From contig NC_079165.1 of assembly GCF_947568905.1 (NCBI RefSeq), forward strand, positions 105,772,001 through 105,836,000: a DNA stretch of 64,000 nucleotides, read 5' to 3'. The first letter of the stretch is position 1, and every line of letters begins with the position of its first letter. Shown piece after piece: positions 1 to 64,000 of this stretch. A program made the translations under genes and the position numbers. The notes beneath the pieces were generated by a model, which saw only the letters and a list, made by a program, of their open reading frames with translations, made no database searches and was not told where the DNA came from. This stretch comes from Ostrea edulis. Its lineage: Eukaryota.

Positions 1-190
1 TCTGCAGTTCCATTGAGGAGAGTAATAATTGAATTATTGCGCGCATTAATTGAATTGATATCATTAACTGAATTATTGCTTTCATCAATTCAGTGGAAGC
101 GCGCGCATCCATTCAATTGTATGAAGAAATATTTTATTGAATTGTTTGCGCATTAAGAATCGATGATGTTTTCAAATAGTTAAAGATACT
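1..190. mobile_element. Fragment of the AT-rich 'GCGCGC/AATTGAATT' internally repetitive MITE family
   Basis: Same degenerate ~22-bp motifs (aattattgcgcgcattaattgaattgat) as the complete copy at 42469-43297; runs off the window start. Confidence 0.6.
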
Positions 191-745
191 TCAATTATTT
201 GAATTTATGTTAAGTTGGCACTCCATGGCGTGTGCATACAAGCATTTGCAATTATACATGTGTGATGTCAGTAACATGGAATTAAAGCGGAGAAATCTTT
301 TGCTAATTACATACTGATGGAATGGAATACACGAAGAGCATCGTATATATAAAACGCATTCAATTCTTGCAAAATGCAGGTGCGTGTGCACATGGCATAC
401 TTGCCTAGAAAACGCATCAGATGTGGACAGCTATTTTCCCGGGACCCGTGCACTTAACCAAAAATGTTGAAACGAAACAAAAAGTATCTCGACTGTTACA
501 TTATGACAGATTGCGACACACTTCGCCCGAGCCAGTCAAGATGATGGTCTTGAATCAGGGTTTATTGGAGTCAAATATTTTTCCTGTATTGAATGCTTGA
601 CTGTTCAGGGTTTTTGCAGTTTATAGAAATCAGGAATCTGATCATGCACGGGCATATACACTGAACATCTGTTTGGATATATTGTGTGCACAATTCAAAA
701 TTTATAGGTGAAATACATATAAACATGAATAATCGAAAATATATA

Positions 746-1225
746 TCTGATAGAAAATACGGTTATTACATGCACATCCATTATAGACAGTTATCTAATA
801 GAAAATACGGTTATTACATGCCCATCCATTATAGACAGTTATCTGATAGAAAATACGGTTATTACATGCCCATCCATTATAGACAGTTATCTAATAGAAA
901 ATACGGTTATTACATGCCCATCCATTATAGACAGTTATCTAATAGAAAATACGGTTATTACATGCCCATCCATTATAGACAGTTATCTGATAGAAAATAC
1001 GGTTATTACATGCACATCCATTATAGACAGTTATCTGATAGAAAATACGGTTATTACATGCACATCCATTATAGACAGTTATCTAATAGAAAATACGGTT
1101 ATTACATGCCCATCCATTATAGACAGTTATCTGATAGAAAATACGGTTATTACATGCCCATCCATTATAGACAGTTATCTGATAGAAAATACGGTTATTA
1201 CATGCACATCCATTATAGACAGTTG
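746..1225. repeat. 48-bp minisatellite, 10 copies
   Basis: Unit tct(g/a)atagaaaatacggttattacatgc(a/c)catccattatagacagtta repeats every 48 bp; explains the 16-aa periodicity of ORF 686..1237. Confidence 0.95.
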
Positions 1226-1283
1226 ACGAATACATAAAAAGGGGAGTAAACATGTAACTATATAGTTGAAAATATAAATAGTG

Positions 1284-1428
1284 AAAGGCGAAGATAACGA
1301 ACAGTGATCAATCTCATAACTCCTATAAGCAATACAAAATAGAGAGTTGGGCAAACACGGACCCCTGGACATACCAGAGGTGGGATCAGGTGCATAGGAG
1401 GAGTAAGCATCTTCCGTCGACCGGTTAC
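1284..1428 (-). mobile_element. 3' tail fragment of Penelope-like (Naiad-type) retroelement
   Basis: Reverse complement closely matches 39015-39160, the 3' UTR following the Penelope-type RT ORF at 38362-38943. Confidence 0.85.
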
Positions 1429-2584
1429 ATAGTACAGTTTCAAACTTTGCTATCTCTTCGGGAAGGGCATAATTATTTACAGTCACTTTGCATGTACATA
1501 TTCATTGATTGAACAGGTGAGATGTACAATGCTATTTCACAGAAGAAAAGAAAATATTGGTCTCTGGTATCAATGTAAGCATACACGCATTTATGAATTT
1601 CAACTATTTCAAAATCTTGGATTGACAACATAGTGGAAACTTACAAGAGTGGCATCGGTGCTTCTTTTTATCATTAGAAATAAAAACAAATATTAGTTTG
1701 TGTTTTGACGTGAAGTACTGAAAGTCTATCAAATTGCAGGAAACTTAAATGCGTGTATAACAATTGAGGTATACCTGCACGTAGCATTGTTTTAAAGGGG
1801 AGGGGGGGGGGAGACAGCCGGAGTTGTTCACTTCATTATTATTAGTAGTATTAAAATTCTTGATAAACAAGAAAAAATGGATTCGGAGTACTCTGTACAA
1901 AAACCTCAAAATCCTCAATCGTACGAGGGAGGTTGGGGGGTTGGGTTGGCAAAGGTTGGTTCACTACAAGTATTTTTCAATTCAGCACTTTACTCATCAA
2001 CAACTTTCTACTATTACTTTTTTTTAAATGGGGGGATAGCCAATCAATTGAACTTTGTATGTAGAAAATATGGAATTTGTATGTTATAATAACGGAAAAA
2101 GTAAATTGTAAAAAATACCAGATCATCTGTCCACCTCAACAATTCCTACAAAAGAAAACAGCAAAAATAATGGGGGGGGGGGGGATCTTGATATCGCCGT
2201 TCGCATATGTACATGTATAGACAAAGTTATAATACATATATTGATATATAGGTTTGTTTGGACCGGGTATTGATTTATTTTGCAGTTTGTAAAAAAATGT
2301 TGTGGATTTCTGTAAAACACTATAATGAACACTATAGTGAATTATTTACGTACCCTATACACTACTATTGGAGACGTACGAGTTACCTGTCGAGTCTATC
2401 CGCACAGGTAAATCGGAAATATTTGATGTGAATTAAAGCGTACCAAAATCGTCTCCTTATATACCTTACCAACCCTGATACATATAACAATAGAATATAC
2501 ATCTAATATGGCAGATAAGTAGAAATATATGGTGGACACTGCGAATTCTACAATATTTAAAAATTCGTGTCAGCTTTAAATTAA

Positions 2585-3135
2585 CGTAGTTCCACCCTTC
2601 TGTGACGACATAAGATTTTGCAAAGTCAATGATTTAATAAGATTTATGGATCACAGGAACATAAATCTTGTTGGGAGTCTTTTTCAACCGTTATTGTAAA
2701 AAACTTTGTTGTCCATAAAATATTTCAAAAGTCTTAAGTTATATATGAATTTATAATATGTTTCAAAATATTGAATCCAAGGGCAATAACTCTGTTTTCA
2801 TTACATTATTTATCAAGTCCACTCTGCTACAAATTTCCTTTCTTTTTTTTTCACAAACATTTTGTATATTTTTTAAAAAGACAGTTTCATGAAATTGTTA
2901 TGAATACTATTATATCGTTATAACTAGTTTTTGTGAAATTTTGATAATGCTGTTTAAGGAAAATGGCAATTTTCTGAAGTTGATAACGGGTATCTGTGTG
3001 TTAATTGATAAAAAAAATTATTTATACCGCAACATACTTATTTTATCATATTTGTTTGTTCCTAGGATATATTATTTCAAGAATCAACAATCAAATATTA
3101 GGTTAAACCTATAATTCTAGAGGGGCGGAATTACC
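2585..3135. mobile_element. Kolobok-like MITE (TTAA target)
   Basis: Imperfect terminal inverted repeats ttaa|cgtagttccaccc ... ggggcggaattacc|ttaa with TTAA on both sides. Confidence 0.5.
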
Positions 3136-3329
3136 TTAACAACAAAACATCAAGTGAAAAGACAAAATCAATCGCTATTAAATTTGCAGATTTGGGGGGG
3201 TTGGGGTTGGTTATTTCATATGCTTCCGTTTTCATGAAAAGTTTCGATGATTATTTTATCATTCGGTTTCATTTTGGATAAATTATTTTGCATCTGATAA
3301 TTTAATGCTCTTCGCGTTAATTAAGGTTT

Positions 3330-3600
3330 ACGAAGGCGCCTCTTGTTTTGCTTATTCTTGTTTTGATGTCTTCTTCAGCTTCACCACTTGTTGTCACAAT
3401 GCTTTCAAGATACGTAAAGGCTCTTGCACTTGCCAGGTTTTCCCCATCTAGTTATATCCCCGTTTATCTTTAAGCCGATTTCACTGGCATTGGATTGTGA
3501 CTTTGAAGTCTTACTCTGCATATGGGTTCAAAGATGAGACAGTAGCGCAAGGTCATCTGCGTGGTCAAGATTGAAACTGCTCTGAAGCGTAATGTGGCCC
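3330..3600 (-). pseudogene. Decayed RTE-type LINE reverse transcriptase fragment
   Basis: Minus-strand translation contains NLDHADDLALLSH, resembling the RTE RT motif DLDFADDIALLSH; truncated next to a MITE end at ~3627. Confidence 0.55.
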
Positions 3601-3626
3601 GTGGACCCTTGTTTTTTTTTTCTCTT

Positions 3627-4045
3627 CAGGGGTGGATCCAGGAATTGCGGTTGGTGGCGCAACTTTATAAGGTAGGGGATCTGAGGACGCCTTGAAGTCC
3701 CCAGTGGGTCCAGGGGGAATCCCTGGTGGGGGCCCAGGGGCGAAGCCACTGGATTTTACAGATTTTATAGGGCTCGAAATATGTCTCCTATGTAGTCATT
3801 TTTATTACTTTCTGTCATATTTTATAAGGTGAAATAAATAAAATGACGCAAATGTTAAGGGTTTTTTTGGGGGAAAAGTTCTCCCAATAAAAGTACTTCA
3901 ATAAATCAAAAGATTTTGTCACTTATTTCTCCGAGAGTGGAAGACATTATTGCTCCTCTTATCGTTTACATTTTTTTGAACAAGATACAACCACTTACTT
4001 TGAATTAAAAAAATTTAGGGTGTGTGTGCCGGTGCGCCCCCTTAA
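3627..4045. mobile_element. MITE of the CAGGGGCGGATCCAG family (partial)
   Basis: Starts caggggtggatccagga; related ends occur at 42296 (aagggcagatccagaa) and 43915-43932 (tggatccgcctatg). Confidence 0.5.
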
Positions 4046-4419
4046 ACTTCATTTACCTTTATTTACACGAAATGAATTCTTTAATGATTATGTCATATAC
4101 AACCTCCGGGTTATTTTTTTCCTTGTGACCTTGAACTATGTTCTGATCAGGATGTTTGTATACAGATTTTTTAGCCATTGCCACCTGACTATGATAATAA
4201 TTAAAACGGTTATGTGTTTTACACTTCATTTAATTCTCTTAATGCACAAATGAAAACATTAAACTATAAACACAATTAGAACAGCAATCCATATCAAGGA
4301 TACGTGACTTATGCATGTATCTTATTTGCTGTTACAGCGCTCTCAGCTGACATTTGCTTACCATAATTATGAACATTTGAGAAAATGAGTTATATTAGGA
4401 TGATATTACTTAATAAATA

Positions 4420-4670
4420 GAACTCTCGACTGAGGTTCGGCTCGGCTGGATATTTGGACTGACGCCTCGAGTTCACCGAATATCAGTGATAGTGATACAG
4501 AGCTGGTTTAATAGTCAAATAAATTATTTGAAGCGAGTTGCAATGTCATCTAGGTGCACATTAATTGCTAGAAGCAGCTGAACCACGATGTAAATTTCCA
4601 GACATGAATTATGAAACACTGCTCCGAGATTTGATCAGTCCAAATAGCCAGCTGAGCCGAAATTATATCA
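4420..4670. mobile_element. Internally deleted relative of the 9-bp-TSD foldback element at 6162-7352
   Basis: Shares ggttcggctcggctggatatttggactgacgcc and gtaaatttccagacatgaattatgaa blocks with 6162-6230 and 7190-7352. Confidence 0.65.
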
Positions 4671-4690
4671 GTACATGACTCACAGGTACT

Positions 4691-5422
4691 TGTAGACAGG
4701 AATCCCCCCACCCCCTCCCTATATCCCCTTGTAGACAGGAATCACCCACCCCCTCCCTATATCCCCCTGTAGACAGGAATCACCCACCCCTTCCTATATC
4801 CCCTTGTAGACAGGAATCACCCACCCCCTCCCTATATCCCCCTGTAGACAGGAATCACCCACCCCCTCCCTATATCCCCTTGTAGACAGGAATCACCCAC
4901 CCCCTCCCTATATCCCCTTGTAGACAGGAATCACCCACCCCCTGCCTATATCCCCTTGTAGACAGGAATCACCCACCCCCTCCCTATATCCCCTTGTAGA
5001 CAGGAATCACCCACCCCCTCCCTATATCCCCCTGTAGACAGGAATCACCCACCCCTCCCTAAATATATGCCCTTGTAGACAGGAATCACCCCCACCCCCT
5101 CCCTATATCCCCTTGTAGACAGGAATCACCCACCCCCTGCCTATATCCCCTTGTAGACAGGAATCACCCACCCCCTGCCTATATCCCCTTGTAGACAGGA
5201 ATCACCCACCCCTTCCTATATCCCCCTGTAGACAGGAATCACCCACCCCCTCCCTATATCCCCCTGTAGACAGGAATCACCCACCCCCTCCCTATATCCC
5301 CCTGTAGACAGGAATCACCCACCCCCTCCCTATATCCCCCTGTAGACAGGAATCACCCACCCCCTCCCTATATCCCCCTGTAGACAGGAATCACCCACCC
5401 CTCCCTATCTCCCCCTGTAGAC
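4691..5422. repeat. 38-bp C-rich minisatellite (~19 copies) with a G-quadruplex motif on the minus strand
   Basis: Unit tgtagacaggaatcacccaccccctccctatatcccc(c/t); the minus strand reads GGGG-atata-GGG-a-GGGGG-t-GGG in each unit. Confidence 0.95.
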
Positions 5423-5474
5423 AATTACCCCCCCCCCCTCTAGGTTTGGCACTTTGCTGTCTTGAGTACCTGTT

Positions 5475-7829
5475 CTACAAACATTCTATGTGAAGTTTAG
5501 AGATCCAGTAGCATAATTTATTGGCAATACTGAGCAGGAACGGGATGTAGGACACGAGCCCGTGGTACCTGTGGTCATGTAAGGCAACACGGTAAGTGAA
5601 GAGGTTCTGTCGATCGTTGGATATAACGGTGAAATCAAAGTCTTCAGACAGAAACAGGTTCAACCGCTGATGCAGACGGTCAATTTCTTCCTTCAATACA
5701 GGTTCTCTTAATCTACGAATACTGTTACAAAAATCACAGATCTTCCTGTGCAACGTGTCATTTTCGCGTTTCAGCATTTGCAATTCTTCCCAGAAAAGTA
5801 GGAAGCCAATCATTTTCCCTTTACTCCCATCGCGCGGTGTTCCGTTGCTTGGCAACTGGCCAGAGAATCTCATGAGTTTTTTGAAGTTTCGGATGCTATT
5901 GATCTCGTGTGGTAACAGGTCTCCTCCCAAAATGTGAATCAGTTTGATCGAGTCTAGGAAAGACTGCTGACTCCGGTAAAACCAGTCCATGTAGCGCATT
6001 TTGAGCGAGTTCAGGCGGCCGACATGTCTATTGGCTTCATTCTTCAGACCATCCAGTTCCATCATCTTCAGCTCAAACTTGCTGAAGGCTTGGTTGCTGA
6101 AATAGATATTTTAAGTGCCTAGAAATTAAACACATGAACTATTCACCAGCTGTAAAAGTCCTAATCTCGGTTGAGATTCGGCTCGGCTGAATGTCTGGAA
6201 ATTTACTTTCAGCTTCAGTCGTTTCTAGCAATACGGAAGTTCCGAGTTCCCCAACAGTTATTTCCCTTTATCGAACTCTTCCGTAAATTATGACGTAAAA
6301 TATGATGACAGTGGGTACATTTGCTAATTGCTATCGTTGTATTATTTCTTAAAAGATGATATCCAGAGTTTCTGAGACCATCCTATCTCAGGGGAAAGGC
6401 AACTTTAGTGAGTTTATGAATATTGGATAACAAAATGGCTCAAACAAATATTGTTAATTGCCGTCTTTCATTGATAAAAGGGTCACTCATGTAGAAGAGG
6501 AAACGAATAATGATTTAATAGCCAATTTGATGATCTTATTCAAACAAATTATGCTTGATATGGTCAGAATATGCATACCAGTGATTGATAGAAACAAAAG
6601 TTACGCTTTCATTACATTAATCGTACGTAATCGTTATGTACAGTGCCAGTCTACGATATAATGTATACATTGTGTACCCACCATACGTCATAAAATGCGA
6701 AAGAGTTCGACAAAGGGAAATAACTTTTGGGTAACTCGGAACTTGCGTATTAATGTGCACTTAGGTGACACTGCTGTCCGCTTCAAATAAGTGATTTGAC
6801 TGTTAAACTAACTCTATATTACTATTAATGCTATATTACTTACCGTCTAAATATGTAAATTCCATAAAATAAACCATCACTAATTTTTCCGTTCAAATGA
6901 AGATTCTATGGCGCAATATTTTATCTCCCAAAATTGAAGAGTTCCTATAGTTTGTTTTTTGAATTAGCGAAGTGCAAATAGGTGTGTAGAGATACGATGT
7001 ATCTGTAACTATAGATAAAGCAGACTATAGGAACTCTTCAATTCCAGGAGATAAAATATTGTGCCATGGAAATCTTCATTTGAACGGAAAATGTTGTGCC
7101 TGCTTTCATTTAGGGATTTTTATACCTAAACGGTAAGTAATACAGCATTGATAGTGATAGAGAGTTAGTTTAACAGTCAAATTACTCATTTGAAGCGAAC
7201 AGCAGTGTCACCTAAGTGCACTTTACCGGTAATTGCTAGAACTGACCGAAGCTGAAAGTAAATTTCCAGACATGAATTATGAAGGACTGCTCCGAGATTC
7301 GGTGAAGGCGTCAGTCCAAATATTCAGCCAAGCCGAATCTCGGCCGAGATTATAAAAGTCCATATTTTCGACAGGGTTAAAATTTCGCTGTGTACAGTCA
7401 TTCGTTTGTAAGCACAGTTTCCTATTCACCTTATTACAGATACATAACACATTCAAAATAAATTCAAAGACATTGTCAAAGATGGACAGGTGAAAAAGAA
7501 TACTCTGTGCCAACATGTTACTAACTGAAGTCCAGAATGCACCGAAGCAAGAAAAAACGAGAGCATTTCAAAGCAGAGCATTCCCATGCAACTACTCAGC
7601 GAGAGGCGTCAGTCCAAATACCCAGTCTCGACGAATCTCGCTGAGATTACCTCGCAATTAGACACATCTTACAACAAAGTGTTAGAATTCAAAGAATTTG
7701 AAATTAGCTTCAACAATTTAAATTTAACGTTGTCGATTTAAGATTAATTATAACAAAATAAAACAATATCTATAACAATTCTATTTTTATTATACTGTTA
7801 GTTTTAAAAAATACTTTAATATAACGCAT

Positions 7830-7894
<65 letters not shown>

Positions 7895-8105
7895 CTAAAA
7901 AGCAATGTAATATATCGAAATAAGTAATTATATTATTGATTTATTTTGACCATCCGATTGAACATTTGGATCTTATAATTCACAAACCAATAGATAAAAC
8001 GCAGGTAAATGTGGTCCTAAATGGCGGTGTGAAGCTGCTGGATTCATTTACAAAAACATCCATAGATACTTACTGATAATCTCGATAAGTCAACGTCACA
8101 GCCAT
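5475..8105 (-). CDS. Uncharacterized 217-aa protein, 2 coding exons (8105-8074, 6096-5475)
   Basis: Exon 1: ATG GCT GTG ... TAT CA|gtaagt; exon 2: ctatttcag|C AAC CAA GCC ...; the phases join in frame (MAVTLTYRDYHNQAFSKFELK + the 196-aa ORF 5475..6065). A further acceptor (atttcag) at 8140 implies a 5' UTR intron. Confidence 0.8.
6162..7352. mobile_element. Non-autonomous foldback DNA transposon with 9-bp TSD (MULE-like, unclassified)
   Basis: TIR taatctcggttgagattcggctcggctgaat / attcagccaagccgaatctcggccgagatta; TSD taaaagtcc at 6153-6161 and 7353-7361; internal ~200-bp inverted arms (~6754-6955 vs ~7021-7223). Confidence 0.85.
7829..7891. repeat. (CT)n microsatellite
   Basis: About 30 CT units. 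Confidence 0.95.
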
Positions 8106-9110
8106 GTTGTGTCTGTCACTACCTCTAATGTTACAAATCCTGAAATGAAATAATAGCAGTGCATATATCAGGAATGACTTATCTTGTTGACATCCAAAGG
8201 AACCTTAATCAAACAGAACAGCGTGTTTTACAGGAAAACATAACCCTTGAAATATACCGGCAAGTGTCATAGAGAAATCAACACTGGAAATAAAGCGTTT
8301 TCTTTTATGTAAAACTCAGAAGTGGAATTGCTGCATTCGAATGGAATTCTCGAAAAGCGTTTAATTTTGTGTTGAGTTTACGTCGATTTTATCCGAGTGC
8401 AAACCTCTCACAAACGTTTTTTGAGGAGGGTTCTTACAATATCAAAGAAAACGTCCCAAAGATTGACCAAGCCACCGAGACATTGACATATTAACACTCG
8501 CTTTTCACTTTTCACACAGTCTATGAAAAGAAGTCTCATTTATATGGAAATCAAACGGGTTTATTGTGAAAGAAATGAACAAAGTACCGTAATAGAAATT
8601 AAACTACACTGCCATCAGATAAAATTGGCATCTTATTAAATACACAATACTTTTTAAAAGGAAGCAATGCCATTTCTAACTGGAGTAATGGGGTATCTGT
8701 TCTAACTTGTCAAATGTCGAACTTCCTTTCATGTAAATCAAGTGTGCTTTATCAAATTTTTAAATTTGAAATTCAGTAGAACTTGTCAAGTTGTAAAATA
8801 CATTTAAATTATCGGGTTTAATGTCACCAAAGAAGATCAACGTCGTTTAAAGGATATGGTTTCTTGAGCTTAGTTGGAAATGGAATTAAATAACGATTTC
8901 AAATGTAGTCTTTGGATAAGAAGTTAAAAAATTTCTCTGCCATTCTGTTTACAATTTATGTCTATTTATCATGCCTGGCTCAATGACAAATGTATCTGCT
9001 TGAATTGAAATTGTGGGATGGTCTAACAGAATACATCTACATGATTCCTATATTGAAAATCAATTCGTAAATCAATTTTGCCAACAAGAAAACATTAAGC
9101 ACGACACGTT

Positions 9111-9146
<36 letters not shown>

Positions 9147-10499
9147 TAACCAAAGATTAAATCTATAGCTGTTAAATCCTGGATGTACAGTTTGAATTTT
9201 CCCGAGAGATTAAAGTTATTTTTTCATAATGATTCGGTGTGCAAATAATAATGGAAAGCATTATTAATTGAGGTTATTTATTGGAAATGCTATTGATTTC
9301 GTTCCAAGTTTAAAAAAAAATCGAACAATTGATTATAAAATGTCCAAGCAAATACCACAATCATAATTCATAATGATACATAGGTACTGATTATTTCGGT
9401 GTTTTCAAATTAATCCGGATTAATATCATTCTTAAATCGTTAGTTAATTATTTACTTAGTGGTGTCGATGAAAAACTAGGTCAGTAGAGGGAGAGCTTAG
9501 ATATATTTTCAAATAAAATGGACAGTATTGAATATTGTAATCTTAATTGTGTCTGTCAGTGAAGCTTTCTGTTGAATCGATAGATGATTTAAAAATACTC
9601 TAATCATACAGATACCGTTATGTCTCCTACTGTCATCTATAGCTTATACCAGTATTAAAAAAAACTCCAATAAAAATGATAAAAAGAAATCTATGACCTT
9701 AAAAAAATTGATTAAAAGATTAAAATTGTATACCTGACCCTATAACTTCAATTTGACCAAAAACACACGCGAAAGACATGCAGCTCTTATCATTTTTCAT
9801 TATTTCATACTCCTAAAGAATTGTTAGACATAAAAATTATTCCATTAAGATATAGATAAACTTACTGTGGGGAAAGTTAATCCATTTTCAAGAATAAGTT
9901 GTTAGTGTTTACAACTCGTTAAAACCCCCTCGTCTGAGAGTATTATTTACAGTAACTAAGTAAAGGTCCGGCCGGGGTACATGTGTAGACTTCGTCAACC
10001 AGCGTTGATACTGCGCACACCGGGTAAAAGGCAATGTCGTTTAATCGACAGCTGTATATTTACTCAGGATTTCGATAAATACTTTAGCTTTTCTGTACAC
10101 ATTGTATATTTGCCCTCTGCATCGTTTTCTGCGAAGGTTACGGCACTCGTTAGATACACTTCCTATTTATCTATACTCAAAAGATTTATAAATATTTCGC
10201 TTTTAAGGTAATTGAACTAAATTAGGGGCAATATTCCAGCTTGACTAGTCAATACGCCCCATGTTGACTCCTTATTCCTTGCCATATATGCACCTGACTT
10301 GGCATACATAGGTGTATACACAAACCTGGTGTGTAATAAATGTCCGCTTTAATATCAAATGTTGCATGATATAAGTATTTGGGGGATTTTTAAACAACAA
10401 AAATATTTATTGATTAGCAACAAAGAATTGGAAGCACAAATGTAATGTATTAAACTGGGTATTGTCATCATCAGATATTTTGACAGAGGCTTCAGGAAT

Positions 10500-11290
10500 C
10501 AACTGTAGAACACTGAAAACCTGCGAAGTTATGTGTCTAAAATCATGAAACTTTGAGAGCCAGTGGACACGCTATGACGGAATTTGTGGCCAGAGGAGTT
10601 TGAAATACACGATGTAGGCCAGAGTAGTGTACTTGTTTGCATGTGTTAGTTTTAATCAATGATGATGGTATAGATATTAGAAGACATTACCTTGCGCTGG
10701 ACATCAGCCTCCCATCTCACATCTATGGCTCAATGCAGCAAAAGATTGACACTTTAAACACCGAATCTGTAAAAGCTGGCCTGAAGAGGAATTCAAAGAA
10801 GGCAAAGGTTTTGGACGAATTTGGAGGAAAAGAAGCACATCACTTCTAAAGTAAAACAACGTTTGAACAAGTTTAGATTATCACTAAAGATATATGTCAG
10901 CTAAGCTTCTGGTTTGATACATGGAACAAAAACGTTGTAAACAAATGAATAGGAAGAAAGCAAACACCGAGGATTAAAAGGGTATTGCCTCGGAAGGGAC
11001 GTCAGGCGGCTTACATAAGATGACAGACAAAATGGGGTTAAAGAGAGTGGATTCACTACACACAACAATTTAAGAATCGAAAATACTAGTAGCATGCAGG
11101 CATCTCAAAACTCAACAAGGTGTGGAAACCAGGGAGACAGAAAGGCACACGGAGAAGAATATTAAATCAGGGATGAAACACCAAGGAACCAGCTAGAGAC
11201 GATGGCTGAAAACAAGACTGGTTGAAGGGCCCTTGAAGAAGACTCGTTTATATGTTGCAAAACAAGAAGAGGATTAAGAAAGTAAGTAAA
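10500..11290 (+). pseudogene. Decayed RTE-type LINE 3' portion
   Basis: Translation SMQQKIDTLNTESVKAGLKRNSKKAKV resembles the RTE RT region after the FADD motif; ends gaggattaagaaagtaagtaa, a typical RTE (TAAG)n tail. Confidence 0.65.
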
Positions 11291-12349
11291 TACGGGTCCC
11301 ACTCTGACATACCGACGACGACAGGGACGTTTGAGGAATTGTTTAACTTCCATTACTCAAAAGGGGCAAACTCAGTATCAACGTCTACGTCAACTGCTTG
11401 TTTAGCAATAAGTTGAAATGTTCCGCCCATCTGGCGAGTATCTAATCGAATAGTGTTGTCAACAGCCACGTAACGGTATAGATCCACTCGCATGAAAGTG
11501 GTTTAGAATATTTGACCCCTAGAAGTATCTGCCAACAGCATCTTGTAGTCTCTATATGCATTCCATGTCGTTTTATTTGAATAGAAGTTTTATTATTTGA
11601 TATTTGTAATCCTGAAAGTGTCCTACAAATAGGAAAATGAATGTCTCGCAGAAACGCCAAGTTTTGGTACTGAGTGATCGCATTCCTTATTAAGAATTGA
11701 CCTTCTTTCCTCTCAACGCTTCGTCTCCGCCATTTCATTTGTTGCAGAGGAAAATACGCATCTGCAAAGGGAACAAGGCTGGACTCCTTGTATTTGCTGT
11801 TATGCTTTTTCAGTCCATCATTTCTTCTCTATTTCTGGGCCACTTTCAATCATTTCCTTGGTATGTTTTCTATTGGTAATGTAATTTTAGTTTCGCTGTT
11901 GGATGTGGTTTCCTCAAATCAGGCACTATTTATTTACGAATCCACTAACTTGGTTTCTCCATAAAATCTGCATCTTGGTTCTCATCAAAGGGATATTTTC
12001 CAAATTCATGCATGATTGGAGCTTGTTGGTCATTTTTGCTCCATCGTTTTGCTATACCGTAAAGCTCTGTCGTTTAGCCTCGTAGTTTGTAGTTGATCAT
12101 TGTTGCTGTAGGAAATTAAAGCTGTATACTTCTAAAAAGCAAATAGTTTGACAGCCAACGATTTTTCACGGAATATATATTGCATTTAATCCAGTACCTG
12201 GATTGCGAGGATTGATGTTGTAGATTTTAACCGTATGGAATGTTTAATGTTGGTGATGGAAAGCTTATGAGACACACAGTGAGACAGCAAGAGTTCATCG
12301 CTTAAGAGAAACACCGTGGACCGTCATCCTTGGCTGACGAAGATGGGCA

Positions 12350-15300
12350 CCAAGATACAAAGCCTTCATAGACAGACACCACGATACAAAGCCTTCATAG
12401 TCACCACAATACAAAACCTTCATAGACACCACAATACAAAACCTTCATAGACACCACAATACAAAGCCTTCATAGACAACACGATACAAAACCTTCATAG
12501 ACAGACACCACAATACAAAACCTTCATAGACACCACAATACAAAATCTTCATAGACACCACAATACAAAACCTTCATAGACACCACAATACAAGCCTTCA
12601 TAGTCACCACAATACAAAGCCTTCATAGACACCACAATACAAAGTCTTCATAGACAGACACCACAATACAAAGCCTTTATAGACATACACCACAATACAA
12701 AGCCTTCATAGACAGACACCACAATACAAAACCTCCATAGACAGACAACACGACACAAAACCTTCATAGACACCACAATACAAATCCTTCATAGACACCA
12801 CAATACAAAACCTTCATAGACAGACACCACAATACAAAACCTTCATAGACAGACAACACAATACAAAACCTTCATAGACACCACAATACAAAACCTTCAT
12901 AGACACCACATTACAAAACCTTCATAGACAGACACCACAATACAAAACCTTCATAGACACCACAATACAAATCCTTCATAGACACCACAATACAAAACCT
13001 TCATAGACACCACAATACAAAACCTTCATAGACAGACACCACAATACAAAACCTTCATAGACAGACAACACGACACAAAACCTTCATAGACACCACAATA
13101 CAAATCCTTCATAGACACCACAATACAAAACCTTCATAGACAGACACCACAATACAAAACCTTCATAGACACCACGATACAAATCCTTCATAGACACCAC
13201 GATACAAAACCTTCATAGACAGACACCACAATACAAAGCCTTCATAGACACCACAATACAAAACCTTCATAGACAGACACCACAATACAAAACCTTCATA
13301 GACACCACAATACAAAACCTTCATAGACAACACAATACAAAACCTTCATAGACACCACGATACAAAACCTTCATAGACAGACACCACAATACAAAGCCTT
13401 CATAGACAGACAACACGACACAAAACCTTCATAGACACCACAATACAAATCCTTCATAGACACCACAATACAAAACCTTCATAGACAGACACCACAATAC
13501 AAAACCTTCATAGACACCACGATACAAATCCTTCATAGACACCACGATACAAAACCTTCATAGACAGACACCACAATACAAAGCCTTCATAGACACCACA
13601 ATACAAAACCTTCATAGACAGACACCACAATACAAAACCTTCATAGACACCACAATACAAAACCTTCATAGACAACACAATACAAAACCTTCATAGACAC
13701 CACGATACAAAACCTTCATAGACAGACACCACAATACAAAGCCTTCATAGACACCACAATACAAAACCTTCATAGACACCACAATACAAAACCTTCATAG
13801 ACACCACAATACAAATCCTTCATACACAGACAACACGATACAAAACCTTCATAGACACCACAATACAAAACCTTCATAGACAGACAACACGATACAAAAC
13901 CTTCATAGACACCACAATACAAAACCTTCATAGTCACCACAATACAAAATCTTCATAGACACCACAATACAAAGCCTTCATAGACAGACAACACGATACA
14001 AAACCTTCATAGACACCACAATACAAAGCCTTCATAGTCTCCACAATACAAGCCTTCATAGACACCACAATACAAAGCCTTCATAGACACCACAATACAA
14101 AGTCTTCATAGACAGACACCACAATACAAAGCCTTTATAGACATACACCACAATACAAAGCCTTCATAGACAGACACCACAATACAAAACCTCCATAGAC
14201 AGACAACACGACACAAAACCTTCATAGACACCACAATACAAATCCTTCATAGACACCACAATACAAAACCTTCATAGACACCACAATACAAAACCTTCAT
14301 AGACACCACAATACAAAACCTTCATAGACAGACACCACAATACAAAACCTTCATAGACAGACAACACGACACAAAACCTTCATAGACAGACACCACAATA
14401 CAAAGCCTTCATAGACAGACACCACAATACAAAATCTTCATAGACAACACGATACAAAACCTTCATAGACAGACACCACAATACAAAGCCTTCATAGACA
14501 CCACAATACAAAATCTTCATAGACAGACACCACAATACAAAACCTTCATAGACAACACGATACAAAATCTTCATAGACAGACACCACAATACAAAACCTT
14601 CATAGACAGACAACACGATACAAAACCTTCATAGACACCACAATACAAAACCTTCATAGACAGACAACACAATACAAAACCTTCATATGCAGACACCACA
14701 ATACAAAGCCTTCATAGACAGACACCACAATACAAAACCTTCATATACAGACACCACAATACAAAACCTTCATAGACAGACAACACAATGCAAAGCCTTC
14801 ATAGTCAGACACCACAATACAAAGCCTTCATAGACACCACAATACAAAGCCTTCATAGACAGACAACACAATACAAAGCCTTCATAGTCAGACACCACAA
14901 TACAAAGCCTTCATAGACACCACAATACAAAGCCTTCATAGACAGACAACACGATACAAAACCTTCATAGGCAGACACCACAATACAAATCCTTCATAGA
15001 CAGACACCACAAAACAAAACCTTCATAGACACCACAATACAAAGCCTTCATAGACACCACAATACAAAGCCTTCATAGACAGACAACACGATACAAAACC
15101 TTCATAGGCAGACACCACAATACAAATCCTTCATAGACAGACACCACAATACAAAACCTTCATAGACACCACAATACAAATTCTTCATAGACAGACAACA
15201 CAATACAAATCCTTCATACACAGACAACACGATACAAAACCTTCATAGACACCACAATACAAAACCTTCATAGACAGACACCACAATACAAAACCTTCAT

Positions 15301-16290
15301 AGACACCACAATACAAAACCTTCATAGACAGACACCACAATACAAAACCTTCATAGACACCACAATACAAAGCCTTCATAGACAGACACCACAATACAAA
15401 GCCTTCATAGACAGACACCACAATACAAAATCTTCATAGACAACACGATACAAAACCTTCATAGACAGACACCACAATACAAAGCCTTCATAGACACCAC
15501 AATACAAAATCTTCATAGACAGACACCACAATACAAAACCTTCATAGACAACACGATACAAAATCTTCATAGACAGACACCACAATACAAAACCTTCATA
15601 GACAGACAACACGATACAAAACCTTCATAGACACCACAATACAAAACCTTCATAGACAGACACCACAATACAAAACCTTCATATACAGACACCACAATAC
15701 AAAACCTTCATATACAGACAACACGATACAAAACTTTCATAGACACCACAATACAAAACCTTCATAGACACCACAATACAAAACCTTCATAGACGGACAC
15801 CACAATACAAATCCTTCATACACAGACACCACAATACAAAACCTTCATAGGCAGACACCACAATACAAAGCCTTCATAGACAGACACCACAATACAAAAC
15901 CTTCATAGACACCACAATACAACACCTTCATAGACAGACACCACAATACAAATCCTTCATAGACAGACACCACAATACAAAACCTCCATAGACACCACAA
16001 TACAAAACCTTCATAGACACCACAATAAAAAACCTTCATAGACACCACGATACAAATCCTACATAGACAGACACCACAATACAAATCCTTCATAGACAGA
16101 CACCACAATACAAATCCTTCATAGACAGACACCACAATACAAAACCTTCATAGACACCACAATACAAATCCTTCATAGACAGACACCACAATACAAATCC
16201 TTCATAGACACCACAATACAAATCCTTCATAGACAGACACCACGATACAAAGCCTTCACAGACAGACAAATCGATACTAAACCTTCATAA
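12350..16290. repeat. ~3.9-kb satellite array of 25/29-bp units
   Basis: Unit acaccacaatacaaaaccttcatag with optional extra acag; about 140-150 units; higher-order block duplications present. Confidence 0.97.
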
Positions 16291-16320
16291 TATAGAATAT
16301 ATCTCATAAATTATATAAAG

Positions 16321-16860
16321 CAAAGAACGGCCTAACAATCGGTATGAAACACGCCAGACAACATTTGACCCAATGACTGGTTGTATTGCCAAACTAGATC
16401 ATTATATAACGACCGTATAATTTACCAAATGCTGACTTGAAACGAGACTGTTGAAACCCCTGTAATATCAATTTCTTTGTCAGTAGCCTGCCTCGATTTA
16501 AAAACTGATCATACACAGAAAAGAGACATGTGGACATAAACATCATATACAGGTGATAATGAAATATTGCTACAAAAAATATGAAAAGTTGACGATGGAG
16601 CCCGTTTATGGCACGCCATATTTATTCCTCTATAAAGATATCATATAATTTATGAAATATATTCTATTTTTAATAAGATATCTAATAAATTTCAGAATAT
16701 ATCTCATACAGTTTATAAGACGTATCATAAAATATATAAGATATCTTATTTAAACTATATAAGATTTATGAAATATCTTTAAAGAAGAATGAATGTGAAA
16801 TCGGCATGCCATACCCGTTTGTCATAAAGTTGAGTTATTAGTTTGCCGTTAGATATAGAA
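16321..16860 (-). mobile_element. Decayed Penelope-like (Naiad-type) RT C-terminal fragment, interrupted by a MITE
   Basis: Aligns with the reverse complement of 38620-38960 on both sides of the insertion at 16607-16813. Confidence 0.85.
16607..16813. mobile_element. IS3EU-like MITE ('GATATC' family)
   Basis: Termini TATGGCACGCC...GGCATGCCATA; 6-bp TSD cccgtt at 16601-16606 and 16814-16819; interior is an array of ataagatatctt motifs. Confidence 0.8.
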
Positions 16861-16935
16861 TATATGGATATTCTATACAAATATCACATTTGTGCATCCT
16901 TTGATATACCGCATATATATATATATATATATATT

Positions 16936-17281
16936 TACCGACTGACACCACAGTGACCAGACATGATGAGTTCACGCTCTGATTCTTATTCTTTTCTGAG
17001 TTAATAAAAAAGCCTGCAACATGTAATCCGCTGGAAAAGTGTTTAGCTAGTTTTGTAGTGTAGTTTTAGTGCTTATTGTTAATTATATTTGTGTTTTCTC
17101 CATAATGTAATCCTTTCCCGTCCTGACGAAGGGACAGGTTGTCCCGAAAATTTGACAATTCCAATTGTTCATGTCGTTGGTCATTCTAGTGCTTAATATA
17201 ATTATTTTCCCTGACCATTGTATCTATTTAATATAGATCCGACAGTTTTGGATACTGAATGTTGTTGGTTCTTCAGTGCTT
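16936..17281 (+). mobile_element. Penelope-like element 3' end/pLTR inserted in a (TA)n tract
   Basis: (TA)n on both sides (16913-16934, 17282-17293); short ORF end (...RHDEFTL*) followed by a tail carrying a minimal hammerhead motif. Confidence 0.6.
17120..17156 (+). ncRNA. Minimal type-I hammerhead ribozyme
   Basis: gtc-CTGACGA-a-gggaca(ggt)tgtccc-GAAA-at-TT-gac: helix I 3 bp, conserved core, 6-bp helix II, palindromic AATT in place of helix III. Confidence 0.7.
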
Positions 17282-17293
17282 TATATATATATA

Positions 17294-18001
17294 TATGGCA
17301 GGTCGTTTTTACATTTAAAGATATCTTATAAAATTTATAAGATATCTTCTAAAGTTTATGAGATATATTATGTCCATTATTAGATATCATATAAAAGATA
17401 TGAAATATCTTATATTTTTTGTAAAAGATATCTTATAAAACGTTTAATATATCTTATATGTTTTTTAAGGTATCTTATATATATGATAAGATATCTCATA
17501 AATGAATTTTCAATAGATATTTTATAACTTATAAGATATCCTATGAAAAAAGTTTATCAGATATCTCATAGATTTTATAAGATATCTCATAAACTATGAG
17601 ATATGATTAATTGCAAAATATCTTATAAAGTTTATGAGATATCTTATATAGTTTATAAGATATCTTATATATTTTATGAGATATCTTATACACTGTAAAT
17701 TTTATTAGATATCATATAGATCTATATCATCAGTATATGAGATATCTCATAATTTTCGTTATAAAATATCTTTTAAAACATATATCTCATAAACTTTATA
17801 AGATATCTTATAACTTATGAAAGAAAGTTTATTAGATATCTCATATATTTTATAAGATATCATAAACTTTATGAGATATCTTGTTTAATATAAAAGATCT
17901 TATTACAAAATTTATAAGATATCTTATTGAAAGAAGAAGATATCTCATAAATTATATGAGATATCTTTATAGAGGAATGATTGTAAATATGGCATACCAT
18001 A
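17294..18001. mobile_element. IS3EU-like MITE ('GATATC' family), long copy
   Basis: TATGG...CCATA termini; flanks tatata/catata (5 of 6 match); ~700 bp of agatatcttat sub-repeats; ends 126 bp upstream of the TCP1 ATG. Confidence 0.7.
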
Positions 18002-18126
18002 CATATACGTATATATGATCATATATGATATACATTAGGTGAGGGGTTTCGCTACCGCTTTGGTGAGAATTTTTTTTTCTCCGAAATAGTTAGGGGACGA
18101 CTTAATAGAAGTAGAAACAAACAATC

Positions 18127-21100
18127 ATGGCGGACACAGCACCTACTCTGACGGTTGGAGGCGACAGGACTACTGGCCAGTCTGTTAGGACACAAAATGG
18201 TTTGTTTTGCTTTTACAGTATTCATTTAATTTCTATGCACGATGTTTTAACCATGTAAATACTGATATTATAAGAGAACAGTTTTTTTTATTGTTGTTTG
18301 GCTTGTTCACATGGGAAGCACATGGCTACCTCGAGAATGTTCCACAACGTGTGTAGACTGGCAGGATCAGACATCTAATCTTGAGTTTAAAAATAAACCC
18401 AATTTTCAGCTGTTTAATGTTTTGGATTCATTTTCATTACATAAAACCGTTTTCAATTTGCACTTATTTATTGATAAGTCTTCGAATTTCATTGTTTACG
18501 AAGGGGGGGGGGGGGGGTTAAATAAAAATTTCACTTAATAATAAATATGTAATTTATATTTATGTCTAGTGTTTACCAAATTTAAAAGGCTTTGACGATA
18601 ACCTAACAAACCTTTTGATTATTATTATTATTGGTTTTCTCTGTTCAATGAACTTGACAAAAATTTACATACAATGTCATAATTATGTATAATTTGAAAT
18701 CAAGATATGGTGAAAATTGTGTAATAATCAAACTTGAAGACCATCATGCCAATATTTGGACCTCGAGCTTTTACTGCAGTCTCACAGATTTCAAGTTTTG
18801 CTGAAAGTTGTTGCAAACACATGCCAGAATGGAATACATTGTTTTGTTTTTGTGGCATAAAATATGATATTGATGTATGATAAGAATTAATTTTTACTGC
18901 TTTGAAATACAGGATTTTTCCATTCATACGGAATATCGGAACCATCATTTTGTCTCCGATTCTGCCCTGGTTTTAATATTTAGTATGTTCAACGAGATCA
19001 CGTTTTCTGCATTAACTTGGGCAACTTTTCAGCAAACAAGCACATGTTACTTATGTACTAACAGATATAGTGAATTCGGGCACATTTTAGCACCGTTTTT
19101 TAAAGGGTTGGAAACAAACGAAGAAAAAAAAGTGCCGTTATATTAATATGAAAAATCTTAGTTAGCAAGAAAAGCAGTTCTGCTGAAACCCCGAAATCGT
19201 AAAAGGGGGGGGGGGTATTCTTCAGTTCATCTGTTGAACTCATTGATCTAACCTTGCATTTCCACTACCATTCACCACTACTATATCAAGTGACCAGCTA
19301 ATGAATCGATCTTTGTATGTACTAATAACAAACTTTGATGTATGTGATAATTCAACACAATCTCAGGATAAGGGGAGGCGGGGGCGGAAGTGTGTGGTGG
19401 TGGAGGGGGGGGGGGGGGGGGGGCTACATGTTGCTGCATGTATATGTACGTTTCTGAAGATCGATTTATAAATAATTTATTGTGATTAATTATATCATGT
19501 CATAGCGGTCGGTTGTTTTAATGACTCAAGAAAATCTCAAAGTAAATATCTAAGTGCATACGGTGTAGGAAATAGACTTTTTCTTTTGTTTTATTTGCTA
19601 CCAAACATCAGAAATTTAATCCAATAACTCATGTTTTAGTACAAGTACATTCACTTGCAACATTCTGAAAAATAATCTTTAAACCAGGCATATATTTTTA
19701 TATCAGAAATGAGTCGTCTTTAGCCATCACTAATTTGTATACAAGAGTTGCCCAAGTGACGCATAATTTTCGTAACTTCTTTTTCTGAAGAGTTCCAAAA
19801 TTTTCTAGTTCCGATATCCCGTATTGTTTATTCTTGAAAGAATTGAACATTGGAGAAATCCTATTAATTTTCCAAAAATGTCTAGAATTATTCCCAAATC
19901 CAAATTACATAGGGCAGCTTTTAACTTTGGTGTGAAAAACACTGATTGATAAGTTTGTAGAAACTAGGAGTGAAACGATACAGTATATTCTCGATTCGAT
20001 ACAATAGCATGTACCAAATTCTTTATAATGCTACGTTTTTTTTATGTTTCATTGTATTTATTGCTCTCTACAAATAAATTCTACATAATGTAAAAATGTT
20101 AAACATAAAGCAACACTCTTATCACTTGTCCTAAAGCCAAAATGTTGCCATACCCAAGATTTATACATGGGGGGGGGGGGGGGGGGGGGGGGGGCATTTT
20201 TCAACTCGACTGCGTCCATTTTGATACAGCAAACTTTACTCGTATGTTGATTGGGCAACTTTCAATTCCATTGGCTAATCAGAAACCGTGTTATCAAAAG
20301 CAATGTGTGCTATGATTTTAGAACCACATCGAACCGAAACAGACCCCGAGTAAATTGAACATCAAATTGAGACCACTACATCGCGATTTGGCCGCATCGC
20401 GATGCATCGTTTCACCCCTAGTAGAAACATTGCCCTATATTTGAAAATTTTCGTTAGTTTTTTCCTTACTGCAGTGTACGAATGATAATATGAAATCTGA
20501 TTGTCATCTTTATTAAACTTGCATATGTAATGGTCCAAACTGTATTTTGCATACAAGGACTGTCTGTCAAACTTGCAGTGTGTGTTTTCTCTCCTCTGTT
20601 TTGTTTCTGTTTTCTCTACTTTTAATTATTCTATCTTTATCTTGATCCTGGTCACATTATTTTTATTTTATTATTTATTATTATTTGCAATTTTTTGTCA
20701 CAGAATCAGATTTTTGGTTGCATAATGCATACAAGGGCATTTTATTCTGAAACCAGGAGAATTAGTAGGTCTTCTATCTTATAGAAATCACATTTGAATT
20801 GTGAAATATTACTTAATAAAGAAATTATCTTGTTTCAGTCCTAGCAGCAAGTTCCATTGCCAACATAGTGAAGAGCAGTCTTGGACCAGTTGGTCTGGAT
20901 AAAATGTTGGTTGATGATATTGGAGTAAGTATTCGTACATTATTTAAATATTTGTTTAGTATTTAAGTAAAATATTTCTTCTTTTGTGGCTGAGGACTTG
21001 ATGAGGAGCAGTATTTCTTTAAATATGTTCTACTTTCTTGGACATCAAACAGCCAAACTTAGTATGAAGTATTGATAATGGTAATTATACCTAAAGTGTG

Positions 21101-22078
21101 AAATTCGTGGCCTTTGGGTGAGGGGTTATGGTGCTAGGGTAGGACTTGATGACTTGTATAGTGAATAATTTCTTCTTGATTTCCGACTTGCCAGACGGAG
21201 AACACAGTTAATGAGTTATTTGTAATGAATGCGCATTATGTAAGTTGGATGCATATGCAAGTGGCACACACTTCACCCTGGGCACTGTAAATTTCTTTAG
21301 GCATTTATGATGGTCAGAGTCAGTTATTTTAATAAATTTTGAAAGTAACAGACAATGATTTTGAGACGTGTCGGAAAATTGTGAGGGAATGATAACATAT
21401 TATAGTCATTGATTTTATTTTTGAGTATTTAGTTCTTTTGTTTAAACTGCTTGTAGATACATGTGCTAGTTGTGGGTATAAGCAATTAAAAATAAAAACT
21501 TATGATGGCTAGAGCTGGTTTTATTGGCTTTTTCAAAGAAATGAAACAAAATATCATAAATGAAAACAAATTAATTGCTTAATTTTTTTATCCAGCACAA
21601 GTTAATTCCAACTTCAATATAGATCCTTACCCAGAAAGCACAATATTGATGTTTAGATACAAGCCATGATGCAATATATAGTGTAAGGAATACAATTTTA
21701 TATTATTTACAGGATGTCACCATAACAAATGATGGGGCAACAATTCTGAAGCTGTTGGAAGTGGAACATCCAGCAGCAAAGGTCCTGGTGGAACTGGCTG
21801 ATTTGCAGGACCAGGAAGTGGGAGACGGCACCACTTCTGTCGTAAGAACTGTCTCAGTATTTTCTTGGTCAAAATCACATGGCCTCTCACCTTTGTTGGC
21901 GCGGGATTGAATCCCGCTCACGCCGTTAAGTGAGAAAGTTTCCCAGTTTACTTGCGGAAGGTCGGTGGTCTCTTCTCTGGTACATTGTATCTGGGTTCTA
22001 TCTTCCACCAATAAAAACTGGGCGCCACCAGATAACTGAAAAATTGTTGAGTGTGGTAGAAAACAGCAAAAGAAACAA

Positions 22079-22149
<71 letters not shown>

Positions 22150-25100
22150 TAGCGACATGCCTATTATCAATGTATTAATTACAATTATTTAAATGCTGTA
22201 TAATTGTTGTACATGATGTGACTTGTGTTTATTTTAAATATGATTTATCATTCATGTTTATAGGTAATAATTGCTGCTGAGCTTCTAAAGAATGCAGATG
22301 AGCTGGTAAAATGTAGGATCCACCCCACATCCATCATCAGTGGATACAGACTAGCATGCAAGTAAGGAGTCTTTGTTAAAAGTCAGAATTAATTATTACA
22401 TGTAAGGTTATGTAACTGAAGAATCCAAACCTCTCCCCCACCCACCCCCCAAGAGAGAGGGAAAGAAAAAAAAGAAGAATATAGTGTATATAATTACGCG
22501 GTCCAACAGATTTTGTGAACCAAGAACAAATGACATCTCACCTGAATTGTACTGAAATTTTGTAAATGATAAATTTGGGTTCAAGAAATATATTATTTTA
22601 TCAAATTACATTCTACACTGCAATTATTTGGCTGTGTTGTACTTTATTTTAGAAATAAATTTGATCTTTGAAAATACATTCGGGTATGAACTGGGACCGG
22701 TACGGATATAAATTGGAACATTTCATGCTGGCATACTTCATGAAGCAGGTTAATTTATACCCTCATGTATTTTTAAAATGGAATTTCTTACATTTACATT
22801 CTGCTTTCATTTCCGTCAGAATTACTAATCGTTGAAATAGACACATTATATTCATCAAGATTCATATTTGCATTGTTTGCAACTGCAACACATTCATGAG
22901 AAAATGGCTAACCGTACAATTTGGTAAAGATATCAAAGGCAAAAAGATTGGAGATGTTAATATTAAGGTTTCAAATTGTTTTCTTTTGAACTCCAGTGGA
23001 AAGTGTGGGGCTTATTTTTTGTGGCAGTGGTTTGAAAGGATTGGATTCAATGTTACATGACATTGCTTGCAAATTGATTTAAATATTTTTGTATTTGAAA
23101 GGTTTTGATATGGCCCATAAACTCTTAAAAATGTTATCATGCAAAATATTAACACCCATTTATTTGCTGTGCACACAATATAGTGTGTAACAGTTATACG
23201 CATGGGATAAAGAAATACAACAGGGAAGTGCCAGAGTATTTGTCAATTACAGACAACTGCTGTGTATTTTTCCTGTTACATGTTCTGTACATAATTTGAA
23301 ACCATGTTCTAATGGTGGGAATTCTGAAAGAAAAAGATGCATATTTCCATTCATTTGCTATGCCAACTTTGTGCTGGTGATGTTTATTTGTATGGAGATG
23401 AAGAAAAAATTTGTACCAGGGCACTTGTGGTTTTGTAACTATATTTTAAGTCAAAGAGCCATAACGCCACTTGAAGTATCTTCTTTGGAATGTAACTCAA
23501 CAAATCTGTTTGCCTGGAACTTATGAGATTGATCACTGTTTGTTATCTTTACTTTTCATTGATATACAAGTACACACTAAATGTCAGCTCAATATCAGAA
23601 TTATTTGGCATGGCATAATCATTCCATTAAATAGGGATGTATGTGTATAGTCAGTTTGTTGTGGTAAGGAGTTATGAATCCCCATAGTAGCCCCATCCTG
23701 GCTCTGGTGGCTATTGTTTAATAAATTTGACTTAGTACGATAAACTGTTACTCTCAGATAAGTTTTGTCCTTTCTGGTCCACTGATTATGGAGGATTTGC
23801 AATGACCCATCTCGAATAGAAGTTTTCTTAATTTTCTTCCCTTTGAAGTGGGTACAATCCTACAATTGAAGAAACAAACTTGAATCCTTTCTATTCAAAG
23901 ATACTGAACTTGTTTGCAAAGTTGCTTTTCTTGAAAATATGGTCCAATGGCTTTTGAAAGATATTATGACAAACTCAAGATGGAATGACTCACTTAGGCT
24001 ATTGGATCAAGTTAAATGAAAACAGCCCACAGGACCATAAAACTTCGACTAGCTCAGCCTATATTAATTTAAGTCTCACAATGTGGTGAAAAAAGTGAGA
24101 CTGAGATCAGCTCGTCCAAGTGCTGTGGGGCCAGAACTCCTTCATCTATTTCCCCACTGTTACACTGAACTGTACATCTGAATTCAATCATTACATCAGT
24201 CGGAGGAAATTAGTGGGCATGAAACAAACTGTATACAGGGATAGTTTGCACCATGTTATTTGTTGCCATAGGCCCTGAGAAAAGACTGAATGGCATTTTA
24301 GATTTGATCATTGCTATTTTGTGCTACATAAGATCAATGAATAAATTGTAGTAGCCCAGTATGAAATTTGTCCAGTTGCGATGCATACAAGTTGTCAGCG
24401 AGAATAAAAAAGGGGAGACAATTTCCTTGTATACAGCATTCATTGGTGGGAGTAAAGCAGAAATACAGATAAACATGTCCAATTTCATTCCCATTTATTT
24501 GCTGTGCACACAATATAGTGTGTAACAGTTATACGCATGGGATATAGAAATACAACAGGGAAGTGCCAGAGTATTTGTCAATTACAGACAACTGCTGTGT
24601 ATTTTTCCTGTTACATGTTCTGTACATAATTTGAAATCATGTTCGAATGTTGGGAATTCCTTTTAGTTGAATAGAAAGATGTTTCTCCTACTCCAGCTCT
24701 TTGCTGATGATTTATAGCAAGTACTGTGACATAAAGTATACCTGTTCATAAGTACTTCGACTCCGAGAGATCAAAGTATGTGAGTCACATGTAATTCATT
24801 CATTTTAAGGAGGGGAAAGGGCCGAAATTCGGACCCAAAATGGGCCTTAAAAAATCACTGAATCATTCATCATAATTACAGTGTAATTTATTTTCAGAGA
24901 AGCCTGTAAATACATCCAAGAACACTTGACGATCAATGTTGACGAGCTCGGAAAAGAATGCATCGTAAATGCTGCCAAAACTAGCATGTCCAGTAAAATT
25001 ATAGGATCGTATCCTTGTTAAGAAGACAATGATACATGCATGTGTGTTATTCCCTACATATACAAAATCATCAGGCACTATGTTGTGCTTATGATGTGTT

Positions 25101-28100
25101 GTGTCTTCATAACTAGCTAGCAAATAACAGGTAGAATATTTCTAATGTGAATGGCCCATAACATTTAAAAGCTTACTTTGGAGTGACATCAGGAAATTTA
25201 CTCGCTTAAAATTTTTCAGTTGTTGGTTATTTACAACTTTGGGAAGATTCTCATTGATTATCAGATTGTCGTTTGATATAACTATATTTCCTGTGTATTT
25301 TCTCTTTATTTGAATTTTACCTGTTAATTTTGGTATTTGGCTGATTTATGCAATCATGTGTTTCTTGTTGCAGATGAAAGCAATGTCAATTTCAACAGAA
25401 ATATAAGAGAAAAGATACAGTGAATTTAAATGTATTACATGTACTGTATATGTATGTTTATCATAATTGTCAATTTGGATTTGTATTCTGTTTGGTCAGA
25501 TCGTAATCCTACTCATTGGTTGGATTACCTACGTTTCCTGCATCTGATTTTCTTTTTGTCACAGTTCTTGTTTTCTTTCTTTTTGTCACAGTTCTTGTAT
25601 TGAATGAAATTTTCCTTAGTTGTTCCCAGTGAATCTGAGTTCTTTTCCAATATGGTTGTTGATGCAGCCAATGCAATCAAAACTGCAGATGGGAAAGGAG
25701 GCTATAGATATCCAATCAAAGCTGTTAATGTACTGAAGGCTCATGGGAAAAGTTCTAAAGAAAGCTTGGTGATTCACGGTTATGCTCTCAACTGCACAGT
25801 AGCTTCTCAAGGTAAGATTTTTTTTATATGTTGGTAGTAATATTCGTGTGCAAGATTTTGTTAAAAGTTCTTTGAACTACTTGTTAAAGTCAGCTCTGAA
25901 AAAAGTTACTGTAAACCAGCTCTTTATATACTTGCAAGATTTGCGTTCCTGGACCTGTCATTAATTTTCAATAATGTCTGCAGCAACAAAGTAATAAAAA
26001 TTTAACAAAACTGACCATTTGGAATGTAGATACATGTATAATGCTCAGTTCAAAATATACCAAAGTTTCAAGATGTGTGATCATGGTGATATTGTTTCCC
26101 AAATAAAATGAAATAAATACTGACGCTGCAAGACTAGTGTTCCATCTGACACTTACGAATAAAAGATGATGCATATAATAGCTGGTTACAGTAAATTGTA
26201 GAGATTTGTAAAGATTTTGATAGCATTCTAAATTTTATATTGATTCTCAATTAAAGCAATGGTAAAGAAAATTGTTGGGGCCAAGATAGCCTGTTTAGAC
26301 TTCAGTTTACAAAAGGCAAAGATGAAGATGGGTGTTCAAGTCCTGATTGAAAATCCAGATCAGTTAGATGCAGTCCGGCAAAGGTGAGAGCTCATTAACC
26401 GGTCAGCTGGAATGAATTTTAGGTAAAAATATGTTTGGCTTCAACAGAAAATATGGATAAAAATTTGTATTGTTTCAGGGAGTATGATATTACAAAAGAA
26501 AGAATAGAAAAGATTTTGGCTGCTGGAGCAAATGTTATTCTGACCACTGGTGGAATTGACGACTTGTGCTTAAAATACTTTGTGGAAGCAGGGGCCATGG
26601 CTGTAAGACGGTGTAAGAAAGTGGATCTCAAGAGGATTGCCAAAGCAACAGGAGGTGGGTCATTTTGTGACGTTTTAATGTACTTCATATACAATATTTT
26701 AAAAACATGGTCGGTGTGTGTCTAAGTTTACGTAGTCAAGATTTTACAATGCTAAACGACTTGTATTATCAAAACAAAGGGGAAAAAAACCTTCCTGTCA
26801 CGCTTTACTTTAAAAAAAAATTGTCAGAGAAATTCTCAGAATAGTTGAATATCTGATATCATACTAAACCTCTGATATCAAAGTTTTCACTTCCACACTT
26901 TTGACAGGTCAACTAGTGATGACCTTGGCTAACCTTGAGGGAGAGGAAACGTTTGAGGCCTCCATGTTAGGAAATGCAGAAGAAGTTGTCCAAGATCGTG
27001 TTTGTGATGATGAACTCATTCTTGTGAAGGGGTAAATACAGAAAATAACAAATTTCTCTACAATACAATGATTTCAAATTAAAACGGAAACATTTAGATA
27101 CTTTCAGGGTGATTCTCATCAGAAAATGTGTATTTTAGTATACCTGTTAGTGTATAGTTTGTTGTTCTTTTTTATTACAAAAAAATGTGGTAGAATTTCT
27201 GATGAGTATATTAAATGGTGATTTCGTGTTGAGTTGAGGGCTCAGGTGAGCTTCTTTGATCAAGTATAATCTGCCCTCTATATGTATGTCTGTCTGTCTG
27301 AACGTTTTCACATTTCAATCTTCTTAAAAACCACAAGTCCAAATTTCAACCAAAATTTCAACAGAGCATTTGTGTATTAAAGGCAGGGTTGTCACTGACG
27401 CAAGAATATGCGTCCTAGACACAGAAAATTCATTTGGGACACAAGTTTGTCTGATAAGGCGAGTGACGGTCACAGACTCTGAGTAAAAATCATAATTTTT
27501 ATTAGAAGCCCTGATATTGTGTATCAATTAAAACTCGTAGTAGGAAAAAATCTAGGTAAAATATTACGCTCTAGTGAACCGAAATAATACCACTGAGTTC
27601 ACAGTGTCCCAATCCGACTTGTTTGTTTAGCGTCAGTCAATTAGGTGCAAATTAGAATATAATATTCAAAAGATAATTAGATAACATGCCAAATGGAGAA
27701 TGTTTTGCCACTGACAGTTATTTATTCTTATTACTTTATTTGTTTGTTTCACAAATCGGGATCTATATTTAAATATAAATGTTTGTATTCCGGTAGCCAT
27801 TTTTATTGGAATCGAAAGTAGCGTATAGTTTGTAAACTTGGTACTAGGTTTTTTAGATCGTCAGCAAACAAAACTAGTACGCATCTATTTTATCAAAATA
27901 ATAATTTGACTAAAATGCTGTTCAATATTGAATAGGGTTGTTGTGATGATAGGAGATTCGGGGAATAATTCTTTTGGCGATGTCCGAGGCCAAGTCGTGA
28001 ATGATTAAAAATAAATCTTCAAAATTGATATATTTTGTACTGCTTCCATTTTAATTGTCTAATATAAAAGGACTCATTAGATATTCATGGGACTCATCAG

Positions 28101-30047
28101 ATTTTCATGGGACTCATCAGATTTTCATGGGACTTGATCGAATTTTCGTGGGACTCGAGCTGCTTATAAACCACAAGTCCGGGACTCATCTTCAAGAATT
28201 TCTAGTGACAACCCAGATTAAAGGGATTCAAATTTGTTCAAATAATGGATCCCAGGGGGAGATATTTAAGAAACAGCATGGTTATTAAAGGCTCTTTCAA
28301 GAGCTACTGAATCAGAATAGCTGAAACTTGTATTTAACTTTACATAAATTATGAAGATTTAAATTCAAACCATTAGCCTCCAATCCAGGGCAGGGGAATA
28401 ACAAGGATTCAGTTTTTGCATTGGAATAGATAGGAATCTTCATCAAAGCAATGTTCTTCTTGGAACCACTATAATAATGCAAGCAACCTCATGTACAGCC
28501 ACAAATGGGTTTAAAGTTTTTCATAGGATGCTTAAATTTGTTCCCTTTAGAACCATACTGGTACAATTAATCAAATTAGTATGCAAGCTTCCTCATGTAG
28601 AGTAGTTTAAATTAACCCCAGGGGCCATAATTGGGATTAGATAATTCATGTCGGAAAATGCAACTACTTGGATGAGTGGAGTAGCCCATTGGCCTTTTTT
28701 TTTTAAAAGTATGAATACAATTTTCTTTTCAGTCCCAAGGCACGGACAGCAGCCTCTATTATTCTGAGAGGTGCCAATGACTTTATGTGTGATGAGATGG
28801 AGCGCTCTGTCCATGATGCTCTGTGTGTGGTAAAACGAGTCCTGGAATCTAAATCTGTTGTCCCCGGCGGTGGAGCAGTGGAGGCAGCATTGTCTATATA
28901 TCTGGAAAACTTCGCTACATCATTGGTATAACTGCTTTATACACTGTACGGTTGTCTAGCTTAAAGCATCATGTTTCTGTTTTATTGTTTTATCATCTCT
29001 GAATAATATATGAGACCGAATTAATATCAATTTTGTCCCTGCATCTGTGTAGGAAGTGTAGTGCTGACCAAAAGTAGGTCAAGTTGATGGTAGTTGGGAA
29101 TTATATGGGAATACACTTGCACACATTGAAATTTTGTATGGATTATATTGTAAAGAGCTTTAGGCTGCATTCATCAAACAATGTCAGTCAGTTCATCTTT
29201 GGAGCTTATCCATATTAAAGTCATTCAGTTGCATTTAAGTGCATAGTAAAATGCATACCAAGACATTCAATGGGTTTGGAGCTGGAGCTACATGTATTCG
29301 TAAAGCCAAAGTCCAATATACACTTCCTGATGAACATTTCAGCTCACCTGAATTTTTTAATTAAATATACTAGCAACATGCTTAGAATTATCTGAAAATC
29401 TGATGTGATGTGTCATTTAGAATCCATTGCTCTTTTACAGGGATCGAGGGAACAGCTAGCCATTGCTGAGTTTGCGCGGTCTCTGCTAGTGATCCCTAAA
29501 CAGCTAGGAATTAATGCTGCTCAAGATTCTACAGACCTAGTGGCCAAGTTAAGAGCTTACCACAACATGTCTCAGACCAAACAGGAGCACAGGGACCTCA
29601 GATGGTAAAGCTTTTATAGAATTAATAAGAAAGGCATTACTTACAGCTTCTTATCAATAACATGTGAATAGATCCGATGTTTTCAACAACAACAAAAGTG
29701 AAATGTGGTAAATCTTTTTATGATAATAATAAGAATTCAAACTTTTCTTTAAGCTAGTGATCTTTTTAGTGCCGTATATAATGTAGGTATGTTTGTTTGA
29801 GGAGTATCACTAGTTAATGTACTGTATGTTTCTCGGTAGGGTTGGATTGGACTTGTATCAGGGTACAGTGAGAGACAACAAGAAGGCTGGGGTACTGGAA
29901 CCTGCGATGTCAAAAATCAAATCCCTCAAGTTTGCCACTGAGGCTGCTATCACTATTCTTCGAATAGATGACATGATAAAACTTGTGGATCAAAGTAGAG
30001 GAGGCGGCAAAACTTATCAGGATGCTCTGAATGCCGGGGAGTTATAG
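18127..30047 (+). CDS. TCP1: T-complex protein 1 subunit alpha (CCT1), 12 exons, 556 aa
   Basis: Exons 18127-18199, 20839-20924, 21713-21841, 22264-22361, 24898-25008, 25630-25811, 26257-26383, 26479-26654, 26908-27031, 28733-28925, 29441-29604, 29840-30047, all GT-AG and in frame (1671 nt). Chaperonin motifs [32 protein letters not shown]; alpha-type N-terminus [20 protein letters not shown] at ~30107 and ~30167. Confidence 0.98.
19965..20420. mobile_element. hAT-type MITE with BED zinc-finger remnant (TCP1 intron 1)
   Basis: TIR taggagtgaaacgat / atcgtttcaccccta; 8-bp TSD gtagaaac on both sides; minus-strand [10 protein letters not shown]...ALC resembles a BED finger start. Confidence 0.85.
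21880..22145 (+). mobile_element. tRNA-derived SINE with (TC)n tail (TCP1 intron 3)
   Basis: B-box-like gggattgaatcccg, central ggtcggtggt...ccaccaataaaaactg core typical of bivalve SINEs, followed by about 30 TC units. Confidence 0.6.
23153..23283 (+). ncRNA. SNORA20: H/ACA box snoRNA, SNORA20-like, copy 1 (TCP1 intron 4)
   Basis: Hairpin 1 cccatttatttgctg...cagttatacgcatggg, H box AAAGAA, hairpin 2 aacagggaa...tttcctgtt, ACA at 23278-23280. The hairpin-1 ends match human SNORA20 as recalled. Confidence 0.8.
24488..24618 (+). ncRNA. SNORA20: H/ACA box snoRNA, SNORA20-like, copy 2 (TCP1 intron 4)
   Basis: Nearly identical to 23153-23283; H box ATAGAA; ACA at 24613-24615. Confidence 0.8.
25009..25629 (+). 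other. U12-type (minor spliceosome) GT-AG intron of TCP1 (intron 5)
   Basis: 5' splice site GTATCCTT; branch-point-like TTTTCCTTAG about 11 nt before the 3' AG (ttgttcccag) with no long polypyrimidine tract. Confidence 0.85.
27230..28710. mobile_element. Helentron-associated non-autonomous element (HINE), degraded and interrupted (TCP1 intron 9)
   Basis: 5' gctcaggtgagcttctttgatc...tgtctgtctgtc...ttttcacatttc; 3' gagtggagtagcccattggcctttt; typical oyster HINE architecture as recalled. Confidence 0.55.
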
Positions 30048-31235
30048 GTCATGAACAAATCTTACCAGGACACTTTATTTACTGCAGAGTTATTGACTTC
30101 ATTGTGAATAAATCCATGCTTTTTGATGATCAAGAAGTGATTTACATCTATGTATGCTTGATATTGAATAAATGTAATTTATCCCTTTTCATGTTTGAAT
30201 TTTCCATTTTTGAAAATGAATTATGGAAAGACTTTGTTTGCAGATTCCAAAGATATATTTTACAAGGTCTCACATATTGTCATTTTAAAACGTGAACAAC
30301 AGTTACAAATAATTATCTTAAAGTTATTGGCTCAAATGAACTATTGTGGCCAAAACATGTATGAAATCTTTCATATGCTTAAAATAACCTCGTAAGCCGG
30401 GAGTCTTGATATTTACGGATTTTTTAAATCTTTCACTCTGAAAACATACAGGAAAATATGTTTTGAGATTTCTTCAAATACCCAAGGTCTTCAAATTATC
30501 AAAGTTAATGAGGAAGTTTCTCAATGCAGCGTAAATTCTACTCGTGACTTTACCATGACTCTGGGGTCAGAGGGTTTGAAGTCTTGCATAAGAATGTATA
30601 GGAAGACATCTTTAAAATCCCTTAAAAGAATGACCAAATGTGCAGCTTAACAATTTTTTTTTTTACAAGTATCCTTGTGTGGTTTAGATTTTTATAAGTG
30701 GCCATAATCAAGATTTAAAGTTTTACATTACAATAGTGAGACATTACATAAGGAGAACAATTTAAAAACCAATTACCCCGGGGCCAGGGTGTTCAATGTT
30801 TTGTATGGGAATACACATAGACTAGAAAAAATATGAAACATTGCTATAGAGGTATTCTTGTAAAACAGACTCGGCTTTAACATAGAAATTGATAAGATTC
30901 ATAATTGCATGTCAAACAGTGTACGATCATCTATGTGTAATGTACACATGCTATATTTCTTATTGATCATTATAACTACACTCCATTTATATCATGAACA
31001 AATAATTTATGAGCTATAGCTTTCCCATTTTAAAATTGTTACCCAAACATGGATATTTTTAGCACTTGATCATGACCTGATAACTTTGGGTGAAAGTTGT
31101 GACACGGTACTTCGCCATTAGCAACCTTTGTTCCATGTATTAATGTCTTGACATACAAAGTTGGGGCTCAAAACGTTTCTGGTTTGCCCCCTGCACACAC
31201 TAGTAGTGAACAGGGTAAAAGTAAGCTTGAGAGTT

Positions 31236-32040
31236 ATGGAGCTCCAAATTAACATAAACTTGAAGATATCTTTAATCATTTGAAGATTTCATCCATTTAA
31301 TTATTGCGCGCAATAGTAGAATTGATGCGCGCATCAATTCAATATTATTGCTATCATCACATTCAATTGATGCACGCATCAATATGGTGGAATTATTGCT
31401 GCAAAATTGATTTGGAGCTCGGTATAAATGATTTGATCTCTTCGATATATCTTTAATTATTTACATTGCTTTTGTATAAAGAATTCTTGCATGCATGAAT
31501 TCTTTAAAAGAGAGCACCTGTCCAATTAATTAAAGAGATCATTAATTCCATCGTGGATATGTTGAAGTGACGATATCTTTCATTACATATATATAGTTGC
31601 TCTCTCTAAAGGAATTATTGCGAACATCAATTGAATTAAGGATATCATGAATAATTCAATATTGACGAGAGCAATAATTCAATTGCGCGCATTAATTGAA
31701 TTGATGCGCGCTAACTCAATAGTCTCTAAAAGAGATCATTAATTCAGCTGTGGATATGTTGTCAAATTGAAGATATCTCTAATTATATAGTTGCTCTTTC
31801 TCAAAGAATTATTGCGAACATCAATTAATAATATCATTAAGAGAGCAATAATTCAGTTGCGCGCATTAATTGAATTGTAGCGCGAATCAATTCATTTGAA
31901 GAGGGCAACGATTCAATTATATAGCGATCATCTATTCAGCAGAATGATTAATGCTATCATCAATTCAATTAATACACGCAATAATTAAGAAATGAAGATA
32001 TCATTAATTATTTGAGGATATCTTCAATATCAATTGTTTT
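31236..32040. mobile_element. 'GCGCGC' family IS3EU-like MITE, right end missing
   Basis: Starts (t)atggagctccaaattaacataaact, matching the terminus of 42469-43297; interior of ~22-bp degenerate repeats. Confidence 0.7.
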
Positions 32041-32299
32041 CTTCCGACTGCCCCTCCCCCATCCCTTCACACACTGAAAAACGATAATACGTGCCTGCTA
32101 CAAACACTACTAATATAACAAAACACCTTTCTCTGAATACTGGAGGTCTGTCTAGAGTGCCGGCCAGTTATTATCATGATTATCATAGATATTTATTCAA
32201 CATACTAGATTCTGTCATAGAAATATTTTTGTTCAGTTGTTAGTACGCTCTTGTAAATTGTTTTTCAAAACTTTGTAAGAGAGTCTCTGAATCTCATAC

Positions 32300-32652
32300 A
32301 TTTGCCACGATACTCTAAATGGCATGCAATACTGGTGTGACCGAAGATGAAATTCATTTTCTTTTTCAATGTAAATCTTATTCTAAGCTAAGACACACCT
32401 ACCTTAGAAACATTTATAATATAACACAGAAAAATATTACTCTGGACAATGAAAGATATGTTACAAATATATTTTAACAATGATATACATAAAGTCTTAA
32501 GAATTACTGTGAAATTTTAGAGACTGTTTTGAATACAGAAGTCAATTACTTTCAACTACATAAAGATTATGTAAACATTATGTAATGGTGTTAAATGGGC
32601 CTTTCCCAATTATTGTAGTTGTGTTTCTGCCAATAAATATTTGTATTTGTAT
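32300..32652 (+). pseudogene. CR1-like LINE 3' end remnant
   Basis: EDEIHFLFQCKSYSKLRHTYL resembles the CR1 ORF2 C-terminal motif; ends aataaatatttgtatttgtat. Confidence 0.5.
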
Positions 32653-33688
32653 ATCCTTGGTTTCGGTAGAGCAAATCAGAGCAATTCTTTTTATTGAAAA
32701 AACTTTCAATAGATAGGTTAAGCTAGGATGCCGAGTTAATTGTTTGGTGTTCGATAAAAGGTGCTATTCTTGCAATTCATGAACAAAGATTGTAAAACAA
32801 AGCAAAACTCTAAAAGTTTTAACAAAGGTGCATGTTTTCACAATGATTAATGGACACAGATTTACATTGATTGCTGTACAAACTTAACTTGAATAGCGAT
32901 GTTTTTACAATGATTAATGAGCACACCTTTTCAAACAATCTTACTGATTATCGCACTTCAAACAAAAATGATAAAGCCTAACTGCTGTATAAACAATTTT
33001 GTGTACATACCTAAATCCGACAGTTATTCATAATATCTAACTTTAAAGACTTAAAATTTGTTTTATAATATCTCCGCTAAATCAGTAGGCATGCAAAAAC
33101 TTCCTCTTTTTTTTTTCCTTTGCGACATTTTAACATATAGCCAACAAAGTCATTTTGCATCTCTGAAAAACTGACTTTTCAAAAAAAAATTGCCCGTGTC
33201 CTTTTTTGACTCGATGGACTTAATTTTTGGATATTTCACATTTGGGGGGTCGGATCGACTAAGCGAAATGTGCCGGATCGACATCGGTACGGACCATCTT
33301 TCGACGGATTGACTATGGATGGATCAACCGTGGAACGGATCGACCTGACACCGTTTACATACAGTTTAGAAAATCGTTTAAATGTGTTCAAATTTGGTCT
33401 GTTTGTTTTATTATATAAAGTATTGATTTTCTCACCCAAACTTAGAGTAACTGAAAAAATACATGGAAAATAAATTAATTATAATACATTTCAATCTCCA
33501 TTCCAGTTTTGTCCTAGCGCGTTCCTTTGCGTAAATTAGCCAAACTTACCCGACTCATTCGGAACTCTACGGCATATTTTATAAAAACCCAAGAAGTTGT
33601 CGTCCCAGCAACCACCCGCGTCAAAGTGTTTCAAAACATTATGTGAAATTTAGTTTAATATCTTGCTGATTTTGTTTAAAACAAGAAA

Positions 33689-36537
33689 ATGACTAGTGCC
33701 AGGTAGTATACAAAGAATGAGTGTTAAATTTTTATTTTACACTTATAAAGATATACAGTAGCTAGAATTTCCTCTGTTATTCTGTAGGTGTTTAAAAATT
33801 AGGCGCCGTTTAAGATAAATGATTAAACCAAACTGTCTTGAATAATCCAGTTGTTCTCACTAATCTGGTTTTTATAACTAATCGTTAGTTGTATTATTTT
33901 TACTTCAGCGTTGTTCCATATACACCCAAAAAGAAATCGGATGCATTACCATCCATAGATGCTACAAATGATATACAAGACCCATTGGATTATTCATTTT
34001 GTCGACTGAATAAAGTAGAGGGTAAGATGGGCCACTTCACCAATAATATTATAATGGAATTATATCTACATGAAATATTTTATATGAATGAAATATATAT
34101 TTGCCACTTCACAGATGCACTGGAAGAGGAGCCCAGGTCATCTCCAAAAAAGGATCAGTCCAATAATTCTGGGAAGTCTCAAAGTCGCTGTCTCCGATTA
34201 AACAATAACAGTCTTCAGTCGATTGAACGACTTAATGAAGTCATAAATGCCAAGTTTGATAATCCCAGGAACATTGCTTGGATTGACTTATCATTCAATG
34301 AATTGACAACTGTTGATCCAGTAAGGAATACTATTTAATCTAAGTGATGTAGATAACCAACTTTAACACAAAGTTATGTGTTGTTGTCATTGATATCCAT
34401 AATTTTATCTGTCTTTACAGTGTCAGATAATATTTATGAATTTTTTTTTACTTCATCGAGGGAAGTTTTTGAAGAGTGTAACTGTTGTAAAAAAAAAAAA
34501 TGCTGAACATCTCTGAAATTACTTCATTGGAATTTGACCCAAACATGAAGAGGCAATTTTGATTGTGAGAAATCATTGCTCCGTGCCAAATGTTCCATGT
34601 CAGATTGACCTTACAAACACTATATGTTCATAAACATGATAGTCAACAAGTAACTAATTTGCAAAATGCTTTTGATCTTTGAGTGATCTTCATCTGATTA
34701 TTATGACTGTAGTAGGTATTTTTTTTCTGCAGGTTTTATTGGAGTTTCCTGAACTTCAAATATTATACCTCCATGGGAATCAGATAGGAGATGTTAAAGA
34801 AGTTGCCAAACTCTCTGGTCTGACAAAGTTAAGAAAAGTGACACTCCATGGAAACCCGCTCGAGAAGACTAAGGTATGAAAAGATTGTGAAAAGAGTTAT
34901 TTGAAAATGTCATAGTGGAATTGATCGATTTTGTGATAGCCAGATTTAATGGTTTATAAAAATTTGGATGGCTACAATCGCCAAACAAGATTGTATAAAT
35001 ACAATTCCGGGTTGGTTGGATGGGGGTTAACTGTTAAGGACAAACTTTGCACTAAGATCAGAATTGGTGAAATACCCTATTCATTTTGATATCATTAGAA
35101 ATAATTGCTTTCATACTGATATTGATTAGGAAAAGCTGAGTTATAATTTTGCCTTAAGTAATGTATGAAACTTCTCCATCGTAAAAAAAGAAAGAAAAAA
35201 AAAAGAAACTGTATCTTGGTATTCTTGTATTGACTTTGTCTTATTCCATTTTAACAGCATCAATTAAAAACAGTATTAAAAAGTCTCCTCACCATTCACC
35301 AATTTAAAAAGTGCTATCATTCTTTTAAATGTGTTAAGGTTTAATGAGAGAAACAATTAACTGACTAACTGATTTACTATTAAACTTTAAAACATACTTT
35401 ATATTTGAATCATACCTTGTTTCCACACATATTTATACACAGACATAGTTTAGAAAAAATTCTCAGAGAAGAAAGAGTTTTCTCTTTTTATCATGTTTAT
35501 AATGAGGTAGGAAAGACCCACATTTTCTCCTTTATCTACCCCACTTTACTAAAAAAACAAACTGATCTCATTCCAATTAAAAATAAATCAATGAAAACTT
35601 GTACTAACTTGTTACCATCGTTAATAACAAATTAATTCTAAATATGTTTAATATTTTCTAAAGTAGGATTTTCTAATACTAGAGTGTGAATTAATAGCAG
35701 ACATCCAGGAAATTGTTTCATGTCTAAACAGGCTAGTTGTATTTGGCGCTCTAAACATATTCACCAGCACCCAGCAGTTGTTAGATAACTGTTTCTAATT
35801 TAGATCATAAATGTAAAATGAAATGTTCATAATGAAATTAGGGCTTCATTTCAAGGCTCTACCATGAGATAAATAGGAAAGCAAGTAAGTTTTGGAATGT
35901 TCATGTTAGTTACCTTGGCATTTCCTTTTAATCAAGGTCTCATTGTAAGTGAACTTAAAACAAAACACAAACTACCAAAACAAACAACCATGCAATTATT
36001 AATTTACAAGGAAATTACCCAGCCAGTGACCTTGATCTTTTACATATACCTTCTTGAAAACCAGGACATAATGAATTGAATAGGGACCCAGATCTTTATA
36101 CATGCTGTATAAGGTTGTACACAAGAAATTTCAAAATTTTCCTTCAAGCAATTATGACCTTGCTCCTGTAACCTTGGAAAACTTGTAAGAACAAAAAAAG
36201 TTCAGAAATGTTTTAACTTTTTCTGGTGTCATGAGTGTGAATTGTCAGTAGACTCTAATTTTTTTTACCTATATTTTACCTATCTATCTATATGTAGTAC
36301 TCATAGATGAAAATGGTGGCCTAGAAAACAGGAACAAATAATATTTCACTTTAGGCCCTAGGTAATGTATTTTTTGAATTATGACAGGGTTACAAGTTCC
36401 AAGTGATGGCTATGGTTCCCCAGCTTCAGACAGTGGACTTCAGTCGTGTAACAAAGTGTGATAGAAAAACATCAGAGGTCTGGAATAACATGAACAATGC
36501 CCCGAAGAAAAAGAAGGAAAAACTAGAGGACGATTAA
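33689..36537 (+). CDS. LRRC51: Leucine-rich repeat-containing protein 51, 5 exons, 207 aa
   Basis: Exons 33689-33702, 33909-34021, 34115-34320, 34733-34873, 36388-36537 (624 nt, in frame). Motifs PLDYSF, LRLNNNSL, IAWIDLSFNELTTVDP, ILYLHGNQI, VTLHGNPLE, DFSRVTKCDR match LRRC51. Exon 1 is the least certain. Confidence 0.9.
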
Positions 36538-37010
36538 AAATGAGAAGATTAGAGTCAATGTATGTTCCATTTCCTATAATTGTAGACATATTAATTAATT
36601 ACAGTTCACTTGCATGTAGTTGAATGTACATGCTTGTGGGGAAAATTTCTACATTGTACTGTCTGTATTAGAATTGTGTATAAGTACGGTTTACATGCTG
36701 TGGTACTGTACAAGTGCCTATTTTCTTGTATGTATTGCATTTATTAATTTTTGAAAAGTGGGGTATAAATTTAAGCAACAGAAATTATTTTTTCTTAGGG
36801 CCATATTTACTTCTGTGATACATTAATTTGATAATTTAATTCATACATGTACCATGAATTTATAATGCTTTATGATTAATTCAAAATGGAATATGTTGTA
36901 CATTTATTTATATTATAGATATGGTATATTTGTTAAAAGATTAAAATGTTTTAATAAATCAGTTTTGAAAGCATTTTCAGAGATTATGTACATACATTTA
37001 TATTTAGGAC

Positions 37011-37041
<31 letters not shown>

Positions 37042-37143
37042 ACTTCCATGCAAGAAATGCAATTATATATACAATGTGCTTTCCAAAGATTTTTGTGGTT
37101 TTATGGGGATGTCAGAAGTTGCATTCTCGGTTCAAATTGTTAA

Positions 37144-37660
37144 AGGGACTGGTTCACGATTTTTGAACAAAATATTTTTTTTTTTGTATTAGATATTAAA
37201 AGTATAACTCATTTAATGTTGACAACCAAAATTTTGACCTTCTGAATGCAAGGATAAAAGCTATATTTTAGCCTTAAATATGTGTTATGTAAACAAAGAC
37301 TCGAGTCTTTTTATGTAAACAAACAAACAAGTGAAATATTAATTTTGTAATATAAAGCATCATGCATAATTTTGCATAGTCGCACATTTTAACTTTTAGA
37401 GGACACATTTTACCCGAAGAATGCTTGAAATGTGAAAGTTATAATAAACTAAGATCGATATTCATTTCTTGGGAAAATTTCGTAAACAATAACATACCAC
37501 AATCTTTGTTTACGAAACAAATAATGAACTCTCTAAAATGAGCTTCTGTGATGATGTATAACCTTAATTTTTATGTGAAATTTTTAAAATTATAAGACAG
37601 TAGATTGAGATCATTAAAAGTGAAAAATAAAATTTTGGGGAAAATTGTGAATCGGTCCCT
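37144..37660. mobile_element. Kolobok-like MITE
   Basis: ttaa|agggactggttcacgatttt ... aaaattgtgaatcggtccct|ttaa; TTAA duplicated. Confidence 0.8.
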
Positions 37661-38137
37661 TTAAAGAGGCATTAGCTGTCATATTGTCACCAAAAACTGA
37701 ATTCAATGAAAATTGATCTATTTAATATATTTCAGTAATAACACCAATAATTTATTATTTCAAACACTTTTTAACCTCAAAGCAGGCACATAAATATGTA
37801 ATTTTGGTGATTAAATAAATTGTCTTGCAAGACCATAATTCTTCCTGATATATATCTTTACACCAAAAGCAGTTATCTAACAGAGTTTTATTAGGTTTCT
37901 CATGTTTTTTGTACAAAAGAAATGTTTTTATTAGTCATTGATATACATTCCTATGCCATTGAAAGATTCTGAGAAAATAAAATGGTTGCCATCACTTTCA
38001 CAGCTAATTTCCCTTTAACTGTTTAAGATCCACGGTTTATCACCGTAGCAATGAAGGTGTAGTCAAACTACCTGGAAAACCAGAGGGTACTAGTGTTTAC
38101 AGGTTTCCTCTTCATCTGTCACAACTTCTTCATTATA

Positions 38138-39252
38138 CAGTAAAACACGCTTATAACGAACACTCGTAAAACGAAGTCATGTTTATTGCGAAGTAATATT
38201 CCCAAATGGGAGAAAAATTATGAAAATTTTATTGGATATAGCAAAATTTGGTTACAATGAACTGTTTTTCTCTGACCTTGGAGGTTGGTGAAAACTATGT
38301 TTAAATGTGTAATAAAGTTTGGTTATAATGGAACTGTGTTTCGCTGGCCTTGGAGTTTGGTCTTGTGCTCCTTTGTTAGCTGACCTGTTTCTATATTCGT
38401 ATGAAGCAGAATTTATTCAAAAACTTCTACGTGAGAAGAAAAAATCTCTCGATGTGGCCTTCAATTCAACATTTTGTTGACGTTTTGTCTATTAACAATA
38501 ATAACTTTCTTTCATATGTCGATTTGATATATCCCTGTGAGCACGAAATAAAGGACACCACAGAGTCGTCGACTTCTGCTTCATACTTAGATATTTTATT
38601 GAAAGTAGACATTAACGTCAAACTGACAACTCAACTGTATGACAAACGGGATGATTTCAGCTTCTCCATCGTTAACTTCCCATATTTATGTAGCAATATT
38701 CCATTATCACCTGCATATGGTGTTTATATATCTCAACTGATTCGATATGCAAGAGCTTGTTCTGCGTATAGTCAGTTTTTAAATCGAGGTAAGCTACTGA
38801 ACAAGTTGATGGTACAGGGGTTTCAACAGTCTCGATTGAAGTCAGCATTTCGCAAATTCTATGGTCGTTATAACGATCTAGTTCGTCAATACAACCTATC
38901 ATTGGGTCAAATGCTGTCTGACGTGTTTCATACCGATTGTTAAGCCATTCTTGGCACACTGATTTTGACTGCGGATAACTCCGTTTACCTGATCAGGATA
39001 TAGGGCTCACGGCGGGTGTGACCGGTCAACAGGGGATGCTTACTCCTCCTAGGCGCCTGATCCCACCTCTGGTGTGTCTAGGGGTCCGTGTTTGCCCAAC
39101 TATCTATTTTGTATTGCTTATAGGAGTTATATGAAATTGATCACTGTTCGTTATCTTCACCTTGCATATAACCATGTTTTACTGTGTAATGAAGTTTGGT
39201 TATTATGAACTGTTTTTCGCTGGCCTTGGAGGTTGGTCATATTAACTGTACT
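38138..39252. mobile_element. Tc1/mariner-like MITE (tacagtaaaacacg...) hosting a Penelope insertion
   Basis: Starts tacagtaaaacacgcttataacg; internal ~70-bp repeats (ggccttggaggttggt) resume after the insertion at 38362-39165. Confidence 0.5.
38362..39165 (+). mobile_element. 5'-truncated Penelope-like retroelement (Naiad-type): RT C-terminus plus 3' UTR, frameshifted
   Basis: CAPLLADLFLYSYEAEFIQKLL then frameshift at the YIDD motif, continuing DVLSINN...IYP.E.EIKDTT...SYLD...LYDKRDDFSFSIVNFP.L.SNIP...AYGVYISQLIRYARACS; stop at 38943 with no downstream GIY-YIG domain. Confidence 0.9.
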
Positions 39253-39939
39253 CTGAAGTATTGAATGATAGGAAATTGTGTCTCATCTGAATAAACTACA
39301 GAAATTTGAAACCACAGTTGACCCAATTATACAAGGGTCATTACTCTTTGCGTAAAATTTCTTGTAGGAAGACAGCTCCCTATTGTGCTCAGCTGCGCGA
39401 GATGTTATAACTGTGTAGCCTGTAGGTACTAGTTTTATTGGCCAAATGTATCGGTGGCGGACCTGTGGGTGTTGCAACCTCCTCCCCTATGGTTGAGCAT
39501 TTTACTCAAAAGATCTCTTTAAATAATTATTGACGTATTCCATTCTGAAGTATGGTGTGCATTAATTGGATTGTTGGTAGCTGAATGGATGCATGCAATA
39601 AATGAATCCGGGAACTGAAGTGATCGAGTTATCTTATCTTAGCACCGTGAGAGGTCGCTACAGGAACATGCGGTCCCGAGCACGAATCAGCTAGCACCGC
39701 TGTACCTAAGCAGTATCACTCTGTATTCTGAAAGATATAGGATCTTAAGTGGTAATCACAAACAATGGTGGCTAATTTTGATTCAATGACTCTTCCTGAA
39801 CTACGATGGGAACTAGAAAAGAAATTGGGATTAAAAAGGGAGAGCTTGTAGAGAGGTCGTAATATTGTACCAAGTTACGTCGTTTTGAGTTTTCGATTCA
39901 TCAAATCAATATGCAGTGATTGAATGACTTGCTCTCTTG

Positions 39940-40665
39940 AAATGAATTAATTAATGATATCAACAATTGAATTGTTGCGTGCTATAATTCAGTTGGAGGG
40001 AGCAGTATTTCTCTCTCTCTCTCTCTCTCTCTTTTTTAATGCATGGATCAATTCAATTATAATGCGCATAATAATTGAATTATAATTGCTCTCTTCAATC
40101 GAAATAATTATGTCATTAATTAAATTTATGTATGCTATAATTCTTTTAAACAAACCAGTTATTTTAATTAAAGTTATTTATAGCTTCAACATATTCACGA
40201 CTGAATTAATCATCTCTTTAATTGAATTGTAGCTGCAGAACTGTAGCTCTCTGAAAAAAAAAAATATTGGGACTGATCCGTCCCAATTAATATTTTTTCA
40301 GAGAGCTACAGTTCTGAAGCTAGTTGAATTGGTGCTCTTTTTAAAAGCGCATTATTTAATTTATTTTACAATATCTTCAGTTGAATTCATCCGATCATTT
40401 TTACCGAGCTGTGAGTTAATTTCTGCGACCAACACTGATTCACGAATCAGAGCAATGATAGTATTGATGCGCGCATCAGCTGATGAGCAATATGATTGAT
40501 TTGAGGAGCACACAAATTTTAAAAATTGTTAAACCATTAATCACCGTTCGTAGGTTCAATTAATGTGCGCGTCAATTCAACTGATGAGAGCAATAATTAA
40601 TTTGAGGCGCGCAATAATTGAATTAATGAAGCCTTGAAATAATCAATGATATCCTCAATTACTTG
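39940..40665. mobile_element. Degenerate 'GCGCGC' family MITE fragment
   Basis: Same aattgaattg/gcgcgc/gagagc motifs as 42469-43297; no clear termini. Confidence 0.55.
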
Positions 40666-40734
40666 GGTTTGTATTATTTCAAAACAACACACAACTTGAC
40701 TCACACACCCCTCAAAACCATTGCACATTTACCG

Positions 40735-40959
40735 GTAAGCAACCACGCAATAAGTTGGCAGTAGTAGTCAGCAGTAGTGGTCACCTTATATTTATGTCTA
40801 AGTATGTTGGAGAGGATCATTTAGTTGCAGGAACTTGTATCCAATCCATTTGTATGTATTGTAAAATAAGATATGTTCAATTGGTCACTTGTAAGCAGTT
40901 GGTTTTCGTATATGAAGTTGCACAACACTGCGGTCAGACAAAGTTGCGTGGTTGCTTAC
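40735..40959. mobile_element. Small MITE with 16-bp TIR
   Basis: gtaagcaaccacgcaa ... ttgcgtggttgcttac, perfect 16-bp inverted repeat; no TSD recognised. Confidence 0.6.
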
Positions 40960-41413
40960 TTCCTCATCTACGTCATCAGCTGAATCGATGAGCTTCAAAA
41001 ATAATATCAGACAGTCCGAGGAGGGGATTAAGCCCCCCCCCCCCTTTCTGCATAGAGACTAGATTTTCAAAGATTATGAATCGGGGTTGATACTGACAAA
41101 CTATATTTCTATTGCAATTTACATAAAATAGATTCAACATAACAGAATATTCTAGATAATTCTTTTTATTGATTTCACGTGGTTTTAGCATCTATTTTGA
41201 ATTATTATGAAATTAGTATTGAACTTGTAATATGACATAAGGATCCGTCAAAATTATTGTTGCAATGTTATCCTTACTTTAACTCCAGTGACGTAAAACT
41301 TTGTAAATGTATATACGTAATAGAATTTCCTACAATACAAATACACGATGAAGTTGAATTTCATGTGAACATTTATCGCATATAAATCAAGATTTTTGCA
41401 TATGAATATCCAC

Positions 41414-41481
41414 CTTCGCAAGCCAAGTGACCGCGATTCGCTTACTCTCGAGAAAGTGAATCGGGCACTTGGCTTGCGAAG
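41414..41481. other. 68-nt GC-rich hairpin
   Basis: cttcgcaagccaagtg / cacttggcttgcgaag perfect 16-bp arms plus inner cgattcgctt / aagtgaatcg stem. Confidence 0.85.
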
Positions 41482-42089
41482 ACGTTTAAGGTTAGATCGA
41501 ATATAAATCAAGATTTGTATGATATTGGGCTCAAGTATCCTGATATATTATGTTTGTATCGAATAAAAGTATCTGGGACCGGGACCGAAGACCGGGTTTT
41601 AGTCACGGGACCGAGACCGAAGACCGGGACCGAGACCGGGTTTTAGTCAGTACCGATATTGTGCAACGTTTTACACGACACACTATGGGTAACCCTCTCA
41701 AAAATTTTCCAAAGTTTTATCATTTGTGTCATGCTTGCTACATGAGAAGTTTTTAGCATTTGACAATTTATGTATATAGTAAAACTATCAAGTTTGGTAG
41801 ATACACATATTGTTAATGATAGTGAAATTCACCCCCAGTCTCATCCCTTGTGAGCAAGAAATATTTCATAGATGTTTTCTCTTTCTACATTCATTCACTT
41901 ACCCCTTTCTATTGTCTATTGTTTTATACTTTGACCATCATTTCTAATACTGCAATGATTTCTTAAATGCGTGAAAGGTATAGTCATTTCAAATATATTT
42001 TCAAACCTAGATTGAAAATTCTATATTTTCATGACTGTTTAAATTAATTCAGCATTGCGCATAAAAAAAAAGATTCGTTTAAACATTTC

Positions 42090-44086
42090 ATGGGGCATTT
42101 CCTTCCATTTATTCCTCTTTAAAGATAGCTCATACATTTTATAAGATATCTTCTAAAGTTTATGAGATACCTTACATGTAATATTATATCCTATATAAGA
42201 TATCTTATAAAAATATGACCTATCTTATATTTTTTTCTCTATAAGATGTCTTATAAAACATATAAGATATAAAATTCATTTGTGAGATAATTCAAGGGCA
42301 GATCCAGAAGGGTGGGTGGGTGTCCGGACCAAAAAAATTAAGTTATTCAATTTTAACGGGACTTTCAGTCAAAATGATATGAAAAGTGGATACTTACATG
42401 TAATTGCATCGTTTAAATTTATCAACACCAGTATATCATTTAATTCTACGATCAATAAGACGAAACACTATGGAGCGCCAAATTAATATAAACTAAAATA
42501 ATTGCGCGTGCTCTCGTCAAATGAATTAATGCGCGCTTCGATTCAGTTATTGCTCTCATCAACTGAATTAATGCGGCGCGCATCAATTGAATTATTGAGA
42601 GCAATAATTGATTTGATGAGCGCTTTAATTCAATTATTGCTCTCTTCAATTCAATTTATGAGAGCATCAATTGCGTAGAAATAATGCTCGCAATAATTAA
42701 TTTAGAGCTCGGTATAAATAATGTGATGATCTCTTTAATTCAATTGAAGATATCTTTAATTATTTACAATGCTTTTGTATAACGAATTAATGCGCGCATC
42801 AATTCTTTTAAAGAGAGCAACAATTCAATTAAAGAGATCATTAATTCAATTGTGGATATGTTGAATTGAAGATATCTTTAATTATATAGTTGCTCTCTCT
42901 CTAAAAGAATTATTGCTCTCTTCAAATGAATTAAAGATATCATTAATTCAATTGAAGAGAGCAATAATTGAATTAAAGCGCGCATTAAATCAATTATTGC
43001 TCTCATCAAATGAATTAATGTGCGCATTATATCAATTATTGCTCAATTCAATTGTTGATCTCATTAATTCATTTGAAGAGATCATTAATTCAATTAAAGC
43101 GCACATCAATTCAGCTGAAGAATTAATACTATCATCAATTCAATTAATGCGCGCAATTATTCAGAAGTGAAGATATCATGAATTATTTGAAGAGATCCTT
43201 AATTAAATTGTTGCGCGCATTAAATTGATTGATGCTATCTTCAAATAATTGAAGATATCTTCAATTATTTGAGTTTATGTTAATATGGCGCTCCATGAAA
43301 CACTGACTGATATATATTTACGATATTTTCGTCAGATGCAAGAATCACTTTAAAAGTCGGAATTCTTAAATAGTATAAGTAACATAAAGGTTTTGTTTAA
43401 GAAGCAGACAATCTAAAAGTGAAAAAGAAGTGCCAGGAAATGCTCAGAATGCAGGATGCAGGAGTTTACACAGGAGTAACCTTTAATCAGCTTGCTTTAC
43501 TATTATATCTTATTGTATGTCACATGTACATGTGGGGTATGTATGAGTGTATCTATATGTATATGTACGTGTGTGTATGTATATATATTTAGACATGTAT
43601 AAGAACTGTTTGTACTTGGTGTATTATCATATATCTCATGTTGTTTACATGTAAATGTGATTGTATGCCAACGTGTTTGGTGAATCAATAAATTGAATTG
43701 AATTAAATTATTTAAAATCAGACCTGAGTATACATTGTAGCGATAACAATGATTAGAACTTGGGAAACAAGCAGTAAACAAACAAAGCATTTTCATGTAT
43801 AAACTGTCTCAAGATCCCATTGTATAATAAGCAAAAGGTGTAAATGGGGTGGGAGTTGAGATTGTGGAAAGTAGTTAAAAGATCAAGTGCTAGACCCCCC
43901 CCCCTTTCACAAATTTTTGGATCCGCCTATGGATATCTTATGAAAAATACATGATATCTTATATATTTTATGAGATATCTTATAAACTGTAAATTATAAT
44001 ATCTTATCAAAATAGAAGATATCTCATAAATTATACAGTGTATAAGATATCTTTATAGAGGAATAAATATAAATATGTCGTGCCTT
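42090..44086. mobile_element. Degenerate 'GATATC' family MITE containing nested insertions
   Basis: Left catttattcctctttaaagatag and right gatatctttatagaggaataaatat are inverted sub-terminal matches; agatatcttat arrays at 42120-42280 and 43930-44060. Confidence 0.65.
42469..43297. mobile_element. Complete 'GCGCGC' family IS3EU-like MITE
   Basis: TIR tatggagcgccaaattaatataaac / gtttatgttaatatggcgctccatg; 6-bp TSD aaacac (alternatively an 8-bp gaaacact if the ends are ATGG..CCAT). Confidence 0.85.
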
Positions 44087-44308
44087 GAAAGTCAACCCAG
44101 TTTAATTTAAAAGCGAAACTTCTACTGTCACTCTTGTGAAGCAACGGCTGTAGTTCAGTAAAGACACGTCCTGATCGTTTTTGCACAATTTTCAAGAGCT
44201 TGTAATATTATATGTACGACTTGTCTAATGCTTGCGACCGGAAGTGGACTCATGGCGATTTGGCGTAGGTTTTAGATTTTGTGAACACTTTTGTGCAATT
44301 AAAAAGAG

Positions 44309-45946
44309 ATGGATCTAGAATGCACTGAAAATGTAGAAGAAAAAGGTGAAATGGAAACGGGTATACAAATATATGAAGAACTCGAAATGAAAGTCGAAGA
44401 GTATGACCCATCATTTGCAGATGATTATGTTGACCAACATGTGGACGTTGAAGAACAAAAGCCGTCGCCTCAGACAGTACCAAATGAAGTAAAAAAACGA
44501 CTGAGTAAAAGTCGCAGGCCACTTTATTCGAGAGGTCAGTTGACAATGGGTCAGAAACGGGAAATGTGTATTTTCAAGGAAGCAAATCCAAAATGCACCA
44601 TGAGACAAATCCAGGAACACTTTCAAGAAAAGTGGAATCGTCATATTGGACACTCCACGGTGCATGACATTTTGAAATTTAAATCCAAATATTTAACTCT
44701 TCCAAAGTTGAGAGAAAACTGCAGAAGAATCAGGAAAACTAGAAACTTTGAAATGGAAGAAAAACTTTACAAATGGATTGTAGAGAATAATATGCGTGGT
44801 GTAGAAATGACAAATAATACAATCAAAGAAAAAGCGCAGTCTTTAGGGGAAGAATTTGCAGTGGATGAAACGTTTTCGTATTCAAATGGATGGCTGCATT
44901 GTTTCAAAATACGATATGGCCTCAACAAGAGAAAAGTACCCACGGAGTTAAGTCCAGTTGTGGTAGGGTCACAGGTTGATTTCATTAATCAGTTACATTC
45001 AGAACTGAAATTTTATGACTTAAATGAAGTTTACTGTGTTGAGGAGCTGAAGCTTATTTATAACTTGAAGCCATATCAGGAAACCTCCACCATGGCCAGT
45101 GTTGTAGTTGGATTGTGTTCAAATGCAAATGGATCCAACAAATTAAAGCCTTTTGTCTTCACAAAGCCATCAAATGCAAAGTTTCTTGCAGAAAGGTTTC
45201 AGCCTGATAATTATGCATGGTTCAAAATTATCCATGACAAGCAATCAAATCCCTTTTCAGATTGGATTACTGATTTTGATGAACAGTTAAGTATGAGCAA
45301 AAAGAAAGTTCTTCTTTTACTTAAATTTTCTCTCCAGCATGAGGAAATAGAGAGTGGTCTTCGAAGCATAAAACTTATGTATCTTCCTCAAGGTGTAGAT
45401 GAAGTGAGTATGAACAATCCTTTTGATGCAGGGCTACTTGATGAATTTAAGTCTAGATACAGAGGCAGTAGTCTTCATCACTTTCTAGAACAGCATTCAA
45501 AAGGTGAGGAGGAAAATCTAGGGTTGAGAGATGCCCTAAGATACATTTACAATTCCTGGACCTCAATTCCACCTCAGACAATACTGAAGTACTGGCAGCA
45601 GTGTAAGCTGTTGTCATCTGTCGAAGTGTTGAACATTCCAACCAATGCAGGGGAGAATATAGAAGATTCTGCACAACTCTTGATGCGAAAAATTGAGGGG
45701 GGAAATAAAATGCCCATCGAACAATACCTAAGATTTGAAGAGATAAATTACAAGACATTGAATGATAAGGATTCTGAAAATAGAGGAGGAAATGTTGACG
45801 TATCCAGTGAGTGTCCCACCATTTCTTGTGCAGAAGCCAGGGAGGGACTTTTGAAATGTATCAGATTCACAGAACAAACTGAAAATGCTACGCAGAAGTT
45901 ACAAACAATGTGGAACATGATGAAATGGTTGGATAATCAGCAATGA
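44309..45946 (+). CDS. Domesticated pogo/Tigger transposase-derived protein (CENP-B/TIGD/Jerky-like), 545 aa, intronless
   Basis: CENP-B-type HTH (LTMGQKREMC...IGHSTVHDILK), second HTH (MEEKLYKWI...IKEKAQSL...FSYSNGWLHCFKIRYGL), DDE_1-like region with degenerate catalytic motifs; ccggaagtg upstream at ~44238; AATAAA at ~46004; no TIRs seen. Confidence 0.85.
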   Translation: MDLECTENVEEKGEMETGIQIYEELEMKVEEYDPSFADDYVDQHVDVEEQKPSPQTVPNEVKKRLSKSRRPLYSRGQLTMGQKREMCIFKEANPKCTMRQIQEHFQEKWNRHIGHSTVHDILKFKSKYLTLPKLRENCRRIRKTRNFEMEEKLYKWIVENNMRGVEMTNNTIKEKAQSLGEEFAVDETFSYSNGWLHCFKIRYGLNKRKVPTELSPVVVGSQVDFINQLHSELKFYDLNEVYCVEELKLIYNLKPYQETSTMASVVVGLCSNANGSNKLKPFVFTKPSNAKFLAERFQPDNYAWFKIIHDKQSNPFSDWITDFDEQLSMSKKKVLLLLKFSLQHEEIESGLRSIKLMYLPQGVDEVSMNNPFDAGLLDEFKSRYRGSSLHHFLEQHSKGEEENLGLRDALRYIYNSWTSIPPQTILKYWQQCKLLSSVEVLNIPTNAGENIEDSAQLLMRKIEGGNKMPIEQYLRFEEINYKTLNDKDSENRGGNVDVSSECPTISCAEAREGLLKCIRFTEQTENATQKLQTMWNMMKWLDNQQ

Positions 45947-46149
45947 ATGAACTTCCAAATACAATGAGCATTCTTGTAAATAGATGTATGTTACATTCCT
46001 GTAAATAAACTTATATTTTCTTTGTTCTTTCTCCTGAACTTTCTAAATACTGGTTTATAATTCTATGAAAAACTTTGAACCCCCCATACCTTGACCCCAG
46101 AGTTCATGGTGTGATCTACTTTACATTGGCACCAGTACTGTCACCTTAG

Positions 46150-46500
46150 TGTGTAGAGCATTTGACCATTGCATGAGCTGGTCTCGAAATCATGACCTCC
46201 CAGACAAGTCCCACTTGCCCACTCGTAAGATGACCGTGTCAAATCTAAGACATGAACATAGGTCAGTGATTGCTCTTTTGCTAAATGTTCGGCATTGAAA
46301 AGTGAGGTTTGCAGGTCTTTCAGATATGACCTGAATGCAAGTCCCTGATTAGTCCCATCTCAATGCAGAAGTTGATATTAACTATTTTAACGAATCCTCA
46401 CTGATACAGCTCTGAGCGCATAGGTCTAAATTTGTGGTACTTCTTCACATACAGATGGTAACGTTTCAATATGAGTGAAAATTTTTGAAGGGATGTAAAA
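46150..46500 (+). mobile_element. Degenerate tRNA-derived SINE
   Basis: A-box-like tagagcatttg, B-box-like ggtctcgaaatc, 3' atatgagtgaaaatttt; related to 54360-54597. Confidence 0.5.
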
Positions 46501-47139
46501 TAATTCACATTTGGTATATATCCAGGGGTCCATGTTTGTCCTCTCAATTTTGTATTCTTTTTAGGATTTACAAGATTGATCATTGTCTGTTATCGTCATT
46601 TGTTTATATGACTTCCTCTTCTCATAAAAATCTTCAAAAAATTTTCAATGTGAAGATGGTAACATAAAAAGACAAATCTTTAAATAGGACTGAATCAATA
46701 CAGAAGTGTCCCACAGAGGAAGTTTGGAGTCGCACTGCAGTAATATGTGTAGGGTCATACAGATGTCATCTCCAGTACATGTACAACCAAGGATAGGAAT
46801 TAAGGGAAAAGATAAAATCTCTTGCCGAGAACATCGACACAGTTTTTTGTTATCAGTTAAAAACTTTTCCAACCGCCAAAAAACTGTCAAAGTTCTCTGC
46901 TTCTATCGCATGTAGAACTACCATTTTATTATAAATTTGTTCTTGAGAAAATCCTTCAAATGTTGATATAAGTTTTTTTTACAATTCTTTATTGATAAAG
47001 GTGTTTATTCATTTGAATTTTCCTGTGTTGACTTTCGTCAGGATCTTTGACATCATTTTCTGGGTAATAAGTCATGCCAAAGTCACGTGATTCGTGATAT
47101 TTGTGTAGCAATATTCCATTATCAAAACTGTATAAAATG

Positions 47140-47655
47140 TCTGACAAGTCTACCACTGTACAAAGTGCTTGGTGATTATATCGCTTCAGAAATGTAAAGT
47201 GAATAGAATTTATTAATCTCATATGTACAAAATGAGTCAACCATGGTACAAAATGTCTAATGAGTGTATTGCTGTACAAAATGTCTAATGAGTCTACCAA
47301 CTACCGCTGTACAAAATTTCTAGTGAGGCTACCAACTACCACTGTACAAAATGTCTAATGAGTCTACCAACTACCGCTGTACAAAATTTCTAGTGAGGCT
47401 ACCAATGTACAAAATGTCTGATGAGTCTACCACTGTACAAAATGTCTGGCGAGTTTACTGCTGTACAAAATATCTGATGAGTCTCTACCACGGTACAAAA
47501 TGTCTGATGAGTCTCTACCACTGTACAAAATGTCTGACGAGTCTCTACCACGGTACAAAATGTCTGATGAGTCTCTACCATGGTACAAAATGTCTGATGA
47601 GTCTCTACCGTGGTACAAAATGTCTGATGAGTACCGCTGTATGAAATGTCACACA
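47140..47655. repeat. ~30-bp tandem array, degenerate 5' and homogeneous 3'
   Basis: Unit tgtctgatgagtctctaccacggtacaaaa; 33/27-bp variants upstream; contains repeated CTGATGAG. Confidence 0.9.
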
Positions 47656-47734
47656 GGTCGTGAGCCTTGCATCTTAATCAGGTAAATGGAGTAATATATA
47701 TATCTGAAATTACTATTTATCTATGAGTTACTTC

Positions 47735-47915
47735 ATTCATCTGATCAAGATAGAGGGCTCATGAAGGGTTTGCCTAGTCAACAGGGAATGCTTACTCCTT
47801 CTAGGTACCTGATCCCACCTCTGGTATATCCAGAGGTTCATGTACATTTTCCCAACTCTGAATTTTGTATTCTTTATGGAAATTATGAGATTGACCACTG
47901 TTTGTTATCTTCACT
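47735..47915 (+). mobile_element. Naiad-type Penelope 3' tail fragment
   Basis: ctgatcaagatagagggctc...tgcttactccttctaggtacctgatcccacctctgg...tgttatcttcactt matches 38985-39160. Shorter copies at ~23520-23555, ~46505-46605, ~50900-50940, ~51412-51442. Confidence 0.8.
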
Positions 47916-48185
47916 TTTAATTATCACAGTGTTTAGCTATGTAAATTAACACAGTAATTAGGTCTGAAATCAACTCAGTATTTAGATCTAACATTAACAC
48001 AGTATTCAAATCTAAAATTAAAAACTGTGTGTAGATCTGTAATAATTATTACTGGGAATAAATCTGTAATCAACACTATAGATCTGTAATTAATACTGTT
48101 TATAAATCTGTAATTAAGACAGTGGGTATTTATTTAATTATCACACAGTGTGGAGATTTGTACAGGTATTGAACACAGCTAGTGT

Positions 48186-49802
48186 TTATAGGTATTGGAT
48201 TTTCTTCACTTTACCGGTATCACACTCGGCCACAAAGAGGTTGTCTCTGGAGTCCACACATAAACCCCATGGCCATCGTAATCCACAGTTATCAATGTAA
48301 CGGAGGAATTGTCCGTCCTGATCTAGGATGTGGATACAATGTTTGTTACAGTCTGCTGTCAGAATCTGACTCTGGCTGTCTGTAGTGATGCCAACTGGAT
48401 CAAACGATCCCTCGGTATCAGAGGGATGACCAGTGTATCTAAAGCGTAGTCTTCCCAAGTCGGTGACCACCACTATTTCTTTAGCTCCATTGTCAGCTAC
48501 ACAGATATCCAGGTTCCTATTCTCACTGATGTAGTTAACGTAAGCACCAGATGAATAGAGAGGTTGACCCTGATCATCAAACTGAATGGTTTGTGTCTCT
48601 GTGGAGTCCGAGTAACGCACAACTTTGGATGATTTGCCATCATCACTGTTCATTGTAACCAGAAGGTCGCCAGAGGAGGTATTGCATATATTGAGAGGTT
48701 CCCACCCCTGTAGTCTGATCATGGTCTGAATCTTTTTATTTTTCACTATGTTTACAGTTCTTGTTTTGGGGTCAGTATAAATAAGGTCCCCGCCCCGTGT
48801 TATTGCTATGTCCCGTGGAGCGTTCTCTGACTCGGTTTGGATTGACTTCAGTAGTTTGCCCTGGAGGTTGCGGAGCTTTATGATTTTGTCTTCCCCACTT
48901 GTCCAGACTTTTTCATCACCGAGACAGGTAACATTGCGTGGTGTATAAAACTCGGGGTCCATACTTTCGGTAAGCTGCGGTTCATCAAGCAGTGTGTAGC
49001 CATGTTCTTTTGTAATAGATAATGATGACAAAGAACCAAACATTTTGTGGAGTCCTTCTGTGTCTACTGTTGGACAACATAAACTTGGTAATATAACTTG
49101 GACTTTTGGAGGCAATCTTTTGAACTCAGAATTCTTAGAATTGTAGATAGATGTGAAGGCAATATTATTGGTTTCCAGAAGTGTTTTTAGGTCTAAAATG
49201 GCCTGTTTGATTTCAGATATGCTCTGTGTGATTTGATTTGTGTGTTCATCTAAAACAGCCAGGTGTTGGTTTTTCATCTCCTCAATGTCAGATTTTTGTT
49301 GCTCGACAATGGTGGTGATCTCTTGGTGCCAGACTTCTCCTTGTTGGTCAGCAGCTGTTGTCAGTTTCCCGTAATTCGTTTCAATGTTGGCTTTCTCAAT
49401 TTGAACATCGGAGGCAATTTTTTGATATCGAGGAAAAATAATGGTCTCCAGTTCTTCCAAATCTTTTTCGATACCTTGTTTTTTTGAGTCGAGTTTTTCC
49501 AGAATATCTGATAACTTGTGACCTTCATGTTTACTAGAGGAGAGACAGGAAGGACAGACTGGAATGTCACAATTTTCACAGTAAAGCTCGCAGTGTTTTA
49601 CGCCATGTCTTTGACATTTTGGGTAGTCAGGTGTATAACCTCTCTCTGTGTACGGAACCACTCGATGTTTTCTGGAGGAATCTAAGAGGTGTTTCCCGAC
49701 ACAGTTAATACAGAGATTTATATGACAAAGTTCACAGTGACTCTGTAGAGGAATATCTTTGCAGAAATCACACAAGAGGACATCTTGGGATTGTGGGTCC
49801 AT
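48186..49802 (-). CDS. RING-less TRIM-like protein (2 B-boxes, coiled coil, NHL repeats), 538 aa, single coding exon
   Basis: B-box CDFC...HCELCHINLC..C..KH, second B-box C..H...C.LYCENC..PVC..C....H.GH, heptad-rich region, NHL repeats (PRDIAIT, PVGITTDSQ, PWGLCVDSRDNLFVAE). Acceptor ttgacag at ~49835 just upstream of the ATG. Confidence 0.92.
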   Translation of the reverse strand: MDPQSQDVLLCDFCKDIPLQSHCELCHINLCINCVGKHLLDSSRKHRVVPYTERGYTPDYPKCQRHGVKHCELYCENCDIPVCPSCLSSSKHEGHKLSDILEKLDSKKQGIEKDLEELETIIFPRYQKIASDVQIEKANIETNYGKLTTAADQQGEVWHQEITTIVEQQKSDIEEMKNQHLAVLDEHTNQITQSISEIKQAILDLKTLLETNNIAFTSIYNSKNSEFKRLPPKVQVILPSLCCPTVDTEGLHKMFGSLSSLSITKEHGYTLLDEPQLTESMDPEFYTPRNVTCLGDEKVWTSGEDKIIKLRNLQGKLLKSIQTESENAPRDIAITRGGDLIYTDPKTRTVNIVKNKKIQTMIRLQGWEPLNICNTSSGDLLVTMNSDDGKSSKVVRYSDSTETQTIQFDDQGQPLYSSGAYVNYISENRNLDICVADNGAKEIVVVTDLGRLRFRYTGHPSDTEGSFDPVGITTDSQSQILTADCNKHCIHILDQDGQFLRYIDNCGLRWPWGLCVDSRDNLFVAECDTGKVKKIQYL

Positions 49803-50563
49803 CTCTGGGGGTCAGGGTCACATGAGTAGTTAACTGTCAATGAAAGAAATAAATTCTAATAATAATGTGGTAGTTTGTGTTTTACTTTTACTTTTATTTC
49901 TGGATTTTGATCCCGATGTGAATTATTTGACCACGCCCACTTTATCTTTTAGCCGATAACTTTAATGACAGTTTCTATTGTTTAATTTACTATAGAAAGC
50001 CATGCATCAAACAATTTGTCGAAGCGATACAGCTGGCCTTGCAAGCTACATTTCTTCCAATCTTCCTATACTGGAATCACGTCTTGTTCGTCCGTTTTGT
50101 CCTTATACTTGTCCTTGTAACTTACTAAATTATTATTACCTTTGGGTTGGGAGATTTCTTGATAGATTCTAGGCTAAGTTCTAGGTTTTAGGAGTGTGTA
50201 TTTGTCACATTCATACTGGTAATAAATTCGTAAAGTGTTATTTATCTTATTTTCATTTCTATTGAATTTATTTTCAAGTTTCTAATCATAGTGTAGTTGG
50301 GTCGTTTCGAAGGCGCCACTATCAAAATAAAATAAATTATAGCAATATATTTACATTTTCTACTGTTTTAAATATTGACCTTTAATTTGAGTTTATATTA
50401 CAAACAATAAGGAAATATAAGAAATGGGAGAATATTAATTTCTACACAATTGGTGAAGATTCAAAACTATTAAGAATTATGCCATGATATTTAACAGGAA
50501 TAATTTATTCAATATTTATAAATAAATGTATATTTCATCTATGTACGTGAGAAAAACATTGTA

Positions 50564-50876
50564 CATTAGATAGATAGATTAGATATCCCCGCAATCCCAA
50601 TTACATGCATGACCATTCATAAAAAATTACAATGTCAGGGTCTGCATTAGATAGATAGATTAGATATCCCCGCAATCCCAATTACATGACCATTCATAAA
50701 AAATTACAATGTCAGGGTCTGCATTAGATAGATATACTAGATATCCCCGCAATCCCAATTACATGACCATTCATAAAAAATTACAATGACAGGGTCTGCA
50801 TTAGATAGATAGATTAGATATCCCCGCAATCCCAATTACATGACCATTCATAAAAAATTACAATGTCAGGGTCTGC
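50564..50876. repeat. 77-bp minisatellite, 4 copies
   Basis: cattagatagatagattagatatccccgcaatcccaattacatgaccattcataaaaaattacaatgtcagggtctg at 50564, 50645, 50722, 50799. Confidence 0.95.
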
Positions 50877-51741
50877 TGAGATTAGGTCTGCATTTGTTCT
50901 CTTGATTTGTAGGATTAATCACCATTCGTTATCTTCACTTAAACTGTAAGCATATACATGTATATATACATATATATATCTTAATTCATAGCTAAAGTAT
51001 ATAATGTATACCATTATGAAGATACCTCCCACTCTCAATTATAGGAAATTTACTTGAAGATGGTCACTACAAGCATATCTATATTTCATTTTCAACAATT
51101 TTGCTCTTTCAAAAATTATCTAATACATTTCTGGCAATTTTGTGGTTATGCAATGTGTATTGTAAAATGACATCGTCTTACCTGGGCAGCCACTTCATCC
51201 TGGTAAATCTATCAGCCTTCCATCTTGTCATGAAGAGGTGAATGAAGATAACAGCTAGTAGTGTGATATATAGACTGGGGGTGCACTGATTACCCAAATG
51301 GACCCAAATGGAGATAGAGGTGAGTGAACAAATGGATAATTTAAACAATTATATCTGACATTTCGCTCAGCTCTTTTCTAGCATACCACACAATAACAGC
51401 GATACACATATCCGTTATGAGATTGATCACTGTTCATTATCTAAGACCTGAAACTTGTTGTGACCTTGACCTATAAATGTTTGACTGAGAATTTTTTCCT
51501 TGCCATCTACAATGTATGTAGCAAGGATAAGGCTTAAAGATCAAATAGTATCCAGATATTGTCTATATTTATATTCAAGTACCGACTGTGACCTTGAGAT
51601 AAATTTCTGACCCACAGATCTATAGGTGTTTTTCTTTCCACACCTGCAGTCTCTTGTTCACAGGGGCTTGTTCCCATTAAATAAAAATGTAAATAGTACA
51701 TTATTTTAGCATAGAATATAGTATTGTGTACAATTTCTTTT

Positions 51742-53570
51742 AACAGGAGCAAGCCCCTGTGTTCTGTTGCACAAGAGACTCTTAAGGTGCCCCCTGTGCA
51801 ACTTTAAATCTAGAATGTCTGTAATGATCGAAAAATTGGTTATCTACAAGTCAGGGGTAACCACAATAAAAAGTTTGATCCCTCAAGATGCTGAGCAGAC
51901 ACTTCCAGATAAGCAGTCATTTGAGTTAAGTGAACCTTGTGAATTGAAAACCAATGGAGGTCATATACTCTTTAGGGGACACCAGTGTACCAAGTTAATA
52001 ACTGTCATCTAAGGATTCACAAGATATTGAGCATACAATATTTTTTTTACCTGCAAAGTACTGGTAGTTCGACCTTATGACATAAAAATGAAGAGATCAT
52101 CTACTCCTTCTCTCAAGCAAATGGTTCTCGGATATCTTCCAATGTCCAGCGTAGTTTGCCATGAAGTCAACCCCAATACATAGTATGGAGGAGATAACGA
52201 ACATAACTCCGCTAAGTAAGAGAAGGGAGTGCAATGCAATGTTACAAGCCGCAAAATACTGCTGTACTGAAGATCACCCAATGAATAATAGACTAACGCA
52301 ACTCTCATCAGGCAGACTGAAAAGATCAAGTTTTGTATTAGAGACAAGAGCTTTACAAAGAGAACATCATGAATCGCTACCAAAACAAGTCAAACCTATA
52401 GCCTCTTCTGTAAATGACTACCCTACTGAAGATAAACTGAGAAATGTCAGCATTCAGATATCAGTACCAAACATCACATCCAAAGATGAACAATCTGATA
52501 TTGTAAAGAAAACTCACACTATGACCACGCTAGAAAAACAGTACCCCTCTGAATTTTGGATAAGAGTATTCACAGATGGATCAGCCACAAATGCAATAAA
52601 AAACGGAGGGGCTGGTATATACATCCAATATCCAAATGGAGAGCGACAATCTGAAGCAATACCAACAGGCTTGCATTGTTCCAACTACAAAGCTGAAGAA
52701 AAAGCCATCAGACATGCAGCACATACCATCACAGACAAAGTCAATATCACAACTCCAGTTGTTTTCCTTATAGATGCTTTGTCTGTATTACAGGGCTTGA
52801 CGAACAACAAGCTACCATCACTAGAACAGGCGCTATTTAACATTCAAAGTCGCATAACAGTGCTACAATGGATCCCTTCGCACTGTGGAGTCTATGGTTA
52901 AGAACAAGCTGACATTCTTTCAAAACAAGGTGCTGGACAACAACAGGAGGAAAACCCAGTCTGCCTTGCAGAGATGAAAACCATAATCAAATCTCTGTAC
53001 AGAAAATCCAAACATCAAGACAGTTACCACCATCTGTCGAGACCTGAACAAACCGTCATATTCAGACCGAGGACAGGGCACAATAGACTAAACAAACATC
53101 TGAACAGAGTGATGAAAGTGGTACCATCCCCAATGTGTCCCTGTGGTGAGGAAGAACAAGATACAACACATATTCTACAGACATGCAAGAACCATCAGGC
53201 ATTGAGACAAAGGATATGGCCATTACCAACAACCATCCAGGAAAAGCTATTTGGAACAGTGGAGGACTTACAGAAGACCACCAGATTCGTAGAGGAAGCA
53301 GAAATCCAAGTGTAGAGGCGAACGACAAGAAGTTTGGCCTTTGACCATGTGACCTCAAAATTAATAAGGGTGATCTACTACGGAGGTAGAACCAGTGTAC
53401 CAAGTTTGATGTCTGTCGAGCAAAGGGATCTCAAGATATTGAGAGGTCAATATCTTTCAATGTTTCGAGTAGATTGACCCTTATCTTCGACCTAAATATC
53501 TGTAAGGGTCATCTACTCTTTAGGGGAAACCAGTAAAACAAGTCTGATATTTGTCAAGCAAAGGGTCCTT
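51742..53570. mobile_element. HINE-like element interrupted by a LINE
   Basis: Starts aacaggagcaagcccctgtg; central repeats (accagtgtaccaagtt, ttgacc motifs) on both sides of the insertion at ~52076-53332. Confidence 0.55.
52076..53332 (+). mobile_element. 5'-truncated non-LTR retrotransposon with RNase H and CCHC domain (I/Nimb/Ingi group), inactivated
   Basis: RVFTDGSA...GGAG...SNYKAE...VVFLIDALSVLQ...LQWIPSHCGVYG* (stop where N is expected), then RTGHNRLNKHL...CPCGEEEQDTTHILQTC; ends gacaagaag. Confidence 0.85.
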
Positions 53571-54359
53571 AAGGTGAGGGTTGCAATTTTGAATACGAAA
53601 ATTACAACACAAAATGGAACTTTTCAGAGATCGAGGAGCACCTTTTCCAACTATTCAAGGCAAAAAATTTTCATATTCCATTTTTTTTGCCAAAAATGTC
53701 TATTTCTAACTTTTTTTCTTCTTCTCTCATATACTGTTTTTTTCTCTCCAAGTGTTGTTTGATCACTTTATTTACTTCCATGATGAATAAAATTTGAAGA
53801 ATATATTAAAAAAACTCATTTTTCAGGATTCTCTAGATTTTTGTATTCATTCAAAGGTGTTTTCAAAATAATAATGAATCTGATGTTATTTTTATATAAA
53901 TACAAAATTTTGAGATTATGATGGTAACCATGGCAACAATTTATATTTGCCATTAATATTTAAAAAATCTACAGCAACATATTTTTTCCCCATAAACAGA
54001 GCTATGATATTACTATATACTAAAGCATTTAAACCCAAAGTACCAAAATTTGTTTTCAAGCAAATTGGCAGTTTCTTTAAATAGCACAGAATTACAGTAC
54101 CCTCAGTGACCTACTTTTTAATCTGATGGTGCCACCTTTTGATGGATTCAGACAAAAAAAAACCCAAACTTGTAGGGGATGTACAATAATCTCTATCAAG
54201 TTTCATCAAAATCCTTCAAGTGGCTTTGAAGAAAAATTTTTAAAATGTAAAAAATGACCCCACTCCTTTTCAGTAGCCTTAAAAATTCATGAAAAAATTC
54301 CAAAAAAAATGAATTTCGTAAAAATCCTTTCGCCCAATTAGTGTATCATGATCAACCAA

Positions 54360-54597
54360 AAGAATCCAGGTTAGAATAGGTCCTCAGTACCCCCTTGCTT
54401 GTCATAAGAAGCAACTAAATGGGGCGGTTCTTCGGATGAGACTGTAAAAAGCAAGGCCCCGGGTCACAGCAGGTGTGGCTCGATAAAGATCCCTCCCTGC
54501 TCAAGGGCCGTAAGCACTGAGCAGGCATTGGTGACCATCTTCATATAAATGAAATATTCTTGAGCTGGACATTAAACAATATTCAATCAGTCAACCA
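54360..54597 (+). mobile_element. Bivalve SINE 3' portion with (CAAT)-like tail
   Basis: ggtcctcagtacccc...gtcacagcaggtgtggc...ttaaacaatattcaatcagtcaacc resembles common oyster SINE tails as recalled. Confidence 0.6.
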
Positions 54598-55967
54598 AGA
54601 GAAAGAATGAATGAAATCACACTATTTTGCATTGAGTTATCTCCCTGTATTCACAACCCTAACCTTAGATATTGAATGGACAACACTTGGTGTATTGACC
54701 AAATGGTGCAAACCAGTACGCTTCCTTTTTCAAGGGTGGCATAAAAAAAGTAATCTATGTGATAGTATAAATATGAATTTCTATATGTATTTATTCGTTT
54801 TGATATTTTTCATTGATCGTTTTGCTAAATACAATCTTAAAATTCACTTTACCGTAAGTTCAATTGCGCATCTGGATTGAGTTGGCTGAGTAAAGTTTTA
54901 TTCTGTTATTTCATTGGTTCTTTGATTTCATTGGTCATTTCATATTTTTTATCCAATAATAGTATTTCAGTATATGTATAAATCTACCGCGCTTACCTAT
55001 GTAGTTAGAGCAGTAATACGTTTTGAAGAGTTACAACCAGCTGATATCTTCGCATCTTATGGTATGTTATTTCTATATTAAAGTATATGTTTCATTTCCA
55101 TATAAAGAGCCGATATACGTAATTATTTTGATTGCAAGTTCTTTACTTTATTGTAATTTTGCTTTCAAAGTCGTAATGATTATATGAGTCTGTAAGATCT
55201 TAATCTAAATTATTTACAGAACACATGTACATATTTTTGTAAAGTATAGTATGCTTCTAAAACATTTACTGTGGGTACAATTCACAATTGTCATATTTCA
55301 CTTATGTTTTTCTTTCTTGATTTGTAATATTATCTATCTGTTATTGTAGGTCAATGCCTTTATTTTCTACTGAATAAATTAATAAAAGCAACATCTGCTT
55401 TCCTGCTCGGTTACATATATATAGTGCAAAGAGCAGTAACAATCACCGTAACCTCGAGCTTTAAAATCAGAAATCAACAGGATCCCTCCTCTTCATGCCT
55501 GTCAATATTGTATCAGGTGTGTAAATATAACACCATGAATAGTATTGTTTATAGTGTATACAACCCCAATACATTCTGTACAGGATGTGACCTTAATCTG
55601 ATATTTGGACTTTGAAATCAATCATTTTTTCCTAAACTAAGGATCTTCGTAGCGAGTATGAAATTGAAAACTGAAGTGGTACTATTAACAGTGTCCACAA
55701 TATTGTTACATCCATTCAATGACTATGATCCAAAAATCAATTAAGTTCTCATTTTCCCTACATGTACATCCCACTATAACAAATAATATAATTTCATAAT
55801 CTCACAAAATGAAGTTGATGAGTTTTTCAAACTATGTAACATTTTCAGTCTTAGTGATAAGTAAAACAGGGCCTTCGGTCAGCATATTTACATCTATAAA
55901 GTAGCACATAACAATGTTGGTCCTTTTTTCTTAAAATTGTATACAACTCGTTGGTCTGGCTGTCAAT

Positions 55968-56057
55968 CTGATTAAAATCCAATCTTTGATCCACTTCATT
56001 ATTGTTATGTCGCTATATAAAAATAATGGAGTGGATCAAACATCGGATTTTAATCAG
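55968..56057. other. 90-nt hairpin (36-bp arms, 3 mismatches, 18-nt loop)
   Basis: ctgattaaaatccaatctttgatccacttcattatt ... aataatggagtggatcaaacatcggattttaatcag. Confidence 0.85.
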
Positions 56058-57791
56058 GTCAGTCTGGATGTATAATGGCACTTAATTTACACAGGGGCAA
56101 TAACACATGTAATGAAAAAGGAGATGTATTTCATTGAAATATTTTGCTTTATTTATGCAAAATATAATTGTTACATACAAATAATGATCATCCTGAGTAT
56201 CTAGTACAGAGTGTTACCATGGCAACCTAAAACTGAGTAAATCAGACTGGTGTTGTCCACAAACAGCCTAAACAAAATACTGTGCATTCAACCCAGGGTA
56301 CAACTTGTAAAGCCTGACAACCCAAACCAAGGCGGACAGGAATATACCCTTCCTGTGGGGTGTTACAGAACTGACAAAAGGAAATAAACAGGCTTGTTTC
56401 AATAATAATTGACAAAAAACATCAAAGTTCTGAATAACAAGACACATACACTATAGATCTTAAGATTGTTTGAATTTTGACAATTCTACAAAAATTCATT
56501 GTTCGACTGAGATTCTTTGACGAAAAGTTGAATTGATAGTAGAGGAAGTAATCTGCTGTGACTTGCTGAATGTTTGTGATGAAGCATCGGATGGTGATGC
56601 CAGTGAACTCTTAGAACCGATAGTCAGACTTTCAGTCATAACAAATGTATAATGATATGAATGTATAAAATAAACCACATATAACAAGAGCTAAAATGAA
56701 ATAAATAGGATCGTTTCAACATACTAGATTACAGTGTAAATATATAGATAATACATGTATATAGATATATGGGTATATATATATTAAACATCTAAAACAA
56801 ATCACAATTTACTTTCATATGTATAGGTATCCAATGTATTTACAAAACTAGACAGAGCTTTAGCACAGAAAACTAGACGAGAGCTTTAGCACAGAAAATA
56901 CACTTTAAAAAAATATACTCAAACTTACTGCCAAGATGAATTTACTTTTTCTTTACTTTATAATTCCAATCTCTAAAACAAATCTTGGGAAAGTGTATAA
57001 GCTAAAATCAGTGAAAGGGTCTATAAAATGTAACATTCTTTGGTTTCACAGACTTAACGAATCTAAAACATTTCTATCAAAACAGTGTACATGATACCAA
57101 GAAGCAAGTCAATATATATTTTGATTACCAGTTAAGTAATAGAAGATGTACATATAAAAATATGAAGTGTACCCTCATTTTTCTACAAATAAATATCACA
57201 CACCTTTGATTAATATCTGTTATGGTAAAAATACCAATATTGCAACAATTTGTTCACAGAACAACAATTCAATAAACACACTTCTGGAGGGGGGATCAGT
57301 GAGATTGAGTCCATTGATGTGCGAAATAATGATGGTTTTTAACCTCTGCCATCTTGCATAGATAGTAATTGCACAATATAATATGATCTCAAAGGCTTGG
57401 ATGAAAAATAACTAATGAATTATACACTCCCAAAATGGAACTGCATGGACTATTTTAAACCTTTACCCTATTTGTGTATGTCACGACCATGTCAGGCCCA
57501 AGGACTCGTCAACATCACACAATGACCTCTCCCCCTGCATATCAATCATACATGTGTACATCACACTAAGACTTGTCACCTTTCTCTCTTTGCTGACAGC
57601 TGTCAATCCCTAATGCCCATTATGGCAGATCCTGTGGCTAGGCACCAAAATAGCATTCACTTGCTCACTCTATGGAATCTTTGTCTCCTTCAGGAACTTA
57701 TGGAATGGTTTGATTACAGCTTGTTCAGCATATACAATCAAAGCAATCTCCTCTACAAACATTGTGTTGGAATAATTTTTGTGTACACATT

Positions 57792-60700
57792 TCATACTTC
57801 TTGTCCAATTCTATCATCATTCAGAAATTCTTCGAGGCGATTTTCTTCACTTGGAGTTACAGTCATTTCTTTTGGAATAACAGGAACTGTCATGGAGACA
57901 TTGGTGAAGAAGGCCATTTTTTCTCTAAAATAGAAGAACAAAATTTCATTAATTTTTGTTGTTGTTCAGGAGCCTGGCAACTTTCCCTTAGAATGGGAAA
58001 ATTGTACTTAATGACTGTTGATACAGTACCTTATTAATAAATTATAAACATGTATTTTTGCTTTCAAGTTAAATAAAGTGCTTCACTAGGATACATGATA
58101 TGCCTGTCTGGAACTGAATGAACATGATGCATATCTATGTTTGCATACTTAGAGTCACAAGCTGTGATGCTGTCATTTGCAACTACAGTCGACTCTAAAT
58201 ATAATATTGAAATTTGGGACCAACCTGAATTGTTCATCTTATACAATGTTCAAATTCAATACAACCAACATTGAACTATGGAAATAATGTTACTATTTAT
58301 TTTACCTCAATATAACAGATAGTTCAATATAAGCAACTTCAATATAAGTAGAGTAGACTGTACATTGGAATAAAATCACTGTTAACATACTTGATAACAG
58401 AAACATTTGAGTATAGATAGCTATATAATTCCAAAAGTAGGTCACCATGGCCCTCTACCCAAGATCCATCAGCAGACCAGGTTTGATGGAGCTAGGCCTC
58501 ATACTGTGCAAAATATGATCCGGATACTATTTGACTATGTACAGCCATATATTCCCAAAATAAGGCCACAGTAATAAATTTTTAAATTGCGATAGCCCCC
58601 CCCCCTCCCCTGTTGTGACTCCATGGGTCATGGTCTGAACAAACGACATGTATATATACATAGAATATATTCTAAACAACTTGAAGGATCATGGCATATT
58701 AACTTGATAAATTGTAGCTTTGTGGTACTTGAGGAGATTTTTAAAGCACTTTCCTATAAATTCCTATAATTTACACCACTATTTTGGCCTTGCCATAGTC
58801 CCAAGGTTTATGATTTGAAAAACATGACTCTTTATTATTCATAAAAGCTCTCATGGCCTTTTGGATACAGATTTTTTAAACATCCACTCTTATTTCTTAA
58901 TTATCTCTTCTTGGGAGGGGTGTGGACCTTCACAGACTTTAATCCTCTTCACTTACGGATGTTTTGTGGTATTAAACTTTGGTAAGTCAGTTGCTTTTGG
59001 AGAAGTAGAAAATGTGAAGTTGACAGACAGAATACAGACAACTTCAATCAGAAATTCAGCTCAGGTACACCATTAATGTTCACACATTAACTATAATTTC
59101 TATCAACATATCTTAGAAATACCATTAATATTCACACATTAACTATCATTTTTATCAACATATATATCTTAGATATACCATTAATATTCACACTCATTTC
59201 TATCAACATATCTTAGAAATACCATTAATATTCACACATTAACTATCATTTCTATTAACATATCTTAGAAATACCATTAATATTCACATATTAACTATCA
59301 TTTCTATACACATATCTTAGAAATACCATTAATGTTCACACATTAACTATTAGCTCTATACCTGAAGGACTGAGTGTTGGAGTTGGGGCTAGTTCTCTTC
59401 AGTCTCTGAACATCTCTCGTCACCTTTTTCATCATCTGTTCAGCTCGCCTGTCCTGTTTTGATAGCTGCTTGCCGTCTTTACTGGCCTGAAATACACAAT
59501 CCCTTTATGTACATATTTGTGCTCTAAATAACATGCTTTGTGAAAACTTTGGTGAAAGCAGTGTTACATATATATAAATAAAAGTACACATGCATATATA
59601 ATGCCAAAAATGATAAACATTCTTGGTTTCTTGTGGACAAAAATTGAAAGATACAAATTTTTCATGCCTCAAATAAAAAAAAAAGAATTTTTTTTTCTCA
59701 AGGTTTGGGTTAAAGTCAACTCCACTGTTTTGAATTTTACTTTAGTTGCTCCTTCATACACAGTGTCAAATAAAGAGTAATTAGATAAATAAATCAATAT
59801 ACTGTACTTTAATATTTTATTGTATTACTAAAGTGATATCGTAAACAACAGTCACTTTGCTAATCAAGAAAATGATAAGAAATTTTATTTCCCAATTAAA
59901 AATAAAACATAGTTCCCCTTCGCACATCCAAAATGGAACTCCTTTTAACAGAAGTCTGGTAACTTGTTCCTTTCTAACCTATTTCTATAGGACCTGGTTT
60001 GAGGTTCACAACAAACCTTTCATTCATTAACAAATTTTGTATAATCATGAGCTTCAATAATCCCAAAATTACAGCCCAAACAGATAATTTCAGCCTAATC
60101 CCAAAGTTACAGCCCAAACAGATAATTTCAGTTTACCATGTTTGATTTGTAGTTGCAGAGAATATACATGTATATGTGTGCTTTTGGTAAAGAAACTAGG
60201 AATTAAAAAACAGTTCACACAGAAGACTTTACCAAAATGAACCTTGGAAGCAAATATAAGAATGCTGTAATTTGTGGGCTCCGACAGAAATGCAATAAGA
60301 ATGTGTGATAGATTGAAGGGATGGTCACATGGTTGAACAGAGGCACACCACTACGCCTCCTTGTTTGGATCAGAAGAATATCGATATTACTTAATGTATG
60401 TGTACATTCTTTGTTAGTACATAAAGCTTACAATAAAATATTTCACTAAATTAGTAATCTTTTTTACACATATTTACACTTGAAAATCTTATACATGTAT
60501 ACTTATAGATATCTCTGTTTAGCCATGTTTAATTTTCTGTTATGCTTGGTATTAATTAATGTTTTACAATTCTATACAGATTTGTATTAATAACTGTAAT
60601 ACACGTACAACAGTATCTAGTTTTTAATGCCATGTTTAACATTACTGGACAGATTGTTAAAGACCTTATAGTACACAAGGATTGCACAGTCTAGTGGACA

Positions 60701-62621
60701 AGATATACTCATGCATAACATGCTGTTGAACAAGTGAGTTCTTACTGTTCTAACAGCCTGAAGATCTCTCAGTATCTGTAAAACCATTATATCATCTTTT
60801 TATCAAAGAACACATTATTCTTTATGAACACCTATCTCCTACATCTTATTTTGAACACTTTCTGTTTAAATATGTCGATGTAATAACATACTAACTAATT
60901 TGGGGATTTAATACGGATTACATCTATAACAGCATGAATACATTGGCCTTACCATTCGATCTGCTTCTGTCAAAAGTTTCTGGAACTGTTCGTTGTCAGC
61001 TAACCAGAAAGGAAGTTCAATCTCTCCTGCAAACATAGAGTTTGTACTTATAACCAGTATCAGTCCGGAAATACTTCCCATAATGTGACCATTTCTTTGT
61101 AGAGCACCCCCCCCCCCTCTCTTCCCCAGAATAAAATCCTTAGAAAAGCTTAAACTGTAGAATGATTTTATATATCTGAAAGTGTGATCTTGTTAAATAC
61201 ACTATCAGTAAATCTATAGCTGCATCCATTTGTAAGCAAAGTTTATTGACATAAAATTGAAATGTTTTTCGTGTGAAATTTACTAAACCTTTTGAATTAT
61301 TAAAAAAAATATATATTTGGAAGATGACTGCTTTGTGAAAGTGGACCCTTAAAACTTCCTGGATTTTCCATGTGGAATGAGTTATCAGCAGATTGTTAAT
61401 GGTTAAAGTGGGATTCCTTCCGCATACATACGGTTACATGGGAGATTTAGGAGATATGTGGGAGATTTCTGTTCAAGATGAAGAAAACTATTCTAATCTT
61501 TCCTTTATGTCTAGTTCCAAATATTCTCGGACAAAATCTAGTTCCATTCAAGCATGTGAATACCACATCTTACCTTTGGCTTTAGCATTCTCCAAAAGTG
61601 TGCGAAGTTCTCTCAATCTCCTAATCTCATCGTGAAGTTGTGTGTGTTTAGTTTTGGAGGCCTGTAGATCTAGTTCCAAATCTATTGAGGTTCTCAGTGG
61701 AAGTTTTTCTCCACGAATACCATGAAAAGTTGACTACAAATGGTTACAGAAGGTTCTCTTATAGTGCATGTACAGTATTATAATATTCCAAATGCATTGA
61801 CTGCAATCTTTATATTGAATAATTTAAAATCATGATTGTATGTATCAAATTTTTTTGTTAAGACTAAGTACAAAATAAGCTTCATACTGGAATGACAAAC
61901 CACAAAACAGGTTTTCACTCTACTGACATTTAAAAAAGAAAAAGAAACTTATAATCGAAGATAATTTTTTTTTCTGTAACATAATGGAATTAAATTGAAA
62001 ATAATATGGTATGTAGCGAGTGATTTCACACTGCAGTTCAAAAATGTTTGAAAAAAATCTTACCCTTTTCCATCGCATGCTTCTGCGATCTAATGAATTC
62101 CTCTGAAATGGGCCTTTCCTGAAGTGTGACATGGCACTATCACTGTCACTTCTGTTTAACTGTGAAAATGTACAAAATTAAACACATACCACCAAAAACA
62201 CTCTTTCTCATTTGGACAGGAATGGAAAAATTCCACTGAAATCAAAATTATACTGAATATCTGGCCCAAAAGCTACATGTATTGCTCCACAAAATATATC
62301 CCACATACTAGGCCTGGAGATGCACTTGGCTTCAAAAAGGCCCTGACCGGAAGCTGTACCTACCCTACAAACATACTGACTGCCTGGTCTACATGCTGGA
62401 GAGAATGTCTGTGACCTCCTGATGGTGCTATTCCTGGCTCCTTCCTGGGGCCTCCTCTTGATGGTGGGACGATCAGAGTACATCGAAACAGTGTTTGTCT
62501 CCTTGTCACAGGTACCAGTGGCAATTGAGTCCTCCTGATCCGTGGAACTGCCACTGTCGTCCTCGATGTGAACAGCATTATGGAGCTCCTCCATAGCTTC
62601 ATTTATTCGCTCATCATAGTC
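57792..62621 (-). CDS. WWC1: KIBRA/WWC family protein, last 6 coding exons (5' part outside window)
   Basis: Exons 62621-62364, 62159-62064, 61733-61574, 61026-60953, 59486-59362, 57924-57792, in frame (281 aa + stop). Motifs TIRRSQTFSP, QYVCRLNRSDSDS, RNSLDRRSMR, RTSIDLELDLQAS, REKMAFFT are KIBRA hallmarks. 3' UTR probably extends to ~56120. Confidence 0.95.
58430..59068 (-). mobile_element. Degenerate HINE in KIBRA intron
   Basis: gacagacagaatacagacaac...aatcagaaattcagctcagg is the reverse of the HINE start seen at 27230; central repeats with ccatgggtcatgg motifs. Confidence 0.5.
59069..59350. repeat. 52-bp minisatellite, ~5.5 copies
   Basis: accattaatattcacacattaactatcatttctatcaacatatcttagaaat repeats at 59069, 59121, 59177, 59221, 59273, 59325. 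Confidence 0.9.
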
Positions 62622-62998
62622 CTGGTGGAAAGTAGAATAAGTCATTTATTTGAAGATAATCTTTCTCTTCGTTACATAAATCTGCTGTATCTTGACACTC
62701 ATATCTACTGATTACAGATGAGTTATAATTGTGCACATGGGAGACAACTATGCAAATTAATTCAATCACAAGAATGGATATTAGTTAAAAGATAATGGCA
62801 ACCTAGGTACAATGATCAACCTATGCAGTATGTATGTAACAATACTGATGACACTCAAAAGTGCCAACTCCATCAATAATATGTGTACATAATAAAATTT
62901 ACGCACATGTTCATAAAATAGGAAATTCAACAAAGATCTTCAAAACAAGCTAATGCAAGTAATTGTCAACCCCCCCCCCCCCTCAAACTATTTTCAAA

Positions 62999-63475
62999 AC
63001 AAGAGGTACTGTGAGCAATGCTCACTAAGAATACCCCCCGCTTACCCCAATCTCCCAAAGGGTGTTGGTAATAGGTAAACTACCTCTTTTCTGAGTGTAA
63101 AAAACAAATGGTATGACAAACCGAACCATATTGCTACTTCGATGTCCAGTGCGCGTGACCTTTGACCTTTTGACCCCAAAATCGATAGGGAACATCTTCA
63201 TCCCATGGGTAGTCCATATGTATGATATGGTGACTGTAGGTGGAAAGGATAACGTTTTAGAGCCCGGAAACCATATTGCTACTTCGATGTCCAGTGCGCT
63301 TGACCTTTGACCCCAAAATCGATAGGGAACATCTTCATCCCATGGGTAGTCCATATATATGATATGGTGACGGTAGGGGGAAAGGATAATGCTTTAGAGC
63401 CCCGGAAACCATTGCGTCTACGGACGGACAGACAGACGGAAAACCCGATTCCAGTATACCCCCACCACCACATAT
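62999..63475. mobile_element. Intact-looking HINE with ~140-bp central tandem repeats
   Basis: aacaagagg start, palindrome gtgagcaatgctcac, two central units (63124, 63268) with gacctttgacc, microsatellite cggacggacagacagacgg, 3' atacccccc. Confidence 0.75.
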
Positions 63476-63813
63476 AACTATATTTAAACAGTATTTCATT
63501 CATGAATAGGAACTTGACTCAGATTAAACAACAGATGTTAGGCCTCATAGACACATGCTAACTATGAATCCTGATATAAAAGTACTGTCGTAGGAAGTAA
63601 AGGTATCGTAATAAGATATTAAAGGTATTGTAATAAAAAAATGTACAGTCTGAAGTATAAGGAATGAATGTATAGCCTATGAACTGGTATTAAAATAAGG
63701 AGTTTACAGTCCAAATATACAATCCCAAAGTGAATGTATTTCCAAGATTGTTGACCAGGTTAAAGCTTCTGTGACAGACTGATGGACAAACATGTAGAGT
63801 GAGAAGATTTAAC

Positions 63814-64000
63814 ATCTATGTATATAATATATAAAATCCTCACACAAAAATAGTGCTGTGACAATCTATGTATATAATATATATAATCCTCCCACAAAAA
63901 TAGTGCTGTGACAATCTATGTATATAATATTAAAATCCTCCCACAAAAGTAGTGCTGTGACAATCTATGTATATAATATATATAATCCTCCCACAAAAAT
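63814..64000. repeat. 50-bp minisatellite, at least 3.7 copies, runs off window
   Basis: atctatgtatataatatatataatcctcccacaaaaatagtgctgtgaca at 63814, 63864, 63914, 63963. Confidence 0.9.

What the first reader, a model, noticed from the sequence alone, without database searches (positions are those of the whole stretch)
23153..24618. Twin SNORA20-like H/ACA snoRNAs in one TCP1 intron: a host-gene link shared with vertebrates
Seen: a ~165-bp block is duplicated almost exactly (23155-23320, 24490-24660); each copy folds as hairpin-H box-hairpin-ACA, and the one substitution in the hinge falls at an N of ANANNA. The pocket strand TATACGC is complementary to conserved 18S GCGUAUA. Established from memory: human SNORA20 is TCP1-intronic, has the same hairpin-1 ends and guides 18S pseudouridine near U651. 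Inference: a snoRNA-host pairing dating to the bilaterian ancestor, plus a recent duplication. Two snoRNAs in one intron is unusual in animals and raises a processing question. Hairpin 2 differs from the human one and may have another target.
Basis: partly seen in the sequence, partly recalled or inferred. Interest (0 to 1): 0.7.

Follow-up and report, generated by a model that had tools for sequence, protein, structure and literature searches.

The report
Twin SNORA20-type snoRNAs in oyster TCP1
One intron of an oyster's TCP1 chaperonin gene carries two almost identical small guide RNAs (box H/ACA snoRNAs of the vertebrate SNORA20 type) built to convert one conserved uridine of 18S ribosomal RNA into pseudouridine, and the same RNA-in-TCP1 arrangement is also found in a scallop, an annelid, a frog and a fish.

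Summary
A 170-nt block (23155-23324 and 24490-24659, 4 mismatches) occurs twice. DNA contigs from three independent studies confirm both copies, and the genome holds no others. Each copy is a full-length but sub-threshold Rfam SNORA20 match (39.6 and 33.3 bits, cut-off 60). Each has a hairpin-H-hairpin-ACA fold supported by compensatory changes across oysters. The 5' pocket pairs 7+3 with the oyster's own 18S around U609, the geometry published for chicken ACA20. Both copies lie in TCP1 intron 4 (22362-24897), confirmed by a spliced transcript contig.

The interpretation needs correcting in two places:
- **Twin state.** It is old in oysters. C. virginica keeps two diverged types, U and D. In this genome D has decayed to a relic (23343-23446) and U was re-copied. 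Saccostrea shows the mirror image.
- **Intron position.** The intron is not conserved, only the host gene. Copies sit in intron 4 (oysters), 4+5 (scallop), 7/8/11 (Owenia), 7+9 (frog) and 9 (chicken). Vertebrate intron 4 holds the clan-mate SNORA29.

No copy was found in TCP1 of Solemya, Patella or Ptychodera. Expression and the pseudouridine itself are untested. This is a new member of a known kind. The scan had already noted multi-snoRNA introns elsewhere in this genome.

The parts
23152..23283 (+). Upstream H/ACA snoRNA copy (U-type). Lower stem 23155-23159/23202-23206; 5' pocket strand 23160-23165; 3' pocket strand 23195-23201; H box 23209-23214; ACA 23278-23280.
   Evidence: Rfam SNORA20, 33.3 bits, model 1-128. 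Oyster model R1, 126.6 bits. Fold z = -4.0. A at 23154 breaks the sixth pair of the lower stem.
24487..24618 (+). Downstream H/ACA snoRNA copy (U-type). 5' pocket strand 24495-24500; 3' pocket strand 24530-24536; H box 24544-24549; ACA 24613-24615. It ends 279 nt before the 3' splice site.
   Evidence: Rfam SNORA20, 39.6 bits, E 1.9e-4. R1, 130 bits. Fold z = -4.8.
23155..23324 (+). Duplicated block, first copy. It starts at the first C of the lower stem and runs 41 nt past the snoRNA's 3' end.
   Evidence: One of the 4 mismatches lies inside the RNA and 3 lie in the 41-nt 3' flank.
24490..24659 (+). Duplicated block, second copy.
   Evidence: The junctions are confirmed by DNA contigs of three studies.
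23343..23446 (+). Decayed third copy (D-type relic). The lower stem is damaged, the 3' pocket strand is mutated (TTTATTTGT instead of TTATACGC) and there is no ACA box.
   Evidence: R1 hit, 36 bits, E 3.4e-5. The alignment shows D-type signatures shared with C. virginica 'down' and Saccostrea copies.
22362..24897 (+). TCP1 intron 4 (GT..AG, 2536 nt), which holds both snoRNAs and the relic.
   Evidence: A spliced contig of a related species joins 22361 to 24898. The flanking exons match Pfam Cpn60_TCP1 positions 67-99 and 100-134, with no gap.
22264..22361 (+). TCP1 exon 4.
24898..25008 (+). TCP1 exon 5.
18127..30044 (+). TCP1 (CCT-alpha) coding region, 12 exons. Exon boundaries are conserved with frog, fish and other molluscs.
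   Evidence: tblastn exon maps. The best solved-structure matches are T-complex protein 1 subunit alpha.

Best explanation
These are two paralogous box H/ACA snoRNA genes of the SNORA20 family (Rfam clan CL00030), lying in the sense strand of intron 4 of the oyster's TCP1/CCT-alpha gene.

Inferred mechanism, from established H/ACA biology:
- The RNAs are transcribed as part of the TCP1 pre-mRNA and bound by the dyskerin/Nop10/Nhp2/Gar1 proteins.
- They are released from the excised intron by trimming up to the snoRNP boundaries. A cut in the 1.2-kb spacer is needed to free both.
- The pocket of the 5' hairpin pairs with 18S rRNA on both sides of U609: 7 bp with GCGUAUA through the 3' strand UAUACGC and 3 bp with AAA through UUU. 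This places U609 14 nt upstream of the H box for isomerisation to pseudouridine.

Evolutionary reading:
- The ancestral oyster intron 4 carried two diverged copies, U then D, as C. virginica still does.
- In this lineage D decayed to a relic, and a 170-nt block containing U was copied (or converted) 1335 nt downstream.
- In Saccostrea the opposite happened.
- The family has stayed in TCP1 since before the protostome-deuterostome split but has moved between introns.
For: Family and structure:
- Both copies give full-length SNORA20 matches. The 5' hairpin is nearly identical to the vertebrate consensus.
- An oyster-only model in turn finds the frog intron-9 SNORA20 at E 1.2e-6 and the frog SNORA29s at about 1e-3.
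- On 8 oyster sequences, 93% of cells are paired, against 31-45% when partners are slid. Eight pairs carry compensatory changes. The pocket strands are invariant.

Target:
- The best hit over the oyster's own 18S, 5.8S and 28S is U609, with 7+3 Watson-Crick pairs. Only 4-6 of 200 shuffled pockets do as well.
- This matches chicken ACA20: 18S-612, '3+7 nt (5')', host TCP1 (PMC2653536).

Constraint:
- Between oyster genera, intron 4 aligns only at the snoRNAs.

Host and intron:
- Searches identify the gene as TCP1 alpha and fix the intron.

Turnover:
- The tree groups (Cvir_up,(WIN_up,WIN_down)) with 99/98 support, against Cvir_down plus all Saccostrea copies.
- A relic of the opposite type is present in each lineage.

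Deep link:
- H/ACA candidates lie in TCP1 introns of Pecten (introns 4 and 5) and Owenia (introns 7, 8 and 11). They fold correctly and pair 6+6 or 5+6 with the same 18S segment.
- Frog copies lie in introns 7 and 9, and a fish copy in intron 7.
Against: - No small-RNA or pseudouridine data could be obtained. The one RNA-like run shows only low, even intron coverage.
- The Rfam scores are below the curated cut-off of 60 bits. The frog copies in TCP1 introns 7 and 9, which carry the same guide, also fall below it at 44.4 and 39.7 bits.
- The upstream copy has lost one pair of its lower stem.
- No copy was found in TCP1 of Solemya, Patella or Ptychodera, so the deep link requires several losses or moves.
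- The Pecten and Owenia candidates were only weakly found by the independent oyster model (E 0.01-0.3). Their high R2 scores are by construction, because they were in that model's training set.
- The Pecten pocket fits the 18S site only in a register shifted by one nucleotide, with one unpaired guide base on each side.
Confidence: 0.85

Rival explanations
1. Only one copy is functional. The other, most likely the upstream one with the weakened lower stem, is a young pseudogene on its way to decay like the relic next to it.
For: The upstream copy has A instead of U at 23154, which breaks the sixth pair of the lower stem and lowers its scores (33.3 against 39.6 bits; 126.6 against 130). Relics in this genome and in Saccostrea show that copies do decay in this intron.
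Against: Five lower-stem pairs remain, and both pockets, the H boxes and the ACA boxes are intact. Only 1 of the 4 differences in the 170-nt block lies in the 129 nt of RNA and 3 lie in the 41-nt flank. A hand calculation gives a chance of about 0.05. Three oyster genera each keep exactly two intact copies.
Confidence: 0.2
2. The near-identity comes from gene conversion between two long-standing copies (concerted evolution), not from a new duplication.
For: The identity block has sharp boundaries, and the flanks cannot be aligned to each other. Saccostrea also has a downstream copy of the same type as its neighbour (86-88% identical). No target-site duplication or poly-A tail marks a retrocopy.
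Against: C. virginica shows no third copy or relic downstream of D. Spacing differs between genera: 1335, about 770 and about 730 nt. Neither point is decisive.
Confidence: 0.35
3. The TCP1 link in lophotrochozoans and vertebrates arose independently: a mobile snoRNA was captured twice by the same broadly expressed gene.
For: snoRNA-host pairings are reported to be unstable ('constrained drift', PMC3511168; limited conservation of host pairing even within vertebrates, PMC13736004). The intron differs between lineages, and three sampled invertebrate TCP1 genes lack the snoRNA.
Against: Features not dictated by the target are shared: the UCCCA/UGGGA lower stem, the hinge and the pocket geometry. 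Hitting the same gene twice among thousands of candidate hosts is unlikely. Intron 4 is occupied by a clan member in oysters, scallop, frog and human (PMC4824147).
Confidence: 0.2
4. The second copy is an assembly duplication.
For: None beyond the near-identity itself.
Against: Contigs from three independent DNA studies cross all four junctions, and bins inside the repeat reach about double depth in two of those runs.
Confidence: 0.01

Closest known systems
SNORA20 / ACA20 (Rfam RF00401); chicken GGgACA10
   Same: Box H/ACA architecture. The 5' hairpin ends and both pocket strands are nearly identical. The predicted target is the same (chicken 18S-612, 3+7 nt in the 5' hairpin; the human numbering 18S-651 is from memory). 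The host gene, TCP1, is the same.
   Different: Scores are 20-27 bits below the Rfam cut-off. The 3' hairpin is unrelated in sequence. It lies in intron 4, not intron 7 or 9. Two copies share one intron.
SNORA29 / ACA29 (Rfam RF00429, same clan CL00030)
   Same: It occupies TCP1 intron 4 in frog and human (PMC4824147), the intron used in oysters. It shares the CCCAUUU/AUGGGA lower stem and the hinge.
   Different: Its pocket strands differ, and it shows no complementarity to the 18S site. The oyster RNAs match SNORA20, not SNORA29, as the best clan member.
Intronic snoRNA gene clusters of rice and Drosophila
   Same: Several snoRNAs sit in one intron of a host gene, which implies processing that frees more than one RNA per intron (cited in PMC2780460).
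   Different: Here the cluster holds two copies of one H/ACA family plus a relic, in a protein-coding chaperonin gene of a mollusc. The processing enzymes are unknown.
cis-duplication of vertebrate snoRNAs within a host gene
   Same: Paralogues arise inside the same host gene and then diverge or decay (PMC2653536).
   Different: In vertebrates the copies usually end up in different introns. In oysters they stay in one intron and replace each other.

Membership tests
Box H/ACA snoRNA (class) | Hairpin-hinge-hairpin-tail fold | tested here: met
   MFE folds have z = -4.0 and -4.8. The consensus over 8 oyster sequences has 38 pairs, 93% of cells paired and 8 pairs with compensatory change.
Box H/ACA snoRNA (class) | H box ANANNA in the hinge, and ACA 3 nt from the 3' end | tested here: met
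   AAAGAA and AUAGAA at 23209 and 24544; ACA at 23278 and 24613, followed by UGU. The true 3' end has not been measured.
Box H/ACA snoRNA (class) | Pocket complementary to a target on both sides of an unpaired U-N, 14-16 nt upstream of the box | tested here: met
   7+3 bp around 18S U609, with the H box starting 14 nt after the first pocket base. Only 4-6 of 200 shuffled pockets do as well.
Box H/ACA snoRNA (class) | Stable ~130-nt RNA bound by dyskerin-complex proteins | not testable with these tools
SNORA20 (RF00401) | Score at or above the Rfam gathering cut-off (60 bits) | tested here: not met
   39.6 and 33.3 bits. The frog SNORA20-like copies in TCP1 introns 7 and 9 also fail, at 44.4 and 39.7 bits, so the cut-off is tuned to amniotes.
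SNORA20 (RF00401) | 5' hairpin guide for the 18S site of ACA20 | tested here: met
   The pocket strands are identical to those of frog and fish copies. The 3+7 geometry is the one published for chicken ACA20.
SNORA20 (RF00401) | Hosted in a TCP1 intron, sense strand | tested here: met
   The intron number differs from vertebrates.
SNORA20 (RF00401) | 3' hairpin homologous to the vertebrate one | tested here: inconclusive
   The structure aligns to the model but almost no bases are shared. The frog 3' hairpins align poorly with the oyster ones.
SNORA29 (RF00429) | SNORA29 pocket sequence, with SNORA29 as the best clan match | tested here: not met
   Clan competition kept SNORA20 as the best match. 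The pocket strands differ from those of frog SNORA29.

The most novel reading that the evidence does not exclude
TCP1 has hosted a SNORA20/29-family H/ACA snoRNA since the protostome-deuterostome ancestor, probably first in intron 4. The association has survived through repeated cis-duplication and decay, which keeps at least two working copies. In oysters two opposite replacements (U for D, D for U) both restored a pair. In vertebrates the intron-4 copy lost the 18S guide and became SNORA29, while copies in introns 7/9 kept it. That would make this a rare, deeply stable snoRNA-host pairing, maintained by selection on dosage or on co-expression with the CCT chaperonin rather than by positional inertia.
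Probability: 0.35. Interest if true: 0.65.

Novelty: new member of a known kind. Interest (0 to 1): 0.45.

Why it matters
- **Annotation.** It gives molluscs a well-supported, unannotated rRNA pseudouridylation guide with a named target: 18S U609, the site of vertebrate ACA20.
- **Exception to 'constrained drift'.** Published surveys conclude that snoRNA-host pairings are unstable over deep time (PMC3511168, PMC13736004). Here one pairing spans oysters, a scallop, an annelid and vertebrates, while the intron used keeps changing. This is a concrete case in which host-gene fidelity can be separated from positional inheritance.
- **Copy-number selection.** The mirror-image replacement of one paralogue by the other in two oyster lineages is a small natural experiment on whether copy number is under selection.
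- **Processing.** It is a tractable case for asking how two H/ACA RNAs are freed from one animal intron.

Tried and rejected
- **Rfam at gathering score:** nothing on the whole window. Only the E-value mode showed the matches.
- **MS2-operator and SNORA75 hits**: rejected as chance. E is 1-6, and they overlap the better SNORA20 match or its 3' flank.
- **Rfam SSU family search on the own genome:** failed technically. It was replaced by a 22-nt pattern search.
- **Metagenome scan** with a strict two-part pattern of the 5' hairpin: 0 hits.
- **The large protein search with one exon**: returned mostly exon-sized fragments. Three look-ups of such fragments gave nothing or contigs under 1 kb.
- **A home-made guide finder for the 18S site**: too permissive on AT-rich introns (20 plus-strand against 10 minus-strand hits), and it missed the Owenia copies. 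It was used only to confirm coordinates.
- **Hairpin-2 target search:** the best candidate is 18S U453 (3+7 bp). It uses exactly the oyster-invariant GUGCCAG and GUG elements. However, 36 of 200 shuffled pockets score as well, and the same bases can pair within the hairpin. It is kept as a lead only.
- **A minus-strand hit in Patella intron 6**: lacks the guide and a convincing fold, so it was rejected.
- **Spliced TCP1 protein:** deliberately not joined. Exons were searched one by one by reference, and in alignment A2 they are separate rows.
Full report
**1. The observation**

The region 23000-24800 holds a direct repeat of 170 nt, at 23155-23324 and 24490-24659. The copies are 98% identical and 1335 nt apart. 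The flanks do not align with each other. BLAST of one copy against the whole 895-Mb genome finds these two places only. So does a covariance-model search (150 of about 110,000 rough candidates were scored, so this is a lower bound).

The duplication is not an assembly artefact:
- Logan contigs of three independent DNA studies end or start about 30 nt inside the repeat on all four sides, as k-mer graphs do at repeats: 22923-23184, 23319-23548, 23531-24519 and 24615-24831.
- One contig spans copy B entirely (24490-24831).
- Bins inside the repeat reach about twice the neighbouring depth in two runs (X7 62.7 against about 29; X1 30.6 against 13.5), though not in every bin or run.

**2. What the copies are**

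- **Rfam.** There is no match at gathering score. At E-value threshold both copies match SNORA20 (RF00401) over the whole model (1-128): 39.6 bits with E 1.9e-4 at 24487-24618, and 33.3 bits at 23152-23283. The 5' hairpin is nearly identical to the consensus.
- **Fold.** Both copies fold as hairpin-hinge-hairpin-tail, far better than shuffles.
- **Boxes.** The H box is AAAGAA in one copy and AUAGAA in the other. The only difference inside the RNA is at the second position, an N of ANANNA. ACA lies 3 nt from the predicted 3' end.
- **Weaker upstream copy.** It has A at 23154 where all other oyster copies have U. This breaks the sixth pair of the lower stem and explains its lower scores.

**3. 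Host gene and intron**

- **Identity.** Plus-strand exons match Pfam Cpn60_TCP1 in order. Their best solved-structure matches are T-complex protein 1 subunit alpha, by a wide margin over other subunits.
- **No hidden exon.** The exons at 22264-22361 and 24898-25008 cover profile positions 67-99 and 100-134, so no exon lies between the copies.
- **Splicing.** A spliced contig in an RNA-like run of a related species joins 21841>22264, 22361>24898 and 25008>25630, all GT..AG. Both snoRNAs therefore lie in one intron, 22362-24897.
- **Intron number.** tblastn with annotated TCP1 proteins shows 12 exons, with boundaries conserved between oysters, other molluscs, an annelid, a hemichordate, a frog and a fish. 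This is intron 4.
- **Method note.** Exons were searched separately by reference, and in alignment A2 they are separate rows.

**4. Target**

- **rDNA.** The oyster's own rDNA unit was located with a short pattern and annotated.
- **5' pocket.** A pocket-to-target scan over 18S, 5.8S and 28S puts 18S U609 first. It has 7 Watson-Crick pairs to the 3' pocket strand and 3 to the 5' strand. Only 4-6 of 200 shuffled pockets do as well.
- **Geometry.** The H box starts 14 nt after the first pocket base, within the canonical 14-16.
- **Published match.** The chicken snoRNA survey lists the ACA20 orthologue as 18S-612, '3+7 nt (5')', host TCP1 intron 9 (PMC2653536). That is the same geometry. The human number, 18S-651, is from my memory only.
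- **Hairpin 2.** No significant rRNA target was found. The best candidate (18S U453, 3+7) uses the oyster-invariant GUGCCAG and GUG elements, but it is matched by 36 of 200 shuffles.

**5. Relatives in other oysters**

A profile search gave annotated TCP1 proteins of many animals, and their genes were fetched with introns.

- **Twin copies elsewhere.** Crassostrea virginica has two SNORA20-like matches in intron 4 (L010 2991-3124 and 3718-3854). Saccostrea echinata has two on each of two contigs (L011 3923-4055 and 4691-4822). Scores are 41-45 bits.
- **Constraint.** Between genera the introns align only at the snoRNAs, the signature of constraint.
- **Covariation.** On the eight oyster sequences the consensus structure has 93% of cells paired, against 31-45% with slid partners. 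Eight pairs carry compensatory change. Both pocket strands of hairpin 1 are invariant.

**6. The twin state is old and the present pair is a replacement**

- **Two types.** A tree of the eight sequences groups C. virginica 'up' with both copies of the window (99/98 support). It groups C. virginica 'down' with all Saccostrea copies. I call these types U and D.
- **Relic in the window.** The oyster model also finds a decayed copy at 23343-23446 (36 bits), 60 nt after the upstream gene. It has D-type signatures, a ruined pocket and no ACA box.
- **Relic in Saccostrea.** A decayed copy with U-type signatures lies at L011 3738-3806, just upstream of the first D copy.
- **Simplest reading.** The ancestor had U then D. 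In the window's lineage D decayed and a 170-nt block with U was copied or converted downstream (2.4% divergence). In Saccostrea U decayed and D was copied (12-14% divergence).
- **Open points.** Each lineage ends with two intact genes. Whether that reflects selection on dosage is an inference. Duplication and gene conversion cannot be told apart here.

**7. Deeper relatives**

- **Frog.** Xenopus tropicalis TCP1 carries four clan CL00030 members: SNORA29 in introns 1 and 4 (97 bits each), and SNORA20-like RNAs with the same guide in introns 7 and 9. The latter score 39.7 and 44.4 bits, also below the Rfam cut-off.
- **Fish.** A cyprinid fish has a SNORA20-like copy in intron 7 and a SNORA29-like one in intron 3.
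- **Human.** SNORA29 is in TCP1 intron 4 (PMC4824147).
- **Scallop and annelid, weak independent hits.** The oyster-only model, with filters off, weakly picks up candidates in Pecten maximus (introns 4 and 5) and Owenia fusiformis (E 0.01-0.3).
- **Scallop and annelid, supporting features.** These candidates fold as H/ACA RNAs and share the UCCCA/UGGGA lower stem and hinge. Their pockets pair with the same 18S segment. Owenia pairs 5+6 with U609 (1 of 200 shuffles). Pecten pairs 6+6 in a register one nucleotide further on, with one unpaired guide base on each side (0-2 of 200).
- **Third Owenia copy.** A second model built on twelve 5' hairpins finds a third Owenia copy, so Owenia has copies in introns 7, 8 and 11. 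The high scores of the training sequences under that model are by construction and do not count as support.
- **Absences.** Nothing was found in TCP1 of Solemya velum, Patella vulgata or Ptychodera flava.
- **Conclusion.** The host gene is shared across protostomes and deuterostomes but the intron is not, and the distribution is patchy.

**8. How it likely works**

Shown by sequence:
- The architecture, the boxes and the guide-target fit.
- Constraint across oyster genera.
- The host intron.

Inferred from established H/ACA biology:
- The RNAs are co-transcribed with TCP1.
- H/ACA proteins assemble on the nascent intron.
- The RNAs are released by trimming after splicing.
- U609 is isomerised.

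Two RNAs in one intron need a cut in the spacer. The enzyme is unknown in animals. Intronic clusters are known in rice and Drosophila (PMC2780460). Earlier scan notes report other multi-snoRNA introns in this same genome (not checked by me).

**9. Limits**

- No small-RNA data or pseudouridine map was available.
- The single RNA-like run shows only low, even intron coverage in a related species.
- Look-ups of eukaryotic loci were capped at twelve, so arthropods, echinoderms and cnidarians were not sampled.

**10. Verdict**

This is a real, well-supported pair of SNORA20-type H/ACA snoRNA genes, a new member of a known kind. The interesting part is evolutionary: a host-gene link that appears to pre-date the protostome-deuterostome split, despite the published view that such links drift (PMC3511168, PMC13736004), and a paralogue turnover that twice restored a pair.

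Noticed in passing
window 13005-16289: A large minisatellite of about 121 copies of a 29-nt unit (85% matches), roughly 1.8 kb upstream of the TCP1 start. It produces many spurious repeat-derived ORFs on the minus strand.
   Followed up: partly
window 21888-22175 and 23472-23615: Short intronic stretches with enormous summed contig depth in all DNA runs (10^5-10^6 against about 15-30), i.e. fragments of very high-copy repeats. A pure (TC)31 microsatellite lies at 22083-22144.
   Followed up: partly
L014 (Xenopus tropicalis TCP1) 2741-2878, 5114-5248, 7548-7683, 8415-8545: Frog TCP1 carries four clan CL00030 snoRNAs: SNORA29 in introns 1 and 4, and SNORA20-like RNAs in introns 7 and 9. The two SNORA20-like copies score below the Rfam gathering cut-off.
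   Followed up: yes
L016 (Pecten maximus TCP1) 8898-8970, 10286-10358, 12108-12180, 13115-13187: Four sub-threshold SNORD47-like box C/D matches (31-35 bits, cut-off 50), all in the long intron between exons 10 and 11. They may form an intronic C/D snoRNA cluster.
   Followed up: no
L015 (Sinocyclocheilus TCP1) 5844-5909 and 8704-8769; exons 8-9 at 9928-10307 and 10490-10911: Identical SNORA20-like copies and repeated exons 8-9 suggest a local assembly duplication in this fish scaffold.
   Followed up: no
window 33889-34879: Plus-strand ORFs downstream of TCP1 have leucine-rich-repeat-like sequence (for example LHGNQIGDVKEVAKLSGLTKLRKVTLHGNPLE), so the next gene probably encodes an LRR protein.
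   Followed up: no
L011 and L012 (Saccostrea echinata): The TCP1 locus is present on two contigs that are 98% identical across intron 4. They are probably haplotigs or a very recent segmental duplication.
   Followed up: partly
window 24518-24778 (run X19): A low-depth contig of a related species (about 88% identical) starts 31 nt inside the repeat. That is what a k-mer graph would do if that species also had two copies. No contig of that run covers 23040-23471.
   Followed up: no
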